Position numbers and translations under genes: made by a program | From: Pseudomonadales bacterium | GTDB lineage: Bacteria > Pseudomonadota > Gammaproteobacteria > Pseudomonadales > JAHRWD01 | Length of the DNA stretch: 64,000 nucleotides | Direction: 5' to 3' | Assembly: GCA_019090315.1 (NCBI GenBank) | Contig: JAHRWD010000014.1 | Location: 66,011-130,010 of the forward strand | The notes under the pieces: model-generated | The model's database searches: none | Seen by the model: the letters and a program-made list of their open reading frames with translations, nothing else | What the model was told of the DNA's origin: nothing | Shown here: positions 1-64,000 of the stretch, one piece after another | How the letters are laid out: each line of letters starts with the position of its first letter | How positions within the stretch are numbered: the stretch's first letter is position 1

Positions 1-209
1 TCGATATCACCGGAGCTAATCCAGGCTTCGATTTTAGCGCCATTATCCGTCGCTAATTGCACAGCAACATCTACCAAATCAAGAGCTGAACCCACCTGTA
101 TTACCTTGCCTGCAGCATGCTGTCGTTGAAGCTCCATCCAGCCAATCATCGCTGTTTCGCCGTTCAGCTTTGCTCGCAACAACTCCTGCTCGGATACCTC
201 ATCACCCAT
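1..209 (-). CDS. partial CDS (about 69 N-terminal codons, 3' end outside window), DUF2288-like small protein
   Basis: Reverse-strand ATG at 209 opens an uninterrupted frame to the window edge (MGDEVSEQELLRAKLNGETAMIGWMELQRQHAAGKVIQVG...). The family guess is from memory only. Confidence 0.4.
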   Translation of the reverse strand, partial: MGDEVSEQELLRAKLNGETAMIGWMELQRQHAAGKVIQVGSALDLVDVAVQLATDNGAKIEAWISSGDI

Positions 210-437
210 CGTACAACCCCGGACTCGAATCAAACCAGTGAAACCCGATACCAACACCGGGCTTTTCTCAGCGGGATGATACCAGCATATTTTTATCAGA
301 CTATAAAATCATTTCCATGACTAAAACCGATTCCCCGCAAATCTGGATATAGCCAGCTACACTTAAGCTGAGTTTGCTATGCCCATATACGTTTTCGTGC
401 CGTAGCAACCCACACAACCGATAAACGAACCATACAT

Positions 438-1700
438 ATGTCCAGACTCAAGCTCTTACTTCTCGCCCTGATATCAGCAACAGCTATCATTATTCCTGAT
501 CTGATTGTCTTCAAACTATATTCATTAGACATCCCAGTTCTGCTGGTATTGATGGCAAAAACGGTTATTACCGTTGGGTTAGTGATCTGGTTAATCCGAA
601 GCTGGCTTGATCGTACGCTAACAACACTAACCAACTCACTCTCTGCAACCACTTCAGATGGCCAGATAGACCTTGCGATTCAACTTCCTAGCTCACAGGG
701 GGTAATACTGGAGCGTTTCATCCATCACCTAAAGAACCTGTTCAACTCTACCGACGACACGATATCAGGATTAACACGCTCCTCGAGCCGACTGATACCG
801 ATGGCTGATGAACTGCACGAAAGCTATCAAAACATGGCGCAAAAAACTGCCGTACAGGAAAATTTTGGGGTAAAAGTCGCAGAGGTCGTATCACGCATGA
901 GTGAAGCCTCTATCGACGCTGAACAGCAGGTGAAGCATATTACCCTGTCTGAAAGCAAAACCAGCGAGTTAGTATCGGACTGTCGTGGTGAGGTGCATAA
1001 AACTGTTTCAACCATGGACACCCTCGCGGATGCGATGCAGGATGCCATCGAAGATCTGTCGTTACTGCAACAGCGTAGCCTCAAAATTGGCTCTATCGTT
1101 GAGGTCATTCGTTCAGTTGCGGATCAAACCAACCTGCTTGCACTTAATGCCGCCATCGAAGCCGCTCGGGCTGGAGAACATGGTCGAGGGTTTGAGGTGG
1201 TAGCCGATGAGGTACGAAATCTGGCTCAACGTACCAGCGATGCCACCCAGGAGATTCACGAAATTGTTGACTCCATTCAGCAAAGCACCGAGCAGATATC
1301 TACCGGTATGGAATCCAGCAATCAGCACACAAAAATGGCCCACGAACAAACCAATTCGATTAGCCAGATTCTGGAGGCTATTTCGAATAGCAGCCAGGAA
1401 GCCTGTGACGCTGCATCTCAAATAAAACAGGTGACCCAAATCCAGTCGGCTGCCGCAGATGAAGTCCAGCTTGCTGTCGATACATTAAGCGACCTAAGCG
1501 CCGATGTACTGAATAGCTCCAATATGCATACCGTGTCCGCAGAAGATCTGCGTAAACTTGCCCAGGCAATGAAAGAACAACTGGGCAAATTTAAACCCGC
1601 ATCCGGTAGCCACGACTGGGATATTGAAAAAAGAGAGAAGCAGTACGCTTCATCCGGTGAGCCTGATGAAGCCGCCACCGATGATATTGAGCTTTGGTAA
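438..1700 (+). CDS. methyl-accepting chemotaxis protein with two closely spaced N-terminal TM helices and no periplasmic sensor domain
   Basis: Contains the MCP signalling hairpin [38 protein letters not shown]. The hydrophobic N-terminus is [15 protein letters not shown]...[20 protein letters not shown]. Confidence 0.9.
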
Positions 1701-1840
1701 ACCTGTTTCAGAGCCAATTTATACCAAAAACACCCGCAACAACGCCATAATCCACCCCAGCATATTCGTTTTAATATGTTAGAATCCCGCGCGAACAAAT
1801 CGAGCCTGATTTAACACCTAATCATTTCCGGAACACCATC

Positions 1841-3430
1841 TTGATCTCAACAGCCAATATCACCATGCAATTTGGGGCTAAACCCCTGTTTGAAAACATC
1901 TCTGCCAAATTTGGCGACGGCAACCATTACGGCCTGATTGGCGCGAATGGCTGCGGAAAATCAACCCTGATGAAAATTCTCAGTGGTGAACTTGAAGCCA
2001 CCGGCGGCAATGTCTCCACCGATCCAAACGAGCGTGTCGGTGTACTGAAGCAGGACCAGTTTGCCTTTGAAGAATTCAAGGTAGTGGACACGGTCATCAT
2101 GGGGCATGCAGAGCTCTGGAAAATCAAAGCTGAACGGGAACGCATCTATTCGCTGCCAGAAATGAGCGAAGAAGAGGGCATGAAGGTTGCGGATCTGGAA
2201 GTTGAATTCGGCGAAATGGATGGCTACTCTGCGGAATCCCGCGCCAGCGAGTTGCTGCTCGGTGTTGGTATTCCGCTAGAACAACACGAAGGCCCAATGA
2301 GCGCGGTCGCGCCAGGCTGGAAACTCCGGGTCCTGCTAGCACAGGTACTGTTTGCTGACCCCGACATCATGCTGCTCGATGAGCCAACCAACAACCTCGA
2401 CATCAACACCATCCGCTGGCTGGAAACAGAGCTTAACAATCGTGGTTGCACCATGATCATTATCTCGCATGACCGTCACTTTCTGAACACCGTGTGCTCC
2501 CACATGGCGGATCTGGATTACGGCGCGCTGAGACTGTTCCCCGGCAACTACGATGAATATATGATCGCCGCAACCCAGGCACGTGAACTGCAACAAAACC
2601 AGAATGCCCGTAAGAAAGCCCAAATCGCTGAGCTACAGGCATTTGTCAGCCGTTTCTCTGCCAATGCTTCCAAGGCTAAACAGGCGACATCACGCGCCAA
2701 ACAGATTGACAAAATCAAACTGGACGAGATGAAACCCTCCAGCCGAGTGAACCCTTTTATCCGTTTTGATCAGGAGAAAAAGCTACACAGGCAGGCTCTG
2801 GAGGTTGCAGAACTGACTATCGGATTTGATGACCTGACGCTATTCAAAGACCTCAGCCTGATGATAGACGCCGGCGAACGGGTTGCCATCATCGGCCCCA
2901 ACGGCGCGGGTAAAACATCTCTATTACGTGCGCTACTGGGCGAACTCGAACCCCTCAGTGGTCGAGTCAAATGGTCTGAAAACGCCACCAAAGGTTACTA
3001 CGCACAGGATCACAGCGACGACTTTGCAACCGATATGAGCCTGTTCGACTGGATTGGCCTGTGGGGCAAACCCAGCGATGACGAGCAGGTACTACGCGGA
3101 GTTCTTGGCAAACTGCTGTTCTCCCGCGACGAATCTGAAAAATCCGTCCAGGTAATTTCCGGTGGTGAACAGGGCCGTATGTTGTTCGGCAAACTGATGT
3201 TACAAAAAGACAATGTCCTGCTGATGGACGAACCCACCAACCACCTGGATATGGAATCGATCGAATCCCTTAACCTCGCGTTGGACAACTACCCCGGCAC
3301 CCTGCTTTTTGTCAGCCATGACCGGGAGTTTGTTTCATCTCTGGCCACCCGCATTATCGAACTCACCCCCGAAGGCGTAGTCGATTTCAAAGGCAGTTAC
3401 GAAGAATACCTACGCAGCCAGGGTGAATAG
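1841..3430 (+). CDS. ybiT: ABC-F family ATPase, YbiT-like
   Basis: Two Walker A sites ([18 protein letters not shown]), an ISGGEQGR signature and no TM domain. The protein is collinear with E. coli YbiT as I recall it (..[16 protein letters not shown].. to ..YEEYLRSQG). It has a TTG start. Confidence 0.85.
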
Positions 3431-3514
3431 CAAAAGTCACCTCAACACACATATGAACAACCCATAAATCACTAAGCAACCTTCGTACGAAGGTCTCGTT
3501 AAACAGGAGCTAAT

Positions 3515-4135
3515 ATGTCAGATAAATACAACACATCAGAACTACAGGTCAGTTACGGTATTGGCCGACAAATGGGCGACCAGCTTGCCAGCAACCCATT
3601 CGACGGAATGGTAATTGAAGCGGTGATCGAAGGTTTATCCGATTCGCTCAACAAAAAACCTCTGCCTATTGAACCAGCAGTGCTAGATGCCGCGTTCAAA
3701 GAGATCAGCGCACGCATGCAAGCTCAGCAAACTGAGCAGTCTTTAGAGCTAGCTGGCGACGGCGAAAAATTCCTCGCGGAAAATGCCAAACGTCCAGAGA
3801 TCACCGTAACTGAGTCCGGTCTTCAATACGAAGTCGTTAACGCAGGTGATGGCGAAAAACCATCCGCCAGCTCTACCGTTCGCACCCACTACCACGGCAC
3901 ACTCATTACTGGAAAAGTGTTCGACAGCTCCTACGATCGTGGCGAACCCGCTGAATTCCCAGTAGGCGGCGTAATCGCTGGCTGGACCGAAGCACTGCAA
4001 ATGATGGAAGTTGGCGCAAAATGGAAACTCTACCTTCCGTATCAACTCGCCTACGGCGAAAACGGTGCCGGTGGCGATATCGGCCCCTACTCTGCTTTGA
4101 TTTTTGATGTTGAGCTACTGGCTATCGTAGGCTAA
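3515..4135 (+). CDS. fklB: FKBP-type peptidyl-prolyl cis-trans isomerase
   Basis: 206 aa. The FKBP C-domain reads HYHGTLITGKVFDSSYDRGEPAEFPVGGVIAGWTEALQMM. An AGGAG RBS lies upstream of the ATG. Confidence 0.9.
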   Translation: MSDKYNTSELQVSYGIGRQMGDQLASNPFDGMVIEAVIEGLSDSLNKKPLPIEPAVLDAAFKEISARMQAQQTEQSLELAGDGEKFLAENAKRPEITVTESGLQYEVVNAGDGEKPSASSTVRTHYHGTLITGKVFDSSYDRGEPAEFPVGGVIAGWTEALQMMEVGAKWKLYLPYQLAYGENGAGGDIGPYSALIFDVELLAIVG

Positions 4136-4174
4136 TACTCGTTTGAAAAATTTTTAAACGCAGCAGTATTACAA

Positions 4175-4235
4175 GGCCGCCACTGTTATCTCCAGCAATT
4201 TTTTTTGTGGTAAACAGTGGTGGCCTTTTTGTTTT
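4175..4235 (+). terminator. rho-independent terminator after fklB
   Basis: The arm ggccgccactgtt pairs with aacagtggtggcc (one G-U) and is followed by tttttgtttt. The loop is rather long. Confidence 0.55.
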
Positions 4236-4377
4236 ATTAAAATAGAAAACGCCAGACACTTTTTCGCTATACATTCAGTTATTTGTATACTGTGCATGCA
4301 TGGGAGTGCCAACATTGGCCTACCCTATTTGTATTCAGCTCACCTTTCCAAATAACAATAATAAGAGAGACAAAACC

Positions 4378-4764
4378 ATGTTAAGCAAAGCCGTACTATG
4401 GGTAACCGCTGTTGTATTTGTTGGCTACGGCCTGGTGTGTTTTATTGACCCTCAGATACCAGCCACATACAGCGGTATTGGTTTAACCAATGCGGATTCA
4501 TGGATTGAAACGGCGGCGATGTACGGCGGACTTCAGGCTGGTCTTGGTTTTTTCTGTCTGATTGCTGCCATGAGACCTGAATACAGCAGAGCGGGCCTTC
4601 TCATGATTGTATGCATAATAGGCGGCCTTGCGAGCGCTCGCGCTATTACCTTTGCATTCACAAGCAATCCGGTCACCTCTTATACCTACGGTGCACTGGG
4701 CTATGAAGCATTAACTACGATATTGGCGGCGGTCGCTTTTTTTAAACCAAAAGCAGAACAATAG
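4378..4764 (+). CDS. small 4-TM membrane protein, DUF4345-like
   Basis: An internal ATG at 4378 is preceded by agagaga. The protein is hydrophobic and carries ETAAMYGGLQAGLG. The upstream part of the 4300 ORF looks non-coding. Confidence 0.55.
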   Translation: MLSKAVLWVTAVVFVGYGLVCFIDPQIPATYSGIGLTNADSWIETAAMYGGLQAGLGFFCLIAAMRPEYSRAGLLMIVCIIGGLASARAITFAFTSNPVTSYTYGALGYEALTTILAAVAFFKPKAEQ

Positions 4765-4814
4765 CCGGTACAGCACCACCACTGTAATATTGGATTATCG
4801 TTCTTCCAGCTAGC

Positions 4815-5555
4815 TCAATCGGACAGCCCTGCATCCAGATGCGATGCTGATTGCTGCTCTGTATCAAACCAGAATCGATGGCCATTTTCGGTCAGCCAGG
4901 TTTTCATCTCGCTGTAATCCGGACAATGGCCTTCCACTAACTTCCAGTATTGTCGGGAGTGGTTCATATAAACCAGGTGGCAAACTTCATGGATGATGAG
5001 ATATTCCACCACCATAGTAGGCGCCAGCATAATCAATTCATTAAATTGAATGATACCTTTACTGGAGCAGTGCCCCCATTTGCTACGGGTTTTTCGAAAA
5101 CGAATCTGTTGCAGCGAGTCTTCTACGCCTAATCGGGCAGCGTAGGCTTCGGTGCGGGGAACCATGTAGGCACGGGCCTGATCTTTGAGCCAGTTGTGGA
5201 ATAGTTTTAGCGCTTTTTCGGAGGTTTCTATTCGGCCTTCGATGCAGAGTTTACCCGCCTCGATATAGACTTTATTGCGGGATGCGAGCCGTAATTGCAG
5301 CTGCAGTTCGTGCCCCAGAAATGTGATGGATTCGCCATCGGTCATTTGATATTGCTCGGTCTTATTCTTGAGCTGCTGTGCTAACTGGGTGTTTATCCAG
5401 TCTGCTTTGTTTTCTACAAATTGCTGAACCCAGGCGTTATCAATACGTTGCGGAGTACGCACTTCCACCTTGCCATTGCGAAGATGGATGGCAACAGTTT
5501 TTCGTTTGGAGCGGACGATCTGATATTCAAAATCCAGATCAATTCCTGTATTCAC
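4815..5555 (-). CDS. YgjP-like (DUF45/M48-type) zinc metallohydrolase
   Basis: Contains the HEVCHL zinc motif and the YQIVRSKRKT N-terminal pattern typical of the family. Confidence 0.75.
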   Translation of the reverse strand: MNTGIDLDFEYQIVRSKRKTVAIHLRNGKVEVRTPQRIDNAWVQQFVENKADWINTQLAQQLKNKTEQYQMTDGESITFLGHELQLQLRLASRNKVYIEAGKLCIEGRIETSEKALKLFHNWLKDQARAYMVPRTEAYAARLGVEDSLQQIRFRKTRSKWGHCSSKGIIQFNELIMLAPTMVVEYLIIHEVCHLVYMNHSRQYWKLVEGHCPDYSEMKTWLTENGHRFWFDTEQQSASHLDAGLSD

Positions 5556-5576
5556 TTAATCAGAGGCTCCTTAATT

Positions 5577-7118
5577 CTAATCCTTTTTTGGTTTTTTCTT
5601 GAAGGCAGCATAACCATCACGTTTGCCGTCACGTTTACCATCGCGCTTATCGTCAGGCTTCGACGGAACAGATTTTGATGCAGCAGGCTTTCGCGCCCAG
5701 ACACTGGATTCTGCCGGTTCATCATCATCAAAATCCTCATCCTCCAGATCCAATTCCCTCTCTTCCGCGGCCGCCTTTTCGCGTTTGGCTTTTTTTGAAG
5801 CTTCCAGCTCGGCTTCACGGGCTGCATCCCGCAATGTGGGGTCAGTAGGTATTCTACGTTTACCAATATTCTTCTTGTCACGCTTACGCTGTTTGGGCAG
5901 CTCAACTTTATCTTTCTTCTCTTCCTTTTTCTTTTTGGTGCCGATGGTTTTACCGGAGTTTTTAGTTTTGTCCGGGCCTTTAAATTTCCCCATCAATGCG
6001 GAGGTTTCCCTACGCTCAAACTGGTGTCGCAGGTAGCGCTCAATATTGATCATACGATTCCATTCGTATGCGCTAATCAGTGAGATCGCAACCCCTTTGG
6101 CTCCGGCTCGGCCGGTTCGGCCAATACGGTGAATATAGTCATCACCACTGCGGGCCATATCAAAGTTGATCACCAGATCAATGTTTTTCACATCCAGACC
6201 ACGGGCGGCCAGATCCGTAGCTATCAGCACTTCAACACGATTATTGCGCATCTGTTGCAATACATAGTTGCGCTGGCTTTGCTCCATATCGCCATGCAGA
6301 ATGCCGACCCGTCGGTCGCTATTGCGCAACATTGCACATAACTTGTCCGCGCGGTCGCGGGTATTGGTGAACACCAGTGCACGTACATAGGTTTCATGCT
6401 GGAGCAACCAGGCTACCTGTTTCTCCTTGTGCTCCAGGCTATCCGACAGCACAATTTCCTGTGTGATATTTTCATGCTGATCCCGTACGCTATTGAGAGT
6501 AATAGTGGTGGGATCCTGCAGCACCTGGCTGGCAACACCACCCATCAATTTCTGACTCAGGGTTGCGGAAAACAGCATGCTCTGGCGTTGTTCGTTACAG
6601 CGGGAAACAATATTCAGTACATCTTCGCTGAAGCCCATATCCAGCATTCGATCCGCTTCATCCAGCACCAGTACTTCCAACTCTTTAAAGTCCGCATGGC
6701 CACGATCCATATGCTCGATAAGTCGGCCAGGTGTCGCAATCAGTATTTCCGGGTTCTTCCGAAACAGTGCTTTCTGGTGTTTAAATTCGTCACCGCCGGT
6801 AATAATGCCTACTCTCATCGAGGTGAAACGAACCATGTCGCGGGTCTGTTTATTGATCTGACGAGCCAATTCACGGGTCGGCACCAGTATTAGTGCGCGG
6901 GTGCCGCTTGCGGGAGTTTCAGATGTCAGTAGCCGTTGCAGCGTGGGCAACAGGAATGCAGCAGTCTTGCCACTGCCGGTTTCCGCGCTGACCAGAAGGT
7001 CTTTACCCTCTAGCGCGACAGGAATCACCTGTTCCTGTACAGGCGTAGCCTCAACGAATTCAAGGGCTTCGAGGGCTTTGTACAGATTAGGCTGGAGCGG
7101 GAGATCGGAAAGTAACAA
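5577..7118 (-). CDS. DEAD-box ATP-dependent RNA helicase with a long K/R/D-rich C-terminal tail
   Basis: Contains AETGSGKT, DEAD, SAT and HRIGRTGRAG motifs. It has a TTG start behind gagg. The tail contains DGKRDGKRDGKRDG. Confidence 0.9.
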   Translation of the reverse strand: MLLSDLPLQPNLYKALEALEFVEATPVQEQVIPVALEGKDLLVSAETGSGKTAAFLLPTLQRLLTSETPASGTRALILVPTRELARQINKQTRDMVRFTSMRVGIITGGDEFKHQKALFRKNPEILIATPGRLIEHMDRGHADFKELEVLVLDEADRMLDMGFSEDVLNIVSRCNEQRQSMLFSATLSQKLMGGVASQVLQDPTTITLNSVRDQHENITQEIVLSDSLEHKEKQVAWLLQHETYVRALVFTNTRDRADKLCAMLRNSDRRVGILHGDMEQSQRNYVLQQMRNNRVEVLIATDLAARGLDVKNIDLVINFDMARSGDDYIHRIGRTGRAGAKGVAISLISAYEWNRMINIERYLRHQFERRETSALMGKFKGPDKTKNSGKTIGTKKKKEEKKDKVELPKQRKRDKKNIGKRRIPTDPTLRDAAREAELEASKKAKREKAAAEERELDLEDEDFDDDEPAESSVWARKPAASKSVPSKPDDKRDGKRDGKRDGYAAFKKKPKKD

Positions 7119-7273
7119 CGGGAACCTCTGGTTCAGAGTGGCTAAAACATGACAGGAAGAAAAACTGAGGTCCGGGGCGAAGGGATGCCGCCTTACCTAT
7201 ATCCGACGCATTATAAACAGGTATCGCTGACAATAAAGAGATCTGACAGCTGAATGGCTAATGTTCGAGCTGG

Positions 7274-7840
7274 CTAACCAATGCCATCCCATTGTTTACA
7301 GTAGTTTTCTAGCGGTTCCAGTACACGCGGGCTGGGTTCAAGAACCGCAGTACCAAGGTAGAGATAGGCTATAATTTCATCCGCTTCGTCGAGACCAAGC
7401 CCGGTTTTCACAATTGATTTATAGGCCATTTCACCAGTGCGCCACATCGCACCGTAACCGAGATCCTCAGCGGCCAGCAGCATATTTTGTACCGCTGCGC
7501 CGGTAGCAATCATCTGCTCCAGTACCGGTACTTTGTGGCCCTCGACTGGTCGAGTAGCTGCAACTACCACTAGCGGCGCTCTTAATGGCATGGCTTTAAT
7601 ACGTTGTTGGCGCTGCTCCGAAAGATCAGGCGATTCTTCCAATGCAGCTTTTAGATACAGATCACCCAGCGCGATACGCGCCTCCCCTTCAATCACAAGA
7701 AACTTCCACGGCTGTAAACGACCGTGATCAGGCGCGCATAGCGCTGATTCCAGAATGAGGTTTAGCTGGTCAGAAGTGGGGGCAGGGGTGGTCAGCTTTG
7801 GTGAAGAGCGTCGGTTTCGTATCGTTTGAATCGCACTCAT
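7274..7840 (-). CDS. ydjA: NAD(P)H nitroreductase, YdjA-like
   Basis: 188 aa, collinear with E. coli YdjA as I recall it (RRS..L..PAPT..QL..IL..A..APDH..LQPW.F.VIEGE). Confidence 0.8.
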   Translation of the reverse strand: MSAIQTIRNRRSSPKLTTPAPTSDQLNLILESALCAPDHGRLQPWKFLVIEGEARIALGDLYLKAALEESPDLSEQRQQRIKAMPLRAPLVVVAATRPVEGHKVPVLEQMIATGAAVQNMLLAAEDLGYGAMWRTGEMAYKSIVKTGLGLDEADEIIAYLYLGTAVLEPSPRVLEPLENYCKQWDGIG

Positions 7841-7921
7841 TTCCGGTATGTATCCTTTCGAAATGTGCGCACCGCTGCGCTGGAATACGAATTTTACCCG
7901 TGCAATGCTTTCAATACCAAA

Positions 7922-9076
7922 TCAATACCAAATCGAAAAATAGAACCGTACAACATCGGCAGTCAGACTGTACAAGGGTTCATCTCCTGGCGCTCCATCT
8001 GCCGTCACATCACGGAAATCATCATACTCAAACATCAGGTGATCAACCTTGAGGTTAACACTCAATTTTTCCAGGTAGGTAGATTTCAACGGATAGATAT
8101 AGCTCACACCAAAACCGATTCTTTGAGATGTAAAAGTACTTAGCTCTTTATCACGAGCAAGAAATTTCTGTGAATCGGCATACGGATATAAGTCCGAATA
8201 AAAATCAGCACCTTCCTGAGAATAGAATCGAACATTTGCCTCAAGGATCCAATGGTCTCCCACCGTATGGGTGTATCGCAGAGTGATATTGTCGGCCTTG
8301 ATATTCCATGTATCTTCAAAGTACCGATACTCAAACATTATTGAAGCACGGTAAGGCAGATAGTACATTGACCGAATCGCAACGGCATCGCTGGTACGTG
8401 TTTCTGGATATCGTTCCGGCTCATAACTGTATCCAACGGGCACAGTCGAATCCAGGTATCGTACAGTTCGATAGGGGTTATTCAGAAAACCCTGATTGGT
8501 GATGGTTTCAAGTGTGACGTTAACTATCCAGTTTTTAGTCAAAATCTGCGAGAGATTAAACTGGTAGTTTCTGCTGGTTACATCTTCCTCGAAATCCGGG
8601 TCGCCGGTTTTGCCGACCACATCCGATCCCTGGGCATATCCAATCGATAGATTTGTCAGATCACCAAAAAAATCCTGGCTTATGGAGAACCTTAATGAGG
8701 ATGCAGAATAGTCATTCTCTTCGCTTTCGCCATAGCCGAAACTCATCAGCGTTTTTTCATGGAGGTAATCGATTCCGGCACTGACTTCGGTTCGCTCCTC
8801 TGTATAAGCGCTGGCGGTTGAGACTACATCAATCGAAGCACTACTAATGGTATCGACATAGTAATTTGCGCTGACTGATACGGTATCAGCAAAACCTTTT
8901 CGCACCAGTACCGATGGGCCATCTACAGTAATGCCACCCCCATCATAGGAGTGATACATCACATCAGCACGATCTTCGGGTAATACCGCAGCGATACTGC
9001 TGGTAGATACGAACAGAGAAATAAAGAGTGGTAATAAAAGGGTATGTAAACCTTTTGACTGGTTTCGCAGAGTCAT
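7922..9076 (-). CDS. DUF3570-like outer-membrane beta-barrel protein
   Basis: Has a signal peptide, alternating beta-strand pattern throughout and an aromatic C-terminus (FSIWY). It sits in the usual DUF4266/TlpA context. Confidence 0.65.
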   Translation of the reverse strand: MTLRNQSKGLHTLLLPLFISLFVSTSSIAAVLPEDRADVMYHSYDGGGITVDGPSVLVRKGFADTVSVSANYYVDTISSASIDVVSTASAYTEERTEVSAGIDYLHEKTLMSFGYGESEENDYSASSLRFSISQDFFGDLTNLSIGYAQGSDVVGKTGDPDFEEDVTSRNYQFNLSQILTKNWIVNVTLETITNQGFLNNPYRTVRYLDSTVPVGYSYEPERYPETRTSDAVAIRSMYYLPYRASIMFEYRYFEDTWNIKADNITLRYTHTVGDHWILEANVRFYSQEGADFYSDLYPYADSQKFLARDKELSTFTSQRIGFGVSYIYPLKSTYLEKLSVNLKVDHLMFEYDDFRDVTADGAPGDEPLYSLTADVVRFYFSIWY

Positions 9077-9109
9077 AATATATGGGAACTAACAGAGGGA
9101 TTACAAACC

Positions 9110-9361
9110 CTAGTTACAGCCACAACCTCCGCCACTTCCACCTTCGGCACCTCGGGCACCTTCCCGGGCTTGATGAACATGGTGCATATAACTTCCTTCA
9201 ACACCATCGCGATCAAAACTCATAATGGGATCAGCAAGGTTATTTCGCTCGTAGGGTTTAACCCAGGGTTTCGGCATAGAACAGCCACCAAGAACAACCG
9301 TCAGCAATAAATATGCGATAGCGGTTTTAAGGGTTTGTCCGGTAGCGTTCACAAACATCAA
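9110..9361 (-). CDS. DUF4266-like small lipoprotein
   Basis: Has the lipobox VLGGC and the glycine/cysteine C-terminal tail GGSGGGCGCN that I associate with DUF4266. Confidence 0.65.
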   Translation of the reverse strand: MMFVNATGQTLKTAIAYLLLTVVLGGCSMPKPWVKPYERNNLADPIMSFDRDGVEGSYMHHVHQAREGARGAEGGSGGGCGCN

Positions 9362-9363
9362 TT

Positions 9364-9876
9364 CTATTCACGAACCAGCGTTTTTACTTGCTGTGCGTAC
9401 AGCTCTTCATACCCAGGTTTGTAACCCTTATGTAGATAACGCATATTGCCATCACGATCGACCAGAATGGTACTCGGCATCGCATCTACTTTGAACAATT
9501 CTGTAACCCGGTTTTCGGTATCATAAAGAACCGGAAAATTTACCGGATTTTCCGCCAGCATTTCATTTGCTTTTGCGGAATTTTCCTCTACGTTAACACC
9601 CAGTATTGTAAAACCTAGATCCTCATATTTTTCCTGAATCTCACTTAATTCCGGCATCTCCTGCCGACAAGGACCACACCAGGACGCCCAAAAATTTATC
9701 ATCACTACCTGGCCTTTCAGCTCACTCAATCTCAGATTTTCCCCGGTACTGCTCTTCAGGGTAAAATCTGGAGCTGGCGCGTTCGATGCCGCGAAGCTAC
9801 CACTACTAATCAACAGCATTCCTGCCAATATCAGAAGATGTTTCATCAACAAAGAACAACTATTTTTTAACTTCAT
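9364..9876 (-). CDS. TlpA-family periplasmic thiol:disulfide oxidoreductase
   Basis: Has a signal peptide and the WCGPC active site (nt 9667-9681). The thioredoxin fold context reads VVMINFWASWCGPCRQEMP. Confidence 0.85.
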   Translation of the reverse strand: MKLKNSCSLLMKHLLILAGMLLISSGSFAASNAPAPDFTLKSSTGENLRLSELKGQVVMINFWASWCGPCRQEMPELSEIQEKYEDLGFTILGVNVEENSAKANEMLAENPVNFPVLYDTENRVTELFKVDAMPSTILVDRDGNMRYLHKGYKPGYEELYAQQVKTLVRE

Positions 9877-9927
9877 TTTTAATACCTTCTTTCAGAGCAA
9901 GAATGAGAACAACATGATCATCTGGCA

Positions 9928-10599
9928 TCAAAAAAACCAGGTAAGACCACCGGTAAATTCAAGGTTATGACTGGTTTTATCGACACCTAACAAATTCATA
10001 TTGAGCATGTGATCGCGCATATCAAGATGAAACGCAATTTCATCGGTTAGCAATAATCGATAACCAAAACCAAAATTGAGCGTGAAAAATTTGTCACCAG
10101 CAAACTCTGTAGTGCCGGCACCGGTCACCAGATAAAGTTCCGAAACAAAGGTTTTATTTTTGCTAAAAAACACCTCACCAGGAAACAGGTTGTATCCTAC
10201 AGAAACATTGTAGTAGCTGTATTCCCTTTGGTCATCGCTCAACAAATCAACACTACTAAGAATTTCAAAACTGGTTTTTTCAGTTTCCGACAGGCCGTAA
10301 ATACCTTCAACAAAAATTTGCTCGTTTACGTGATAGGCCAGCCTGGCAACAAACACACCATTCACACCAAAATCTTCTACGCTCAAAAGCCCGTAGGAAA
10401 CACCGAATTCAAAATCCTCGGTATCAATGTCTGGCTTTTCGATCTCTGTACGTTCTACCTCAGGCTCAAAATTGTCTGTAGCCGGGAGGGAATCATCCGC
10501 ATGAGATACTGATGTAACACCGACAAAAAGCAGCATCACAAAACAGGATAATCTGGCTAGTGGCTTGATCAGAAAAATACGCTGAATCCGGTTTTCCAT
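9928..10599 (-). CDS. small outer-membrane beta-barrel protein
   Basis: Has a signal peptide ending in SHA, an acidic linker, an amphipathic strand pattern and the C-terminal GGLTWFF. It overlaps the upstream gene by 31 nt. Confidence 0.6.
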   Translation of the reverse strand: MENRIQRIFLIKPLARLSCFVMLLFVGVTSVSHADDSLPATDNFEPEVERTEIEKPDIDTEDFEFGVSYGLLSVEDFGVNGVFVARLAYHVNEQIFVEGIYGLSETEKTSFEILSSVDLLSDDQREYSYYNVSVGYNLFPGEVFFSKNKTFVSELYLVTGAGTTEFAGDKFFTLNFGFGYRLLLTDEIAFHLDMRDHMLNMNLLGVDKTSHNLEFTGGLTWFF

Positions 10600-11417
10600 T
10601 CGTTCACAATCTCATTGTCACTTCTGTTTGTTAAAACAACATGTTGTTTGTAGTCGACACGCCATATAAACCGATCGGTCAGGTATATTTTTACACCCAG
10701 GCCAACGGATACCAACTGATTGGTACTGTTTTTACTCTGCACCAAAGTAGTTTTTGGTGTGGTTTCAATTACCCCGTAACCTAAAAAAACAAAGGGCGAT
10801 ACTCGCCAGTGTGCAAATGGCTGATTAACGATTCCCGCTGACAAAAACTGGCTGTTTGAAAAATTTCCGTTCACCTGTGATAAGGAAACTTCTGCGGAGA
10901 GGTTGGTTGAAAACCGGTAACCAAGATCTATCGACGTCAGCCTTGCTCCGGCGAAGTCCCCAATTGCTACACCTGCTTCAAACGTTCTTCCGCCAAACTC
11001 ATCTTCACCTACATCCGTAACGACAAATTTCTCTCCGGTCAGATGCAAAGTATTTTCCATCTGATCACGACTGACCCAACCACTTTTGCCATTTTTTGTA
11101 ACCACTTTAAACCAGCTTGTTTTTTCCTTGAGAACCTCTACTGATCCGCCTTTTTCAACTACAAAAACAATTGGATAGCCAACACCCGGACCAGTATGCA
11201 GTTCGATATACGGATCCTTTACTTCAACCCAGTTTTTCACACTTTCTATATTGGGCGAAGCCTCTGCCCTGTCATTAAAAGTATCAGGGCCGGCAGTAGA
11301 AACCTCAGTACTGGTTTCACCATATGCTGTCCCGAAAAAAGCAAAATTCATCAGTAGCATCAAGGCTATCAGACTTACTATTTGCAAAATTTTTGTTTGG
11401 AGGTAGTGCCTCGTCAC
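10569..11417 (-). CDS. SH3b-domain protein fused to a C-terminal outer-membrane beta-barrel
   Basis: Has a signal peptide and an SH3-like segment, YIELHTGPGVGYPIVFVVEKGGSVEVLKEKTSWFKVVTKNGKSGWVSRDQM (about nt 11043-11240). A strand-pattern domain follows, ending in KTGFSVFF. GTG start. Confidence 0.6.
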   Translation of the reverse strand: MTRHYLQTKILQIVSLIALMLLMNFAFFGTAYGETSTEVSTAGPDTFNDRAEASPNIESVKNWVEVKDPYIELHTGPGVGYPIVFVVEKGGSVEVLKEKTSWFKVVTKNGKSGWVSRDQMENTLHLTGEKFVVTDVGEDEFGGRTFEAGVAIGDFAGARLTSIDLGYRFSTNLSAEVSLSQVNGNFSNSQFLSAGIVNQPFAHWRVSPFVFLGYGVIETTPKTTLVQSKNSTNQLVSVGLGVKIYLTDRFIWRVDYKQHVVLTNRSDNEIVNEWKTGFSVFF

Positions 11418-11557
11418 CCTTTTTAGCTCTCTCTACACAATGGCTTTAGTATGGACAAGTGTAGATGGAATATCTGGAACTGGCTGGCAATTTTCAGAAC
11501 TATTTCTGTTTGCCAATCAAGTTGTGAATTAGCCCGCAAACGCGATTCCCATTACCA

Positions 11558-14200
11558 CTATTGAGGTGCATCGAACGGGTTATTGTAGTACTGCGCACCA
11601 ATATCCAGCCATTCATAAATCAGTTTTAATTCAGCACCGCTAAGGTAGCTAGCGTGACTGCCGCCGGTTTCAAACAGGCTATAAAACCCAGCGCTGGAAT
11701 TAGCACCCGCTGTACGCATTACCGGGCTAACGGTAATCGTTACGAACACAGGGACCGGATCGCCAGTAATCGGCGGAAACAGTACTAGTTCACCGTCTTC
11801 ATCCACTTCAAATACCTGGTCTCCGTTAATATCCAGCAGTGGTATCTGTTCATCTAACAAGGCCCCGCCGTCCAACACCACGCTATTATCGTTAAACAGC
11901 AGTTCACGATAACTGGTCAGATGTTCAGGCTCATCGCTTGACGGGCCATCACGCAAATCCAGCTGCGCAATGGGCACCTGGGGATCGCCCATTGCATCCT
12001 GCGAGCTATGGCAGCCCTGACAGTTGTTGTCAGCAAGAACAGTAACCATGTCAACATCAAGAACTTCTCGGGTCTGTTGCCAGATCGGGTGGATATGTTC
12101 AGCGTAATTGATGGTAATACGGCAAAGATTGCTCCAGGTTGCCTGGCAAGCCGCAGAGGTAGGTATATCTGTGGTTAAATCGGCGTACTGATATGAAAAT
12201 GAAACATCCTTCGGGCGAACGGTCGGGTCATCGGTCCATTCATCGACAAAGTGGACATCAACCGTCGGTACCCGCACGCCATTGGCATCACTGTAGGTGG
12301 TGGCCATGGTTTCACCCAGATTGGCCAGCAGTGCTGGCTCGGTATTGGGGAATGGATTCCCTCCGACCGGTGCACCCGGGTGTATGGATGGAGCCTCCAT
12401 ATCCGCTCTGCCATGGGGCAGACCACTATTTTGTTGGTGGCAACCCACACATTCCAGCTCTTCGCCTGGTAAGAACTGAATCCAGTTGCCATGTCTGGCG
12501 GTAATCCGTTTCCCCGCTTTGTCCAGCACACTGAATACCAGCGGCACATTGGCAGGCACCTTCATTTTGACCGAACCGTCCGGCTCAATCGGTACATAAC
12601 CGATGATTTCCCGCATCAACTGCTGGGTGCTTCGACCAAAATCCCGTCCATTCAAATCGACCGTATCATCATCAGGGATGGAGACGGACTTAACAATACG
12701 CAAAAACCGCGCTGGCCGATCATCAGCCAGGGTCAGGGCGGGATCAGCAATTGTCGCAATACCGCCAACCCCGTTACTATCAACTCCATCAATGTCGTAC
12801 ACGCTGCGGATATGAATGACCGCTAACTCCTCATCCACCAAACTCGCATCCAGCTCCACGCCACTCTGCTTATCGGCAATCATCGGTGGCAGTGTTCGCT
12901 CCTGCATTACCACCACATCTGTGAAGAACTTGTTTTGCTCGGGAATCACCACCGGCAATCGGGTGTCGTCTGAGCTATCAATCATCCAGATGCCATACAT
13001 CGGCGATGCTTCGGTAGTATCCGGGTCGGCAATATTGTCGTCGCTGCAAAGCAGGTATGTCACCTCCAGCGTATCCGGATCGGTTTCTTGCAGTCGACAC
13101 TGGCTCCAGCTAACTAACATCCGATTGCTGTCGTCATACAAGGGGAAAAATGAGCTGTATCGGCCTGCGACGGATACCCCCTCTTCGGTGTCGATCAGGT
13201 CATCAAAAATTGATGCCTGAGCATTATCAATCGCATCATCGGTATTAATTTTTACAATATCGCCACCATAATGCAGGCTCGACATCGGCTGCAGTAGCGC
13301 CAGAACATCACCCTGCTGGGATTGCTGTACACCCACAAACTGTACCGTCGATCCATCACTGCCGGTATCGTGACTGTTGTGGCCATATAACAAACTGTGC
13401 TCTGTACCATCAGGGTTTGCGGTATAAAGATTGATCTGATTGAGATTGCCAAAGTGATCCCAACGGCTGTATAAAATGGTACCGTCGTTGAGCACCGTTG
13501 GATCCAGATCATGACTGGGGTTAAACGTAATTTGGCGAATATTGCTGCCATCCGAATTCATCACATGCAGCATCATTGCATATTCTTCTCGCTGCTCATC
13601 GAGTGCTGCAAACTGCGGTTTGCTTTCGTCAAGCAGGGTTGCTTTCGATTGACGCTGACGACTGGAGGAAAACAGAATACGTCCATCTGGAAGATAGGTT
13701 GGTGAGATATCATGTCCGGCTTCAGCAGTGATGTCCGACGCGATCACACGCGTCAGGCTACCGCCGGTTAAATCGTACTCCCAGATATTCCATTTTGGTT
13801 GTTCATCATCATCCGCGCCCGCAATATCCGGTGCTCGCATCGAAAACAGAACACGTTCACCATCGTATGAAACCCGCAGATCCTTCACATCGTAAAGCTC
13901 TCCACCGGCAAACACACCATCAGTAATCACCTGATCATCCGCAGAAACAGATGCGCGATCACGGATAATCAGTTGAGCGCCGGGATTAAACTCCACTACC
14001 TCTCGAAGATCCTGTGAAACGGGATCTCCATCTTCATCCACCGGCACCGGCCGCTTTACGTACGCCAGCGCATAATCCACCGCAACCGCATCAGTTTGTT
14101 CATCGGTGCTACCCAGAAGCCCCTGCTCGCAGCCGGATAGTACCGATATCAACGCTAACAAGACTATCGGAATATAGTTTCTACTGAATGAATGCATCAC
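11558..14200 (-). CDS. 880-aa lipoprotein with PD40/TolB-like beta-propeller repeats and two CxxCH motifs (HzsA-related / planctomycete cytochrome-like)
   Basis: Has the lipobox VLSGC and PD40-like repeats (DISPTYLPDGRILFSS, SHDLDPTVLNDGTILYSRW). CVGCH lies at nt 12437-12451 and CQGCH at nt 12008-12022. Confidence 0.7.
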   Translation of the reverse strand: MMHSFSRNYIPIVLLALISVLSGCEQGLLGSTDEQTDAVAVDYALAYVKRPVPVDEDGDPVSQDLREVVEFNPGAQLIIRDRASVSADDQVITDGVFAGGELYDVKDLRVSYDGERVLFSMRAPDIAGADDDEQPKWNIWEYDLTGGSLTRVIASDITAEAGHDISPTYLPDGRILFSSSRQRQSKATLLDESKPQFAALDEQREEYAMMLHVMNSDGSNIRQITFNPSHDLDPTVLNDGTILYSRWDHFGNLNQINLYTANPDGTEHSLLYGHNSHDTGSDGSTVQFVGVQQSQQGDVLALLQPMSSLHYGGDIVKINTDDAIDNAQASIFDDLIDTEEGVSVAGRYSSFFPLYDDSNRMLVSWSQCRLQETDPDTLEVTYLLCSDDNIADPDTTEASPMYGIWMIDSSDDTRLPVVIPEQNKFFTDVVVMQERTLPPMIADKQSGVELDASLVDEELAVIHIRSVYDIDGVDSNGVGGIATIADPALTLADDRPARFLRIVKSVSIPDDDTVDLNGRDFGRSTQQLMREIIGYVPIEPDGSVKMKVPANVPLVFSVLDKAGKRITARHGNWIQFLPGEELECVGCHQQNSGLPHGRADMEAPSIHPGAPVGGNPFPNTEPALLANLGETMATTYSDANGVRVPTVDVHFVDEWTDDPTVRPKDVSFSYQYADLTTDIPTSAACQATWSNLCRITINYAEHIHPIWQQTREVLDVDMVTVLADNNCQGCHSSQDAMGDPQVPIAQLDLRDGPSSDEPEHLTSYRELLFNDNSVVLDGGALLDEQIPLLDINGDQVFEVDEDGELVLFPPITGDPVPVFVTITVSPVMRTAGANSSAGFYSLFETGGSHASYLSGAELKLIYEWLDIGAQYYNNPFDAPQ

Positions 14201-14535
14201 AGCCTTTCGCTCATTGATTTTTTGTTTATGTGGGAGTACGCGGAAGTCAAATAACTGAAAACCGATTTAAACCTGTGAACAAAGTGTATCCGGTCACTCA
14301 CTTATCGCCAGCAAGTGACTTTATTTTTTGTGAACCACTCTGATTTTTCGTATCTATCCCGATCAATAATGTGATCCACACCTCCAAACGAGAGCAGCTC
14401 TACATCTTTCCCATTTTTTTTTCGTATCCTTAAATCCACACAACGTATTGACGCATCGATCAAAGTCATTTTTTTCAGCTATCGTTATTTGATCCATTAT
14501 TTGTAGCTATCAGCCATAGGTCGGGAGCCATTGCT

Positions 14536-15786
14536 ATGAAGCACGGCAGAGTAAAGTCACAAGAAAACCTCCAAAGCAGTGCAGTTTTTGCCTGTTTAAT
14601 TTTACTGTTGAGCGGGCTTTTACCCCACGCTAGCCTTGCGGGTGACCGTGAACAGGCAAAGCGAATACATGATCGTATCGCCGGTATACCACCCAGTCAG
14701 GCGGTCCTTGATACCATGGAAGGATTAGTAGCCGGTGGCGATGCGATAGGTGCCGCAGATGTTGCGATGGAAAACCCGGCATTCTATTCCGTTACCTTAA
14801 AAAATCTGGTGACACCCTGGACCAATGAGTCCCAAACTGTTTTTGCGGGTCTGAATGATTACACAGCAACTGTAATTGGCATCGTCAGGGAAAATTACGA
14901 CTTTAGACGAATTCTCTACGACGACATTCTTTTTGTCGCCAATCCTGCACTGGGTTTAACTCCCTACTCCCGCACCAGCAACGCCCATTACGAACAGATA
15001 GAGGAGCAAAACGTTGACCTGTCTTCCAATGCTGGACTGATCGAAACTACCCAGTCCGCAGTCACAGGGATTCCAGCCAGCGCAGCCGCCGGTGTCACCA
15101 CAACCCGTGCTGCCGCCAAAGCCTTCTTTATCGATGGCACCAACCGAGCGATGTTTCGTTTCACCTTGCTAAACCAACTCTGCACAGACCTGGAAGCGAT
15201 CAAAGATGTGAGCCGCGCCAGTGACCGTATTCCACGGGATGTATCACGAAGCCCTGGTGGCGATAGCCGCATATTCCTGAATGCCTGTATGGGCTGCCAT
15301 ACCGGCATGGATCCAATGAATCAGGCGTTTGCCTACTATGATTTTGAACATGATGTAACCGCTGATCCCGAAGGCAATGATGGTCAACTGGTCTATAACG
15401 ATGTTGGAGAAATTGACGCGGTAACCGGCACGCGTGTGCAGGAGAAATACCATTTCAACAAGGACACGTTTAGTTCAGGCTACATCTCCCTTGATGACAG
15501 CTGGGACAACTACTGGAGAGAGGGACCCAACGCAGCTTTAGGTTGGGCTGACTCAGCACCACTCGGTAGCGGTAATGGCGCAAAAAGCATGGGACAGGAG
15601 CTAGCCAATAGCGATGCATTTGCCAGCTGTCAGGTTAAAAAAGTATTTAAAGCAGTTTGCTTGCGACCCGCGGTGGATGCCACCGATAGAGCTCAGCTTG
15701 CATCGATGACCAGTTCGTTTAAATCCAACGACTATAACCTCAAGCAGGTATTTTCTGAATCTGCTGTTTACTGCATGGGGGAATAA
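14536..15786 (+). CDS. secreted 416-aa protein with one CxxCH motif (DUF1585/DUF1588-like module)
   Basis: The signal peptide ends in ASLAG. CMGCHTGMDPMNQAFAYYDF lies at nt 15286 onward and resembles the C-x-x-C-H-x-x-x-DP motif of planctomycete PSD-type modules (from memory). Confidence 0.6.
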   Translation: MKHGRVKSQENLQSSAVFACLILLLSGLLPHASLAGDREQAKRIHDRIAGIPPSQAVLDTMEGLVAGGDAIGAADVAMENPAFYSVTLKNLVTPWTNESQTVFAGLNDYTATVIGIVRENYDFRRILYDDILFVANPALGLTPYSRTSNAHYEQIEEQNVDLSSNAGLIETTQSAVTGIPASAAAGVTTTRAAAKAFFIDGTNRAMFRFTLLNQLCTDLEAIKDVSRASDRIPRDVSRSPGGDSRIFLNACMGCHTGMDPMNQAFAYYDFEHDVTADPEGNDGQLVYNDVGEIDAVTGTRVQEKYHFNKDTFSSGYISLDDSWDNYWREGPNAALGWADSAPLGSGNGAKSMGQELANSDAFASCQVKKVFKAVCLRPAVDATDRAQLASMTSSFKSNDYNLKQVFSESAVYCMGE

Positions 15787-15848
15787 TGATGAATCTTTTA
15801 AATATTCCAGCAATAAAGGCATCCAATTTTGTTTTTGGTGCTGCAACA

Positions 15849-18356
15849 ATGAGCAAAAAATTACTGACCGTTGTTGCTGCGGTTGCATTCCTTAATGGCT
15901 GTAGTGCCGGCGGTGGTGAAGAAAACCAGTCATTGGCCAACAACACTACATCGGTGACGTCCAACTATTCGGGGCCAGCTCCCGCCACTGCCGATGTACA
16001 ACAGTTCAAATTGAACCTGTGGGACAATCTGGTAGCGGAAAACCGTTGCGGTACCTGTCACTCTACCGGTGGACAGGCCCCCACCTTTGTTCAAAGCGAT
16101 GATATCAATATCGCCTATGCAGTAACCAATCCGCTGGTTGACCTGGAAACACCCGATGATTCCACGCTAGTAACCAAAGTTGCCGGTGGACACAACTGCT
16201 GGCTCACCAGCGACAGTGCCTGTGGCGATATCATTTCTGCCTACATTAGCGCCTGGGCAGGTGGAAGTGGCTCAATTTCCAATTCGGTGGTACTTACAGC
16301 ACCTGATATTCATGAACCGGGCAGTAGCAAAACCTTCCCGGCGGACGTCGATGACAGCCTGTTTGAAACCACGGTTTACCCAATACTTGTGGACAACTGC
16401 GCTGGATGCCACTCGGAAGCTGCTGCCACCCCAGAGTCTCCCTTCTTTGCCAGTGCTGACGTTGATATCGCCTATGATGCGGCAAGAAGTAAAATATCCC
16501 TGGATGATACCGAACAGTCACGCCTGGTGATCCGGGTTCGCAGTGAATTCCATAACTGCTGGACTGCGGATTGCGGAAGTGATGCGGATGAGCTGGCTGC
16601 CGCAATCGATCTATTGAGTGGAGCCATTGTAGTTGCACCGATCGATCCTGCTTTAGTGCTCAGTAAAGCACTAACACTGGTTGACGATGGTATTGTATCC
16701 AGCGGTGGTGGACGTCATGAAACTAACGTCATCGCACTCTATCAATTCAAAACCGGCGAAGGGTTCACCGCTTTTGATACCAGTGGTGTAAATCCGGCAT
16801 TAGACCTGACACTGACTGATGATGTTAGCTGGGTGGGTGGCTGGGGCATAGCCATTGCCAACGGCAAAGCCCAGGGCTCCACTACTGCCAGTAAAAAACT
16901 TTACGACCTGATTAGCGCAACCGGTGAGTACGCGATTGAAGCCTGGGTAGCACCTGGCAACGTCACCCAGGAAGGCCCGGCAGGTATTGTCAGCTATTCA
17001 GGGGGTTCCAGTACTCGCAACTTTACCCTTGGGCAGACACTCTATAACTACAACAGCCTAAATCGAAGCACCACCACTGGTGCCGACGGTGAACCGGCAG
17101 TTTCAACCCCTGATGCGGATGAAGTGCTTCAGGCAACGCTGCAACATGTTGTGGTCAATTACGACCCGATAAATGGCCGACAGATATACGTAAATGGTGT
17201 ATTGGAATCCGCAGCCGATACGGAAGCGGGAGGCACACTTGTCGACTGGGACGATAGTTTTGCGCTGGCGATAGGCAACGAACCATCAAATGATCGAGTC
17301 TGGCAGGGCAGCGTACGCATGATCGCTATCCATAATCGTATCCTCAACACAGACGAGATATTGCAGAACTTTACCGTAGGTGTAGGGCAACGTTTCTACC
17401 TGCTATTTAGCGTTGCGCACCTAATTGATGTACCAGAAAGCTATATCATTTTTGAAGTCAGCCAGTTTGATAACTACAGCTATCTGTTTAATCAGCCATT
17501 CTTCCTGAGCCTTGATCCGGACGCGGCACCCGTCAATATTCCCGTCCAAGGTATGCGAATTGGCATCAACAGCAAGGAAGCGGTTGCGGGGCAAAGTTAT
17601 GTCAACCTTAATCTTTTGCTCAATGAAACCGATTACGGTGAAGGGGGCCAGGTACTCTCCCCTCTTGGTACCGTTATCGCGCTGGAGAACGGACCGGTAT
17701 CTGACCAGTTTTTCCTCACCTTTGATCTTATTGGCGATCAAGAATATGCACGTACAGCGCCGACGGTTCCCGTACCTGCACCTCCAGGTGATCTGGACCC
17801 AGTATCCGATATCGGTGTGCGCACTTTCAGTGAGGTAAATGCTTCAATGGCGGCGATAACCGGAGTGGATCCCACCACCCCCGCTGTTGCGGCGACCTAT
17901 CAAACCATTCTTCAGCAACTTCCGCCGGTAGAGGATATTAGCAGCTTCCTCTCTACCCATCAGATGGCGGTTACTCAGCTTGCGATTCGTTACTGCGATG
18001 AACTGGTTGAGAGCCCAACATTGCGTGATAGCTTTTTCGGCGCTGGTTTTGGTTTTGAACAAAATGTAGCCACTGCATTTGGCAGCGGCGACTCAGCAGC
18101 GAAAAACCAGATCGTCACACAGATTTTTAACCAAATGGTTGGCTTGCCGGATGGTTCCGGAACGGCCCTGTCTTCTACAACAGATATAGCGAGCCTGAAA
18201 GCAGAGCTAATCGGCCCTGCGGCAACCAACCCTGACAACCTGTATGACCGATTAACCGGTAGCTGCCCCACGGGATGCGATGCGGAACGAACCAAAACCG
18301 TCGTTAAGGCGATGTGTGCATCAACCCTGGGTAGCGCGGCCATTCTGGTTCAATAA
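15849..18356 (+). CDS. lipoprotein with two CxxCH cytochrome-like modules, a LamG (concanavalin-like) domain and a C-terminal domain of unknown function
   Basis: The internal ATG at 15849 gives MSKKLLTVVAAVAFLNGC (lipobox). The ORF could alternatively start at 15786, overlapping the upstream stop by 1 nt. CGTCH is at 16047-16061 and CAGCH at 16398-16412. The LamG-like block is at about 16800-17375 and ends in WQGSVRMIAIHNRILNTDEI. Confidence 0.65.
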   Translation: MSKKLLTVVAAVAFLNGCSAGGGEENQSLANNTTSVTSNYSGPAPATADVQQFKLNLWDNLVAENRCGTCHSTGGQAPTFVQSDDINIAYAVTNPLVDLETPDDSTLVTKVAGGHNCWLTSDSACGDIISAYISAWAGGSGSISNSVVLTAPDIHEPGSSKTFPADVDDSLFETTVYPILVDNCAGCHSEAAATPESPFFASADVDIAYDAARSKISLDDTEQSRLVIRVRSEFHNCWTADCGSDADELAAAIDLLSGAIVVAPIDPALVLSKALTLVDDGIVSSGGGRHETNVIALYQFKTGEGFTAFDTSGVNPALDLTLTDDVSWVGGWGIAIANGKAQGSTTASKKLYDLISATGEYAIEAWVAPGNVTQEGPAGIVSYSGGSSTRNFTLGQTLYNYNSLNRSTTTGADGEPAVSTPDADEVLQATLQHVVVNYDPINGRQIYVNGVLESAADTEAGGTLVDWDDSFALAIGNEPSNDRVWQGSVRMIAIHNRILNTDEILQNFTVGVGQRFYLLFSVAHLIDVPESYIIFEVSQFDNYSYLFNQPFFLSLDPDAAPVNIPVQGMRIGINSKEAVAGQSYVNLNLLLNETDYGEGGQVLSPLGTVIALENGPVSDQFFLTFDLIGDQEYARTAPTVPVPAPPGDLDPVSDIGVRTFSEVNASMAAITGVDPTTPAVAATYQTILQQLPPVEDISSFLSTHQMAVTQLAIRYCDELVESPTLRDSFFGAGFGFEQNVATAFGSGDSAAKNQIVTQIFNQMVGLPDGSGTALSSTTDIASLKAELIGPAATNPDNLYDRLTGSCPTGCDAERTKTVVKAMCASTLGSAAILVQ

Positions 18357-18406
18357 TGAAACCACACTATAATTTTTGTACGAATATTCTCTTTTAGGAA
18401 TTGATC

Positions 18407-20005
18407 ATGTCCAGAATATCGAAAGGTCTGCACATCGATGAGCCGCTACGACACGCGGCCCATAAACGCCCCATTTCACGCCGTGATTTTGTTTCGCAGG
18501 GGTTTATGGCAGGCGCGGGTACCGTGGTCGGCACATCAATGTTCAGTATGTTTGCCAATCCACGTAGCGCCATGGCAGCACTGTCACCGGAATTTGAAGG
18601 TGAAGGCGGCCTAAAGGATATCTGTGGCATCAAGGGTGCCGGTGCCGGAAAAATACCATTTATCTGTTTTGATCTTGCCGGTGGTGCCAACATTGCTGGT
18701 TCAAATGTCCTGGTCGGTCAGCAAGGTGGTCAGCTAGATTTTCTCAGTACATCTGGCTACAGCAAGTTGGGACTACCTGGGGATATGATTCCGCCTATTC
18801 TCAATCCGGATACCGGTCTGAGTGACTTTATCAATACTGAGCTGGGACTGGCATTTCACTCTGATAGTGCATTTTTACGAGGAATTATTGAGCGTACTTC
18901 CCCGACCACCCGTGCCAATATCAATGGTGCGGTTATCCCTGCCCGTTCCAATAACGATACCGGTAATAACCCCCACAACCCTATGTACGGTATAGCAAAA
19001 GCTGGATCAGATGGCTCTTTACTAAACCTGATCGGCTCATCCAACTCTGAATCCGGTGGCAACTCAATGGCCCCCGCAGCATTGGTCGATCCTGAAGCAC
19101 GACCCTCCAAGATAGACCGCCCCAGTGATGTTACCGGTCTTGTGGACATCGGTGATCTGACGGAGTTATTGGGCCAGGAAGATGCGGTTGCGGTGATGGA
19201 ATCGATCTACCGAATCAGCAATAGTAAACTTGGTCAGGTCGATACCCAGCTCACCAGTGCTGCTGATGCACTCGTTAAGCAACTGGTCGAATGTGGCTAT
19301 ATAAAAAGTGCCGATATTGCAGACCGGTTTGGAGATCCGTCTGAGCTGAATCCAGAGCTGGATACCAACATCGTTGCTCCTAGTGGTGCTATTTTTACAA
19401 CTGATGAGTTTAACGCTGATAGTGAATTCAGGAAAACAGCTTCGGTAATGAAACTGGTTACCAATGGTTATGCCGGTGCCGGTACCATTACTATGGGCGG
19501 TTATGATTACCACACCGGTAATCGTTCAACCGGAGAGCAAAGGGATCTACGTGCCGGTCGTTGTATGGGCGCCTGCCTTGAATATGCGGCGCGAGCTGGA
19601 GTACCACTGATGATGTATGTATTCAGTGACGGTTCGGTATCCAGTAACGGTATGATTGATGAGTCTGAAAATGGCCGTGGAAAAGGGGTTTGGACTAGTG
19701 ATAACGGCTCTACCGCTACTCCATTCTTTTTAGTCTACAACCCCGGTGGCCGTCCCCAGTTGATGGGGGCTCCAGAGGAGCAGGCGATGCACCAGCAGAT
19801 CGGCTACATGAGTTCTGATGCATCGGTAAGCACCGCTTCATCCCCGGCGGCCAACAACGTGAACTTGCTCGTCAACACCGTACTCCTCAACTACATGGCA
19901 TTACATGGAGAACAGGAAAATTTTGGCACCCTATTTCCAGGCCATGGCCTGGGGAATGCTGCCAGCCAGGATGCGATGACCGCATTTGAGCGCGGCACAA
20001 TATAA
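18407..20005 (+). CDS. Tat-exported DUF1501-like (sulfatase/alkaline-phosphatase fold) protein
   Basis: The twin-arginine motif SRRDFV lies at nt 18476-18493 and is followed by a hydrophobic stretch. DUF1501-like blocks are present (FICFDLAGGANIAG, MGGYDYHTGN, VFSDGSV, TSDNGST). The ATG at 18407 is preceded by agga. Confidence 0.6.
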   Translation: MSRISKGLHIDEPLRHAAHKRPISRRDFVSQGFMAGAGTVVGTSMFSMFANPRSAMAALSPEFEGEGGLKDICGIKGAGAGKIPFICFDLAGGANIAGSNVLVGQQGGQLDFLSTSGYSKLGLPGDMIPPILNPDTGLSDFINTELGLAFHSDSAFLRGIIERTSPTTRANINGAVIPARSNNDTGNNPHNPMYGIAKAGSDGSLLNLIGSSNSESGGNSMAPAALVDPEARPSKIDRPSDVTGLVDIGDLTELLGQEDAVAVMESIYRISNSKLGQVDTQLTSAADALVKQLVECGYIKSADIADRFGDPSELNPELDTNIVAPSGAIFTTDEFNADSEFRKTASVMKLVTNGYAGAGTITMGGYDYHTGNRSTGEQRDLRAGRCMGACLEYAARAGVPLMMYVFSDGSVSSNGMIDESENGRGKGVWTSDNGSTATPFFLVYNPGGRPQLMGAPEEQAMHQQIGYMSSDASVSTASSPAANNVNLLVNTVLLNYMALHGEQENFGTLFPGHGLGNAASQDAMTAFERGTI

Positions 20006-20018
20006 AAAATCGTTGTGA

Positions 20019-20042
20019 ACGGGAGAGCATGGTAGCTCTCCC
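20019..20042. terminator. hairpin between convergent genes (DUF1501-like and nrdB)
   Basis: Perfect 9-bp stem, cgggagagc-atggta-gctctcccg. The flanking U-tract is weak on both strands. Confidence 0.4.
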
Positions 20043-20069
20043 GCAAACATAGTATTTCCCAAGCTAAGG

Positions 20070-21212
20070 TCATGCCCAAACCAGTGCCCCGCCGGTCTGA
20101 TATTCGGTAACTCTTGTCTCGAAGAAGTTTTTCTCTTTGCGCAGATTGGCCTGTTCATCTAACCAGGGCAGGCTATTTTCCGCGCCGGGGAATGGCTCCT
20201 CAAAACCCAGTGAACGGGAACGTCGGTTGGCCATAAAACGAAACTGTTCAACGTGATCTTCTTTTACGTAACCCAGTATCGGGTTTTGTAACAAATAATC
20301 CGCATATTCAATTTCAGCGGCCTCCGCTTCATCCCATATCTCTCGCACCGCAACCGGATCTAACTGCAAATTCTCTTCCTTAAAAATCTGCTTTAATACG
20401 CGGATACCAAAGGAGCAGTGCATCACTTCGTCCCGCATAATGTACTGCAGTTGTTCGGCGGTTCCTTTCATCAGCCCACGGCGTTGCAGCGCAAATATTG
20501 GGCTAAAACCATTGTAAAACCAGCAGCCTTCAAACACTGCGGCGAAGAAAAAATAAGCCAGTGCAAAGTTCTCAAGTTCGGCACGGTCGGTCAGATCAAT
20601 ATTGGGCCGCAGGATTGAATCCAGCCTTTTATTACAGATCTGTATTTTGCGATGAATCTGCGGCACTACCCGGTAGCGATTATAAATTTCACCCTGATCA
20701 AGCCCCATCGATTCAATACAGTGTTGATAGGTCCAGGTGTGTAATGCTTCTTCATAGACCTGTCGCGCCTGATAAATTTGCAACTCCGGCGCGCTCATTT
20801 TTTCCATCACCGCGAGGCCGATATTACGCATCGCCAAAATATCCGCAGTGGTCAAATAAGCCAGCACAGTTTCGTATACGTGACGCTCTTCGGTGGTGAG
20901 TTTGTGCTGGTAATCGTGTAGATCCTGCGCCATGTTAATGTCCAATGGCGTCCAGTGATTCTTGTTGGCGTTGATAAAATAGTTCCAGGCCCAGGGATAT
21001 TTAAACGGCGCTAGCTGGTTAATATCTGTTTGTCCATTTACTACCCGCTTGTCTTCGGCGTTCACTGGTTTTGGTGTTTCTACTTCACTGTTAAGACCAA
21101 TCTCAGTTTGATTCGCCGCAACCGGTTCAGCGGATTCATCAATTGTTTTTTGTGTTTGCTCTGCCACTTTTGGGCTTACTGGCGCTGCCAGCGGATCATC
21201 CCAGTTCAACAT
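20070..21212 (-). CDS. nrdB: class Ia ribonucleotide reductase beta subunit
   Basis: Ferritin-like R2 protein with a Pseudomonas-type N-terminal extension (MLNWDD...KRVVNGQTDINQLAPFKYPWAW). It lies directly downstream of nrdA. Confidence 0.9.
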   Translation of the reverse strand: MLNWDDPLAAPVSPKVAEQTQKTIDESAEPVAANQTEIGLNSEVETPKPVNAEDKRVVNGQTDINQLAPFKYPWAWNYFINANKNHWTPLDINMAQDLHDYQHKLTTEERHVYETVLAYLTTADILAMRNIGLAVMEKMSAPELQIYQARQVYEEALHTWTYQHCIESMGLDQGEIYNRYRVVPQIHRKIQICNKRLDSILRPNIDLTDRAELENFALAYFFFAAVFEGCWFYNGFSPIFALQRRGLMKGTAEQLQYIMRDEVMHCSFGIRVLKQIFKEENLQLDPVAVREIWDEAEAAEIEYADYLLQNPILGYVKEDHVEQFRFMANRRSRSLGFEEPFPGAENSLPWLDEQANLRKEKNFFETRVTEYQTGGALVWA

Positions 21213-21256
21213 AATTTTTCTCCCGAACTTTTCATTATTTAGTATTCATAGTTTGA

Positions 21257-24085
21257 CTACTGACAGGCTTCGCAGTCTGGATCCAGAATCGAGCAAACTT
21301 GAGGTTCACTTTGAGTTTCGGAGGGCTGATTAGCGGTTGTTTTTTCCAGATGGGTTGCCCCCAAAGAACGCAGGTAATAGGTAGTTTTAAGACCACGCAC
21401 CCAGGCTAATTTATATAAGTTATCAAGTTTTACACCGGAGGGTTCTGCCATATACAGGTTCAGGCTTTGGGCCTGATCCAACCATTTTTGACGACGCGAG
21501 CCCGCCTCAATCAACCAGCGGGAATCAATCTCGAAAGCGGTGGCGTAGAGTGCTTTGATATCTGCCGGTACACGTTCAATAGAAGCCACCGATCCATCAA
21601 AATATTTAAGATCACTGACCATCACCGCATCCCACAAACCAAGTTTTTTGAGATCATCAACAAGGTAAGGATTCACAGTAGTGAACTCGCCGGACAGGTT
21701 GGATTTCACATAAAGATTCTGATATATCGGTTCAATCGATTGGGAAACACCGCATATATTAGAGATAGTTGCGGTGGGCGCTATCGCTAGGCAGTTGCTA
21801 TTACGCATGCCGTGTAAATCGATACGGTTTCGCAAACTTTGCCAATCCAGAGTTTCTGTTTGATCAACCTGAAGATAGTCGCCACGCTGATCCGCCAACC
21901 TCTGCAATGAATCAATCGGCAAAACTCCCTGACTCCAGAGTGAACCCTGATAACTGGAATAACGCCCACGCTCCTGCGCCAGATCACAGGATGCAGAGAT
22001 GGCCTGATAGCTCACCATCTCCATCGACTGATCAGCAAAACTGACCGCTTCTTCGCTGCTATAGGCGATACCCAATTTATACAGGCAATCCTGAAAACCC
22101 ATGATGCCAAGGCCAACCGGTCGATGGCGCAGATTGGAGTTGCGCGCCTGGGGTACGTTGTAAAAATTGTAGTCAATGACGTTGTCGAGCATACGCATTG
22201 CAGTGCTAATGGTGCGCTGTAACTTTGCTTGATCGAGTCCATTTTCATCGACGTGCGCAGGCAGGTTTACCGAACCCAAATTACACACTGCAATTTCATC
22301 GGCGCTGGTATGCAGGGTTATTTCGGTACAAAGATTTGAGCTGTGTACCACACCCACATGCTGATTGGTATAGCGAATATTGCAGGGGTCTTTGAAGGCA
22401 ATCCAGGGGTGGCCTGTTTCAAACAGCATTCCCAGCATCTTGCGCCATAGTTCTTCCGCCTTGACGGTTTTGTATAAACGCATTTCACCACGGCTGGCGC
22501 GCTGCTCAAACTCAACATAGGCGCGGTCAAATTCAGCGCCACAGAGTTCGTGCAACGTCGGCACCTCTTCCGGGGAAAACAGGGTCCAGTCACCCTGCTC
22601 CGCAACCCGTTTCATAAACAGATCCGGTACCCAGTTGGCGCTGTTCATATCGTGGGTGCGGCGGCGTTCGTCACCGGTATTTTTGCGTAACTCCAGAAAT
22701 TCTTCGATGTCGATATGCCAGGTTTCCAGATAGGCGCAGACAGCCCCCTTTCGCTTACCGCCCTGATTGACCGCAACCGCAGTATCGTTGGCCACCTTTA
22801 GGAAAGGCACTACACCCTGGGATACGCCGTTGGTGCCTTTGATTGCAGCGCCAAGGCCACGTACTGAGGTCCAGTCATTACCTAATCCGCCGGCGTATTT
22901 GGATAACAGTGCGTTGTCTTTCACCGCATCGTAGATGCCCGCCAGATCATCGGGAACCGTGGTCAGATAACAGCTGGATAATTGCGGTCGTGGAGTGCCT
23001 GAATTAAACAACGTTGGAGTTGAGCACATAAAATCAAACGAGCTAAGCAGCTGGTAAAACTCAATCGCACGGGCTTCCCGATCGATTTCATTAATCGCCA
23101 ATCCCATCGCCACCCGCATAAAAAATGCCTGGGGTAGCTCGATGCGAATCTGACCACTGTGAATAAAATAACGGTCGTAAAGGGTCTGCAAACCCAGGTA
23201 GGTAAATTGCAGGTCACGCTCTGGTTTGATCGCTTTGGTCATTTTTTTCAAATCATAACGGCTTAGTTCCGGATCCAGCAGTTCCAGCTCCACTGCCCGA
23301 TTGATATAGGCGGTAAAGTAATCTCTATAGCACTCGGCCATTTCCCCAACGTTGGGGGATTCCATACGATTGTGAACAAAACTGAGCGCTTCGCTGCGCA
23401 TGTTATCGAGTAACAAACGTGCGGCCAGGTAGCTGTATTCCGGCTCCTGATCAATGCGGGTGCGGGCGCTCATCACCAATGCGGTACGTAGATCTTCATC
23501 ACGCATACCATCGAACAGGCTGCGCTGCAGGTCTTCAAATATCTGTTCTGGATCAACCTCGTTTAAATCCTGGCTGGCTTCGACAATGCGGCGTTTTAAC
23601 TGTTCGAGATTAAGCGCTGAACTGGAACCATCGGCATAAACAATCTGCAGGGGTTTGACTCCATCATCCGACTGGCTTGCTACTTCATCCCGCTGTTCTG
23701 CGTGGCGTGCCCGGTACAGCACATAAGCACGGGCGACTTTGTGCTCGCCGCTACGCATCAGCGCCAGCTCTACTTGATCCTGAATATCTTCAATATGCAC
23801 TGTGCCGTTGTTGCCGTGGCTGCGAAACAACCCCGCGGTGATCTGCTCTGATAATTGCGCGACTAGCTGGTGAATGCGGCTGGAGTCATCACCATTAGCC
23901 TCTTCAGTAGCCAAAAACGCTTTGGTGATTGCGACTACAATTTTGTTTTTATCGAAGGGGGTACGAATGCCGTTGCGACGAATAACAAAGTAATCTGACG
24001 CACCGGACTGGGCGGGTATGTTGTCGGAGGATAGCGGTGGAACAGGGGTAGCACTATTGGCAGTAAGACTGTTTTGCAAAGGCAT
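21257..24085 (-). CDS. nrdA: class Ia ribonucleotide reductase alpha subunit
   Basis: Contains ATP-cone regions and a catalytic core, with the C-terminal redox pair CEAC. I prefer the ATG at 24085 because GGGAGG sits 5 nt upstream. The ORF track start at 24142 is a TTG. Confidence 0.9.
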   Translation of the reverse strand: MPLQNSLTANSATPVPPLSSDNIPAQSGASDYFVIRRNGIRTPFDKNKIVVAITKAFLATEEANGDDSSRIHQLVAQLSEQITAGLFRSHGNNGTVHIEDIQDQVELALMRSGEHKVARAYVLYRARHAEQRDEVASQSDDGVKPLQIVYADGSSSALNLEQLKRRIVEASQDLNEVDPEQIFEDLQRSLFDGMRDEDLRTALVMSARTRIDQEPEYSYLAARLLLDNMRSEALSFVHNRMESPNVGEMAECYRDYFTAYINRAVELELLDPELSRYDLKKMTKAIKPERDLQFTYLGLQTLYDRYFIHSGQIRIELPQAFFMRVAMGLAINEIDREARAIEFYQLLSSFDFMCSTPTLFNSGTPRPQLSSCYLTTVPDDLAGIYDAVKDNALLSKYAGGLGNDWTSVRGLGAAIKGTNGVSQGVVPFLKVANDTAVAVNQGGKRKGAVCAYLETWHIDIEEFLELRKNTGDERRRTHDMNSANWVPDLFMKRVAEQGDWTLFSPEEVPTLHELCGAEFDRAYVEFEQRASRGEMRLYKTVKAEELWRKMLGMLFETGHPWIAFKDPCNIRYTNQHVGVVHSSNLCTEITLHTSADEIAVCNLGSVNLPAHVDENGLDQAKLQRTISTAMRMLDNVIDYNFYNVPQARNSNLRHRPVGLGIMGFQDCLYKLGIAYSSEEAVSFADQSMEMVSYQAISASCDLAQERGRYSSYQGSLWSQGVLPIDSLQRLADQRGDYLQVDQTETLDWQSLRNRIDLHGMRNSNCLAIAPTATISNICGVSQSIEPIYQNLYVKSNLSGEFTTVNPYLVDDLKKLGLWDAVMVSDLKYFDGSVASIERVPADIKALYATAFEIDSRWLIEAGSRRQKWLDQAQSLNLYMAEPSGVKLDNLYKLAWVRGLKTTYYLRSLGATHLEKTTANQPSETQSEPQVCSILDPDCEACQ

Positions 24086-24337
24086 GGAAGCCTCCCGAAG
24101 TAACCTGATTGATGGAATACTGGATTCCTTAAAAAGGCTCAAAACGGTGGATCAATCGTGCGGGAGGGGACGATAGGCGGGAGGAAGAATTGAACTACCC
24201 GCTATCACCACCAGACACCTTGACGCGAGGTTTTGGGCAGTTTGTTCATTGGCGGGTATCGGACTGAGAAAATAGCTAATCAGCTATTTTCAACACCGTT
24301 GCGCGACAGTCCCGGATTCTAACCGGCTTCCCCACAA

Positions 24338-24383
24338 CACAATATAATGTGCTATAAAAATGAATTGACCACAAGATATAGAG
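24338..24383. promoter_or_regulatory. two NrdR-box-like palindromes upstream of nrdA
   Basis: cacaatataatgtg (24338-24351) and cacaagatatagag (24370-24383) have centres 32 bp apart. This fits the tandem arrangement of NrdR boxes (consensus acaCwAtATaTwGtgt, from memory). Confidence 0.45.
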
Positions 24384-24429
24384 ATCTAACGGCCATTGCA
24401 AGATCAAATTTACTTTTATTCACCACCAC

Positions 24430-25326
24430 TCAGGGCGTCTGATTCATCTCTCTAGCCAGCTCGATAAAGGCCCGCAGGTAACTGGTTTGAGCATCGTTTT
24501 CCCGTACCGCAGCGTACAACATACCCTTCATACCCTGCTGGCCCAACTGCCGAGTCAGTAGTCTGTTTTCCGATAGTGGGTCCCGCAATATCCAGTCGGG
24601 TAATGCGGCAACACCCTGCTTTACCGCCACTAGCTGCAAGATCATGGTGGTGAGCTCTACCCTGCGCACACGTTCTGGTTCAACCTCGGCGGGGTTTAAA
24701 AACCGTTTGAAAATATCCAGCCTGCCCCTATCCACCGGATAGGTAATCAGGGTTTGCTGCGCAAGATGTGTGGGCTCTATCCAGTCCTGTTCCAGCAATG
24801 GATGATCATTCGCCAGCGCTAGCAGAGATTCATATTCAAACAGCTCAATGTATTCGATATCCGGCAGATCAACCCGGTCTGACGAGATCACCAGATCCAC
24901 TTCACCGTGGCTGAGAGCGGGCAGCGGTTCGAAGCTCATGCTCATCCGAATATCCACTTCAACATCGGGCCAGTGCCGGTGGTATTGCTCCAGCGTCGGC
25001 AGTAACCATTCAAAACAGGCGTGGCACTCGATGGTGATATGCAGCCGCCCAGTATCCCCGGCGGACAGATTGCGCAGTTTGGTTTCGGTACGTTCTACCA
25101 GCGGCAGTACCTGCTCTGCCAGTGTAACCAGCTGTTGCCCAGCGTGGGTCAGGCGCAGCGGTTTGTGATTACGCAGAAACAGCACCACATCAAAATAGTT
25201 CTCGATCGCTTTGATTTGATGGGATAGCGCCGAGGGTGTCAGGTGCAGCAGTTCGGCGGCCTGTATCAGGTTTTCGCTTCGATCAATTGCGCGCAGGGAG
25301 CGAAGGTGTCTTAGCTCAAGAAACAT
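24430..25326 (-). CDS. metR: LysR-family transcriptional activator MetR
   Basis: Has a LysR N-terminal HTH (LIQAAELLHLTPSALSHQIKAIE) and is divergent from metE, the classical arrangement. Confidence 0.8.
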   Translation of the reverse strand: MFLELRHLRSLRAIDRSENLIQAAELLHLTPSALSHQIKAIENYFDVVLFLRNHKPLRLTHAGQQLVTLAEQVLPLVERTETKLRNLSAGDTGRLHITIECHACFEWLLPTLEQYHRHWPDVEVDIRMSMSFEPLPALSHGEVDLVISSDRVDLPDIEYIELFEYESLLALANDHPLLEQDWIEPTHLAQQTLITYPVDRGRLDIFKRFLNPAEVEPERVRRVELTTMILQLVAVKQGVAALPDWILRDPLSENRLLTRQLGQQGMKGMLYAAVRENDAQTSYLRAFIELAREMNQTP

Positions 25327-25378
25327 AGCGAACTCCTAAGAAGAGCGGCTCTGGGGAAATAGCGGCTCACAAAAAAAA

Positions 25379-25391
25379 TGAATACAGCTCA
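25379..25391. promoter_or_regulatory. putative MetR binding site
   Basis: tgaatacagctca matches the TGAA-N5-CTCA / T-N11-A pattern. It lies in the metR-metE divergent intergenic region. Confidence 0.35.
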
Positions 25392-25529
25392 TGTTAACGA
25401 TAAATTAGATGAGATTGATTCAATCATAACAGATCCGGATACTGCTACGCCTATCGAGTCATTCATCTGGCTCTCAACCCAATCACCCACCTAACCTCCC
25501 AACCCAATCTCAAACTACTGGAAACTGTA

Positions 25530-27818
25530 ATGGCATTAATTCATAACCTTGGTTATCCGCGCATCGGCAATCAGCGGCAACTTAAAAAAGCGGTGGAGGC
25601 CTACTGGAAAGGCTCCATCAGTCAGGCTGATCTCATAAAAACCGGCGAGCGGTTGCGTGCTGAGCACTGGCAAATTCAGGCGGATGCGGGGGTTGAGCTG
25701 ATACCGGTTGGGGATTTTTCCTGGTACGACCAGATTCTCGATATGAGCACGCTGCTGGGCGTAGTGCCTCCACGGTTCCAGATTGACGCAGATTTGTCAC
25801 CACTAGATACCTATTTCCTGATGGCCCGTGGCCAGGTTACGGTGAATGGCGAAACCCATAATGCCGCCGCTTCTGAAATGACAAAGTGGTTTGATACCAA
25901 CTACCACTACATGGTGCCGGAGTTTTACCCTGAGCAATGCTTCGAGCTGAACGCCAGCAAACTGATCGATGAAATCAAACAGGCGCAACAGCTTGGGCAC
26001 GCGATTAAGCCGGTCATTATTGGCCCGCTAACCTACCTATGGCTGGGTAAAAACAAAGATGGTTTGACCGACAAACTCGCTTTGCTCGAACAACTGATTC
26101 CGGTTTATCAGGATTTATTCGAACAGCTAGAACAGTGTGGTATCGAATGGTTACAAATCGACGAGCCGATTCTAACCTTAGACCTGCCGCAAAAATGGCT
26201 GACGGCTTTTCACACTACTTACCAGTCACTTCAATCCCGAGCTTTCAAAATTTTACTGGCCACCTATTTCGGTGATTTTGAAGACAATCTCTCGGTGGCG
26301 CTGGCGCTACCGGTTGAGGGTATTCATATCGATGTTGTGCAAGCTTCTGAGCAGTTAGTGCCAACATTGGAACAGTTGCCTGACGACAAAATACTATCGG
26401 TTGGTATTATTGATGGTCGCAATATCTGGCGCAATCATCTCAGCCTCTCCTATGAAAAGCTGAGCGCCATTCAAACCCAGATTGGCGAGCGGCTTTGGGT
26501 CGCACCCTCCTGTTCGTTGTTACATGTACCTTGCGATGTTGAACAGGAAACCTCAATCGACCCGGAACAGCTATCGTGGCTTGCATTTGCCCAGCAAAAA
26601 TTGACCGAATTGCAAATACTCGGCGACGGACTAAACAAAGGCCATGATGCCATTCGGCAATTGCTCGATGATTCAGATCAAAAACTAGCAAGCCGCCGCC
26701 AGTCACCCAGAATCCATAACCTGGCGGTTCAAACACGTATGTCTGAATTGACCCAGTCGATGACAGAGCGGGCAACGCCTTATTCAAAGCGGATAGAAAA
26801 ACAGAATATCTGGCTTAATTTGCCGCTTTACCCCACCACGACGATTGGCTCTTTTCCGCAAACCAAAGAGATCCGTGAGGCGCGTAAGGATTTTAAAAAC
26901 GGCGCAATTGGTGAAGGTCAATACAAGCAGTTTTTAAAAGATGAGATCGCTATCTGTGTCGAAAAGCAAAACGAAATTGGTCTCGATGTACTGGTGCATG
27001 GTGAAGCCGAGCGTAACGACATGGTCGAATATTTTGGCGAGCAGCTGGAGGGTTTCCTGTTCACCGCTTATGGTTGGGTGCAGTCCTACGGTTCCCGTTG
27101 TGTAAAGCCACCGATCATCTATGGTGACGTTTCACGGGCAAAACCGATGACAGTCGAGTGGAGCAGATACGCCCAGAGTTTGACCGACAAACCGATGAAA
27201 GGAATGCTGACAGGGCCAGTGACCATATTAAACTGGTCCTTTGTACGCAACGACCAGGGCCGTGGCCAAACCTGCACCCAGATAGCACTGGCGCTACGGG
27301 ATGAAGTACAGGATCTGGAAGCCGCAGGCATCAAATTGATCCAAATAGATGAAGCCGCTTTGCGGGAAGGTTTACCCCTGCGAAGGTCAGACTGGAAATA
27401 CTATCTGGACTGGGCGGTACGGGCGTTTCGAATTACATCATCCGGAGTAGCCGACGATACGCAAATCCATACCCACATGTGTTATTCAGAGTTCAACGAT
27501 ATCATCGAAGCGGTCGCAGAGATGGATGCGGATGTGATCACTATCGAAACATCCCGGTCGGATATGAAACTGCTCGATGTGTTTAAACGTTACGAATACC
27601 CCAACCAGATTGGGCCGGGGGTTTATGATATTCACTCGCCATCGGTTCCGCGGCAGCAGCAAATAATTGAATTGATCCAAAATGCCGCAGAAAGGATTCC
27701 CGCGGAACGGTTATGGGTAAACCCGGACTGTGGATTAAAAACCCGCGGCTGGCCAGAAGTGACTGAAGCACTTACGCAGATGGTGGCCGCGGCTGGACAG
27801 TTACGTCAGAATCGCTAG
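25530..27818 (+). CDS. metE: cobalamin-independent methionine synthase
   Basis: 762-aa two-domain MetE (MALIHNLGYPRIG...). The zinc-site region HTHMCYSEFNDI and the CGLKTR motif are present. Confidence 0.95.
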   Translation: MALIHNLGYPRIGNQRQLKKAVEAYWKGSISQADLIKTGERLRAEHWQIQADAGVELIPVGDFSWYDQILDMSTLLGVVPPRFQIDADLSPLDTYFLMARGQVTVNGETHNAAASEMTKWFDTNYHYMVPEFYPEQCFELNASKLIDEIKQAQQLGHAIKPVIIGPLTYLWLGKNKDGLTDKLALLEQLIPVYQDLFEQLEQCGIEWLQIDEPILTLDLPQKWLTAFHTTYQSLQSRAFKILLATYFGDFEDNLSVALALPVEGIHIDVVQASEQLVPTLEQLPDDKILSVGIIDGRNIWRNHLSLSYEKLSAIQTQIGERLWVAPSCSLLHVPCDVEQETSIDPEQLSWLAFAQQKLTELQILGDGLNKGHDAIRQLLDDSDQKLASRRQSPRIHNLAVQTRMSELTQSMTERATPYSKRIEKQNIWLNLPLYPTTTIGSFPQTKEIREARKDFKNGAIGEGQYKQFLKDEIAICVEKQNEIGLDVLVHGEAERNDMVEYFGEQLEGFLFTAYGWVQSYGSRCVKPPIIYGDVSRAKPMTVEWSRYAQSLTDKPMKGMLTGPVTILNWSFVRNDQGRGQTCTQIALALRDEVQDLEAAGIKLIQIDEAALREGLPLRRSDWKYYLDWAVRAFRITSSGVADDTQIHTHMCYSEFNDIIEAVAEMDADVITIETSRSDMKLLDVFKRYEYPNQIGPGVYDIHSPSVPRQQQIIELIQNAAERIPAERLWVNPDCGLKTRGWPEVTEALTQMVAAAGQLRQNR

Positions 27819-27838
27819 CTTTCTAGCGCAAAACTAAA

Positions 27839-27882
27839 AATCTTCGGATTGGGAAATATTTGTAAAACCCAATCCGAAGATT
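27839..27882. terminator. bidirectional rho-independent terminator between metE and the rhodanese gene
   Basis: Perfect 15-bp inverted repeat, aatcttcggattggg ... cccaatccgaagatt. It is flanked by an A-run upstream and atttcttc downstream. Confidence 0.7.
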
Positions 27883-27923
27883 ATTTCTTCAATGTGGTTA
27901 GAAATGCACCGCAGAGGGGTACA

Positions 27924-28298
27924 TCAATCCGCCATACCCTCTGGGATATTCTGACCCTGGGTCCAGGCATCAAAACCACCTTCCAGATTCAGAACTCTCT
28001 GAAATCCCATACGCTTGAGGGTCGCTCCTGCTAACGCACTACGACCACCGCTTTTGCAGTACACCAGAACCGGCAATGCACGATCAGAAAATTTTGGATG
28101 GGATTCAATCATGAATTCCAGCAGGCCACGGGATATATGCTCGGCACCATCGATATGGCCGGCATCAAATTCCACTTTCTCTCGTATATCAAGCAGCGCC
28201 ACCTGACGACTTTCCAGCAGGCTTTGTGCCTCGGTCATATTCACCTGCTCCAACTGGGCCATCGCTTCCAGCATCATCTCTTTTGCAGTAACCGTCAT
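27924..28298 (-). CDS. single-domain rhodanese sulfurtransferase
   Basis: Active-site loop CKSGGRS. The ATG at 28298 is preceded by ggagag. The longer ORF start at 28352 lacks an RBS. Confidence 0.8.
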   Translation of the reverse strand: MTVTAKEMMLEAMAQLEQVNMTEAQSLLESRQVALLDIREKVEFDAGHIDGAEHISRGLLEFMIESHPKFSDRALPVLVYCKSGGRSALAGATLKRMGFQRVLNLEGGFDAWTQGQNIPEGMAD

Positions 28299-28589
28299 TT
28301 CGACTCTCCAGGCTATATTGAACAACCGAGTATATGCAAAATACAGGTGCATTAGAAGACGTATGACCAGCGTCTGATTCCAATCAGTTTAAAAGCTACT
28401 AATACAGTTTTCGCGACATGCCGATCTATTTCGGGCGTGCCAATTCCTGGAAGAAACTGTTAATATTGTTCGCTATTCCCACATACAGAATCTATTGTCC
28501 AGACCAAAATAAAACCAATAAAAGTCAATCGCACAATAAACTGAAAACACTAAACGAGTGTCACCCAGATCGTTACGAGAAATAATTTT

Positions 28590-29594
28590 ATGAGTATTAA
28601 AAGGTTCGGATGTGGGTTATTGATAACGTTGAGCTTTTCAACCGGTTATGCAGAACCAGTCAACGATATCGATCTGAAAAAGTGCATGCAGGAAAAGATA
28701 TTAAATGCCGATCCAGCTGCTACGGCCGGGAAAATTGAGCAAGACTGCAAAACCATACTGGGTACAGCCGATTCAGAAATAGAGGAATATTCCGCCATAC
28801 AGGAACGCAACAAAAAGGAAGCCACAACCGAATGGAATCCATTCGTAATCACCCCCTACAGAAGCAACTACATACTGCCCTATAGCTACTACAATGCCCC
28901 CGTGGACAACACAGACCTTGAGCAAGCGGATCTACTGGACAACGAGGAGATCAAACTACAAATCAGTTTAAAAGTCCCGCTGACAACAGCTGATATGTTT
29001 ATCGAGGGTGATGGCTTATATTTTGCGTTTACTATTAAGGCATTCTGGCAAGCGTATAATGATAAAATCTCTTCTCCTTTCCGGGAAACCAATTACCGGC
29101 CGGAGCTATTTTATAGTATGCCTCTGCGCAACTTATTTGATGATTCCTATAGCGCTCTGGCGATGGGTTTTGAACATGAATCCAATGGCAGAAGTCAGTT
29201 ATTAAGTCGCAGCTGGAATCGCCTTTTTATAGACTACTCTTTTTCCAGAGATAATTACCTGATCTCTTTCCGCCCCTGGTATCGCATACCGGAAAAAGAA
29301 AAAACAGAACCGTTTCAAGCCAGCGGTGATGACAATCCCGATATAGAAAAATATATGGGACATTTTGAGTTGCGAGGTGCCTGGAAGTATAACAACCAGG
29401 AAATCACCATGATGTTTCGTAATAATTTGAGATCGGATAATTATGGAGCGATAGAGCTAAACTATAGCTTTCCACTGTGGGGCAGGCTTCGTGGCCTGGT
29501 ACAGTATTATAATGGCTACGGTGAAAGCCTGATTGATTACAATCATCGAGTTGAGCGGATAGGTATTGGGTTTTTACTCACCAATGCGATATAG
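28590..29594 (+). CDS. pldA: outer-membrane phospholipase A
   Basis: Has a signal peptide and the catalytic block of OMPLA (FEHESNGRS). The beta-barrel pattern is present and the size is typical. Confidence 0.85.
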   Translation: MSIKRFGCGLLITLSFSTGYAEPVNDIDLKKCMQEKILNADPAATAGKIEQDCKTILGTADSEIEEYSAIQERNKKEATTEWNPFVITPYRSNYILPYSYYNAPVDNTDLEQADLLDNEEIKLQISLKVPLTTADMFIEGDGLYFAFTIKAFWQAYNDKISSPFRETNYRPELFYSMPLRNLFDDSYSALAMGFEHESNGRSQLLSRSWNRLFIDYSFSRDNYLISFRPWYRIPEKEKTEPFQASGDDNPDIEKYMGHFELRGAWKYNNQEITMMFRNNLRSDNYGAIELNYSFPLWGRLRGLVQYYNGYGESLIDYNHRVERIGIGFLLTNAI

Positions 29595-29650
29595 AACAAA
29601 CTGGAAAGAGTCGTTTATCACGAATTGCTCGTCACATCGAACAGTGAGTG

Positions 29651-29923
29651 TTAGTCAAAGCACTCTACAAATTTTAGCCCCGCACCTGCGTGTTCAAGGC
29701 GCACAACTTCCATCTCCCGGATTGGAGCCTCAACCGGCATACCCTGCATCTGCACATTGAGCACCGTACCCACGGACAGATCTATCCTTCCATCAACCAC
29801 TATAAATATCCCTCCATCTGATATGTCGCGTACCGTTACCGTGAGTGGCTCCATATCTCCGTGGGCAATACTTACCTTTGCCTGAAAAGGTATTCGTGTA
29901 CTTTGTCGTTTGTCTATTGTCAT
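29651..29923 (-). CDS. stand-alone PilZ domain protein (c-di-GMP binding)
   Basis: Contains RxxxR (RQSTR) and DxSxxG (DISDGG) motifs in a 90-aa protein. Confidence 0.7.
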   Translation of the reverse strand: MTIDKRQSTRIPFQAKVSIAHGDMEPLTVTVRDISDGGIFIVVDGRIDLSVGTVLNVQMQGMPVEAPIREMEVVRLEHAGAGLKFVECFD

Positions 29924-30070
29924 TATTTATTGGTTATAGTGTTAGCTTGCCGGCACTGCCAAATTAGCAGTATGGGCAAGTATAGTTACAATCCTGCCTA
30001 TGCCCACTTTCTACATGATAAAAACTGACATCACCAATAATCCTACTGCGAACGATAAGAGTTAAACCGG

Positions 30071-31015
30071 TCACCCAGTAAGCCATGCAGCCCCATAAAC
30101 ACCCGCTGAGTCACCCAGCAACGCCGGCAATACAGTTGTATTCACGGCATTTGAGAACACATGTGGCGCCATCAGCACCCTGAGCTCATCATATATCTCG
30201 GATACGGCCGAGAGCCCGCCACCCAATACGATCAAAGATGGATCGAGTAAATTGACCACCTGAGCCAATGAAACTGAGAGTTGCTGCATATACTGACGCC
30301 AAACGAAAACAGCAGCGGGATCGCCTTTCCGCATCTTCGCGATAATAGTTTCAGGTGTCCGCGTATCTCCATAGCGCAATTTGTAACTAAGCGATAAACC
30401 GGGGCCGGACAAAAATGTCTCCACACAGTTTATGCGACCGCAATAGCACAGGCGACCCGACTCGGAAGAATCAATCTGAACAGATGACATAGGGTTGTGT
30501 CCCCACTCCCCAGCAATCGAGTTAATGCCTTGCAGAACCTTTCCATTTACAACAATGCCGCCGCCAACGCCAGTACCGAGAATAACGCCGAACACCGTTT
30601 CAGCTGTCGCCATTGTTGCGCCTTTGAGCGCAAATTCCTTTCCCTGACCAGACAGCGCTTCGGCCAGCGCAAAACAGTTGGCATCATTTGCCATATGCAC
30701 CGTGCAGCACAATCGCTCTATCAAATCATTCAATAACGGCCTGCCATTCAAAACTGTAGAGTTGCAGTTTTTCATCACCGCTATATTTGAATTACTCTCC
30801 AGCGTCAATGCCCCCGGTGTACCAATGCCAACAGGTGACGATAGATCTAGTTCATTTTCCTGTTTAGCATCAGCCACTAACTGGCAGATTGCCGTCAGTA
30901 CCTCTTCATATTTTCCGCCGGGTGTCGCTACTCGCTTACGCCAGATATCGACGCCTTTCGAATCCAGCACGATCGCTTCTATTTTTGTACCACCTAGGTC
31001 AATACCAAGTTTCAT
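30071..31015 (-). CDS. ROK-family sugar kinase (NagK/Mak-like)
   Basis: Contains DLGGTK at the N-terminus, the ROK zinc motif CYCGRINCVE, and GEWGH. Confidence 0.85.
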   Translation of the reverse strand: MKLGIDLGGTKIEAIVLDSKGVDIWRKRVATPGGKYEEVLTAICQLVADAKQENELDLSSPVGIGTPGALTLESNSNIAVMKNCNSTVLNGRPLLNDLIERLCCTVHMANDANCFALAEALSGQGKEFALKGATMATAETVFGVILGTGVGGGIVVNGKVLQGINSIAGEWGHNPMSSVQIDSSESGRLCYCGRINCVETFLSGPGLSLSYKLRYGDTRTPETIIAKMRKGDPAAVFVWRQYMQQLSVSLAQVVNLLDPSLIVLGGGLSAVSEIYDELRVLMAPHVFSNAVNTTVLPALLGDSAGVYGAAWLTG

Positions 31016-31038
31016 ATCTTTACTCTGAAATTATTAAC
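30924..31038. repeat. direct repeat copy A (5' end plus RBS region of the intact ROK kinase gene)
   Basis: My hand alignment to 33559-33673 is 115 nt, ungapped, with 9 mismatches. Weaker similarity continues about 25 nt further into the gene. Confidence 0.85.
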
Positions 31039-31340
31039 TGGGCAAACTATTCTTCGGCATCACGATCACCAATCATAATGTACTTCTGCAGAATGGTTGA
31101 ACCCAAAATTTAGAACAATTTTTCTGGTCACCCTATACAAAACCATATAACGATTTACAGCTCACACAATCAATAATCAAGCAATTTTAATCGCCCACAG
31201 AACAGGCCTATATACGAAACACACACAGGAAAATCATCTATATTTTGTATGTTAGTATCCTAATCGATAAAGTGTGCTCCCATCGATATAAAACTAATAC
31301 GTAAACATTTTGTTCCGTTTAATTAACGCTGTCAGGTCAA

Positions 31341-31832
31341 ATGATGAAAGCTATCCTATTCCTGGTTACTGCTGCACTAGTAACATCCTGTGCAACACTT
31401 ACCACTGAAAACCCTATCTCTGGTCACATTATTGATTCTGGGGTTATTGCGTATAAAGATATCACCCATGTGTATCAAGTAGGCAATAGAAAAGCTTCTG
31501 AAGCTAGCGGCTTACATATTTCAAATTCTACCTCACTTATTCCCTTGGAACTCGGTTCAGCATTTGGAATGCGATGGGAAATCAGCGGATTATCTGATCA
31601 CAGCGAAGTTACGGTTCGGTATGAGGCTCATCACCCCCCAATGACTACTGAAGCTGGCGAAATATCGACCGGAATTGTCGAGTATTTGCCACATGCTGTT
31701 TACGATGGGAAGGTCAGCTCAATAGATGGGTTTCAGTTTTCGGAAGAATTCGAATTGGTTGCTGGTATATATATGATTTCCATCAGCTATAAGAACGTTA
31801 ACCTTGAAAGCCATTTTGAAGTAGGCATGTAA
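31341..31832 (+). CDS. small lipoprotein, DUF3859-like
   Basis: Has the lipobox LVTSC. The pattern GMRWEISG...HHPPM...F.FSEEFELVAGIYMISI recalls DUF3859 (from memory). Confidence 0.45.
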   Translation: MMKAILFLVTAALVTSCATLTTENPISGHIIDSGVIAYKDITHVYQVGNRKASEASGLHISNSTSLIPLELGSAFGMRWEISGLSDHSEVTVRYEAHHPPMTTEAGEISTGIVEYLPHAVYDGKVSSIDGFQFSEEFELVAGIYMISISYKNVNLESHFEVGM

Positions 31833-32069
31833 CAAATACAGTCGGCCGAACTACATGTAGAATCAGTTAAATCACGCGTGCTAGTGATAGCCTTATTGCT
31901 TATTGCTCCAACAATAGCCTCGGCTAGTTATGGCAGCGTATGTCTCAACTGAATAGGCACCATCACTTGTTCCGAACAAAACTACTAAACGCATAAGATC
32001 GACATCCAAAAAATACCCGCCCTTTCTTCAAACGATTACCATCCAACTTCATAATCAGGCTTGATAACA

Positions 32070-32831
32070 ATGAACAAGAAAGAACTAATCTCTAAATTGT
32101 TGAAAGGCCTCGAAACAGGTGATCCAGAATCCGTAGCTGTCGTCAACGAAGAAAAATATATCCAGCACAATCCTCAAACCCACGAAGGGAGTGAGGGTTT
32201 AGCGGCGCTATTTGAGCGCCTGTCCAAAACATCGCCACGGGTAAATATCGTCCGGATATTTGAAGATGGTGATTTTGTTTTCGCTCATACCGAGTATGAC
32301 TTTGCCAATCGCAATATCGGGTTTGAAATTTTTCGATTTGAAAACGGTCAAGCTGTGGAGCATTGGGATAACATTCAAAAAAGAAAGGGGCCCAATAGCG
32401 CTGGCTTTTCAATGGTTGATGGTACAACCGAAGTATCTGATCATGAATTAACGGAAACTAATCGTAGCCTCATCAAACTGTTCGTCGAGGAGGTACTGAT
32501 CCAGGGAAATGTCGATAAACTAAATGGCTATGTAAATCAGAAGCACTATACCGAGCATAATCCAAATCTTGGAAACGATTTATCTGAATTAAAGAGAATT
32601 CTATCCGGTTCCCAGAACCGTTCATTTACATCTGTTAACTATAGTAAATGTCATCGTCTCCTGGCAGAAGGTAACTTTGTTCTATCGGTTTGCGAAGGGC
32701 ATGTCGGTACTGTTCACTGCTCATTGTTTGATTTATATCGATTGGAAGGTGGAAAAATCATTGAACACTGGGACACTACTGAGGAAATCCCAGACCGCGC
32801 CCTATGGAAAAATAATAACGGCAAATTTTGA
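32070..32831 (+). CDS. tandem SnoaL-like / NTF2-fold protein
   Basis: Two homologous halves are present (KYIQHNPQTHEG...ENGQAVEHWDNIQ and HYTEHNPNLGND...EGGKIIEHWDTTE). I prefer the ATG at 32070 over the TTG at 32061. Confidence 0.6.
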   Translation: MNKKELISKLLKGLETGDPESVAVVNEEKYIQHNPQTHEGSEGLAALFERLSKTSPRVNIVRIFEDGDFVFAHTEYDFANRNIGFEIFRFENGQAVEHWDNIQKRKGPNSAGFSMVDGTTEVSDHELTETNRSLIKLFVEEVLIQGNVDKLNGYVNQKHYTEHNPNLGNDLSELKRILSGSQNRSFTSVNYSKCHRLLAEGNFVLSVCEGHVGTVHCSLFDLYRLEGGKIIEHWDTTEEIPDRALWKNNNGKF

Positions 32832-32989
32832 TCGCTCTATGGCTTCAATTTGTTCGTGCGGATGATTTAATATTTTTAAAAAATAGACCAGACACTCATC
32901 CATTAACGTGGGATGATTTATGATAAATATGTACGTACAAAGTACGGCATCAACCTGACGACAAATTCGATTTTTGTTAACCATAGGAT

Positions 32990-33458
32990 ATGGCTACGAC
33001 TCACCCAGTTGAAAAATCACTGCTTGCAGGGCTGCTTCTTGTATCAACCCAGCTTTACTCGGAAAGCTATGATTTCAAACCCGGACTATGGGAAACCACC
33101 TCGTCAATGGAGATCATAGAGATAGATGCACCGCCACCAGTCAAGAAGATGATGCGGCAGTTGTCTAACATGCCCACAGAGATTGAAACTGAGTGTATTG
33201 ATAGTATCGCTTCAATGTTTGAGCCAGACCCTGATGATACTGACGAATGTACAACAAAAACAAATCGTATCAGTGCCAATAAAATTGCATTTGAAATGCT
33301 ATGCAGTGGGCCTGATGGAACGTCCAGGGGAATTGGCGAAGTAAATTTAAACGGAAAAAACTTTAACATCCCGGCTTGATATGACCGCCTATAGCGGATC
33401 AATAACCATGAAGATGGAAGTGGTTGGTACCGGGAAGTATATCGGAGCCTGTAAATAG
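32990..33458 (+). pseudogene. DUF3617-like lipoprotein gene interrupted by a 1-nt frameshift near nt 33372-33378
   Basis: Frame 1 ends ...GEVNLNGKNFNIPA* at 33379. The +1 frame continues DMTAYSGSITMKMEVVGTGKYIGACK* to 33458, which is the expected family C-terminus. Confidence 0.5.
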
Positions 33459-33503
33459 GAGCTCAGCAAGTAAATCAGCACCTCCGCTTACGTGCAATTA
33501 TCG

Positions 33504-33650
33504 CTATTCTTTATCAATATTTTCTATGTTTGGCATCTCTTCATAGCTTCCCCTGGGGGTCGCTACCCGCTTACGCCAGATATCGACGCCTTTCGAATCC
33601 AGCACGATCGCTTCAATTCTTGTTCCACCAAGGTCAATACCAAGTTTCAT
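33504..33650 (-). pseudogene. orphan 5' fragment of a ROK kinase gene (48 codons)
   Basis: It translates to MKLGIDLGGTRIEAIVLDSKGVDIWRKRVATPRGSYEEM..., against MKLGIDLGGTKIEAIVLDSKGVDIWRKRVATPGGKYEEV... in the intact gene at 31015. Similarity then ends and a stop follows. Confidence 0.8.
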
Positions 33651-33673
33651 ATTTTTACTCTTAAATTCTCAAC
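33559..33673. repeat. direct repeat copy B (orphan ROK 5' end plus RBS region)
   Basis: Same hand alignment as copy A. The offset between the copies is 2635 bp. Confidence 0.85.
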
Positions 33674-33873
33674 GGGGCTAACTGCACACTAGGATTCCGC
33701 GGCGCAATATAGACTTCACAAAATTAGTTTTTTTACTAATCATTTACCCTCCCGGTTTTTAGATTGATTTTTATGTGTATGTGACATAAAGTCCTCCTTT
33801 ATCAGGGATAGCCTATCGTGCCTTTACAATTTGAAGGCTAAAAAAACCGAATCGTCTTACGTAAAGGAATAGC

Positions 33874-34335
33874 ATGAGAATCATCACGATAATTCTCACA
33901 TTGTTACTCACCTCCTGTTTTATTTCGGCAAAGCAGTATGTGGGTCCAGAACAATCAGCTGATAAACTCGCCATTTTGTATAATTCAGATTTGGGGAACC
34001 CAGTACAGATAAATGAAATAAATGGTAACTTTAGAGGCGTTGGATACGTTGAAAAATTTACTTTTTTACCAGGAAAAGTTTCGATACTGGCTGCATATAA
34101 CCCTGCCGACAAACCGACCCCCGGAAAACTTGATCTTGAATGTGATGTATCGTTCGTGCCTCTTACGTTTAACGCAAAAGCAGATACGAAGTATCTAATT
34201 GACTACCAGATTGACAAAGTAGATTGGACTGTTTGGATAAAAGAAGAAACGTCCAATAAAATCGTTTCTAAGAAACAAACAGGTAAAATCAAAACAAAAA
34301 GCGGTGAATATCTGATTGATCTTGGTCTGAAATAG
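33874..34335 (+). CDS. hypothetical small lipoprotein
   Basis: Has the lipobox LLTSC. I recognised no family. The local composition is AT-rich. Confidence 0.45.
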   Translation: MRIITIILTLLLTSCFISAKQYVGPEQSADKLAILYNSDLGNPVQINEINGNFRGVGYVEKFTFLPGKVSILAAYNPADKPTPGKLDLECDVSFVPLTFNAKADTKYLIDYQIDKVDWTVWIKEETSNKIVSKKQTGKIKTKSGEYLIDLGLK

Positions 34336-34451
34336 CAGTACTCCTAGCTCACCGTAAAAACAACACCTCTTTTCATCTCAGCTGACGTTAAGCATTGTGT
34401 TTTGGTCTTACCCACGAAAAGCAGACAGTATCCTCTCATCCGTGATTGTCG

Positions 34452-35627
34452 TTATCCTTTATCAACAACCCCCATGCTCGGCATCTCTTTGATAAACAGA
34501 TCCTGTTTGGCATAGGGGATTTCGATATTCTCCTCGGCCAGGCGTTTGTAGATTTCCATATAGATTTCGTGGGCCAGCCGGCCTCTGTACTCGGGATGGT
34601 CGATCCATATCAGTAGCTCAAAATCGAGACTGGAAGCACCGAACCCACGCATCCGTATCATTGGCTCTGGATAGCTACATACCTCTTTGTGAGCCTTGCC
34701 AATCTCCAGAAGAATTTCGCACACTCTATCAAGATCCGAACCGTAGGCTACACCCACCTGAATACGATTACGCATTTTAAGATAGGGGCCACCACTCTCG
34801 TTGATGATCTTGGCATTGGCTATTACGCCATTCGGAATGGTTACCTCGACATCATCGCGGGTAAGCAGGCGCGTACTGCGTAAACCGATAGCGGTCACCT
34901 TGCCGCGCTCGCCGGTATCAAGATTGATGTAATCGCCAATTTTATAGGGCGCATCAGCAACAATAAATATTCCGGAAAACAGGTTTGCCAATGTGTCTTT
35001 GGCGGCAAAACCCACCGCAATACCTACTATGCCCGCAGATGCCAACCAGCCAACCAGGTTCACGCCCCACACCAGAAGCAGGATATAGCTGCCTACCAGG
35101 ATCGTGCCCAACTTGGCGGTTAGATCAAATAGCGGAACGGTACGGGATTCAATAATCGAAAAGCGTTGTTGGTTGCCCAGGGTACCCAGCAATGAGGTTG
35201 AGATCCGGAACAGCGCACGCATCCAGTTGATGACGATCAGAGACAGCAGAGTATTGATCATCAGGTGAGAGCCAATGGCGAACTTTGCCGCATCTACCGC
35301 AAGTGTAAAACCGAAAAAAAGAACGGTGATATATACCGGTTTACGTAGATGTTCCAGCAGCTGATCATCAAACAATACGCGCGTAGCACCGGTAAGGTGA
35401 GCCAATGCCCGAAAAACCACAAAACGCATGGTAAGGGCAAACACTACCGACAACAGCGCCACTACCAATCCCTCAAGCAGCGGGCTGCCTGCAACCAGTT
35501 GCCAAAATGGCATCCAGGATTCCGGCAACCAGTCGATAATACGAGGCAGTTGATCCGCCAGTAACTCTACCTCCAGCTGTTCACTCACCTCTGTTGCAGT
35601 TTTCGCTGTAGTTATTTGTTCTGGCAT
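34452..35627 (-). CDS. MscS-family mechanosensitive channel
   Basis: Has multiple N-terminal TM helices. The MscS pore/beta-domain pattern follows (FAAKDTLANLFSGIFIVADAPYKIGDYI...VTAIGLRSTRL). Confidence 0.85.
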   Translation of the reverse strand: MPEQITTAKTATEVSEQLEVELLADQLPRIIDWLPESWMPFWQLVAGSPLLEGLVVALLSVVFALTMRFVVFRALAHLTGATRVLFDDQLLEHLRKPVYITVLFFGFTLAVDAAKFAIGSHLMINTLLSLIVINWMRALFRISTSLLGTLGNQQRFSIIESRTVPLFDLTAKLGTILVGSYILLLVWGVNLVGWLASAGIVGIAVGFAAKDTLANLFSGIFIVADAPYKIGDYINLDTGERGKVTAIGLRSTRLLTRDDVEVTIPNGVIANAKIINESGGPYLKMRNRIQVGVAYGSDLDRVCEILLEIGKAHKEVCSYPEPMIRMRGFGASSLDFELLIWIDHPEYRGRLAHEIYMEIYKRLAEENIEIPYAKQDLFIKEMPSMGVVDKG

Positions 35628-35850
35628 CAGGTATTCCGTTTCATGGTTGGGATAGATACATCACTTTAGACAAAGAATAAAACATCCATCGCTTCTGATC
35701 TATCGATAATCGATTTGCTGCTCTCACTCCTCCACAACGATCCATCATTTAATCAACTCTTAACAGAACCTTCATGCAATTGACACATGGCAGGATAAAA
35801 GTAGTGCCCATGAAAAAACCGATATTCCATCGTTTAACCATGGTGCTGCT

Positions 35851-36636
35851 ATGAGCTCAGATCGTTACCAGACTGTTTTTATCTCCGACATTCACCTGGG
35901 ATTCAAGGGGTGTCAGGCCGAGGAGTTGCTGGAGTTCCTAAACACCATAGAAACAAAAACCCTTTATCTGGTGGGCGACATCATTGATGTCTGGCAGATG
36001 AAGAAAGGGGTCTATTGGCCACAGTCCCACAACAATGTGCTAAGAAAGATATTTGGAATGGCCAAAACGGGCACCCGAATTATCTACATTCCGGGAAATC
36101 ACGATGAGATATTTCGTGAGTATGATGGCTCCAGCTTCGGCAATATCGAAATCAAAAAAAATGCGATCCATCGACTTGCCAACGGCAAACAGATGCTGGT
36201 AATGCATGGAGATGAACTGGATGCGGTTGTTCAATCCAGCAAACTGGTTGCGATGGCCGGAAGCACTTTGTATGACTGGTTATTGAAGGCCAACTATTGG
36301 CTTAATCTAGTCCGCAGGAAATTAGGGTTTAAATATTGGTCTCTCTCGGCATGCATCAAACACAAGGTTAAAAATGCCGTAAGTTATATCAGCAACTTTG
36401 AACAGGCCCTGACCTATGAAGCTAAACGACGAGGTGTTGATGGCTTGATATGCGGGCACATCCATCACGCGGAGATCAGCGAAATTGACGGCTTAACCTA
36501 TTGCAACGATGGTGACTGGGTGGAGAGCTGCACAGCACTTACCGAGGATTTTGAAGGCAACCTTGAGATTCTTCACTGGATGGATCGAAAAGATACGGTT
36601 CAGCTGACGGTAGTTTCAAAGGATAAAGCGGCATGA
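35851..36636 (+). CDS. LpxH-like calcineurin-type metallophosphoesterase (UDP-2,3-diacylglucosamine diphosphatase family)
   Basis: Contains the motifs SDIHLG, GDIIDVW, GNHD, HGD and GHIH. Confidence 0.75.
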   Translation: MSSDRYQTVFISDIHLGFKGCQAEELLEFLNTIETKTLYLVGDIIDVWQMKKGVYWPQSHNNVLRKIFGMAKTGTRIIYIPGNHDEIFREYDGSSFGNIEIKKNAIHRLANGKQMLVMHGDELDAVVQSSKLVAMAGSTLYDWLLKANYWLNLVRRKLGFKYWSLSACIKHKVKNAVSYISNFEQALTYEAKRRGVDGLICGHIHHAEISEIDGLTYCNDGDWVESCTALTEDFEGNLEILHWMDRKDTVQLTVVSKDKAA

Positions 36637-37688
36637 AAATTGTCATCGTTTCCGATGCCTGGCACCCACAAATTAACGGTGTTGTAACCACATTAACAGA
36701 GGTCAGTGCCTGGCTTACAGAACAGGGGCATGAAGTAAGCTGCATCAACCCCGAGCTGTTCAAAACGTTTTCCTGCCCTGGTTACAGCTCCATTCAGCTT
36801 GCACCTTTCTCTCACAATAAAATAGAAAGATTATTGCTGGATACACAACCCGGCGCGATCCATATTGCTACCGAAGGCCCTCTGGGTTTGGCAGCAAGAA
36901 AATTCTGCGTTAAACGCAACATACCCTTTTCAACCTCATACCATACGCAATTTCCCGAATATATTAATATGCGTATCGGGCTGCCCACTGCCATCACATA
37001 CCGATTTTTGCGATGGTTTCATAGCGGTGCGGAGTGCACCCTTGTTACTACCAAATCAATGAAAACCCTACTCGGAAATGAAGGCTTCGAAAATCTCAAG
37101 GTGTGGTCAAGAGGGGTAGACAGCTCCCTGTTTTATCCACGGAATCAGGTTACATTAAAATCTGAAAATCCGATCGCAATGTATATGGGCCGGGTTGCTG
37201 TTGAAAAAAATATTGAAGATTTTTTAACGCTTGATCTGGCGATAGATAAATATGTTGTGGGTGATGGACCGGATCGAGCACGTCTGGAAAAACATTATCC
37301 CGATACAACATTCGTTGGTTTTAAAAAGGGAGATGAGTTAGTGGAATATATCTCTTCAGCAGATGTATTCGTATTTCCTAGTACAACCGACACCTTTGGA
37401 ATTGTGTTGATTGAAGCCATGGCTTGCGGTGTTCCGGTCGCCGCTTACCCGGTTCAGGGGCCTATCGATATTCTTGAGCAAGGTGTAACCGGTGTAATGG
37501 ATGATGACCTCGAATATGCGGTTACACAGGCGCTCAAATTAAATCCGGAGGATTGCATTCAGGCAGCAAAACAATTTCGTTGGGAACACTGTGCGAAACA
37601 ATTTCAGGACTGGTTAATTCCGATTCCAGAATCAATGTATAAAGCGCTATGCCAAAGGGAAAAACATAAAATGGCCAAGGATATGTAA
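36633..37688 (+). CDS. GT4-family (GT-B) glycosyltransferase
   Basis: The N-terminus is KIVIVSDAWHPQINGV and the E-x7-E region is FPSTTDTFGIVLIEAMACGVPV. An ATGA overlap links it to the upstream gene. Confidence 0.8.
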   Translation: MKIVIVSDAWHPQINGVVTTLTEVSAWLTEQGHEVSCINPELFKTFSCPGYSSIQLAPFSHNKIERLLLDTQPGAIHIATEGPLGLAARKFCVKRNIPFSTSYHTQFPEYINMRIGLPTAITYRFLRWFHSGAECTLVTTKSMKTLLGNEGFENLKVWSRGVDSSLFYPRNQVTLKSENPIAMYMGRVAVEKNIEDFLTLDLAIDKYVVGDGPDRARLEKHYPDTTFVGFKKGDELVEYISSADVFVFPSTTDTFGIVLIEAMACGVPVAAYPVQGPIDILEQGVTGVMDDDLEYAVTQALKLNPEDCIQAAKQFRWEHCAKQFQDWLIPIPESMYKALCQREKHKMAKDM

Positions 37689-37761
37689 CTTTTTAATATT
37701 CACAAATTTCAATCGATCTAGTTCGCTAGTATGCGGCCTGGAGTCAGTCAATTTAACACAT

Positions 37762-37790
37762 AAAAAACCCGCAACTTTTGCGGGTTTTTT
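37762..37790. terminator. bidirectional rho-independent terminator
   Basis: aaaaaacccgcaa-cttt-tgcgggtttttt lies between the convergent glycosyltransferase and 1109-aa lipoprotein genes. Confidence 0.8.
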
Positions 37791-37864
37791 GCCTTTTCCA
37801 TTTCCTTTGGCAAAGGCTTTTTTTTGATCGGGGAACTGGCTCCTTGCAGTTACCCGATCAACCA

Positions 37865-40800
37865 CTAGGGCTGTTCTGTAAAACCACTATGCCAGATCTC
37901 GCCGTCAGCGGTGCCATCCAGCACCAGGTCTGAACCCCATTCGTCATCTTCGGTATAGATAATTACTTCACCGTCAACCGCGAACCAACTATCAACAAAA
38001 CTGACGGGAGACCCAATTTGGACTGCGACGATACTATCTGTCACGCTCCAGATTCCGGGCAGTACATCCGTCCCCTCGCTCTCTATGGAAGTAAAGGTCA
38101 GCGTTCCATCAACGTGAAAAACAACGGTTTCGCTCTCAGTAAAGCCTTCGTAAACCTCGGAATCAACCCAGGTAGTACCCGCAATGTCCTCAGTAGTAAT
38201 GGTATCCGCTCCACCGCAAGCCGCCACTACCGAGAGAAAATCGGTGTAGCTATTAAACGATGCAGGTTGGTCATTTACATCATCCCAGCCTGATTCATAA
38301 TCACAACCTAAAGCAGGCGCGCTGAAGTTATACAGCACATCCTGTGCAGCAATGTCGTTAAAGCTATACCTTTCAGCCGTAAGCTCTTCGTTACCGGGTG
38401 AATAACCACCTATTCGAACATAACCATCATGCTCGGTAAAAAACAGGTTTGTTTGCTCTCCAACATTCATACTGGCCCGTAACGCATCTGTTATTACCAC
38501 TACGTACAACGTTTTTCCGTTGACATCGCGCTCTTCCCAGGTAGTGCTTCCATCATGGATTGCAGAACCGTTTATATGTATTACGTAAAAGTTCGTGCTG
38601 CCATCATCGACCAGTTCAACTACGGTGGATATTCCTGATTCTCCAAAAAGCCGCAGTGCAGTAAGCTGAATTGCGCCACCTGGACCATCAATAGCACCTG
38701 CATTAGCTGCAGTCGCTACAGTAGCGCCACTCAGGGTGGCTACAAAACCATTAGTGTTCCAGTCTCCATCTCCCACAAATTGATACACTGCGTTGCATAA
38801 CCCATTGAAATCAGTCGGATTGTCGCAGCCATCCCCGTCTACCAGTTGATAAATCTCTTCAGAAAAGCTGTATGTGGCCCGATAGGCTTCTGCACCTTCA
38901 CTGAATACCGCATCACCCACCAGCTCTGAGAAGTCATAATCAACTCGTTCATCAACCAGATAGCCGGCAATGGTTTCGCCAGATAGATCAACGGCTGAAG
39001 CGCTAGTATGCTGACTAACGTAGGTCTCATCATTGGTGGTTTTAAGATCAACATCAATAGAACCATCTTCATTAACCGAGGTTACAGTCACGCTACCGTC
39101 AAATTCACTCCAGCCAGAGGCAGCTAATATCAGACCCTTTTTAAGGTTTAGCGGACGTTCCACTAACGTACCATCACTGCCTACATCTCCCGCTGTCTGA
39201 GTGGTACCTGTTACAGCATCATACGTTAAGGTACCCGCTTCAAAGCCCAGATATTCGCCTGTGCTGCTAAGACTCAGCTTGAAACCATTTGAGCCTCCTT
39301 CGGAGCTGATCAGGGTAGCTATGGATCCAGCAGGCAGACCGGTTTCTTCAGATTCACCGTAGTTATCGAAAATATTCTGCCATGCAGTGCCGTTGTATAC
39401 CCACTCTGCCTCGGTTCTTGTATTCCCGACAGGGTCAAGATCACCGGTGCGAACATACCCGTTGTATTCGGCCAAAATAAGTAGGTCACCCCCATCGATA
39501 TCAAACTGGCTGCGGATACTGGCCTCTAGAGAAAGCACGATAAGCTCCTCGCCATTCACGGTGCGCGTAATCCAGGTACCGGTTCCTATTTTGGTTGCAA
39601 AGCCCCAGAACTCATCAGGTTCATAGACATTAATAGCGCCATCTTCAACCAACTCAAAATGAGCATTACCTGCAGGTGTTCCATATGCAATAATTTTAAG
39701 TGAGCTACTATCTTCAGCAACCACTTCAGGATTAGCAGCGGTCTCGACGATTAAGGAGCTCAAGGTCGTTGCAAGCGAAAAAGCCCCACCCGAAAAATAG
39801 GATACGGTATTGCACATACCAGCGGTAGGTTCTTCACAGTCCCAATCCCGCAGTCTGTAGGACTCCTGTGTCGTTACAAACGTCAACTGATAAGCCTCAG
39901 CACCGGCACTGAACGTTGCATCGCCCACAATGGTTGTAGCATCAAATGGGCCATCTTCCGAGTTGATAAACGATGCAATTGGCTGACCAGATACGTCAAC
40001 TTTCAGTCCTGTCACCTGCTCCACACCAGAGCTGGAGCCATTCAAGATTTGAAAGTTAAAATCGACAGAACCATCAGAATTAACGGTTACGCTGATCGTT
40101 TCAGCATCTTCGATCACCCAGCCCGATGCGGTTAGCACCCGGTTCTGACGGGGTTCTGGAGTAAGAACAACCAGAGTACCGTCACTCTGTACCTCATATT
40201 CAATGTTTGTGGTTGTGTCGGTACCCGCATCGTAGGTGATGGTGCCAGTTTCAAGAGCCTCGAATTCACTGGTACCTTCATCCAGCTCAATCCATAACCA
40301 GTTGAGCCCGCCGGTTGATGATACCAGTGCTGCAATGTCTGCGATCACTGGATTCTCGTCGTTTTGTTGTTGCTCAACCTGATCATCAATATCTGTGGTA
40401 TCCATTTCTACATCATCTTCGACTACAGCGAAAACAGTAGCTGGATCAAATTCCTCCGCAGTATCATCATCAACCGCATCGGCGATCAGCTCGATATCAT
40501 CCACAACCCCTGCAATGACCAGCCTGAACAGCTTATCCGGGGTAGACTCAGCACTTTGTTCTACAGCGGCGCCTTCGGCGTCTTCAGAATTATTCGCGAT
40601 AACCTGAGTCGCAACCTGCGCGATCTCATGCAGGCGCTGATATTTCGCTGCCTCTGCTGGGTCGTCACTTTCTTCTTTGGCAACATAATCTTCCAGCAGC
40701 TCAGCATCCGTACCCAGTAGCGCCTGTATCGCTTCAACCGCATTTTCAACGCTGTAACCGTCTACATATCGGTTTTCTTCAATTTTAGCCTGTACCAGGG

Positions 40801-41194
40801 TGGTTAAGGGACTGACGAATTCAGAACCCGCTGGTGCGGTTAGGACAAAATCTTTGGCTACTGCTACGCCGGTATCTTTATCAATAGTATCACCCGCGGT
40901 AGCCTCCAGAATTACAGGGTTGCTGTCTATTTGATTCTGGGTCGCTTCAAGTGAAAATGCACCATCTTCGTCGGTGGTTGTGGTGGGCTCACCTGAATCA
41001 CAAGCCTTATTATCGTTCAGATCAAGACACACGGTTGCATTGATCAAATACCCATCCGCAGCCACGCCGGAATGAGTAGTGGTGGTACTGCCACCGCCAC
41101 CGCCACCACCGCTGCTGCTACTTCCGCAAGCGGTTATCAGCGCTGAACACAGCAGAACCATGGAACCTCTATAGAAATCATTTTTATTCATCAT
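37865..41194 (-). CDS. 1109-aa highly acidic surface/periplasmic lipoprotein with an internal ~330-aa tandem duplication
   Basis: The lipobox LITAC is followed by SSSSGGGGGGGS. An N-terminal DGYLINATVCLDLNDNKACDSGEPTTTTDEDGAFSL module follows, then repeat units at about nt 39335-40336 and 38330-39322. Confidence 0.7.
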   Translation of the reverse strand: MMNKNDFYRGSMVLLCSALITACGSSSSGGGGGGGSTTTTHSGVAADGYLINATVCLDLNDNKACDSGEPTTTTDEDGAFSLEATQNQIDSNPVILEATAGDTIDKDTGVAVAKDFVLTAPAGSEFVSPLTTLVQAKIEENRYVDGYSVENAVEAIQALLGTDAELLEDYVAKEESDDPAEAAKYQRLHEIAQVATQVIANNSEDAEGAAVEQSAESTPDKLFRLVIAGVVDDIELIADAVDDDTAEEFDPATVFAVVEDDVEMDTTDIDDQVEQQQNDENPVIADIAALVSSTGGLNWLWIELDEGTSEFEALETGTITYDAGTDTTTNIEYEVQSDGTLVVLTPEPRQNRVLTASGWVIEDAETISVTVNSDGSVDFNFQILNGSSSGVEQVTGLKVDVSGQPIASFINSEDGPFDATTIVGDATFSAGAEAYQLTFVTTQESYRLRDWDCEEPTAGMCNTVSYFSGGAFSLATTLSSLIVETAANPEVVAEDSSSLKIIAYGTPAGNAHFELVEDGAINVYEPDEFWGFATKIGTGTWITRTVNGEELIVLSLEASIRSQFDIDGGDLLILAEYNGYVRTGDLDPVGNTRTEAEWVYNGTAWQNIFDNYGESEETGLPAGSIATLISSEGGSNGFKLSLSSTGEYLGFEAGTLTYDAVTGTTQTAGDVGSDGTLVERPLNLKKGLILAASGWSEFDGSVTVTSVNEDGSIDVDLKTTNDETYVSQHTSASAVDLSGETIAGYLVDERVDYDFSELVGDAVFSEGAEAYRATYSFSEEIYQLVDGDGCDNPTDFNGLCNAVYQFVGDGDWNTNGFVATLSGATVATAANAGAIDGPGGAIQLTALRLFGESGISTVVELVDDGSTNFYVIHINGSAIHDGSTTWEERDVNGKTLYVVVITDALRASMNVGEQTNLFFTEHDGYVRIGGYSPGNEELTAERYSFNDIAAQDVLYNFSAPALGCDYESGWDDVNDQPASFNSYTDFLSVVAACGGADTITTEDIAGTTWVDSEVYEGFTESETVVFHVDGTLTFTSIESEGTDVLPGIWSVTDSIVAVQIGSPVSFVDSWFAVDGEVIIYTEDDEWGSDLVLDGTADGEIWHSGFTEQP

Positions 41195-41480
41195 CCTTAC
41201 CTTTTTGGTTGTCTGGAAAAAATCTAGATACCTATGTCAGTATCTATTCGTGACTACCGGTGCTCCAACATCAAACTCAAATTGCCAGCACTCTGCATTA
41301 GCCTATTGGCGCGCGGTAACGCTCATATTTCATACGGCGATGATACTAACCTGCATTACGTAACCGGCGCATCACCCATTTGGTGTAGACTAGAAAAAAA
41401 TGCCAAAAAACCGCCAGTATTAAGAAAAGTGAATAGGGGGAGAGCTACTTGAGCCCTACTTTCAAAAAAAATAATTTAAC

Positions 41481-42566
41481 TCAATCGGCGGCCAGCAAAT
41501 CAAACACTACAGAGTTTTTCTCGAGACCATTTACAATTACCGTTAGGTGATGCTGACCAGCATAATGAACCCGTGTACTACGCTGTTTGAAACTGTGTTT
41601 TTTAACGCAGTATTTAATATCACTGTTGATTGCCGACTCGGAAATCTTGAATACTTTCCTTGAATGTTTGCCGTTCGCTTTTAGAAAATCGATGGCATAT
41701 TCAATTCTTGTTTTTCCCAGGTCACCCGCCTCACTATTTAGCTCAAAGCTGAATTCTAGTGAGCCTCCTATAAAAACCTGCTCCCTCGATAATTCAATAT
41801 GGTGAACCTGGGATGATTGATGGGTAAACCCGAATAAAATTAATGCCTGCGGATCACCTTTTTTAAGAAGTGTTCTACTGCCATGTTTAACCAGCCAGTC
41901 GGTATCCGAGTGCATTCCAATCCAACGTGCCGCAACATCAAGGGTAATTTGGGGATTATCCTTAGCAATATCATTTAGGTTATTGGCGACACTACGCCTT
42001 ACATACAGACTTGGATCTTGTTTCAGATTTTCCAGAATGGGTAAAATTGCGTCCGGCGAGCGTTTGAATTCCGGCAATGCCATCGCCCAGGGTAGGCGAG
42101 GACGACATCCTTCTGTAGCAAGACGTCGGACGTGCTCATTATTATGCAGCGACCACTCCAACATCTGCGCCATCATTCGTTCGGAATCCTGAATAATAAA
42201 TGGCCGAACAGAAAATTCACTACTGGAAAACCGGGTGAAATATTCCAGCGCAGGTATCGATATTTCCCACTCATCCATTCCGTAGGTTTCGACAAAATCG
42301 GGGAAAAACATCGCTTCGAAGCCGCTAAATTCTGGCGCAACTTTTTTCAGTAGATCTATGCTCTCTGAATAATCCAGAGGGATATGCTGGTGTAAGCAAA
42401 CAGCAATATGGTGCATGCGATCTTTGAGTTCGCGAATTTCCCATTCTTTGTCAAAAACAGCCGTTTTGAATCCATTGCTGTTGAAGTCTGGATAGCTTCG
42501 AACCACCGCTCCGGCCAGATGCTCAGTATAGCGAAGCGAATAACGTTCCTTTAGTAATTCTGCCAT
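41481..42566 (-). CDS. DNA alkylation repair protein (AlkD/YhaZ-like HEAT-repeat family)
   Basis: The block NEHVRRLATEGCRPRLPWA and the size (361 aa) match the family as I recall it. Confidence 0.7.
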   Translation of the reverse strand: MAELLKERYSLRYTEHLAGAVVRSYPDFNSNGFKTAVFDKEWEIRELKDRMHHIAVCLHQHIPLDYSESIDLLKKVAPEFSGFEAMFFPDFVETYGMDEWEISIPALEYFTRFSSSEFSVRPFIIQDSERMMAQMLEWSLHNNEHVRRLATEGCRPRLPWAMALPEFKRSPDAILPILENLKQDPSLYVRRSVANNLNDIAKDNPQITLDVAARWIGMHSDTDWLVKHGSRTLLKKGDPQALILFGFTHQSSQVHHIELSREQVFIGGSLEFSFELNSEAGDLGKTRIEYAIDFLKANGKHSRKVFKISESAINSDIKYCVKKHSFKQRSTRVHYAGQHHLTVIVNGLEKNSVVFDLLAAD

Positions 42567-42771
42567 GTTCTGTTCCTTGCCGCGGCTGTATTCGCGTGTA
42601 AGTTTGAATAGATAATCCCGGTATGCACATAATTTTTATGCATTAATATTTGCAGGCCTGCCCTACCGAATTCCTTTCAATAACGATCCCGTTTTGGGCT
42701 ATTTTTTTGAGTTCTATCTCACCCATATGGTGTATAGTCGTTCGATTATATAAAACAGCTAAGCTCATAAT

Positions 42772-42793
42772 ACTCCGACAAGGTTGTCGGAGT
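42772..42793. promoter_or_regulatory. perfect 9-N4-9 palindrome upstream of the LuxR-fusion gene
   Basis: actccgaca-aggt-tgtcggagt ends 20 nt before the ATG at 42813. It is either an operator candidate or a 5'-UTR hairpin. Confidence 0.4.
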
Positions 42794-42812
42794 AATTGGT
42801 ACAGGGTCAGTT

Positions 42813-44555
42813 ATGCCGACAAAAAATGTCAAGGATAGACAAGTCGCTAGTGAAGATGTCTCCAGCCTGGTTTCGGCGCTATATGAAGCCGTACTGGAAC
42901 CGAATATCTCCTTAGGCCTTGCGGAGCAAGCCGACGATAGCAGCGCATTCACAGCGACCTCGGAATCACTTTTTGACTTTGCAGTGGTCGAACAAGCACT
43001 TCCTCATTTTGATCACGCGTTTGAACTTGCGGCGAACCGACATATTGCTAAAAAAGGCGCGGTGCGTCCTAGCACACTGTTCCGTGAACTACCCCTGCCT
43101 ATCTGTACTATCTCACATGATCTAACGCTGCTAAGCACCAACGACAAGGCCAGGATTATGTTACATGCCGATGCCCAACTGCCTCAATCAGCGCAACATG
43201 CACTGGCTATAGACCCGTTACTTAAAAAAGATATTCTCGATGCAGTGCAGTGCGCGACTAGCTCCCGGAAAAGCAAGATGCTCAACTGCGCTCGCGATTC
43301 TGGAATTACACAAACCATTTTGGTGGCTCCCACACCTGCAAGTACCACCGGCACTTCGGAGACTGAAGCATCTGCTGAAGTGCTTTTTCTGAATTTTGAA
43401 AGCAGTATTGATGAAGTCACCGGCGCACTAGTAGATATTTACGGGCTAACCCCATCCGAGGCACAGGTCACCGCATATCTTGCTCAGGGGCGCTCCCTTG
43501 ACGAGATCGCAGAGATAAAAGGCAGCTCCCTACACACCGTGCGCACTCAGATAAAATGTGCATACACAAAAACCGGCACATGTCGGCAAGGTCAACTGAT
43601 CTCCCTCGCGCTAAACGGGCCTGCAACCTGGCTTAATATTATCCAGAACAAAGATCCGCAGTCGCGTGAATCATCGGCCTCAAAAAGCGATGAAAAAAAG
43701 TTTAGATTGAACGATGGACGCATATTAGGCTACGGTGATTACGGACCAAAAAATGGTAAACCGGTCATCCTGTGCCATCGCCTGATCGGATCCAGAAAAG
43801 AAAAACCTGCCGATGGTGCCATATTGCATGAACTCGGCGTGCGCTTGATTGTGCCTGATCGTCCCGGTGTTGGATACTCATGCCCCGCTGAGGATCGCCC
43901 CCTGACGGATTGGGCGGACGACATTCAACAGCTATCGTTTCACCTGTCTATTGATCGCTTTTATGTAGCGGGAATATCTGCAGGTGGGCCATACGCTGCA
44001 GCCTGTGCCGCTCATTTAAGCGATCGGGTAATACGACTTGGGCTAATCGCTTCCCACATACCGGTTGATGAATTACCGCGAGGCGCAAAGATAAGTGGTC
44101 TGCAACGGATTGTCTGCTCCATGGCTCGGCACTCGCCGGCACCGCTTCAAAAAGTGATGGAGTTTCGTTATTCAAGTTTGTTCAACCATCCTGAAGATTC
44201 ATTGTCCCGATTCGAGCATGATGGCTGCGCGGCTGACAAACGGTTATTGCAATCTTCTGAGGTAAAACAAATTACGTTACAGAGCTTTGAGGATGCCGCG
44301 CTACTGCCCACAAGCGTTCTTCCAAAACAGTTGATTACTATTTCGCGCCCCTGGGGGTTTGAATTATCAAAAATAGTAGTACCCACAATAATCTGGCACG
44401 GAATACAGGATGATTATTGTTCGGCTAATCAGATTGCCGCAATCGCCAAATTGATTCCCAATTGTGAAGCATATATTAACGAAAATTGGGGGCATTATTT
44501 TCTCTACCATGAATGGCAGAACGTACTCGGCAAGCTTGTTGAGGATGACGGCTAA
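42813..44555 (+). CDS. three-part protein: N-terminal sensor-like region, LuxR/GerE HTH, and C-terminal alpha/beta hydrolase
   Basis: The HTH is YGLTPSEAQVTAYLAQGRSLDEIAEIKGSSLHTVRTQIKCAYTKTG (about nt 43440-43577). The nucleophile elbow GISAG has its Ser codon at 43977-43979. The hydrolase-like region runs from about aa 290 to 580. Confidence 0.7.
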   Translation: MPTKNVKDRQVASEDVSSLVSALYEAVLEPNISLGLAEQADDSSAFTATSESLFDFAVVEQALPHFDHAFELAANRHIAKKGAVRPSTLFRELPLPICTISHDLTLLSTNDKARIMLHADAQLPQSAQHALAIDPLLKKDILDAVQCATSSRKSKMLNCARDSGITQTILVAPTPASTTGTSETEASAEVLFLNFESSIDEVTGALVDIYGLTPSEAQVTAYLAQGRSLDEIAEIKGSSLHTVRTQIKCAYTKTGTCRQGQLISLALNGPATWLNIIQNKDPQSRESSASKSDEKKFRLNDGRILGYGDYGPKNGKPVILCHRLIGSRKEKPADGAILHELGVRLIVPDRPGVGYSCPAEDRPLTDWADDIQQLSFHLSIDRFYVAGISAGGPYAAACAAHLSDRVIRLGLIASHIPVDELPRGAKISGLQRIVCSMARHSPAPLQKVMEFRYSSLFNHPEDSLSRFEHDGCAADKRLLQSSEVKQITLQSFEDAALLPTSVLPKQLITISRPWGFELSKIVVPTIIWHGIQDDYCSANQIAAIAKLIPNCEAYINENWGHYFLYHEWQNVLGKLVEDDG

Positions 44556-44596
44556 GGGGTTTCATCTACCCTTTCGGCTCCGCTCAGGGAGCGGTT

Positions 44597-44630
44597 TGTT
44601 GTAGGTTGGAGATAGCTTACTAAGCCCAAC
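44597..44630 (+). repeat. REP-like element, copy 1
   Basis: ttgttgtaggttggagatagcttactaagcccaac, with internal gttgg/ccaac pairing. Confidence 0.6.
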
Positions 44631-44651
44631 ATCCGCAACTCCTCAGAGAGC

Positions 44652-44681
44652 GTTGGGCTTCATGCTTCAGCACCAACCTAC
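44652..44681 (-). repeat. REP-like element, copy 2 (inverted)
   Basis: gttgggcttcatgcttcagcaccaacctac is the reverse complement of the same gtaggttgg...aagcccaac unit. Confidence 0.6.
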
Positions 44682-44768
44682 CGGATAAGCAACTCAACCA
44701 ATGATTCAACCACTTTGGATTTATTATCCAGCATCCCGCAAATTCGAACCCCGTATTGTCACCCTCCG

Positions 44769-44801
44769 TTGTAGGTTGGCGCTGAGTTTACGAAGCCCAA
44801 C
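44769..44801 (+). repeat. REP-like element, copy 3
   Basis: ttgtaggttggcgctgagtttacgaagcccaac. Confidence 0.6.
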
Positions 44802-44897
44802 GGGCAGCGCCGGTAGACTAACAACCAGGTCTTCCATATAGTGCCGCCTCACCCATGTTTCAATCACCCTGTTTGAAACACCTCAAATAAGACAATC

Positions 44898-45749
44898 ATG
44901 AAACTATCCGGAAATATCAGAAAAATGATCGGCTCTCTACCGAGTCCGACTGAGCCCAGCCTGACCGAACAGCGCCCGATTGAATACCAGCTACCCATTG
45001 GTGAAAAAACGGTTCCGTTTAATCCGCTGATCGGAACGACCATCAAGCTGAGTGCCAGCGGTTTAATTAACTGTGTAGCCTGCGGCCGAAAAACCAATAA
45101 AAGCTTTAGCCAGGGTCACTGCTTTCCCTGTATGCGTTCACTGCCCCAGTGTGACAGCTGCATTATCAAGCCGGAGTTATGCCACTATGCTGAGGGCACA
45201 TGCCGGGATGAAAAATGGGGCGAGCAACATTGCCTACAGGATCATTTTGTCTATCTTGCCAATTCGTCGGGAATAAAAGTGGGTATTACCCGGGGTACAC
45301 AGGTACCCACTCGCTGGATTGATCAGGGAGCTAGTCAGGCACTACCGATATACCGTGTATCCAATCGCCTGTTGTCCGGTCGAATAGAGGTTGCGCTCAA
45401 GCAGCATGTATCCGATAAAACCGATTGGAGAAAAATGCTAAAGGGAAAACCGGAGCCGGTGGATTTGATTGCTCGGGCCGAGCAACTTGTTGAGGATTGC
45501 AAAGAGCAGATCTCAGCGGTTGAACAGGAGTTTGGAATTCAGAGCATATCCCGCTTGCACAATGATGCGATCACGGAACTTCACTTTCCTGTAGAAAGCT
45601 ATCCTGAAAAGGTGAAGTCCCTCAACTTCGATAAGACACCGGAGATCGAAGGAACACTCATGGGAATAAAGGGGCAGTATTTAATACTGGATACTGGCGT
45701 TCTAAATATTCGAAAATTTACCGGGTATCAGATTGAGCTAGTTTGCTAA
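44898..45749 (+). CDS. DUF2797-like zinc-ribbon protein
   Basis: Contains Cys clusters (CVACGRKTNKSFSQGHCFPC...CDSCIIKPELCHYAEGTCRDEKWGEQHC) and YLANSSGIKVGITR..PTRWIDQGA. The family is assigned from memory. Confidence 0.55.
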   Translation: MKLSGNIRKMIGSLPSPTEPSLTEQRPIEYQLPIGEKTVPFNPLIGTTIKLSASGLINCVACGRKTNKSFSQGHCFPCMRSLPQCDSCIIKPELCHYAEGTCRDEKWGEQHCLQDHFVYLANSSGIKVGITRGTQVPTRWIDQGASQALPIYRVSNRLLSGRIEVALKQHVSDKTDWRKMLKGKPEPVDLIARAEQLVEDCKEQISAVEQEFGIQSISRLHNDAITELHFPVESYPEKVKSLNFDKTPEIEGTLMGIKGQYLILDTGVLNIRKFTGYQIELVC

Positions 45750-46508
45750 CTCATTGCCCGAAGCAATATATTCAACAAAATCCCTAACATCGGTTTCAAT
45801 ACTTTTTTTAAACGCGATGATAGCTTCCTGTTTTCTACCCTGGGCCAGGCGGCGCTGACCCACATAAAACCATAACTCGCAGTATTGTTCATTTTGTGTG
45901 GATACGTTGGGATGGTAAGCCGCATCCTGTAATACCTGTTCAGTTATTTCGCCGTTTAGAAATGCCAATACCGCTAGCGGCCAACTTTTTAGAAATGGTT
46001 TTTTACTTTCATCACTGGTTTTAATCTGTATATGTGATGTTTCTGCCGCAACACCATATTTAAATAGCGATACCTTTTCCCATATCTGAGCATAGGTATT
46101 GTTGGGGTTTTGTTTGCGTACCGCTGCAAAATCCTCTGCTGCGGCTTTGTACTGACGCAACATATAATAGGACATACCACGATTGTAGTACCCGAACTCC
46201 ATGTCGGGTTCCAGAAATAGCGCATTATTGTAGCTCTGAATGGCTTTCAGGTATTCACCCTTGTCATATAGAGCGTTCCCGGAGTTGTAATAGAGCGGTG
46301 CAAATTCCGGATTGTGAACAGTTTCCTTAGTTTGCTCCTCAGGCGCGGGAACAATGGAGGGCGGGTTATCCAACGAATCTGAATAACCATTTCTGAGCGC
46401 CATGCCTTGCGTACTGATTAGGCCAGCCAACAGGCCTGCAACCACTGCCAATCTTCGTGCTGTTACCCGCTGTGAATAGTTGTGTCCGGCATGTCGCATA
46501 GCATTCAC
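45738..46508 (-). CDS. secreted tetratricopeptide-repeat protein
   Basis: Has a signal-like N-terminus and TPR units (YNSGNALYDKGEYLKAIQSYNNALFLEPD, YYNRGMSYYMLRQYKAAAEDF). Confidence 0.7.
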   Translation of the reverse strand: MNAMRHAGHNYSQRVTARRLAVVAGLLAGLISTQGMALRNGYSDSLDNPPSIVPAPEEQTKETVHNPEFAPLYYNSGNALYDKGEYLKAIQSYNNALFLEPDMEFGYYNRGMSYYMLRQYKAAAEDFAAVRKQNPNNTYAQIWEKVSLFKYGVAAETSHIQIKTSDESKKPFLKSWPLAVLAFLNGEITEQVLQDAAYHPNVSTQNEQYCELWFYVGQRRLAQGRKQEAIIAFKKSIETDVRDFVEYIASGNELAN

Positions 46509-46524
46509 CCTCCGAGGGGTTTCT

Positions 46525-47706
46525 CTATTTTTCGTTACAAATCAGTCTCACGTTAATAACGCCTTCTACTTCCGCAAGCAGATTTTCCAGCCCTTCTGGA
46601 GCTGTGCATTCAATATCAATCAGGTTATAGGCCACGTCATCACGGCTTTTATTGAGCATATCCACAACGTTTATATCCTGATCTGCTAACACTGACAATA
46701 CGTTACCCAATACCTTGGGAACATTGTGGTTGGAAAAAGCGATACGGCACGGGCTATTTCGCTCAAGGCGCAGATTGGGGAAATTTACCGAGTTACGGAT
46801 ATTTCCGTTCTCCAGAAAATCGATCAACTGGGTTGCTGCCATCACAGCACAGTTTTCCTCAGCTTCGTTGGTGCTGGCGCCAATGTGTGGCATCAGAATT
46901 ACGTTGTCGCGGCCCAACAGATCCGGATGAGGAAAATCGGTAACCAGTTGCCCAACCCTACCGCTCTCCAGGCCTTCAACAATCGCGGCAGTATTTACAA
47001 TGGTTTCGCGCGCAAAGTTGAGCAGCACAGAACCCTCTTTCATTGCCGCTACTGCATCGGCATTGATCATGTCACGGGTTGGTTCGATTGCCGGCACATG
47101 AAGTGAAATGAAATCTGCACGCGCCAGTAGCGATGGCAGGTTTTCCATTTTTTCGACCTGACTGGGCACGCGCCATGCGGCTTCAACCGATAGTGCCGGA
47201 TCAAACCCGACAACTTTCATGCCCATCTGCAATGCCATTTCGGTCACCATTGAGCCGATGGCACCAAGCCCTACAACACCGAGGGTCTTTCCGGCAATTT
47301 CACGACCACGAAAGCGCTTTTTTTCCTGCTCAAGCAGCTTGCCCATTGCAGCCGCATCACTCATATCGGTAAGGCTATTCACATAATTAATGCCCGGTAC
47401 GATACCGCGGGATGAAAGCAACAAACCGGTTAATACCAGCTCTTTTACGGCATTGGCATTGGCTCCGGGTGTATTAAAAACAGGTACACCTTTTTCAGTA
47501 CAGGCGCTCACCGGCACGTTATTCACCCCTGCCCCTGCCCGTGCAATTGCCTTTAGTTCCGGCGTGATATCTGCATCGGTTAATTTATGGCTACGCACCA
47601 AAATTGCATCGGGTTTACCGATCTCGCTGGCCAGTTCATATTGGTCCCGTGGAAATTGCTCCAGCCCTTTAATGGATATTTGGTTCAGGGTGCAAATTCG
47701 GTACAT
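46525..47706 (-). CDS. serA: D-3-phosphoglycerate dehydrogenase with a C-terminal ACT domain
   Basis: Has a 2-hydroxyacid dehydrogenase fold and the NAD motif VVGLGAIGS. The catalytic region is PHIGAST, and the regulatory C-terminal domain is about 70 aa. Confidence 0.8.
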   Translation of the reverse strand: MYRICTLNQISIKGLEQFPRDQYELASEIGKPDAILVRSHKLTDADITPELKAIARAGAGVNNVPVSACTEKGVPVFNTPGANANAVKELVLTGLLLSSRGIVPGINYVNSLTDMSDAAAMGKLLEQEKKRFRGREIAGKTLGVVGLGAIGSMVTEMALQMGMKVVGFDPALSVEAAWRVPSQVEKMENLPSLLARADFISLHVPAIEPTRDMINADAVAAMKEGSVLLNFARETIVNTAAIVEGLESGRVGQLVTDFPHPDLLGRDNVILMPHIGASTNEAEENCAVMAATQLIDFLENGNIRNSVNFPNLRLERNSPCRIAFSNHNVPKVLGNVLSVLADQDINVVDMLNKSRDDVAYNLIDIECTAPEGLENLLAEVEGVINVRLICNEK

Positions 47707-47825
47707 CGAGGTACTCCGATAATAGGTTCAGTAGGGTGATAGTTAGCTTGGAAGCGGGATTCTAACCGGTTTGGTATAAAACCCGAAGCAGAACTGCTGC
47801 AAATATACTCGATGGAGAGGTGATG

Positions 47826-48452
47826 CTAATCGAGATTTCCGTAGAGATCAGTTTCAGCACCTACGCCCCACTGCGTCTCTTTTTCGGTATCGCTGCGGGC
47901 GATGGTTCTGGCGACAATAAAGAGTAGATCGGAAAGTCTATTCAGGTAGATCTGTAAACCAACTTCCGGTGCTTGATCGGTTTCGCCTTGGTTTTTCGTT
48001 GCTGTTGATTCTTCCTGCTTATCTTGACTAACTATTAAGGCAACCAGTGAGCGCTCAGCCCTACGGCATACTGCCCGTGCGAGGTGGCAGCAGGCAGATG
48101 TGCGTGAACCACCGGGCAAAATGAACTCCTTTAACGGCGGAAGGGGTTCATTAAGTGTCACTATCGCTTCTTCAAGCATTTCGGTAAATGCGGCGATCTT
48201 TCCGCGACTGGTAGCGGTGGCAAGTTCAGCACCAAACTCAAACAGTTGATGCTGAACTTCTTCCAACAATCGAAACATCAGATCGGTTTCAATCAGCTCG
48301 GCTTTGATCATACCTATACAGCTATTGAGCTCATCCACATCACCCAGCGCGTGAATACGTGTGTGATCCTTTGATACACGCTCACCTGTAGCAAGGGAAG
48401 TAAGGCCTTTGTCACCGCCCTTTGTGGTGATTTTAGTTAGACGATTGCTCAT
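47826..48452 (-). CDS. PduO-type ATP:cob(I)alamin adenosyltransferase
   Basis: Contains TTKGGDKGLTSL near the N-terminus, then CRRAER...YLNRLSDLLF. It lies immediately downstream of the riboswitch-controlled receptor gene. Confidence 0.85.
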   Translation of the reverse strand: MSNRLTKITTKGGDKGLTSLATGERVSKDHTRIHALGDVDELNSCIGMIKAELIETDLMFRLLEEVQHQLFEFGAELATATSRGKIAAFTEMLEEAIVTLNEPLPPLKEFILPGGSRTSACCHLARAVCRRAERSLVALIVSQDKQEESTATKNQGETDQAPEVGLQIYLNRLSDLLFIVARTIARSDTEKETQWGVGAETDLYGNLD

Positions 48453-48479
48453 TGGAGTTCTACCTTATTTAACCGATCG

Positions 48480-50468
48480 TTACCGATCAGGATGATAGCT
48501 GACGGTAATCAAAAAATTACGTTCCGGTGCTGCATAAAAACCGACCTCATTCGCAAAGGTAGCCGGGTTATAAGCACTGGTTGCGTAGGCAATTGATTCA
48601 TCATCCAGCAGATTATTAATACGCGCATCGATGGAGAATTTCTCGATCTCGATACGCCATGCAAAGTTAAGTTGATTCTGGGCGTCAATTTTAGCAAATC
48701 CATTGGCAAAATCCGATGCGGCATAACGATCGCCGGCTCTCAACCATTCGAGATGGAAGTTACCCAGTTTATCCGACAGGTAATCTACCCCTGCACTGAT
48801 GTTTTGCTGTGCCACCCAGGGGATCTCTTTATTGCTGTAGGGCCCGGAATCGAATTTTGCATCCACCAATGCCAGCTGAACATACACACTGAAAGCACTG
48901 GTTAACTGGCTGGTTACGTTGAAGTTGGCACCGGTCCTTTTGGTGGTATCGAGATTGATATTGGAAAACGTCGTACTGTCATAGACAATTTCATCACTGA
49001 GCTTTAATTCGTACAGGCTGATATCGATAACCGTTTGGTTCAATGTCACAACTGCACCCGTTTCCAGTGAGGTTCCCAGTTGGCTGTCGAGCGGCTGGTA
49101 GACACCGACAAAATTAAACTGATTGGTATGCTCTTCAATTTTTGCAAATCGGTAGTTTTCATCCCTGCGTAAAAACAGTTTCACCCACTCAACCGGCGTC
49201 CAGTCCAGGCCGATACTGTAACGGGTTACGCTATCATCCTGATCGGTTCCCGCTGGGAATGTGTAGCTGTCTTTTATATCACTGTTAAGGCGTGCGTATC
49301 GTGCACCGACTTGCAGGTTCACCTTGTCCAGCACCGGATATAGCAGCTGTGCATAGAAACTATGAATTTTTTGCTCTGCTTGCTGGGTGCCAAATACGGA
49401 GCTCAGGAAGTAATCTCCATTGTCATAATCGAACCCGGTAGTCAGAATCATGGTGCCGTTAGGCTGACTGAATTGCCCGATGAGTCGTGGATAAAAGCTG
49501 CTCTGGTCTCGCTCCTGTCGTGTTGTGCTGGCTGAACCAAATGCCTCCTGGCTTCCATCGATATTATCGGAGCGGCTGCTCAGTTCTGCTTCTAACTGCC
49601 ACTGCTCGCTAAGCGCATAGCTCAGTCCGGCCTGATAGGTGCGATATTCACCATCGAGAAAATCGCTGTCGTTTCGTGATGCCTTGCGGTTGTTGTCATA
49701 CTGCGCTGCAAACAGTGCACCGGGTAGTTGCTGATATTCATCGGAGCCATTAAGCCCCAACCAAATTCGTCCGTGATCAAGGGCATAACCCAGTTCGAGA
49801 TCAAGGCTCTTTGTGTCACTTTCGCTGTGGTCACGGTAGTTATCCGCGGAACGTTTTTCAGCACTTGCGCTGATATCCCATTGGTTTATCTTGCGGCCGA
49901 TCGAAGCGCGGTATTGTTGATTGCCATAACTGCCTGCAGTGATTTCCAGCAAGCTATTGTTTCCTGGAGAGCGAGTGATGATATTGATGACACCGCCAAC
50001 GGCGTTCTCGCCAAATAGTACACCGGCACTGCCGGAGATGATTTCGATCGATTCGATTTGATCAAGGCTGATGCCACTCAAACGGGGCGAGCCTATATCG
50101 AGGGCATTATTGAGCCGCCGACCGTCCACCATAATCAGGCTGTTCAAGGATGCATTGTCACCGAATCCTCTCATGCCGACGGTGACACTGGTGCCATTAC
50201 CAAATAGATCGGTCAGTTGAATACCGGCGACACTAGCCAGCACCTCTGCAACTGTGTTTGAACCACTTTGTAGTATCTGGTCACGACTGATCACAATTTG
50301 TGCCGCTGGCAGTGTTGAAGGTGTATGCGCTGATCGCGTCGCTGAAACCAGTAATTCTGGCAAATGCTCAGTGTTGGAATGATCCGCATAACCGGTAGCG
50401 GATATCGCTAACGCGCCGGAAATGGATAGATAGAATAGTGGCGTGAACGCCTTTTGTAGCCGTTTCAT
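48480..50468 (-). CDS. btuB: TonB-dependent outer-membrane receptor, vitamin B12 type
   Basis: Has a signal peptide, a TonB-box-like ELLVSATR, a plug and a 22-strand barrel pattern, ending in an aromatic-rich C-terminus. A cobalamin riboswitch sits in its leader. Confidence 0.8.
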   Translation of the reverse strand: MKRLQKAFTPLFYLSISGALAISATGYADHSNTEHLPELLVSATRSAHTPSTLPAAQIVISRDQILQSGSNTVAEVLASVAGIQLTDLFGNGTSVTVGMRGFGDNASLNSLIMVDGRRLNNALDIGSPRLSGISLDQIESIEIISGSAGVLFGENAVGGVINIITRSPGNNSLLEITAGSYGNQQYRASIGRKINQWDISASAEKRSADNYRDHSESDTKSLDLELGYALDHGRIWLGLNGSDEYQQLPGALFAAQYDNNRKASRNDSDFLDGEYRTYQAGLSYALSEQWQLEAELSSRSDNIDGSQEAFGSASTTRQERDQSSFYPRLIGQFSQPNGTMILTTGFDYDNGDYFLSSVFGTQQAEQKIHSFYAQLLYPVLDKVNLQVGARYARLNSDIKDSYTFPAGTDQDDSVTRYSIGLDWTPVEWVKLFLRRDENYRFAKIEEHTNQFNFVGVYQPLDSQLGTSLETGAVVTLNQTVIDISLYELKLSDEIVYDSTTFSNINLDTTKRTGANFNVTSQLTSAFSVYVQLALVDAKFDSGPYSNKEIPWVAQQNISAGVDYLSDKLGNFHLEWLRAGDRYAASDFANGFAKIDAQNQLNFAWRIEIEKFSIDARINNLLDDESIAYATSAYNPATFANEVGFYAAPERNFLITVSYHPDR

Positions 50469-50639
50469 AATTCCCCCATAGAGAATGCAAATTGTTTTGG
50501 GGGTACTGGAAAGAGTTGAAGCAGGGGATCAGCACACGGCAAGGCGCACCTTCCCGGTTATCGCCCTCCGCAATACCATCGATATAGCTAACGAGCATCT
50601 GGCTGTGAATTGTGCACAGTCAAACGACTCGAAACGGTT

Positions 50640-50865
50640 AACGAGGCCGGTATCCGGGCTTACAACCTGAACTCGAAGAGTTCCAGCCATTACGCCTTCC
50701 CATATTTCTCAATACAGTGGCTATCCATAATGGCGGCCGAGAGGAGTTAAAGTCTCTCGGGGTTGATTACCGTTGCGGGGGCAGCACTGGAATAATCTTT
50801 GATTCGAAAATCATCGACGCACCAGTTTCCCATTTCACCTGTTGCCAGGCACCTGCTAAACGTGG
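50640..50865 (-). promoter_or_regulatory. cobalamin (B12) riboswitch in the btuB leader
   Basis: The reverse strand reads aggtgcc...aatgggaaactggtgcg...ccagtgctgcccccgcaacggtaa...agccactg...gggaaggcg...aagcccggataccggcc (B12 box, plus-strand nt 50645-50660). Downstream, a ccccca/tggggg hairpin (50472-50503) can sequester the SD. Confidence 0.85.
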
Positions 50866-51290
50866 GCGCGACTTTATAGATAGTTGGGGGGTGCGGTCAA
50901 GCTCGGAATTAAATGGCTCATTCTTCAGGGCTTTGTTTTTAAATTTTAATGCAGATAGACTGACTCGTACTCCGGCAAGCTAATATTGCCGAAGTACTAG
51001 GTTGCTGATATAAAATAATAATCCACCGGTGGTATCAGTCGTTCAAGGACAAGAACCACTCATAATAAGAGACCTTTGCAGGAGAGATGATTTTACTTTC
51101 AGGCAAGGAAAAAATGTACCCAAGGCACTCGCTCCGCTCGCGGGGCAGGCTCCGCACAAAGAGGGCGCTTACAACTGTAAGTGACCGAGTGAGCACATTT
51201 TTACCAAAAGTAGGCGCTATTAAGGCGACGCAGCATGGGAGTAAAAAGGCTCTCCTGCGAAGGTCTCGATAAAAAGGAGCGTAAAACGCT

Positions 51291-52868
51291 ATGACTACAT
51301 TCGTCTCTGCAAATAATCTCGATATTGAACAGGCCGCCAGCTGCGGCATGGTACTCGCGGTTTGGGCCAATAACTTTCCTGATCGACCCGCCATCTATTC
51401 GGCCAAGGGTAACCGTACCTATGGCGAACTCAATGGGCGGATGAACCAACTGGCAAAGGCCTTCGAAGCTGCAGGACTAAAAGCCGGCGACGGCGCAGCG
51501 CTTATATGCTCGAATCGACCTGAATATCCCGAGACGCTGTTTGCAGCAATGCGTTGCGGCATACGTATCACGCCGGTGAACTGGCATCTCACACCAAAAG
51601 AGATGACGCACATCGTTAACGACTGCGAAGCCAAAGCACTGATCGGCGATGCACGAATGAAGGATGCCCTCGAAGAGGTACTGTCCAATTCTCCTGGTGT
51701 TGAACTTGCGCTGGCGGTAGGTGGTGAGGTCGACGGTTTCACTTCTTATGATGATGCGGTCAACGCGCAGGATCCATCGGACCTGACCAACCCACAACCC
51801 GGTTCGCCGATGCTTTATACCTCCGGCACAACGGGGCACCCAAAGGGTGTCTGGCGTGAACCAGGCTCAACCATGACCGGTTCTGTCGCCACGTTGCTAA
51901 CCTATGACGGTACGACGGACACTGATTTGTGTACCGGGCCGCTCTACCACGCAGCACCAATGGCCTATTCGCTGATGGCTCCACTGCACGCGGGAGTTGG
52001 CGTGTATCTGATGGACAAATGGGATGCGGAGGAAACCCTGCGCATTATTCAGGAATACAAGATCACCCACACCCACATGGTACCCACCATGTTCCACCGC
52101 ATGCTGACGCTGCCTGAAGAGGTGCGCAATAAGTACGATATCTCTTCAATGAAATATGTGATTCACGGTGCCGCGCCCTGCCCCGTTCATGTCAAAAAGG
52201 CCTTTATGGAATGGTTTGGCAAAATTATGTACGAATACTATGGCGGCACTGAGGGCGGTGGCGCGTGCTATATCGATCCGGAGGAATGGTTCAGGCGACC
52301 CGGCTCGGTCGGACAGCCCGTGTTGGGTGGAACGCTTATTCTTGGGGATGACGATCAGCCGCTTCCCGCCGGGGAAATTGGCCGGATCTACATGAAGTCT
52401 CCGGATGAGGGTCGTTTCAGATACTTTAAAGACGATGGCAAAACCGACAAGGCCTACTTGAGCAAGAAGCAGAGCCACTTTACCCTGGGTGATATGGGAT
52501 ATCTGGACGAAGATGCCTTTTTATATCTGTCGGATCGACGTAATGACCTGATTCTGAGTGGTGGTGTAAACATTTACCCTGCTGAGGTGGATGCCTGTTT
52601 ATTGCTTCATCCAGCAGTTGGTGATACCTGTACTGTGGGCATTTCAAACCCCAACTGGGGCCAGGAAGTGATCTCGGTGATTGAACCCAAGGAAGGTATT
52701 GAACCTACCGATGAACTGGCCGCGGAGATCATCCAGCATTGCATTGATAACATCGCCAAGTTCAAATGCCCTCGCCAGATCAAGTTTATGGATGAGCTGC
52801 CTCGAAGTGAAGCGGGCAAAATCAAACGTCGACTGATTCGCGATCAATACGATACTGGAAGCAGTTAA
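51291..52868 (+). CDS. acyl-CoA synthetase (AMP-forming adenylating enzyme)
   Basis: Contains the AMP-binding signature MLYTSGTTGHPKGV, plus GDMGYLDEDAFLYLSDRRNDLI and a C-terminal K in GKIKRR. Confidence 0.85.
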   Translation: MTTFVSANNLDIEQAASCGMVLAVWANNFPDRPAIYSAKGNRTYGELNGRMNQLAKAFEAAGLKAGDGAALICSNRPEYPETLFAAMRCGIRITPVNWHLTPKEMTHIVNDCEAKALIGDARMKDALEEVLSNSPGVELALAVGGEVDGFTSYDDAVNAQDPSDLTNPQPGSPMLYTSGTTGHPKGVWREPGSTMTGSVATLLTYDGTTDTDLCTGPLYHAAPMAYSLMAPLHAGVGVYLMDKWDAEETLRIIQEYKITHTHMVPTMFHRMLTLPEEVRNKYDISSMKYVIHGAAPCPVHVKKAFMEWFGKIMYEYYGGTEGGGACYIDPEEWFRRPGSVGQPVLGGTLILGDDDQPLPAGEIGRIYMKSPDEGRFRYFKDDGKTDKAYLSKKQSHFTLGDMGYLDEDAFLYLSDRRNDLILSGGVNIYPAEVDACLLLHPAVGDTCTVGISNPNWGQEVISVIEPKEGIEPTDELAAEIIQHCIDNIAKFKCPRQIKFMDELPRSEAGKIKRRLIRDQYDTGSS

Positions 52869-52894
52869 GGCCTGATACCAGATCAAACAAAGAG

Positions 52895-52924
52895 AAAGGG
52901 GGCTAGATATGCCCCCTTTTTTCT
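52895..52924. terminator. rho-independent terminator between convergent genes
   Basis: aaagggggc-tagatat-gccccctttttttc. Confidence 0.7.
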
Positions 52925-53809
52925 TTAAAACCCCAGTGACTTCATCGCCAGGCAAACCTGCTCAAAGGTTTCATCCGGTATTTCCTGCATAAAGTTATGC
53001 CCGCCAGTCATCTGGATAGAGGTGATATGTGGATTCATCTCCGCCGCCTTTTTGCTGTTTTTCAGTATCGGTGAGCGCGCATCATCACCATGAAGAATCA
53101 CAGTCGGCACTGTCAATTTTTCAAGGTTTTCCCAGATAGTCTCTAACGGCCCAGCCAATACTTCTGCTTCGGTCTGCGGGGTACATTTCAGATGGTAGCT
53201 ACCATCACTATGTAGATCTAATGTGTGGTCGATAAATGAGGTGAATGCCTCATCGGTCCATAATTCAAACGCCGGCTTCGATCTAAAAAATCGATGTACC
53301 TGCTCAAGGTTGTTCCAGCGGCTTTTTCGTCTAAGGGTCTTCTGGGCCATTGGGCTTTCATCAATTGGCATCTTTACCAGTAGCTCCGGCGGCATTAACA
53401 TCGGATCCAGCAATATCAAACCGTCAAACAGTTCCGGCCGTTGTACCGCCATAATAATACTGAGTGATGCACCGTAGCTGTGTCCCATGCCAATGAACGC
53501 TGAACCTCTACTCTTGAGCTCATAATTGTCGATCACACTAAACGCATTCTGAATCGCACTTTCCCAGCCTTCAAACAGCTCCCCCGCATCGCTTTCGCCA
53601 TGACCCTGCATATCCTGCATAAACAGGCCATATTTGTCGGTAAGCTGTTTTAGCAAGGGCCAGTAAAGCTTTCCGCAAAAAGCGACACCGTGCATAAAGT
53701 GAAGTAGTGGTTGATCCTTCGGTGGGTGCGCATTGCCCCGTAGTGTTAAGCCCGGTTCAACTTCATATTCCCACTCGATGGTGGAGGCAAGGATTGGACA
53801 GTCTTTCAT
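52925..53809 (-). CDS. alpha/beta-fold hydrolase
   Basis: Contains the HG oxyanion region (LHFMHGVAF), the nucleophile elbow GHSYG and a C-terminal GGHNF histidine region. Confidence 0.75.
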   Translation of the reverse strand: MKDCPILASTIEWEYEVEPGLTLRGNAHPPKDQPLLHFMHGVAFCGKLYWPLLKQLTDKYGLFMQDMQGHGESDAGELFEGWESAIQNAFSVIDNYELKSRGSAFIGMGHSYGASLSIIMAVQRPELFDGLILLDPMLMPPELLVKMPIDESPMAQKTLRRKSRWNNLEQVHRFFRSKPAFELWTDEAFTSFIDHTLDLHSDGSYHLKCTPQTEAEVLAGPLETIWENLEKLTVPTVILHGDDARSPILKNSKKAAEMNPHITSIQMTGGHNFMQEIPDETFEQVCLAMKSLGF

Positions 53810-54028
53810 ATTATTATTCTCTTGTTTTTAGCTATGGCCTGAAAAATCAACGACCGATAATATCAGCGAACCACGAGCATTTCATGTAATTGATCGTCGG
53901 TGCAGTGTAATGTTGATATAGTTTGTCCAGGAAAAAACCAACAAGCAGTGCTCAACAATGACTCGGCTCGACACTACAACCGTCCAATCGCCGGAAATCA
54001 AATACAACTCAGCCATGGCCGACTTTTA

Positions 54029-54718
54029 GTGAGCCCACTACCCATTCTTTACTCTTTTCGACGCTGTCCGTATGCCATGCGGGCAAGACTGGCTATCTAT
54101 TTCTCAGGGCTCAATGTTGAATTCCGAGAGGTGATACTGCGCGACAAGCCCGCATCAATGCTGGAGTACTCACCAAAGGGCACTGTACCGGTGTTGGTGC
54201 TGAGTGATAACCAGATCATCGATCAAAGCATCGATATCGCATACTGGGCATTGAGGACTCAGGATCCCCAACAGCTATTACCGGAATCACTGTCTTCATG
54301 TTCGATAGAAATGGATCAATTAATTAACGAAAACGACTTTGAATTTAAACCATGGCTGGATCGCTACAAATATGCAGACCGTTACCCCGAATATTCCACA
54401 ACTTATTATCGTGAACAGGGTCAGCAATTTCTATTCAAGCTTGATCAGCAATTGGAAAACGGTGCATTTCTATTTGGCGATAAGATTTCGATAGCGGACA
54501 TTGCAATCGCGCCATTTATTCGCCAGTTTGCCAATGTAGACAAAAGCTGGTTCGATCAAACAGCCTATCCCAGGCTACAAAAATGGCTCGCCGATATTAT
54601 CGAATCTGATGCATTCCACGCTATTTTCAAGAAGTATGATCAATGGCAACCCGAACACAAACCCATTTTTTTCCCATCGGACCAGTACTCCGACAGGGTT
54701 GTATTATCGGAGTACTAG
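54029..54718 (+). CDS. glutathione S-transferase family protein
   Basis: The thioredoxin-like N-domain begins ILYSFRRCPYAMRARLA. I prefer the GTG at 54029 because the 5' part of the 53900 ORF has no GST similarity. Confidence 0.7.
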   Translation: MSPLPILYSFRRCPYAMRARLAIYFSGLNVEFREVILRDKPASMLEYSPKGTVPVLVLSDNQIIDQSIDIAYWALRTQDPQQLLPESLSSCSIEMDQLINENDFEFKPWLDRYKYADRYPEYSTTYYREQGQQFLFKLDQQLENGAFLFGDKISIADIAIAPFIRQFANVDKSWFDQTAYPRLQKWLADIIESDAFHAIFKKYDQWQPEHKPIFFPSDQYSDRVVLSEY

Positions 54719-54722
54719 TCAA

Positions 54723-55151
54723 ATGAACGAATTCAAACTTGATCCACAACTTGAGAAGGATTGTGTTGTATTAGGAAAGTTACAGACCAGCCAGCTACTG
54801 CTGATGAATAATTCATTGGTACCCTGGTTTATTCTGGTACCGGAGGTAGAAGCCACCGAAATTTATCAGCTCGACATTGAGCTACAGAAAACGTTGCTTG
54901 ATGAAGTAAACCAGATGTCAAAATTTGTATCTGATGAATATGGTACGGACAAGTTAAATGTTGCGGCAATCGGGAATATTGTCAGCCAACTTCATGTACA
55001 TATTGTTGGCCGTAAAAAGGATGATTTTTGCTGGCCTAATGTGATTTGGGGAACTAGTCAGAAAAAGCCTTACACCGACCAGGAACTCAGCGGCATCGTA
55101 AAACGGGTGTCTAGTTATGTTACTCCTTTAACGCCTCAAACTCTTCGGTAG
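54723..55151 (+). CDS. HIT-family hydrolase
   Basis: Contains the histidine-triad region SQLHVHIVGR. The ATG at 54723 lies 4 nt after the GST stop codon. The upstream part of the ORF overlaps GST in another frame. Confidence 0.8.
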   Translation: MNEFKLDPQLEKDCVVLGKLQTSQLLLMNNSLVPWFILVPEVEATEIYQLDIELQKTLLDEVNQMSKFVSDEYGTDKLNVAAIGNIVSQLHVHIVGRKKDDFCWPNVIWGTSQKKPYTDQELSGIVKRVSSYVTPLTPQTLR

Positions 55152-55743
55152 AGGAAAGGCTCAAACCAAGATCCCGAACCAGACCATCGGATAACCCATA
55201 TACCCAACTGTGTATGGATACTTCCTGTCCACGCAGCCAGGCATCTTTAATGATATTGGTTCGCGCCACATTAGCTGCCTGATTCATAACATTAAGCTCA
55301 CACAGGCGATTACTTCGTTCTTGCAGGTCATCAATTTTGTCCAGCTCGTCGGATTTTCTGTGCAATAGATCTCGTACGTGATTCAGCCAGTTCGCGACCA
55401 AACCCTTGGAGCTATTTGTCATCGCAGCCTCAATACCGCCACAGCCATAGTGACCACACACAATGATATGCTTCACTTTCAGCACATCTACTGCATATTG
55501 TAGAACCGACAGACAGTTCATATCTGTATGTACAACCAGGTTGGCTACATTGCGGTGAACAAAAAGCTCCCCGGGGGACAAACCAACAATTTCATTCGCT
55601 GGAACACGGCTATCAGAGCAACCGATCCATAGAAATTCCGGCGCTTGCTGTTGAGACAGATTCTTGAAAAAATCAGGCTCCTGCTCGCTAATCCGCCGAG
55701 CCCAGGCTTTATTATTTTCAAATAGTAGATCGTACTTGGACAT
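55120..55743 (-). CDS. can: beta-class carbonic anhydrase
   Basis: Contains CSDSRVP and HYGCGG zinc-ligand motifs and is collinear with E. coli Can as I recall it. Confidence 0.9.
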   Translation of the reverse strand: MSKYDLLFENNKAWARRISEQEPDFFKNLSQQQAPEFLWIGCSDSRVPANEIVGLSPGELFVHRNVANLVVHTDMNCLSVLQYAVDVLKVKHIIVCGHYGCGGIEAAMTNSSKGLVANWLNHVRDLLHRKSDELDKIDDLQERSNRLCELNVMNQAANVARTNIIKDAWLRGQEVSIHSWVYGLSDGLVRDLGLSLSSTEEFEALKE

Positions 55744-55797
55744 CAAAATATTCTTTTTATTAAGTATAAAAAATTAAGTATTAGTACATCTAAGGTG

Positions 55798-56472
55798 TCA
55801 TGTTTGTTGATATCGTGTTGGGTCGTCAAACCCAGCATCAACAAAACCTTTGCTGCGCAAACGGCAACTATCGCAGGTTCCACATGCAGCACCATTGGCA
55901 TCCGCAGCATAGCAGGAAACTGTCATACCGTAATCCAGCCGATGTACCATACCCTGCTCTATAATCTGACCTTTGCTTAGATTTATCAAGGGGGTACGAA
56001 TATGAATAGTTCGCCCTTCAGATGCCGCTTTGGTAGCAAGGTTTGCCATCTGCTCAAATGCCTCAATAAATGCTGGCCGGCAATCCGGATATCCCGAATA
56101 ATCAACCGCATTAACGCCGATAAAAATATCGTCCGCTTCAAGCACTTCGGCCCAACCTAACGCGAGGGATAAAAAAACCGTATTGCGTGCGGGAACATAG
56201 GTAACCGGAATTCCCTCTTCAAGCTGCTGTGGCACATCGATACTGTCATCGGTGAGGGCGGAACCACCGATACCATCCAGGTCGATTCGCAAAACTTTAT
56301 GCTCGACCTGATAGCGCTTTGCAATATTTTCCGCTGCCTGTAATTCCGTCCGGTTACGCTGACCATAATCAAAACTCAGCGCATAGCAGCTATACCCTTC
56401 CGATTGGGCTAACACCAAAGTGGTTGCAGAATCCAGACCACCGGAAAGTAGTACTACTGCTTTCTTACTCAT
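55798..56472 (-). CDS. queC: 7-cyano-7-deazaguanine synthase
   Basis: Has the PP-loop SGGLDS directly after the internal ATG ([15 protein letters not shown]) and the C-terminal Zn cluster C..C..CGTCDSC. Confidence 0.9.
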
Positions 56473-56553
56473 CTCAAAATACCTTGTTAGGTTTTGCAAT
56501 CATTTTTAAATCTACTATCTGCGCAGTGCTTTGCCCGGCAATCTGTGACAGCG

Positions 56554-57255
56554 CTATCGCCCAGGCTCATCATTCCAAATCAGTTTATGTAACTGCATCT
56601 GAAAACGAACAGGCAACTGGTCTTCCAGTATCCAGTCGGCCAAATCGCGAAACGGCAGCTCATCAACCGATGCGGAAAACAGTACCGCGCCTACCTGTTG
56701 GGACAGGTCTCTATCGCTGACCTGTTTCCTGGCCCAAAGATAATCTTCCCTGTTGCATATCACAAATTTGATCTGATCCTTGTCAGCCAGATGTGCAATA
56801 TTGTTGTACAGATTACGGGATAGCTCACCTGAACCGGGAGTTTTAAGATCCATCACGATTGAAACACGCTTATCGACCAGCCCGACATCCATCGCGCCAC
56901 TGGTTTCCAGTGAAACGGAGTACCCGTTATCACAGAGCAACTGAATCAATCCATGCACGTTTTTTTGCGCAAGGGGTTCTCCACCGGTAATACAGATATG
57001 GCGTGTATTGAAGCCGTCAGCCTTTTCTAATAGCTGATTTACGCTATAGGATTTTCCACCCCGAAATGAGTAAGTGGTGTCACAATAACCACAGCGCAGC
57101 GGACAACCGGTAAGACGAATAAATGTTGTTGGCAGGCCCACTGACAGACTTTCACCCTGAAGCGAATAAAAAACTTCGGTGATTTTTAACAACGGTTCGG
57201 AACCGGAAGGTTCGGGAATTATTTTAGCTAGATTCAATTTTTCTGGCGAAGTCAC
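56554..57255 (-). CDS. queE: 7-carboxy-7-deazaguanine synthase (radical SAM)
   Basis: Contains the cluster motif CPLRCGYCDT and FYSLQGES near the N-terminus. It is adjacent to queC. Confidence 0.9.
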   Translation of the reverse strand: MTSPEKLNLAKIIPEPSGSEPLLKITEVFYSLQGESLSVGLPTTFIRLTGCPLRCGYCDTTYSFRGGKSYSVNQLLEKADGFNTRHICITGGEPLAQKNVHGLIQLLCDNGYSVSLETSGAMDVGLVDKRVSIVMDLKTPGSGELSRNLYNNIAHLADKDQIKFVICNREDYLWARKQVSDRDLSQQVGAVLFSASVDELPFRDLADWILEDQLPVRFQMQLHKLIWNDEPGR

Positions 57256-57303
57256 GGGCGGGTATTCAACACTGGTAATGGGCCAGTGTAATCATAAATA
57301 TTG

Positions 57304-58044
57304 CTATGGGAAATTGGCTTTTAAATAGCGGCTGGCAAAACGTGCAGCAGTTGAATCTGGAAACTCCTGTATAACACGATCCAGCTGCTGTTTAGACTTA
57401 TCTTTATCACCTAGCCTGAAATATATTTCACCCAACTTATAAAGTGCATCTGCGCTTTTCCAGTGCTTGGGGTAGAGAGTAACTACCTTGTTGAACTCCC
57501 CCACAGCATTGTCCAGATCTGAATCGACCATAAACAGTTCACCAAGCCAATAGTGAGCATTGGGAGCAAATTTTCCATTGGGGTAATCAACCAGTAATTG
57601 GGTAAACCCCTTACTTGCCTGATCAAATTTTTTGCTTTTAACCAGTCCGTAGGCACGGTCATAGGCTTCCTGCTCTGCTTTTTCAACCTCAGCGGCTGGC
57701 ACCGCAAGGGGTACAACCACTACCGTTTCAGGCGCGGGCTTTTTTGCCATTACCGAGGGCAGAGTAGAAGCGGAGGATACGTCCGTCTGGGGCTGAGCAC
57801 CCTTTCGCTGAAGTGCACTGATACGACGATCCAGATCGAGGTAATGATCCCGCTGTGTATCTTTTATACGTTTCAGCTGGTGGGCTTGCTCTTCAGCTAA
57901 CCCACGCAGTTCCAATACCTCTTGCTGCAACTGCTGCATCTGGATCAGAAGTTCGCCAGAAACTGAACTTTGTTGTCCATCAGCAAAAACGGGCTGAGAA
58001 ATCCAGCCCGTTAACGCAACATACAGAAGGAATCGTTTATTCAA
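57304..58044 (-). CDS. cpoB: Tol-Pal system protein CpoB/YbgF
   Basis: Has a signal peptide, a coiled-coil N-domain and C-terminal TPR repeats. It lies directly downstream of pal. TTG start. Confidence 0.85.
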   Translation of the reverse strand: MNKRFLLYVALTGWISQPVFADGQQSSVSGELLIQMQQLQQEVLELRGLAEEQAHQLKRIKDTQRDHYLDLDRRISALQRKGAQPQTDVSSASTLPSVMAKKPAPETVVVVPLAVPAAEVEKAEQEAYDRAYGLVKSKKFDQASKGFTQLLVDYPNGKFAPNAHYWLGELFMVDSDLDNAVGEFNKVVTLYPKHWKSADALYKLGEIYFRLGDKDKSKQQLDRVIQEFPDSTAARFASRYLKANFP

Positions 58045-58053
58045 GGTGCTTTC

Positions 58054-58605
58054 TTATTCAGCAATCTGTGCTTCGACACGACGATTCTTTGCCCAGGAAC
58101 TCTCATCATGACCCATCATTACTGGCTTTTCTTCGCCGTAACTAACAGTTTCAAGCTGTGCTCGATATGCACCCTGGAGCAACAGGTAGTTTTCAACTGC
58201 TTTTGCTCGTCGTTCACCAAGCGCCATATTGTATTCACGAGTACCGCGCTCATCGGCATGTCCACCAAGTGCAACGGAACGAGCCCGGTTCTGCTCCAGG
58301 TATTTTGCTAGCAGATCCAACGCTTCGGTTGAATCAGATCTAATCACTGCAGAATCAAAATCAAAGTAGTAAACCTTAGTAAGCTGAACCGCCATAACAG
58401 CGATATCTTCATCAGCGGCTGCATTTGTGACTGCAGAACCTTTTACATCACTGCTGGAATCATAAGCAGAGGTGGTTGCGCCTGTAGCACTAGCACCCGC
58501 TGAACTGCTGCCAGTATCCTTGGTATCTCCAGTGGAGCCACAAGCTGCCAGTACTACGACCAGTGCAGAGATCATTCCGAATCGAACTAATGTGGTTGGT
58601 TGCAT
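58054..58605 (-). CDS. pal: peptidoglycan-associated lipoprotein
   Basis: Has the lipobox LAAC and an OmpA-like domain (GHADERGTREYNMALGERRA). The ATG at 58605 is preceded by agagga. Confidence 0.9.
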   Translation of the reverse strand: MQPTTLVRFGMISALVVVLAACGSTGDTKDTGSSSAGASATGATTSAYDSSSDVKGSAVTNAAADEDIAVMAVQLTKVYYFDFDSAVIRSDSTEALDLLAKYLEQNRARSVALGGHADERGTREYNMALGERRAKAVENYLLLQGAYRAQLETVSYGEEKPVMMGHDESSWAKNRRVEAQIAE

Positions 58606-58824
58606 TGTAATTTCTATCCTCTTGAATATTGGCGTCAAAAAACTATTTTTGATCGCTTTGTGCGACCAATGCGGCTCCGCCAATCCCATCAACGGAGTAC
58701 ATCCCTATTGTGAACGGAATCGAATCCGTTTAAAACCGTTTTCCGATAAAATTGATGTAATCTGAGATTTTCCTGCTATATAAAGGAAAAAAATGGAAAT
58801 ACTCCAAACTACCCATCAAACTGG

Positions 58825-60156
58825 TTAACGCTGGATTACTGGCGACCAGGCTGGTTCACGAACATTCCCTTTAGAGGAAGGCAGGCGCATCTTCACCGCA
58901 CCATCAACCGATACCGCTGCCAGAATCCCCCGATCACCAAGCTGGGTGGCATACACAACCATCGTACCATTTGGCGAGATACTCGGTGATTCGTCGAGAT
59001 AGGTTTCCGTCAACACTCTCACCACACCACGTTTCAGGTCTTGAACTGCAATATGAAAAACCCCGTGGTTTCGATGAACCATAACCAGATAGCGTCCATT
59101 CGGGGTCACCTGCGCCCGGGCATTGTAATCGCCTTCAAATGTCAGGCGCTCAACCTCACCGCTGGCAATTTCCAGTTTATAGATTTGCGGCTTTCCACCC
59201 CGGTTAGAGGTAAATATCAGTGATTTTCCGTCTGGAAGCCAGCGGGGTTCGGTGTCAATTGCGAAATGATTAGTGATGCGAGTAAGTTTTTTGGTCGCAA
59301 TTTCGACCGTATAGATTTCAGGATTTCCATCCTTTGATAACACCACCGCAAGGTGCTTACCATCTGGTGACCAGTCTGGAGCGCCATTCAACCCTTTAAA
59401 GGCACTAATAAGCGTACGGTTTCCAGATCTCAACTCCTGGATATATATGGCCGGACGATTTGATTCAAAAGAGACGTAAGCAATATGACCTCCATCAGCG
59501 GACCAACTGGGCGAGAGGATCGGCTCCGCCGAGCGCAGTAAATTACGCGCCCTGTGACCATCCGCATCAGCCACTTCAAGTCGATATTCACTGGCCATTT
59601 TACCGGCTACTTTTAGCCTGTTTTCTGTGACATAAACAATTCGGGTAGAAAAATTACCGGGAATACCGGTGATCTTTTCGTAAACCTTATCGCTAATTGC
59701 ATGGCCGATACTTCTGAGCCCTTTTTCGGAAGCTGTAAAATCCCCAGATACCACAAGTTTTCCGGATGGTACATTGTAGAGCTCATAAACAACCCGATGG
59801 CGTTTATTAGCGGCATCAGTTTCAACGTGCCCTATCAACAGATACTCAGCACCCAACATCCGCCAATCGCGAAAATGAACCTCTTTCGCATAGTGTGGAA
59901 AGCTAAGCATATTCTGTCGTGGCATCGCCGCAAACTGGCCGCTGCGGTATAGATCTTCCGAGACGATTTCTGCCAGATCCTCCGGTGCCATCTTATTGCC
60001 CGGCCACTCAAACGGCGCTACCGCAATCGAAACCGGATTGTCCTGCCCCTGGGTAATCTCGATGGTGAGCTCAGCAACCGTTACCTGAGAAACAAGCAAC
60101 AACACAAGCCAACAGCAGCTAACCGCACGACGCATACAACGCACTCCTTTGCTCAT
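58825..60156 (-). CDS. tolB: Tol-Pal system beta-propeller protein TolB
   Basis: Contains PD40 repeats (SPSWSADGGHIAYVS, APDWSPDGKHLAVV, EPRWLPDGKSLIFTS) and overlaps the tolA stop by 4 nt. Confidence 0.9.
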   Translation of the reverse strand: MSKGVRCMRRAVSCCWLVLLLVSQVTVAELTIEITQGQDNPVSIAVAPFEWPGNKMAPEDLAEIVSEDLYRSGQFAAMPRQNMLSFPHYAKEVHFRDWRMLGAEYLLIGHVETDAANKRHRVVYELYNVPSGKLVVSGDFTASEKGLRSIGHAISDKVYEKITGIPGNFSTRIVYVTENRLKVAGKMASEYRLEVADADGHRARNLLRSAEPILSPSWSADGGHIAYVSFESNRPAIYIQELRSGNRTLISAFKGLNGAPDWSPDGKHLAVVLSKDGNPEIYTVEIATKKLTRITNHFAIDTEPRWLPDGKSLIFTSNRGGKPQIYKLEIASGEVERLTFEGDYNARAQVTPNGRYLVMVHRNHGVFHIAVQDLKRGVVRVLTETYLDESPSISPNGTMVVYATQLGDRGILAAVSVDGAVKMRLPSSKGNVREPAWSPVIQR

Positions 60157-60884
60157 CGACTCAATCCTTCTGCTCTAAACGACAGTGTAAACTTACGAAA
60201 ATTTCGATCAAACAACTCATATTCCTCGGGGACTTCAAATTTTTCTACTTTGCGAACCGCATTAACGGCGGATGTATCGTAAGCATCATTTCCGCTTCGT
60301 TTAATCACCTGCACATCGATCAGCTCACCACTGGGCACCAGCTGAATGCTTATTGACACCTCCATTCCATTTCTGGCGCTGGGGGGCCGTGACCACTTGC
60401 TTTCAATATCTGAACGAATCTGCTGAACATAGGACTGAACCTGTTGCTGCTCCAGTGCCAGTTTTTTCTGCTGTTCCTCCTCTGCCAATGAGTCCGCCAA
60501 CTCCTGTAATCGTTTTTGCTCTGCAAGTTTTTCCTCATCCACTTTTGGCTTCAGTGGTTCTTTTTTTGCCGGTGTCGCTTTTTTTGTGACGGCTGGTTTC
60601 GTCACCTTTTTAGGTAGCGGCTTTTTTTTCACAGGTTTAACTTTTGGCGTTTTTTTAACGGGTGGTTTCTTGACCGTGGCTTTCTTCGGTTTTTTAACCG
60701 GCTTTACCTTTGCAGGTTTCGGCTTAAGCTCAACCACCTTAGCCTGAATATGTCGTGGAACCACAACAGGCTTATATTCGACTGATGCATCCCAACCCAT
60801 CAGCAACAATGAGATCACCAGCAGGTGCAGAACACAGGCAACCAGTATTGGTATGAGCCAGCCACGCATAGAAGGCACAGTCAA
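60153..60884 (-). CDS. tolA: Tol-Pal system protein TolA
   Basis: Has an N-terminal TM helix, a long K/P/E-rich domain II and a C-terminal TolA/TonB-like domain. The start is uncertain (TTG at 60884 or ATG at 60869). Confidence 0.8.
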   Translation of the reverse strand: MTVPSMRGWLIPILVACVLHLLVISLLLMGWDASVEYKPVVVPRHIQAKVVELKPKPAKVKPVKKPKKATVKKPPVKKTPKVKPVKKKPLPKKVTKPAVTKKATPAKKEPLKPKVDEEKLAEQKRLQELADSLAEEEQQKKLALEQQQVQSYVQQIRSDIESKWSRPPSARNGMEVSISIQLVPSGELIDVQVIKRSGNDAYDTSAVNAVRKVEKFEVPEEYELFDRNFRKFTLSFRAEGLSR

Positions 60885-60930
60885 AATTCACCCATTAACA
60901 GGAACAGAGCAGCAACTACAAACACAATAG

Positions 60931-61353
60931 TTACTGTTCCGGCTCAGTGATCAGCCCAAGATTAGGCACGCCGGATTTTTGCAGCACTGCCATCAGCTCA
61001 ACCACGCGGCCATAGGCGATCGCCTTATCACCTCGAACCAGCACCTGGGTATTTGGTTTGGCCCGAATAATCTTGCTGACCTGCTCACCAATCGTGTCCA
61101 GCTTTACCGCTTTATCAACCTTGGCGCCAAGATTTATGTAATAGCTTCCATCGGCTTTAATCGAGACGACCAGCGCCTCTTTCTGATCTACCTTTACCGG
61201 CTCAGCGGTTAGTTTAGGCAGCTCAACCGAGATACCCTCCGTCAACATCGGTGCGGTGATCATAAACACCACCATCAGCACCAGCATCACGTCGATATAG
61301 GGAACGACATTGATCTCCGCCATTGGCTTACGTTTTTTTCGATGCCCCGCCAT
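60931..61353 (-). CDS. tolR: Tol-Pal system protein TolR (ExbD family)
   Basis: EINVVPYIDVMLVLMVVFMITAP follows the internal ATG at 61353, which is 4 nt after the tolQ stop. The longer ORF overlaps tolQ. Confidence 0.9.
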   Translation of the reverse strand: MAGHRKKRKPMAEINVVPYIDVMLVLMVVFMITAPMLTEGISVELPKLTAEPVKVDQKEALVVSIKADGSYYINLGAKVDKAVKLDTIGEQVSKIIRAKPNTQVLVRGDKAIAYGRVVELMAVLQKSGVPNLGLITEPEQ

Positions 61354-61357
61354 CTGA

Positions 61358-62062
61358 CTACCCCTGGCGCTCAGCTTCTTTTTTTGCTGCGCCCAAATGA
61401 GCCTGGCGGTGCAAAATGCTGGCAAACTCTTCACCGAAGGTTTCATAACCAGTGACCAGTGATTCGACTCGGGTGGCAAAATGGTTATAGGCAATCACTG
61501 CGGGAATCGCTGCAAACAAGCCCATTGCGGTAGCAATCAATGCCTCTGCAATTCCCGGGGCAACTACAGAAAGAGTCGCCTGATGGACATTTGCTAGCCC
61601 ACGAAACGAATTCATGATTCCCCACACGGTCCCGAATAGCCCGACATAAGGGCTGGCGGAAGCAACCGTGGCAAGAAACGGTAAATTAGTTTCCAGCATC
61701 TCCTCCTCTTTGGTAGTGGCTACCCGCATAGCCCGCTGCGCACCGGTCATAACCGCTTCCGCATCTGCGCCAACCTGTTGGCTTAGCCGACTAAACTCCT
61801 TGAATCCAGCGCGGAAAATACCTTCCAGGCCACCTATCTCAGTACCATCCGCCACTCTGACATTGCCCTCGCGGTAGAGGGTATTCAGATCAACCCCGGA
61901 CCAAAATTGATCTTCAAACACCTCCAGTTCAATTTTGGCATGGGATAAAATGGTCGCCCTTCGAACAATAAATACCCACGAGACTATCGAGGCAAGCAGC
62001 AACAAAAGCATGATTGCCTGAACCAGAATACTGGCGCCGGTAATTAAACTGAATATAGACAT
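61358..62062 (-). CDS. tolQ: Tol-Pal system protein TolQ (MotA/ExbB family)
   Basis: Has three TM helices and the conserved LATVASASPYVGLFGTVWGIM block. Confidence 0.9.
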   Translation of the reverse strand: MSIFSLITGASILVQAIMLLLLLASIVSWVFIVRRATILSHAKIELEVFEDQFWSGVDLNTLYREGNVRVADGTEIGGLEGIFRAGFKEFSRLSQQVGADAEAVMTGAQRAMRVATTKEEEMLETNLPFLATVASASPYVGLFGTVWGIMNSFRGLANVHQATLSVVAPGIAEALIATAMGLFAAIPAVIAYNHFATRVESLVTGYETFGEEFASILHRQAHLGAAKKEAERQG

Positions 62063-62105
62063 CTATTCTCCTATTGAACCGGTTTTTCCGGTTCTGTAGA
62101 TCTAC

Positions 62106-62528
62106 TTATAACTGATATGGTACTAATGCTGCGGTGATCATTTTAGGTACAGCGATTACTTTACGCGATGCAACCGATACCGACGCAACCTGCACATTTG
62201 CCTCACACAACAATGCCCCGACGCTATTTCCGCTGCCGGCTAAAAAAACCTTTTGGGAAAAAACCATACTGGCCGAACGTAACTCGCTGATCGCCGTTTT
62301 TATTATCACTTCATCATCCAGTTTGGCGGATGCACGATAGCGAATATCTAGTCCACGGATCATGAATAGCAGATCCTGATCCATCAATACCTTTTGCTCA
62401 AACCCTGATGCGCGAAGCAGCTCCGTACGCGCCCGCTCGATCCAACGCAGATAGTTGGCGTGATAAACCACGCCACCAAAATCCGTATCCTCGATGTAGA
62501 CCCTCAGCTTGGTAATAAATTCCGTCAT
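62106..62528 (-). CDS. ybgC: Tol-Pal-associated acyl-CoA thioesterase (hotdog fold)
   Basis: The N-terminus is VYIEDTDFGGVVYHANYLRW. It lies upstream of tolQ. Confidence 0.85.
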   Translation of the reverse strand: MTEFITKLRVYIEDTDFGGVVYHANYLRWIERARTELLRASGFEQKVLMDQDLLFMIRGLDIRYRASAKLDDEVIIKTAISELRSASMVFSQKVFLAGSGNSVGALLCEANVQVASVSVASRKVIAVPKMITAALVPYQL

Positions 62529-62564
62529 CTGTTTTTGACTACTTTGAACTGATTTTTATTGAAA

Positions 62565-63605
62565 CTAATCAGTTGACTGATTCGAGGGATGCTGCGCCGG
62601 TATATCCAGACCAAAATGCAGGTAGGCTTTTTGCGTCACCACCCTGCCCCTGGGAGTTCGCATGAGGTAACCCTGTTGAAGAAGATAAGGCTCCAGCACA
62701 TCTTCGATGGTATCTTTTTCTTCGCTAATCGAAGCAGCCATGGTATCGATACCCACCGGGCCACCATTAAAGTTGTTGATCATGGTGGTAAGTAGATGGC
62801 GATCAAGCTGATCAAAACCTACCGGATCGATACTCAGCATGTTCAATGCGGCATCGGCAATTTCAGCACTGATCGTACCATCGGATTTTACCTCGGCGTA
62901 ATCACGTACCCTTCGCAATAAACGGTTGGCAATACGCGGAGTTCCTCGGGAGCGTTTGGCAATTTCAGCCGCGCCGGTCGGGTCTATCTTCAAACCGAGA
63001 ATAGTCGCGGAGCGGGTGACAATGTGGCTCAGGTCTTCGAGATTATAAAACTCCAGCCGCTGCACGATTCCAAATCGATCCCGCAATGGTGAGGTCAATA
63101 ATCCAGCCCTAGTGGTCGCACCAACCAATGTAAAAGGCGGCAGATCCAGTTTTATCGAACGTGCAGACGGGCCTTCACCAATCATGATGTCGAGCTGGTA
63201 ATCCTCCATCGCCGGATAGAGCACCTCTTCAACCACAGGGCTGAGCCGATGAATCTCATCAATAAACAGTACATCCCGCGGTTCAAGATTGGTAAGCAAA
63301 GCTGCCAGGTCACCGGGGCGTTCCAGAATAGGCCCGGATGTCGCTTTAATATCCACACCCATCTCATTGGCGACGATATTCGCCAGCGTGGTTTTGCCTA
63401 ATCCCGGCGGGCCAAAAATCAGCGTGTGATCCAGCGCTTCACCCCGCGAGCGGCTGGCTTCAATAAAGATCTCCATCTGCTCACGGATTACCGGCTGACC
63501 GACATAATCGTTCAGGCTCAGTGGCCGAATAGCACGATCCTGCGCCTCTTCCCGAGCATTTTCGGAATCGAGCATTGGTGAGATCAGTCGGTCGGATTCA
63601 TTCAT
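62565..63605 (-). CDS. ruvB: Holliday junction branch-migration helicase RuvB
   Basis: Contains Walker [10 protein letters not shown], Walker [10 protein letters not shown], and the [16 protein letters not shown] arginine-finger region. Confidence 0.95.
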
Positions 63606-64000
63606 CCGGCTACCATACCTTTGAGGGCCAGACGGATCAATTGCTCACTGTTCATACCTTCCTGGGCCACTGCATTTATCGCCCTGTCTGCTTCTTTTTC
63701 TGAGTAACCCAACGAGATCAACGCACTTTCCGCTTCCTGTTTTTGTTGACGATCCGAAGGCGTGCTGCTGATAACCGGCTGAAGCAAGCTTGCGGTGGGA
63801 TCCGATATCTCCCAATCCTTGATCCGATCCCTCATCTCTACCAGCAATCGCTCAGCGGTTTTTTTACCGATGCCAGGAATCTTGGTCAGGGTTTTTATAT
63901 CATCGTGGGTGATACAGGCAGCAAATGCCGTCGCGTCGATACCAGAAAGAATAGCCAGTCCAACCTTGGGGCCAACGCCATTCACTTTTATCAAACTACG
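63602..64000 (-). CDS. ruvA: Holliday junction DNA helicase RuvA (partial, N-terminus outside window)
   Basis: Contains the HhH region [18 protein letters not shown]...[13 protein letters not shown] and the C-terminal domain III. It overlaps the ruvB start by 4 nt, and the frame is open to the window edge. Confidence 0.9.

Follow-up and report, generated by a model that had tools for sequence, protein, structure and literature searches.

The question raised by this locus is whether nine adjacent genes for exported proteins, arranged in two divergent runs within the analysed stretch of DNA (64,000 nucleotides, hereafter the window), act together and in which kind of chemistry. The block itself is genuine: the nine open reading frames of a preliminary description of this DNA lie at exactly the coordinates listed there (Table 1), and the spacings of the minus-strand run (140, -31, 51, 2, and 33 nt) are unchanged when recomputed. 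All nine products are extracytoplasmic, as had been claimed: judging from the translations, A, C, D, E, and G have Sec signal peptides, B (LGGC), F (LSGC), and H (LNGC) have lipoboxes, and I has a Tat motif; the true start of H is probably M22, at 15849.

Table 1. Genes of the block and the region between its two runs (positions in the window)
Feature	Coordinates	Strand	Description
A	7922..9076	-	DUF3570 protein
B	9110..9361	-	small DUF4266 lipoprotein
C	9364..9876	-	exported TlpA/ResA-like thioredoxin
D	9928..10599	-	small outer-membrane beta-barrel, OMP_myx_plus type
E	10569..11417	-	SH3_3 domain + small outer-membrane beta-barrel
F	11558..14200	-	880-aa PD40/HZS_alpha lipoprotein, two heme motifs
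Divergent intergenic region	14201..14535	none	335 bp, GC 0.39
G	14536..15786	+	416-aa exported monoheme protein
H	15786..18356	+	856-aa lipoprotein, two monoheme modules + Laminin_G_3
I	18401..20005	+	534-aa Tat-exported protein (532 aa in the NCBI call)

Conservation and limits of the block

The runs are separated by the AT-rich gap already reported (the GC content of the window is 0.478), which presumably houses both divergent promoters and contains three to four direct copies of a motif of the form CATTTTTT..CGTATC / AGCTATC. Searches of this region returned no Rfam match and no strong sigma-70 consensus, and a comparison of the orthologous intergenic regions yielded no widely common 9-mer. 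Unrelated housekeeping genes border the block in the window: at one end lie a nitroreductase gene and a DEAD-box helicase gene, at the other the genes for the beta and alpha chains of ribonucleotide reductase. None of these flanking genes is found in the related loci.

The nine-gene block is widely conserved in marine gammaproteobacteria, and its synteny is tight within and across phyla. The view that the two runs form one unit is borne out by the gammaproteobacterial loci: the divergent order and adjacency of the genes are kept in all 31 metagenome loci with 9.5 kb or more of flanking sequence and in every genome locus with enough flank. Such genome loci number 16, from Cellvibrionaceae, Oleiphilaceae, Kangiellaceae, and Simiduia, and the block is also found in Alteromonas sp. 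M12. The proteins of the syntenic loci are only 40-70% identical to those of the window. Within the 31 metagenome loci, G, H, F, E, and D are each present in 31, A and B each in 30, and C in 29; the C gene is missing from a few otherwise intact orthologous blocks (L002, L003, L031).

Conversely, the block is not the indivisible machine that had been envisaged, since the unit conserved in gammaproteobacteria is made of two separable modules, each of which is seen without the other. In Betaproteobacteria, A-F are present in the order apbE-F-(monoheme)-E-D-C-B-A, with unrelated genes upstream and no G-H-I within 10 kb, and in Bdellovibrionota-type loci G, the parts of H, and I stand alone. A further arrangement occurs in L038 (a Myxococcota MAG) and L040 (an 809-kb metagenome contig), where the G-H-I trio divergently adjoins DsbD-Trx-DUF4266-DUF3570-ApbE, with DsbD and ApbE replacing F, D, and E; Myxococcota origin holds for at least one of these two loci.

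The nine genes first delimited are conserved, but in relatives the system often extends past these limits, with apbE, a second thioredoxin-like gene, and genes for a 200-aa protein and three TPR proteins. Of the 34 genome loci, 15 have apbE beside the block, where it follows A, lies past I, or is placed immediately upstream of F (the last in all betaproteobacterial loci with sequence upstream of F). Among the 41 metagenome loci that reach 4 kb or more downstream of I, 16 contain apbE. Neither apbE nor dsbD is found in the window, and dsbD is in none of 80 gamma-type loci, so that electron input and flavinylation must come from elsewhere.

Proteins of the minus-strand run

A matches Pfam PF12094 (DUF3570; 131.6 bits, E = 4.5e-38), ends in the aromatic sequence …FSIWY, and is likely an outer-membrane barrel. 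It carries tandem variants of the ApbE-type flavinylation motif (D75-TISSAS81 and D83-VVSTAS89), kept in 22 of 22 orthologues, and A80 and S81 are invariant even against the canonical SGAS proteins of the DsbD/ApbE-type loci L038 and L040. In the whole clade of A, another residue stands in place of the Gly of the canonical [S/T]GA[S/T] motif (SSAS, SNAS), and flavinylation of A is therefore not assured. The earlier statement that DUF3570 has no experimentally assigned function is outdated, because a DUF3570 protein is flavinylated by ApbE in experiments (Méheust et al. 2021, eLife, PMC8238504). The same paper proposes the cluster of DUF3570, DUF4266, and thioredoxin, with or without ApbE and DsbD, as an extracytosolic electron-transfer system in which the CxC motif of DUF4266 would cycle between redox states. 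In B (Pfam PF14086, DUF4266; 81.5 bits, E = 8e-23), which ends in GGGCGCN, C27, C80, and C82 are invariant in 23 sequences. C matches Redoxin/AhpC-TSA in Pfam (Redoxin E = 2.4e-31), as well as NCBIfam ResA (115 bits) and TlpA (82 bits), neither of which reaches its equivalog cut-off, and its W-C-[GA]-P-C motif (WCGPC in the window) is invariant in 21 sequences.

The published cluster contains the same trio as A, B, and C; gene order and motifs agree, the latter being the CxC at the C-terminus of DUF4266, the thioredoxin CxxC, and the position of the DUF3570 flavinylation site. Moreover, apbE stands beside many orthologous blocks and the full DsbD-Trx-DUF4266-DUF3570-ApbE set beside G-H-I in the Myxococcota-type loci. 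The window differs in having neither apbE nor dsbD and in its replaced motif Gly (SSAS/STAS), and its relay shares an operon with the small outer-membrane barrels D and E and the HzsA-like diheme lipoprotein F, paired with G-H-I; the available part of PMC8238504 makes no mention of barrel, HzsA-like, or G-H-I partners. The A-B-C relay has been partly described before, and the block adds to it three heme proteins and a Tat-exported, enzyme-like protein that has no Pfam family.

Of the two small barrels, D matches NCBIfam TIGR04565 (OMP_myx_plus; 146.6 bits versus a cut-off of 60) and, weakly, Pfam OMP_b-brl, and ends in …LTWFF, while E combines SH3_3 (E = 1.4e-10) with a following OMP_b-brl domain (E = 1.5e-7) and ends in …FSVFF. 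Their genes overlap by 31 nt in the window and by ~28 nt in orthologues.

Three parts make up F: a beta-propeller (PD40), a middle domain (HZS_alpha; 59.8 bits, E = 3.8e-16) that contains C584xxCH, and a C-terminal monoheme domain that contains C727xxCH and H849. In Gamma- and Betaproteobacteria, its gene accompanies those of A-E. Three segments of F align with HzsA (PDB 5c2v_A) in collinear order (E = 5.8e-6), and about 31 sequences, betaproteobacterial ones included, retain both CxxCH motifs, H849, and Cys24 of the lipobox. Over its whole length, F is distantly homologous to the alpha subunit of hydrazine synthase. It shares with HzsA (PDB 5C2V; Pfam HZS_alpha PF18582) the architecture of propeller, middle domain, and C-terminal heme: its first CxxCH falls where the middle domain ends, and the C-terminal heme domains align. 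Conversely, the similarity is very low (27.6 bits to 5c2v_A; 47 bits against the cut-off of 800 for the NCBIfam hydrazine_alpha equivalog), and F differs in being a lipoprotein, in lacking beta and gamma subunits (no HzsB- or HzsC-like protein was found in its block), and in its non-anammox host. F can be grouped with the numerous uncharacterised “HZS_alpha domain-containing” proteins, which are widespread, also outside Planctomycetota, and none of which has a confirmed function (PMC12758564).

The plus-strand trio and the heme sites

G bears a C251xxCHxxM258 motif, whose CxxCH is invariant among orthologues. Its PSD2/DUF1585 match lies below the Pfam cut-off (19.7 versus 25.8 bits), but weak PSD2 matches recur in 17 of 17 orthologues (best E = 1e-5) and PSCyt3 matches in 6 of the 17, which suggests that its C-terminal half is distantly PSCyt3/PSD2-like. 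G homologues with 39-47% identity adjoin I-like genes in Myxococcota-type and Bdellovibrionota-type loci. H begins with two repeated monoheme modules (C88xxCH…H136-N-C-W and C205xxCH…H256-N-C-W), whose heme motifs and partner His/Cys residues are conserved among orthologues, followed by Laminin_G_3 (67.9 bits, E = 1.5e-18; present in 16 of 16 orthologues) and a C-terminal domain of no recognised type; it has no PSCyt1 or PSCyt2 match, and the only match to the MtrC/MtrF domain, which falls in H, is sub-threshold (E = 0.021). Peredibacter encodes the heme modules and the C-terminal domain of H in separate genes that lie on either side of an I-like gene.

The five CxxCH motifs had been placed correctly (F 584 and 727, G 251, H 88 and 205), and they are not random occurrences: their Cys and His are kept in every intact orthologue while the inner two residues vary freely (17-31 sequences per protein, with one fragmentary sequence at some sites), a pattern that points to selection on the heme motifs.

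The most conserved protein of the block is I. It has more than 8000 homologues, in 1514 clusters at 50% identity, and the 120 best-scoring clusters, from several gammaproteobacterial orders, retain about 70% identity or more. R27 and R28 of its Tat motif (SRRDFV) are invariant, as are D186, D369-Y-H371, and D410, and D91 and D434 are nearly so. No PDB sequence match was found, and neither I nor 66 diverse family members match any Pfam family even at E <= 10; with DUF1501 among the families missed, the label “DUF1501-like” has no support in the sequence. Pfam places DUF1501 in the alkaline-phosphatase (AP) superfamily clan. In the AF2 model of I (pLDDT 89), the core may resemble a divergent alkaline-phosphatase/sulfatase superfamily fold, a weak resemblance: the top 50 Foldseek matches all belong to this superfamily, with a best E of 3.8e-3 and TM <=0.31.

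Among the domain names of the preliminary description, profile-HMM searches (Pfam/NCBIfam) returned DUF3570, DUF4266, HZS_alpha, PD40, and Laminin_G_3, but not DUF1501, with DUF1585 in G below the cut-off. The attribute “planctomycete type” needs correction, as it draws on the sub-threshold PSD2/PSCyt3 matches of G and on the HZS_alpha domain of F, widespread outside Planctomycetota (PMC12758564). The planctomycete and verrucomicrobial pairs of PSCyt-PSD and Tat-exported DUF1501/DUF1552 proteins do share with the block a common gene logic, a heme-c protein or proteins beside a Tat-exported protein; in the block, a heme-c protein carries a LamG/CBM domain and I has a predicted AP-superfamily-type fold. 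G gives consistent weak PSD2 and PSCyt3 matches, all below Pfam thresholds, whereas H lacks PSCyt1/PSCyt2 and I and its 66 relatives lack DUF1501/DUF1552 matches. According to PMC5615132, these pairs are likewise without known function and PVC genomes contain numerous genes of this kind, as against a single copy in each contig examined.

Proposed electron path and competing explanations

The contents of the block (a thioredoxin, a DUF3570 protein, and c-type hemes) point to redox chemistry, as had been proposed. We regard it as an even call that the block is one conserved envelope redox system built from two modules, the A-F relay and G-H-I, and its role is then most likely that of an extracytoplasmic thiol-to-flavin-to-heme electron chain serving a Tat-exported metalloenzyme. 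In such a chain, C would transfer reducing equivalents to the C-terminal CxC of the small lipoprotein B, its own reduced state presumably being maintained by a DsbD/CcdA whose gene lies in another part of the genome. From B the reducing equivalents would reach A, the probable outer-membrane barrel, with FMN attached covalently to Ser81 by an ApbE encoded outside the window. D and E, one with a peptidoglycan-type SH3 domain, and F would be the fixed relay partners in Gamma- and Betaproteobacteria. G-H-I would form the business end: G with one heme, the lipoprotein H with two hemes and a LamG domain for ligand binding, and the Tat protein I of AP-like fold, whose conserved Asp/His set is of the metal-binding kind and which may be the catalyst. 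Electrons would thus run, perhaps within a physical complex, in the periplasm or at the outer membrane from thiol to flavin to c-type hemes and on to I or its LamG-bound substrate. Against this chain count the absence of apbE and dsbD from the window and the replaced Gly of A, the separation of the modules in some lineages and the loss of C in three loci, and the weak AP-superfamily assignment of I.

The occurrence of each module without the other, in the betaproteobacterial A-F loci and the Bdellovibrionota-type G-H-I loci, would also fit two independent systems lying side by side, an A-F relay with an HzsA-like cytochrome and a separate heme/AP-like system, whose adjacency reflects inheritance of a shared locus and not shared function. 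This is unlikely, given that the divergent adjacency holds in all well-flanked metagenome and gammaproteobacterial genome loci at 40-70% identity and persists although the flanking genes of the window are absent from related loci; moreover, the pairing of G-H-I with a DUF3570 module recurs in altered form, with different accessory genes, in Myxococcota-type loci, which suggests selection for proximity rather than inheritance. It is doubtful, too, that A-B-C are a maturation set in which C, perhaps with B, keeps the apocytochrome CxxCH cysteines of F, G, and H reduced for heme attachment, with the TPR proteins of relatives as CcmI-like chaperones. The best NCBIfam matches of C are indeed cytochrome-maturation thioredoxins (ResA, TlpA, DsbE/CcmG), and relatives carry, past the end of the block, a second thioredoxin-like gene and genes for TPR proteins, one of these proteins with a weak TPR_CcmH_CycH match (E = 2.3e-4). 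However, C can be missing while F, G, and H stay (L002, L003, L031), the conserved flavinylation-type site of A is unexplained by a pure heme-maturation role, and the DUF3570/DUF4266/thioredoxin trio is widespread in ApbE/DsbD-centred clusters read as electron transfer (PMC8238504).

Since all fold matches of I are AP-superfamily hydrolases or transferases and H has a LamG/CBM-like domain, the block might instead be a hydrolytic system for nutrient acquisition or envelope modification, in which I, as a phosphatase, sulfatase, or phosphotransferase, acts on a glycan or lipid bound by H and the hemes are structural or sensing. In Alteromonas sp. M12 the block does lie near a TonB-dependent receptor and PhoR/PhoB/PBP_like_2 genes, but this neighbourhood is found in one genome only, the flanking genes of the window recur in no related locus, neither the sulfatase CxPxR nor another known nucleophile motif is confirmed in I, and it is difficult to account for five selected heme sites plus a thiol/flavin relay unless redox chemistry is involved; we consider such a system improbable. 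There is very little likelihood that F performs hydrazine-synthase-like nitrogen chemistry (N-N bond formation, or hydroxylamine/NO conversion) with the rest of the block in support: the three-domain HzsA layout and the alignment of both heme motifs and of the distal His of the C-terminal heme favour it, whereas the membership of the named carriers of the block in genera of aerobic marine heterotrophs, the hydrazine_alpha score far below its cut-off, and the lack of an HzsB- or HzsC-like protein count against it, as does the absence of a confirmed function among the widespread HZS_alpha-domain proteins (PMC12758564). The envelope electron chain preferred here has a functional analogy only, with no sequence relationship, to MtrCAB-type porin-cytochrome conduits: both combine an outer-membrane barrel, a lipoprotein, and periplasmic proteins with multiple redox centres, but the block has five hemes in total, in place of decaheme chains, and flavin/thiol input.

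Composition and conservation of the nine-gene block

The block comprises a minus-strand run of six genes (A-F) and a divergent plus-strand run of three (G-I). The positions of the nine ORFs and the features visible in their translations are those listed in the preliminary description, as are the spacings between consecutive genes from F to A (140, -31, 51, 2, and 33 nt) and the 335-bp divergent region, which has a GC fraction of 0.39 against 0.478 for the window. Profile searches confirm the families anticipated for A (DUF3570), B (DUF4266), F (PD40 and HZS_alpha), and H (Laminin_G_3), while two other labels do not hold: I, described as DUF1501-like, has no Pfam match even at E<=10, and the assignment of G to PSD2/DUF1585 remains below threshold (19.7 bits vs 25.8), as does that to PSCyt3/DUF1588 (E 0.17).

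Genes of the block and further features of the window (positions in nucleotides of the window)
Feature	Position	Strand	Characteristics
A	7922-9076	-	DUF3570 (PF12094), Pfam E 4.5e-38, 131.6 bits (cut-off 25)
B	9110-9361	-	DUF4266 (PF14086), E 8e-23, 81.5 bits (cut-off 27); lipobox LGGC; C-terminal GGGCGCN
C	9364-9876	-	Redoxin/AhpC-TSA, Redoxin 109 bits; WCGPC; signal peptide; best NCBIfam matches ResA, TlpA, DsbE
D	9928-10599	-	TIGR04565 OMP_myx_plus, 146.6 bits (cut-off 60)
E	10569-11417	-	SH3_3 and outer-membrane barrel; partial TIGR04565 match, 38.4 bits
F	11558-14200	-	lipobox LSGC; PD40; HZS_alpha (PF18582), E 3.8e-16, 59.8 bits (cut-off 26.6); CxxCH at 584 and 727
Direct copies	14343-14512		3-4 copies of a ~17-nt motif just upstream of G
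G	14536-15786	+	CxxCH at 251
H	15786-18356	+	lipobox LNGC; CxxCH at 88 and 205; Laminin_G_3 (PF13385), E 1.5e-18, 67.9 bits (cut-off 27.6)
I	18401-20005	+	Tat motif SRRDFV
1109-aa ORF	37865-41194	-	largest unannotated gene in the window

A scan of F against one genome per GTDB species yielded 34 loci, which were then searched by tblastn with the nine proteins. Every gammaproteobacterial locus with enough flanking sequence (n=16) carries the nine genes in identical order and divergent arrangement, save that three of the 16 lack C only; these loci cover Cellvibrionaceae, Oleiphilaceae, Kangiellaceae/Aliikangiella, Simiduia, and Pseudomonadales MAGs, at 40-70% identity. A search from I finds a layout identical to that of the window in Alteromonas sp. 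M12, and the block is also present in other cultured strains or described species, namely Aliikangiella coralliicola, A. maris, and Simiduia litorea. Moreover, a scan of metagenomes with an I-family profile returned 80 loci, and in the 31 of these that extend 9.5 kb or more upstream of I, the genes G, H, F, E, and D are always present, A and B in 30 loci each, and C in 29. All five CxxCH motifs keep their Cys and His in every intact orthologue, with variable inner residues; no sequence departs from the lipobox Cys of B and F or from the CxxC of C, and a single fragmentary sequence lacks the lipobox Cys of H. The preliminary description had named loss of synteny and loss of the CxxCH cysteines as findings that would speak against its proposal; the two operons stay adjacent and in the same order in the gammaproteobacterial and metagenome loci with enough flank, and the cysteines are conserved. 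The block is a conserved unit. In the window it is bordered on one side by genes for a nitroreductase and a DEAD-box helicase, and on the other by nrdB and nrdA; these are housekeeping genes unrelated to it, and none of them was found in the 34 related genome loci. A mobile-element origin was tentatively set aside: the GC content of the block is close to that of the window, and the flanks examined contain no integrase or transposase family.

The gene contexts of distant I-family members, reached by a second homologue search, separate the block into modules. Specifically, a Myxococcota MAG (L038) and an 809-kb contig (L040) carry DsbD-Trx-DUF4266-DUF3570-ApbE on the minus strand and G-like, LamG H-like, and I-like genes on the plus strand, with identities to G, H, and I of 47%, 40%, and 53% in the MAG; F is absent at both loci, and in the MAG a barrel gene follows apbE. 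Peredibacter (L037) and two contigs of the same layout (L039, L041) have a four-gene set on its own, in the order G-Hc-I-Hn, and no DUF3570 gene is found within 10 kb; in Peredibacter, the C-terminal domain and the heme modules of H are separate genes that flank the I-like gene. A signal peptidase II gene (Peptidase_A8) lies near this operon (L037:7244-8035; L039:12877-13704; L041:19258-20088), directly downstream of it in L039. Lastly, Methylibium and related Betaproteobacteria have the order apbE-F-(203-aa lipoprotein with a heme-type motif)-E-D-C-B-A, next to unrelated upstream genes (EamA transporter, GntR regulator, allophanate hydrolase). These contexts indicate that G-H-I is a self-standing core to which the DUF3570 relay is recurrently adjacent, and F, D, and E are proteobacterial partners of that relay. 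The single unit originally proposed is thus conserved together in gammaproteobacterial loci and separable into two modules elsewhere.

The DUF3570 relay and its proteobacterial partners

DUF3570 had been listed among the domains with no experimentally assigned function, a view overtaken by the demonstration, in Méheust et al. 2021 (PMC8238504), that ApbE flavinylates the Chlorobium luteolum DUF3570 protein at two [S/T]GA[S/T] motifs. The same paper describes a recurrent cluster of DUF3570, DUF4266 with a C-terminal CxC, a thioredoxin-like protein, and ApbE, often with DsbD, and proposes that this hybrid of thiol and flavin carriers transfers electrons outside the cytosol, to an end that is uncertain (PMC8238504); A-B-C is the trio of this cluster. 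The corresponding motifs of A are S78-S-A-S81 and S86-T-A-S89, with the Gly replaced in both; the canonical form occurs in only one of 22 gamma- and betaproteobacterial A sequences, and the betaproteobacterial motif is SNAS. Residues A80 and S81 never vary, and in the alignment they fall opposite the canonical SGAS of a Myxococcota homologue linked to ApbE, so that S81 would be the likely FMN site. A search of the PDB by sequence and profile with A returned nothing useful.

Neither ApbE nor DsbD is found within the 64-kb window. In relatives, 15 of the 34 genome loci have an apbE gene (Pfam E 3.5e-80) next to the block, where it follows A, lies beyond I, or sits immediately upstream of F, the last being its place in all betaproteobacterial loci with sequence upstream of F; it is also present in 16 of the 41 metagenome loci that include 4 kb or more of sequence downstream of I.

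In B, the lipobox Cys27 and the C80-G-C82 motif are invariant across 23 sequences. The thioredoxin C falls under the equivalog cut-offs of ResA (115 vs 170 bits), TlpA (82 vs 230), and DsbE (68 vs 123), and is only a generic member of the TlpA/ResA/DsbE thioredoxins. The C-terminus of DUF4266 proteins, B included, ends in an invariant GGGCGC(N/K), which is similar to the GCGC signature reported in MYXO-CTERM sorting signals (bioRxiv 10.1101/2023.06.07.544157), although neither a transmembrane segment nor an Arg-rich tail follows it. In a few species, DUF4266, DUF3570, and TlpA genes adjoin those of JDVT-CTERM proteins (bioRxiv 10.1101/2023.06.07.544157).

The diheme lipoprotein F is collinear with HzsA, the hydrazine synthase alpha subunit (5c2v_A), over three segments, namely the propeller, a middle domain with the first CxxCH at its end, and the C-terminal heme domain, in which H849 of F aligns with an HzsA His. 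The active-site heme alpha-I of HzsA reportedly has an unusual ligation, with a Tyr ligand and a zinc site. The overall similarity is very low (47 bits for NCBIfam NF052339, against a cut-off of 800), and none of the nine block proteins resembles the HzsB or HzsC (beta/gamma) partners; a hydrazine-synthase function for F was rejected on these two grounds. HZS_alpha-domain proteins are numerous, and a function has been confirmed for none (PMC12758564).

The extra betaproteobacterial lipoprotein of 203 aa, between F and E (L024:12877-13488; also L022, L023, and L025-L027), has a CAAAGCH motif of the CX4CH type and a C-terminal "…LLQYWI…" that resembles the C-terminal heme domain of F; it has no Pfam match.

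The G, H, and I proteins

The weak PSD2 matches of G recur in 17 of 17 orthologues and those to PSCyt3 in six of 17, all below threshold, and this recurrence makes distant homology plausible: G is plausibly a remote relative of planctomycete proteins of the PSCyt3-PSD2 kind, which likewise have no known function (PMC5615132). H consists of two repeats of a CxxCH…H-N-C-W module, a LamG domain matched in 16 of 16 orthologues, and a C-terminal domain without a family assignment. Sequence and profile searches of the PDB with G and H gave nothing useful beyond LamG/CBM similarity. The ATG of H at 15786 overlaps the stop codon of G (ATGA), and since the lipoprotein signal peptide begins at M22 (MSKKLL…LNGC, nt 15849) and not at this first ATG, the true start of H is uncertain.

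I is the most conserved protein of the block and is 100% identical to KUG72_02055, an NCBI protein of the source MAG, which is called as 532 aa from an ATG at 18407 as against 534 aa from the TTG at 18401. Homologues of I number more than 8000, and the best-scoring 120 clusters, from several gammaproteobacterial orders, are at ~70% identity or more. An exhaustive search of representatives with the I profile gives 1514 clusters at 50% identity, spread across Gammaproteobacteria, Myxococcota, and Bdellovibrionota, and its best 150 matches are all clear family members (E 2e-58 or better). All of 74 sequences keep R27 and R28 of the twin-arginine motif. Among 66 diverse members, down to ~30% identity, none matches any Pfam domain family, so an attempt to reach DUF1501 or DUF1552 by transitivity through them failed. 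No functional study of DUF1501, DUF1552, DUF1800, or PSCyt was found in the literature searched.

PDB sequence searches with I are empty beyond Tat-signal similarity. A first AlphaFold run on a shallow alignment (30 sequences at 70% identity or more) reached a pLDDT of 49, and its Foldseek matches served as a hint only. Once a further homologue search, started from a distant member, had deepened the alignment, AlphaFold produced a confident AF2 model (pLDDT 89, pTM 0.84) whose top 50 Foldseek matches in the PDB all belong to the alkaline phosphatase (AP) superfamily, weakly in every case (E 3.8e-3 to 0.13, TM 0.1-0.3): alkaline phosphatases, sulfatases, cofactor-independent phosphoglycerate mutases, ENPPs, and EptC. 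In the AP-superfamily fold, the metal ligands sit just after beta-strands. In the model of I, D91, D369-Y-H371, and D410, which are invariant or nearly so, likewise sit just after predicted beta-strands and may occupy the metal-ligand positions. The matches lend weak support to the sulfatase fold of the preliminary description, whose DUF1501 label is not supported. Among the I-family members P0003, P0013, P0029, P0066, P0091, P0297, and P0309, several are named "general secretion pathway protein GspF" in public records; nothing observed here supports that name, as no family member matches Pfam beyond Tat-signal similarity and the fold matches all lie within the AP superfamily.

A putative electron chain and the wider neighbourhood

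The best-supported reading of the block is an extracytoplasmic electron chain. Reductant would enter through DsbD/CcdA encoded elsewhere, pass to thioredoxin C and from it to the CxC lipoprotein B, and reach the FMN carried by A, the DUF3570 protein and a probable outer-membrane barrel; from this flavin, electrons would flow by way of the c-type hemes in F, G, and H to I, as a Tat-exported metalloprotein, or to a substrate held by the LamG domain of H. The analysis establishes the identities of the domains, the conservation of the motifs, and the synteny; we infer the flavinylation and barrel topology of A and the order and direction of the flow, together with complex formation, catalysis by I, and the substrate. 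The association of the DUF3570 relay with heme proteins and the Tat-exported I is locked across phyla, which makes them a candidate downstream partner for the relay. The relay is already known as a kind, and the domain of F is catalogued; in the literature searched, we found no relay fixed to an HzsA-like diheme lipoprotein and two small barrels, no cross-phylum pairing of it with the G-H-I trio, and no description of the large, Pfam-less, Tat-exported I family. The most far-reaching form of the electron-chain reading, a previously unrecognised and very widespread envelope machine in which a flavinylated DUF3570 barrel relays DsbD/thioredoxin electrons to lipoprotein c-type cytochromes, one of them HzsA-like, and to an AP-like Tat metalloenzyme, is a tentative proposal that we regard as unlikely.

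The stand-alone four-gene sets fit a different view, in which A-F and G-H-I are two independent neighbours; set beside the shared order in the 16 gammaproteobacterial loci and the co-occurrence in metagenomes, this is possible and still doubtful. It is rather improbable that A-B-C is instead a maturation set for assembling unusual cytochromes, a role with which a thioredoxin of the TlpA/ResA/DsbE type next to genes for CxxCH proteins is compatible, and one that would leave the flavinylation-type site of A unexplained. Phosphatases and sulfatases among the fold matches of I are consistent with a hydrolytic role in nutrition or in the envelope, with non-catalytic hemes, which is quite improbable given the five conserved heme sites and the thiol/flavin relay. 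Nitrogen chemistry like that of hydrazine synthase, to which the collinearity of F with HzsA might point, deserves hardly any weight, with no beta/gamma partners in the block and a score so far from the equivalog.

If its most far-reaching form is true, ordinary aerobic marine heterotrophs would have a flavin-heme redox conduit at the outer membrane, and the role of I would be the first functional handle on the PSCyt/PSD and DUF1501/1552 pairs of Planctomycetota and Verrucomicrobiota. Under the electron-chain reading in general, non-anammox HZS_alpha proteins would gain their first biological context, and the block may illuminate those large families; a maturation set and a hydrolase would instead be an ordinary result. 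The block is a testable system, since cultured strains carry it in identical form.

The direct copies upstream of G (CATTTTTTTTTCGTATC / CATTTTTTTCAGCTATC / CATTATTTGTAGCTATC) may be a regulator-binding array. No 9-mer is common to more than six of 21 orthologous intergenic regions, a promoter and terminator scan finds fewer promoter-like sites than in shuffled sequence, and Rfam gives no credible match. Farther along the window, the 1109-aa ORF has no Pfam match at E<=1e-5.

An extension set, absent from the window, follows A or I in about half of the related loci for which there is enough flank, gamma- and betaproteobacterial alike. It consists of (apbE), another thioredoxin-like gene, an exported protein of 200 aa that matches nothing in Pfam, and TPR proteins of ~677, 970, and 239 aa, one with a weak TPR_CcmH_CycH match (L005:16346-22607; L011:17384-22611; L055:11647-18000; L108:13074-20000; and some ten more loci). 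In Alteromonas sp. M12 (L035:11860-21599), the block is followed by genes for a TonB-dependent receptor, a beta-helix protein, a 2OG-Fe(II) oxygenase, PBP_like_2, and PhoR/PhoB, a neighbourhood that, in this one genome, would suggest a link to phosphate.

Follow-up and report, generated by a model that had tools for sequence, protein, structure and literature searches.

A nine-gene cell-envelope locus of marine Gammaproteobacteria with CxxCH proteins and a predicted Tat substrate of an unmodelled family

Closest described systems

In Planctomycetes and Verrucomicrobia, Tat proteins of the DUF1501 family are paired with PSCyt1/PSCyt2/PSD1 proteins, and planctomycete genomes carry DUF1501 genes in large numbers (Kamneva et al. 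2012, PMC3542564). Fusions of LamG to the PSCyt/PSD proteins that adjoin DUF1501 are documented, and Tat export is typical for proteins whose cytoplasmic folding involves a cofactor (PMC3542564). Genes of the PSCyt3/PSD2 type adjoin another unknown-gene family than the PSCyt2 genes do; moreover, PSCyt genes with CBMs lie near sulfatase genes in Verrucomicrobia (PMC5615132). The module of DUF3570, Trx and DUF4266 with ApbE is described as a thiol-linked extracytosolic electron-transfer system (Méheust et al. 2021, PMC8238504). The Cbp2D protein of Cellvibrio japonicus combines a CBM, the c-type cytochrome domains X183 and X132 and a PSD3/DUF1587 domain, and its X183 domain (CjX183), which binds haem, was tested for its ability to donate electrons to LPMOs (Branch et al. 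2021, PMC8981238).

Layout and conservation of the locus

The analysis of a stretch of 64,000 nucleotides (the window) and its orthologous loci revealed that three genes, P1, P2 and P3, form the core of a nine-gene cell-envelope locus that occurs in hundreds of marine Gammaproteobacteria (Table 1). The first-pass annotation had treated the trio as the whole unit. Its three open reading frames and all of the motifs quoted for their products were found, and the genes were indeed conserved together, being adjacent in all 69 orthologous loci that reach P1 among the 82 fetched; however, the functional unit by synteny comprises nine genes, an arrangement without exception among the orthologous loci whose flanks are long enough. 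The adjoining ribonucleotide reductase (RNR) and nitroreductase genes showed no conservation across the orthologous loci, and a comparison of these loci detected no conserved transporter or glycoside hydrolase adjoining the nine genes. The locus was not found on plasmids. Each fetched locus contained one copy, whereas DUF1501 genes are present in many copies per planctomycete genome. The P3 gene also differs from them in being part of a nine-gene locus.

Table 1. Coordinates of the locus features in the window
Feature	Position	Strand	Basis or conservation
Conserved unit of nine genes	7922-20005	six on (-), P1-P2-P3 on (+)	synteny across orthologous loci
DUF3570 protein, 384 aa	7922..9076	-	Pfam DUF3570 E=4.5e-38
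DUF4266 small lipoprotein, C-terminal CGCN (CXC motif)	9110..9361	-	Pfam DUF4266 E=8e-23
Periplasmic TlpA/redoxin-type thiol:disulfide oxidoreductase, WCGPC	9364..9876	-	Pfam Redoxin, AhpC-TSA; position conserved
Outer-membrane beta-barrel, OMP_myx_plus type, 223 aa	9928..10599	-	NCBIfam TIGR04565 E=6.2e-43; position conserved
SH3 + outer-membrane beta-barrel protein, 282 aa	10569..11417	-	Pfam SH3_3, OMP_b-brl; position conserved
HZS-alpha-like propeller lipoprotein, 880 aa	11558..14200	-	divergent from P1; PD40 beta-propeller, hydrazine-synthase-alpha-type middle domain
Propeller lipoprotein, two CxxCH	nt 12437-12451, 12008-12022	-	100% conserved
Divergent intergenic (promoter) region, HZS-alpha-like gene / P1	14201..14535	.	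conserved block common to close relatives
P1, Sec-exported 416-aa protein, one CxxCH	14536..15786	+	ORF; export predicted
P1 CxxCH	aa 251-255, nt 15286-15300	+	100% conserved
P1 PSD2 (DUF1585)-like C-terminus	aa 347-405	+	Pfam PSD2 E=7e-4
P2, lipoprotein	15786..18356	+	ORF, lipobox
P2 lipobox Cys39 (LNGC)	nt 15900-15902	+	99% conserved, 70 sequences
P2, two CxxCH...HNCW...C modules (CGTCH, CAGCH)	CxxCH nt 16047-16061, 16398-16412	+	
P2 Laminin_G_3 (PF13385)	aa 376-525, nt 16911-17360	+	E=1.5e-18; 67.9 bits vs cut-off 27.6
P2 C-terminal domain	aa 675-853, nt 17808-18344	+	matches separate proteins in distant loci
P3, Tat-signal 532-aa protein, unmodelled family	18407..20005	+	ORF 18401-20005
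P3 twin Arg	nt 18479-18484	+	invariant in relatives
P3 D369-Y-H371	nt 19505-19513	+	invariant
GC-rich hairpin	20021..20042	.	read from sequence

Export signals of the Sec, lipoprotein or Tat type were predicted on all nine products. P3 was the most conserved member of the locus, with a typical identity to the window protein of ~70%, compared with ~60% for P1, ~51% for P2, ~48% for the HZS-alpha-like protein and 40-45% for the barrels. The three CxxCH motifs of the trio were 99-100% conserved in 68-70 aligned sequences, as were the two of the divergent propeller lipoprotein in 66 sequences, which gives five invariant CxxCH in total. Distant loci, one of them in a Bdellovibrionota MAG, repeat a core set of P1-like, P2C-like, P3-like and P2N-like genes, and the pairing of a P3-like with a CxxCH protein persists to ~30% identity.

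In the divergent arm, the propeller lipoprotein (lipobox LSGC, Cys24 100% conserved) matched Pfam HZS_alpha (E=3.8e-16) as well as PD40, and its gene was syntenic in 66 of the 82 loci, i.e., in all those that extend to it. Its best PDB match was 5C2V_A (E=5.8e-6) over 65 residues that cover the haem-binding stretch only, and it scored 47 bits against NCBIfam hydrazine_alpha, for which the cut-off is 800. Its identification as a full-length hydrazine synthase alpha was rejected, the middle domain alone being matched.

The CxxC of the TlpA-type protein was 98-100% conserved, and the DUF4266 protein (lipobox LGGC) ended in GGGCGCN, which was identical across six orthologues. As in the module with ApbE, a DUF3570 protein, a CXC-ending DUF4266 protein and a thioredoxin-fold protein are encoded adjacently; however, no ApbE domain was found among the nine genes and no ApbE or DsbD gene in the conserved locus, and here the set is always joined to the trio and the dihaem propeller protein. 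At the two [S/T]GA[S/T] flavinylation sites of the ApbE-linked DUF3570s, the window protein reads SSAS and STAS, and SGAS was present at the first site in four of the 12 orthologues. With such sites and no neighbouring apbE, the window DUF3570 was not assigned to the ApbE-flavinylated type.

It appears very improbable that the CxxCH motifs carry no haem and belong to a thiol/disulfide relay, which would run from TlpA through the CXC of DUF4266 to CxxC proteins and act in envelope folding or stress defence. The WCGPC of TlpA, the CGC of DUF4266 and many conserved Cys pairs would suit this relay, as would the thiol-linked electron transfer of the DUF3570/Trx/DUF4266 module (PMC8238504), but the His of each CxxCH is as invariant as its Cys, the similarity of the CxxCH segments in Pfam and PDB is to cytochrome c-type domains and the related X183 domain binds haem (PMC8981238). 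P1, P2 and the propeller protein are predicted c-type cytochromes.

The trio and its relation to PSCyt, PSD and DUF1501 proteins

P1, in which CMGCHTGMDPMNQAFAYYDF is present, has a GGAG ribosome-binding site 5' of its ATG that is kept in relatives, and four further Cys that are 97-99% conserved. A remote PSCyt3-like block surrounds its CxxCH. The PSD2 score of the window protein (19.7 bits) was below the Pfam cut-off of 25.8; all 23 members of the P1 family matched PSD2 (best E 4.8e-6), some with a precomputed PF07624 call, and 13 of the 23 matched PSCyt3 (DUF1588), always below the threshold (best 0.032). An hhalign comparison with the planctomycete PSCyt3-PSD2 end gave P=1.7e-4, which suggests that the end of P1 is related to PSCyt3/PSD2 only remotely.

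The last A of the P1 stop TAA (15784-15786) doubles as the A of the ATG at 15786, so that the two genes overlap by 1 nt, and the alternative lipoprotein start at 15849, which gives MSKKLLTVVAAVAFLNGC, is present as well; both had been pointed out in the first-pass annotation. A GGGGGA Shine-Dalgarno-like run sits 5' of 15786 and, given the second ATG, the start of P2 is ambiguous; the mature lipoprotein is identical from either start. There is no Asp at +2 after the lipobox Cys of P2 or of the propeller protein. The Cys and His of the P2 module motifs, including the HNCW...C partner motif of both modules, were 99-100% conserved, and the LamG-like block proposed earlier proved to be a Laminin_G_3 domain. 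The haem module of P2 matched PSCyt1 in hhalign (P=2.7e-4). The likeness of the trio to PSCyt/PSD proteins proposed in the earlier annotation held for P1 (PSCyt3/PSD2) and for the haem module of P2 (PSCyt1), albeit remotely in both. Moreover, that annotation had described a compact system split over three polypeptides, and the evidence runs in the opposite direction. In distant loci, the C-terminal domain of P2 is a separate lipoprotein of ~245 aa, the gene of which directly precedes that of P3 there, and the haem modules are separate proteins of 450-564 aa. Such separate genes flank the P3 gene in distant relatives, including the Bdellovibrionota MAG, and P2 is hence a fusion relative to them.

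Similar to Cbp2D, P2 is a gammaproteobacterial secreted protein in a system that joins single-CxxCH cytochrome domains to a carbohydrate-binding module and a PSD-type domain. In Cbp2D, electrons go from X183 to a secreted metalloenzyme, which is a copper LPMO, whereas the partner here would be a protein with an alkaline-phosphatase (AP)-like fold. No sequence match was detectable between P2 and PDB chains, CjX183 included, and the resemblance is one of logic, homology not being shown here.

The most likely start of P3 is the ATG at 18407, with AGGA 7 nt upstream, which lies 50 nt past the P2 stop and agrees with the gap reported earlier; residue numbers (D369, H371) follow the 534-aa numbering from TTG 18401. 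The protein contains SRRDFV, FICFDLAGGANIAG, MGGYDYHTGN and TSDNGST. Export by Tat is predicted from SRRDFV, beyond which come a hydrophobic stretch and AMA, with RR in 53/53 relatives at identities down to 29%. P3 has more than 8000 homologues, which form 1331 representatives at 50% clustering, and its identity between orders is 66-75% among the genome loci fetched. Of its 534 positions, 196 were at least 97% conserved; R27, R28, C75, D186, D369, Y370, H371, D410, D434 and Q466 were invariant, and 52 of 53 diverse relatives had an acidic residue (D or E) at position 91. The sequence had no match in Pfam, NCBIfam or PDB. Some sources name its homologues GspF. This identity, a T2SS inner-membrane platform with a T2SSF domain, was ruled out, and the name is a misannotation because P3 has no Pfam domain and is predicted to be soluble and of alpha/beta type, with a Tat signal in front.

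P3 had been described as DUF1501-like, of which a remote link stood and membership did not. Neither P3 (at E<=0.1) nor 10 relatives with 29-36% identity (at E<=1) matched the DUF1501 Pfam model (PF07394), on which genuine DUF1501 control proteins score E ~1e-80, and P3 was rejected as a member. In hhalign, the P3 family matched genuine DUF1501 with P=2.1e-4 and 2.4e-4 (probability 44-46%), compared with P 0.13-0.66 for unrelated controls. The match is local, with 57-58 confident columns centred on GGYDYH against WDxH, and the extended alignment is colinear from the Tat signal through strand 1 with GG, the DxH and SDGS/GEFG to GKGVW/GRDHW. P3 appears to be a remote relative of DUF1501, outside the family proper. 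Both have a Tat signal, a length of ~450-530 aa (P3 being longer by ~100 residues), a DxH block after the central strand that is followed by a long helix and a strand, and a gene that adjoins CxxCH proteins that may have Laminin_G_3. The WD[TS]H block has its counterpart in GGYDYH, with D369 and H371 invariant, whereas the blocks GGP[SP]HxDxxD, WGEFGRTP and GRDHW were replaced by the colinear GGANIAG...QLDF, FSDGS and GKGVW. Of the strand-1 block, only GG is clearly kept. The earlier suggestion of an Asp-to-Asn change in GGAN was not supported; in the profile alignment, which has low confidence here, the H-x-D of DUF1501 faces Q111-x-D113 of P3, preceded by an insertion of 13 residues, and D113 may be kept. 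The partners also differ, being PSCyt2/PSD1 for DUF1501 and PSCyt3/PSD2-like for P3.

The unknown-gene partner of the PSCyt3/PSD2 type is DUF1552 (PF07586, HXXSHH), not DUF1501. In that system, which has the order PSCyt1-PSD3-PSD5-PSD4-(LamG)-PSCyt3-PSD2, the final part resembles the CxxCH-DP block and C-terminus of P1, the PSCyt1-like haem module and LamG of P2 find their counterparts (LamG in one such protein) and a Tat protein is the partner as well. However, the domains here are spread over two genes in another order, neither P1 nor P2 gave a match to PSD3, PSD4 or PSD5, and P3 is similar to DUF1552 in the Tat signal only (P=0.027; 0.59 with a single sequence), without a Pfam match.

The AlphaFold2 model of P3 (pLDDT 86) had only AP-superfamily proteins (alkaline phosphatase, iPGM, sulfatase, ENPP) among its top 50 Foldseek matches. 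These matches are weak (best E=4.7e-3, TM 0.15-0.25) and there is no sequence-level match; an AP-superfamily-like fold, with which a comparison had been proposed earlier, is tentatively predicted. In the model, D/E91, D369, H371 and D410 fall at predicted strand ends. As would suit the superfamily, an acidic residue (D/E91) closes predicted strand 1, the DxH (D369, H371) follows the central strand and Asp residues (D410, D434) follow the next strands. Unlike in the superfamily, no nucleophile could be identified: aa 116-118 lack a conserved Ser/Thr, strand 1 is not followed by a CxPxR formylglycine motif and, with S/T183 and S/T409 as the conserved candidate positions, no conserved Ser, Thr or Cys nucleophile was assignable in the family alignment.

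Function and expression

Our best reading, which is tentative and falls somewhat short of probable, is that the trio would be the catalytic core of a nine-gene extracytoplasmic machine, a redox complex that is tethered to the outer membrane and contains an AP-fold metalloenzyme. P3 would be a metal-dependent enzyme that folds, and probably gains its metal, in the cytoplasm before Tat export. It would be anchored to the outer membrane, on its inner face, via the C-terminal domain of P2 and would swap electrons with the c-type haems, three in all, that are predicted from the CxxCH of P1 and P2, while the LamG domain may position a substrate that is polymeric or resembles a glycan. To these, the divergent operon would add three outer-membrane barrels, the dihaem propeller lipoprotein and a thiol relay from TlpA through the CXC lipoprotein DUF4266 to DUF3570, which might keep the CxxCH/Cys sites reduced or feed reducing power to the outer membrane. 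The net function may be redox chemistry at the outer membrane, in which an exogenous compound is oxidised or reductively cleaved.

To our knowledge, the AP superfamily includes no redox enzyme, and electron transfer from haem to P3 would therefore be without precedent; we also know of no association with haem proteins in this superfamily. That P3 and its partners form an unrecognised class of envelope oxidoreductases, with an AP-fold metal centre wired to c-type haems and acting on an environmental substrate, is possible, if unlikely. If true, the AP-fold/haem principle would account for the huge extent to which DUF1501/PSCyt have expanded in Planctomycetes and Verrucomicrobia.

Sulfatases and phosphatases have an SDHG block that YVFSDGS of P3 resembles, and the Foldseek matches are all AP-superfamily hydrolases or mutases. 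P3 could accordingly be an ordinary hydrolase or transferase (sulfatase-, phosphatase- or phosphodiesterase-like) that acts on a LamG-held glycan or ester in nutrient scavenging. Its catalysis would then not involve the haem proteins and thiol relay, whose role would lie in maturation or in some unrelated step. The LamG fold binds carbohydrates, catabolite control is suggested by the CRP-like sites, the three barrels could be uptake pores and sulfatase genes lie near the CBM-associated PSCyt genes of Verrucomicrobia (PMC5615132). We regard this as rather unlikely, given the lack of a conserved nucleophile (Ser/Thr or CxPxR) after strand 1, the retention of the P3-like/CxxCH pairing in distant relatives and the absence of an adjoining conserved transporter or glycoside hydrolase; five invariant CxxCH and TlpA in strict synteny are hardly bystanders.

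It is also conceivable, and distinctly unlikely, that catalysis resides in the HZS-alpha-like dihaem propeller lipoprotein or in the haems of P1/P2 (e.g., as a peroxidase or small-molecule oxidoreductase), with P3 as a non-catalytic scaffold or substrate-binding subunit in which an AP-like fold persists. The propeller protein has the haem-binding middle domain in common with hydrazine synthase alpha (5C2V), in which this haem is catalytic, both of its CxxCH are invariant and the likeness of P3 to AP enzymes is weak. However, no protein of the locus is more conserved than P3, which, in the model, has invariant Asp/His where a metal site would be expected, distant loci retain P1-, P2- and P3-like genes without a propeller protein, and Tat export is typical of cytoplasmic cofactor folding (PMC3542564). 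To the detriment of the redox complex around P3, the haem proteins could instead serve another partner, such as the propeller protein.

In the redox-complex reading, expression would be under CRP-type catabolite control in many lineages. The CRP-like TGTGA-N6-TCACA was enriched in the divergent promoter (37/63 orthologous loci versus 16-20%). The window promoter itself has no good CRP site, its best having 3 mismatches, which does not favour this reading. The region had no match to an Rfam family. At the other end, the hairpin GGGAGAGC-atggta-GCTCTCCC, which was not listed in a consensus terminator scan, lies where the P3 and ribonucleotide-reductase beta genes converge and likely marks the end of the operon.

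Organisation of the trio and conservation of the locus

The three open reading frames that the first-pass annotation placed at 14536-20005, here called P1, P2 and P3, were all found on the plus strand, and every peptide motif quoted for them was present in the translations. The one-nucleotide overlap was also seen, as the P1 stop codon TAA (15784-15786) ends in the same base that opens the P2 ATG, which has GGGGGA just 5' of it. The alternative, lipoprotein-type start of P2 was likewise borne out, with ATG 15849 yielding MSKKLLTVVAAVAFLNGC. Because the lipobox Cys is 99% conserved among 69 orthologues and the sequence ahead of it is variable, P2 is a lipoprotein from either start. For P3, the sequence makes ATG 18407, with AGGA 7 nt ahead, the most likely start; it gives the 532 aa that had been proposed, 50 nt past the P2 stop. 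In 7200-20400, scans for sigma-70 promoters and for terminators gave matches that were no commoner than chance, and no riboswitch or RNA was found in an Rfam search of 7000-20500.

Features of the trio, and matches of its proteins in distant loci (window positions unless amino acids are stated)
Feature	Position or match	Strand	Basis or remark
P1 ORF	14536-15786	+	ORF scan
P2 ORF	15786-18356	+	ORF scan; 856 aa from 15786
P3 ORF	18401-20005	+	ORF scan
GC-rich hairpin	20021-20042		between P3 and convergent ribonucleotide-reductase genes; read from sequence
~245-aa lipoprotein of distant loci	P2 aa 675-853		BLASTP E=1e-10 to 1e-17
Downstream CxxCH protein of distant loci	P2 haem modules aa 87-275		BLASTP E about 3e-13
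~400-aa protein of distant loci	P1		BLASTP E=1e-78 to 1e-89

P3-like genes occur in at least 589 species-representative genomes. Among the matches listed, all 80 of the 80 genomes are Gammaproteobacteria (Alteromonadaceae, Kangiellaceae, Microbulbifer, Shewanella, Colwellia, Marinobacter, Woeseiaceae, Chromatiales, Sedimenticola and Thiodiazotropha), and carriers include cultured strains of Shewanella, Marinobacter, Alteromonas and Microbulbifer. We compared the window proteins by tblastn with 82 loci that were located with an alignment of close P3 homologues. The trio was conserved together, but the real unit comprises nine genes, which keep their order and orientation in every locus with enough flank. 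DUF3570, DUF4266, TlpA, an OMP_myx_plus barrel, an SH3+barrel protein and a hydrazine-synthase-alpha (HZS-alpha)-like lipoprotein are encoded on one strand, and P1, P2 and P3 are divergent from them. All nine products carry an export signal (Sec, lipoprotein or Tat). Relative to the window proteins, identity is typically ~70% for P3, ~60% for P1, ~51% for P2, ~48% for the HZS-alpha-like propeller protein and 40-45% for the barrels. The flanking nitroreductase and ribonucleotide-reductase (RNR) genes are not conserved in the 82 loci, and RNR was placed outside the locus because its position is common only to the closest relative (L210). In the window, class I RNR beta and alpha genes lie directly downstream of P3 and convergent with it, followed by a LysR-type regulator divergent from metE (20070-24142 on the minus strand, and 24430-27818).

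P3 and its relation to DUF1501

P3 matched nothing in Pfam, NCBIfam or the PDB sequences, either alone or as a profile, and ten relatives at 29-36% identity had no Pfam match either. The name 'GspF', given to P3 homologues in some sources, is a misannotation. The AlphaFold model was unusable (pLDDT 48) when built from a shallow set of sequences at 70-83% identity; a 53-sequence alignment reaching down to 29% identity gave pLDDT 86 and pTM 0.84. A comparison with sulfatase and alkaline-phosphatase folds had been proposed earlier; a Foldseek search of the predicted structure against the whole PDB gave only members of the alkaline-phosphatase (AP) superfamily in its top 50, at weak scores (best E=4.7e-3, TM 0.15-0.25). 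These were TAB5 and E. coli alkaline phosphatase, cofactor-independent phosphoglycerate mutase, steroid and carrageenan sulfatases and ENPP6.

Genuine DUF1501 genes were taken from metagenomes by a scan for the WGEFGRTP motif and confirmed with Pfam at E ~1e-80. Profile-profile comparison linked the P3 family to DUF1501 (P=2.1e-4 and 2.4e-4, probability 44-46%) over 57-58 columns centred on GGYDYH versus WDxH, compared with P=0.13-0.66 for four unrelated alignments that served as negative controls. A relaxed alignment was colinear over the full length, from the Tat signal through strand 1 with GG, DxH and FSDGS/WGEFG to GKGVW/GRDHW. The PSCyt3/PSD2 type of P1 made DUF1552 a candidate for the true relative of P3; it was dropped, the match (P=0.027) being confined to the Tat signal. 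DUF1501 and DUF1552 profiles matched each other at P=1e-3. We read P3 as a remote relative of DUF1501 with a predicted AP-like core, outside DUF1501 proper, since the profile link and colinear alignment come without a family-model match. The initial description as DUF1501-like thus stands as a remote profile link (P~2e-4), not as a Pfam DUF1501 match. When HMMs of P1, P2 and P3 were searched against the ORFs of 120 metagenome loci that carry DUF1501, all matches were either local to CxxCH or insignificant, and links to such systems were visible only by profile-profile comparison. The genuine DUF1501 profile found no relative in the PDB, and therefore a solved reference structure is lacking.

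In the diverse 53-sequence family (534-aa numbering from TTG 18401), R27, R28, C75, G94, G95, D186, D369, Y370, H371, D410, G411, D434 and Q466 are invariant. An acidic residue, Asp or Glu, occupies position 91 in 52 of the 53 relatives, and positions 183 and 409 are always Ser or Thr, save one Val at 183. The suggested Asp-to-Asn change in GGAN did not hold, as DUF1501 reads GGP[SP]HxDxxD and its H-x-D lies opposite Q111-x-D113 of P3, after a 13-residue insertion in a low-confidence alignment. The part of the Tat signal before the twin Arg (residues 1-28, 18401-18484) is also conserved, with His21 in 52/53 relatives down to ~30% identity; close relatives also keep Pro15 and Pro24. Signal peptides that are cleaved off do not usually show such conservation, and the pattern suggests that a dedicated chaperone recognises this region or that the region acts before export.

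CxxCH partners and comparison with known systems

P1 (416 aa) has a Sec signal and a single CxxCH. Its only Pfam match was a sub-threshold one to PSD2/DUF1585 (E=7e-4), but PSD2 was matched in 23/23 scanned members of its family (best 4.8e-6), and PSCyt3 was matched weakly around the CxxCH-DP block in 13/23; some members carry a precomputed PF07624 call. Using hhalign, P1 matched Pfam-verified PSCyt1-PSD3-PSD5-PSD4-PSCyt3-PSD2 proteins of planctomycetes, obtained from metagenomes, at the PSD2 end (P=1.7e-4). P2 contains two ~115-aa modules, each with CxxCH...HNCW...C, a Laminin_G_3 (LamG) domain (Pfam, E=1.5e-18) and, at the C-terminus, a domain that contains Cys; its haem module aligned with the PSCyt1 region (hhalign P=2.7e-4). 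Neither the P1 profile nor P2 had matches among PDB sequences.

An exhaustive search yielded 1331 P3 family representatives at 50% clustering. In the loci of relatives at 30-41% identity, one of which is from a Bdellovibrionota MAG, the recurring core is a P1-like protein (~400 aa, one CxxCH), a ~245-aa lipoprotein and a P3-like gene; two of these loci (L205, L207) have a 450-564-aa CxxCH protein downstream. Because the distant loci encode the C-terminal domain and the haem modules of P2 as separate genes, the P2 of the window is a fusion in which two ancestral partners have been joined to LamG, which reverses the earlier view of a system split over three polypeptides. The pairing of P3 with CxxCH proteins is old. 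Neither the propeller protein nor the DUF3570 module was seen in the distant loci.

The pairing of PSCyt/PSD proteins with DUF1501 or DUF1552 is documented and uncharacterised. In Planctomycetes and Verrucomicrobia, few gene families without an explanation are as large as DUF1501 and PSCyt/PSD (PMC3542564, PMC5615132). We found no functional study of DUF1585, DUF1552, DUF1588, DUF1592, DUF1595 or DUF1587 in the literature, and no paper describing the nine-gene locus. The locus is similar to this pairing in its logic and also by remote homology. Unlike the known pairing, it fails the family models, combines a PSCyt3/PSD2-type partner with a DUF1501-like enzyme and joins six further envelope genes; it occurs once per fetched locus, and no copy of P3 was found on plasmids in PLSDB. 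A functional precedent for the combination of a carbohydrate-binding module, cytochrome and PSD-type domains is Cbp2D of Cellvibrio, which has all of them in one protein and in which the X183 cytochrome domain serves to reduce secreted metalloenzymes, the LPMOs (PMC8981238).

The P3 family is large, highly conserved, misnamed and, with its 1331 representatives at 50% identity, without a Pfam or NCBIfam model, which gives it annotation value; it would also make the DUF1501/PSCyt question testable in cultured bacteria. Genetic tools exist for Shewanella, Marinobacter, Alteromonas and Microbulbifer. Since the system is extremely conserved, single in each fetched locus and present in cultured genera, a first phenotype, a cofactor analysis and a structure could realistically be obtained from it.

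Dense packing of DUF1501, DUF1552 and PSCyt modules was exemplified by a planctomycete-like metagenome contig (CEUN01115393.1), which carries two DUF1501-like ORFs (motifs WGEFGRTP and CGEMGRTP), a DUF1552 gene, a sulfatase-like ORF and an apparently interrupted PSCyt-type ORF.

Possible function, regulation and neighbouring genes

Our tentative model, to which we give a little less than an even chance, is that P3 is an AP-like metalloenzyme tethered at the outer membrane and linked to the P1 and P2 haems. It draws on the export signals, five invariant CxxCH motifs, the predicted AP-like fold with invariant strand-end Asp and His, and strict co-inheritance. P3 would fold and be exported by Tat, and the C-terminal domain of P2 would anchor it at the outer membrane; the three lipoproteins of the locus lack Asp at +2, for which the E. 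coli rule predicts an outer-membrane location. P3 may be electronically coupled to the P1 and P2 haems, and LamG could bind a glycan-like substrate. That P3, with its AP-superfamily matches, is instead a purely hydrolytic AP-type enzyme seems rather unlikely.

To the haem-coupled metalloenzyme, the divergent operon would add a dihaem propeller protein, outer-membrane barrels and a thiol relay. The 880-aa HZS-alpha-like neighbour combines a PD40 propeller with a middle domain of hydrazine-synthase-alpha type, and both of its CxxCH are invariant. It was dropped as a hydrazine synthase because the match is confined to the middle domain; it scored 47 bits where the cut-off is 800. In our estimate it is improbable that the propeller or haem proteins are the catalysts and P3 a scaffold. 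TlpA carries WCGPC and the C-terminus of DUF4266 is CGCN; a thiol relay operating without haem is a very improbable account. ApbE-linked DUF3570 homologues have two [S/T]GA[S/T] flavinylation motifs (PMC8238504). In the window these sites read SSAS and STAS, the first being SGAS in 4/12 orthologues, and ApbE was not found among the genes of the locus. A DUF3570/DUF4266/TlpA module can exist without ApbE, joined to a haem/AP-fold system. Around residues ~76-90 of DUF3570 (7922-9076, minus strand), the sites are conserved as ISSASIDV and VSTAS, with Gly replaced.

CRP-like sites with at most two mismatches were present in 37/63 orthologous divergent promoters versus 16-20% in controls, and perfect sites in 4/63 versus 0.2%. 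The consensus between the HZS-alpha-like gene and P1 is AAcTGTGA-N6-TCACAaaa, the best site in the window promoter (14201-14535) having three mismatches. This enrichment hints at catabolite control of the locus. Consensus scans of the same 63 promoters for Fur, PhoB, OxyR, ArcA, IscR, Zur, NtrC, CueR and sigma-54 showed no enrichment and FNR was marginal, so that only the CRP-like sites stood out. Another conserved block in 14201-14535, AAAGTGTATC..TCACTCA.TTATCGCCAGC...TTTTGTGA.CCACTCT, is common to the window and its closest relatives.

Elsewhere in the window, two minus-strand ORFs of 1109 aa (37865-41194) and 361 aa (41481-42566) had no Pfam match at E<=1e-6 and adjoin a 580-aa alpha/beta-hydrolase ORF. 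Relative L208 has a comparable set of three genes close to its cluster, which encode 773-aa and 361-aa proteins without Pfam matches and a 581-aa GerE/Abhydrolase protein. The series of short ORFs at 55120-62062 (minus strand), which includes a TolB homologue (58825-60156; TolB_N and PD40), looks like an ordinary Tol-Pal cluster, unrelated to the nine-gene locus.
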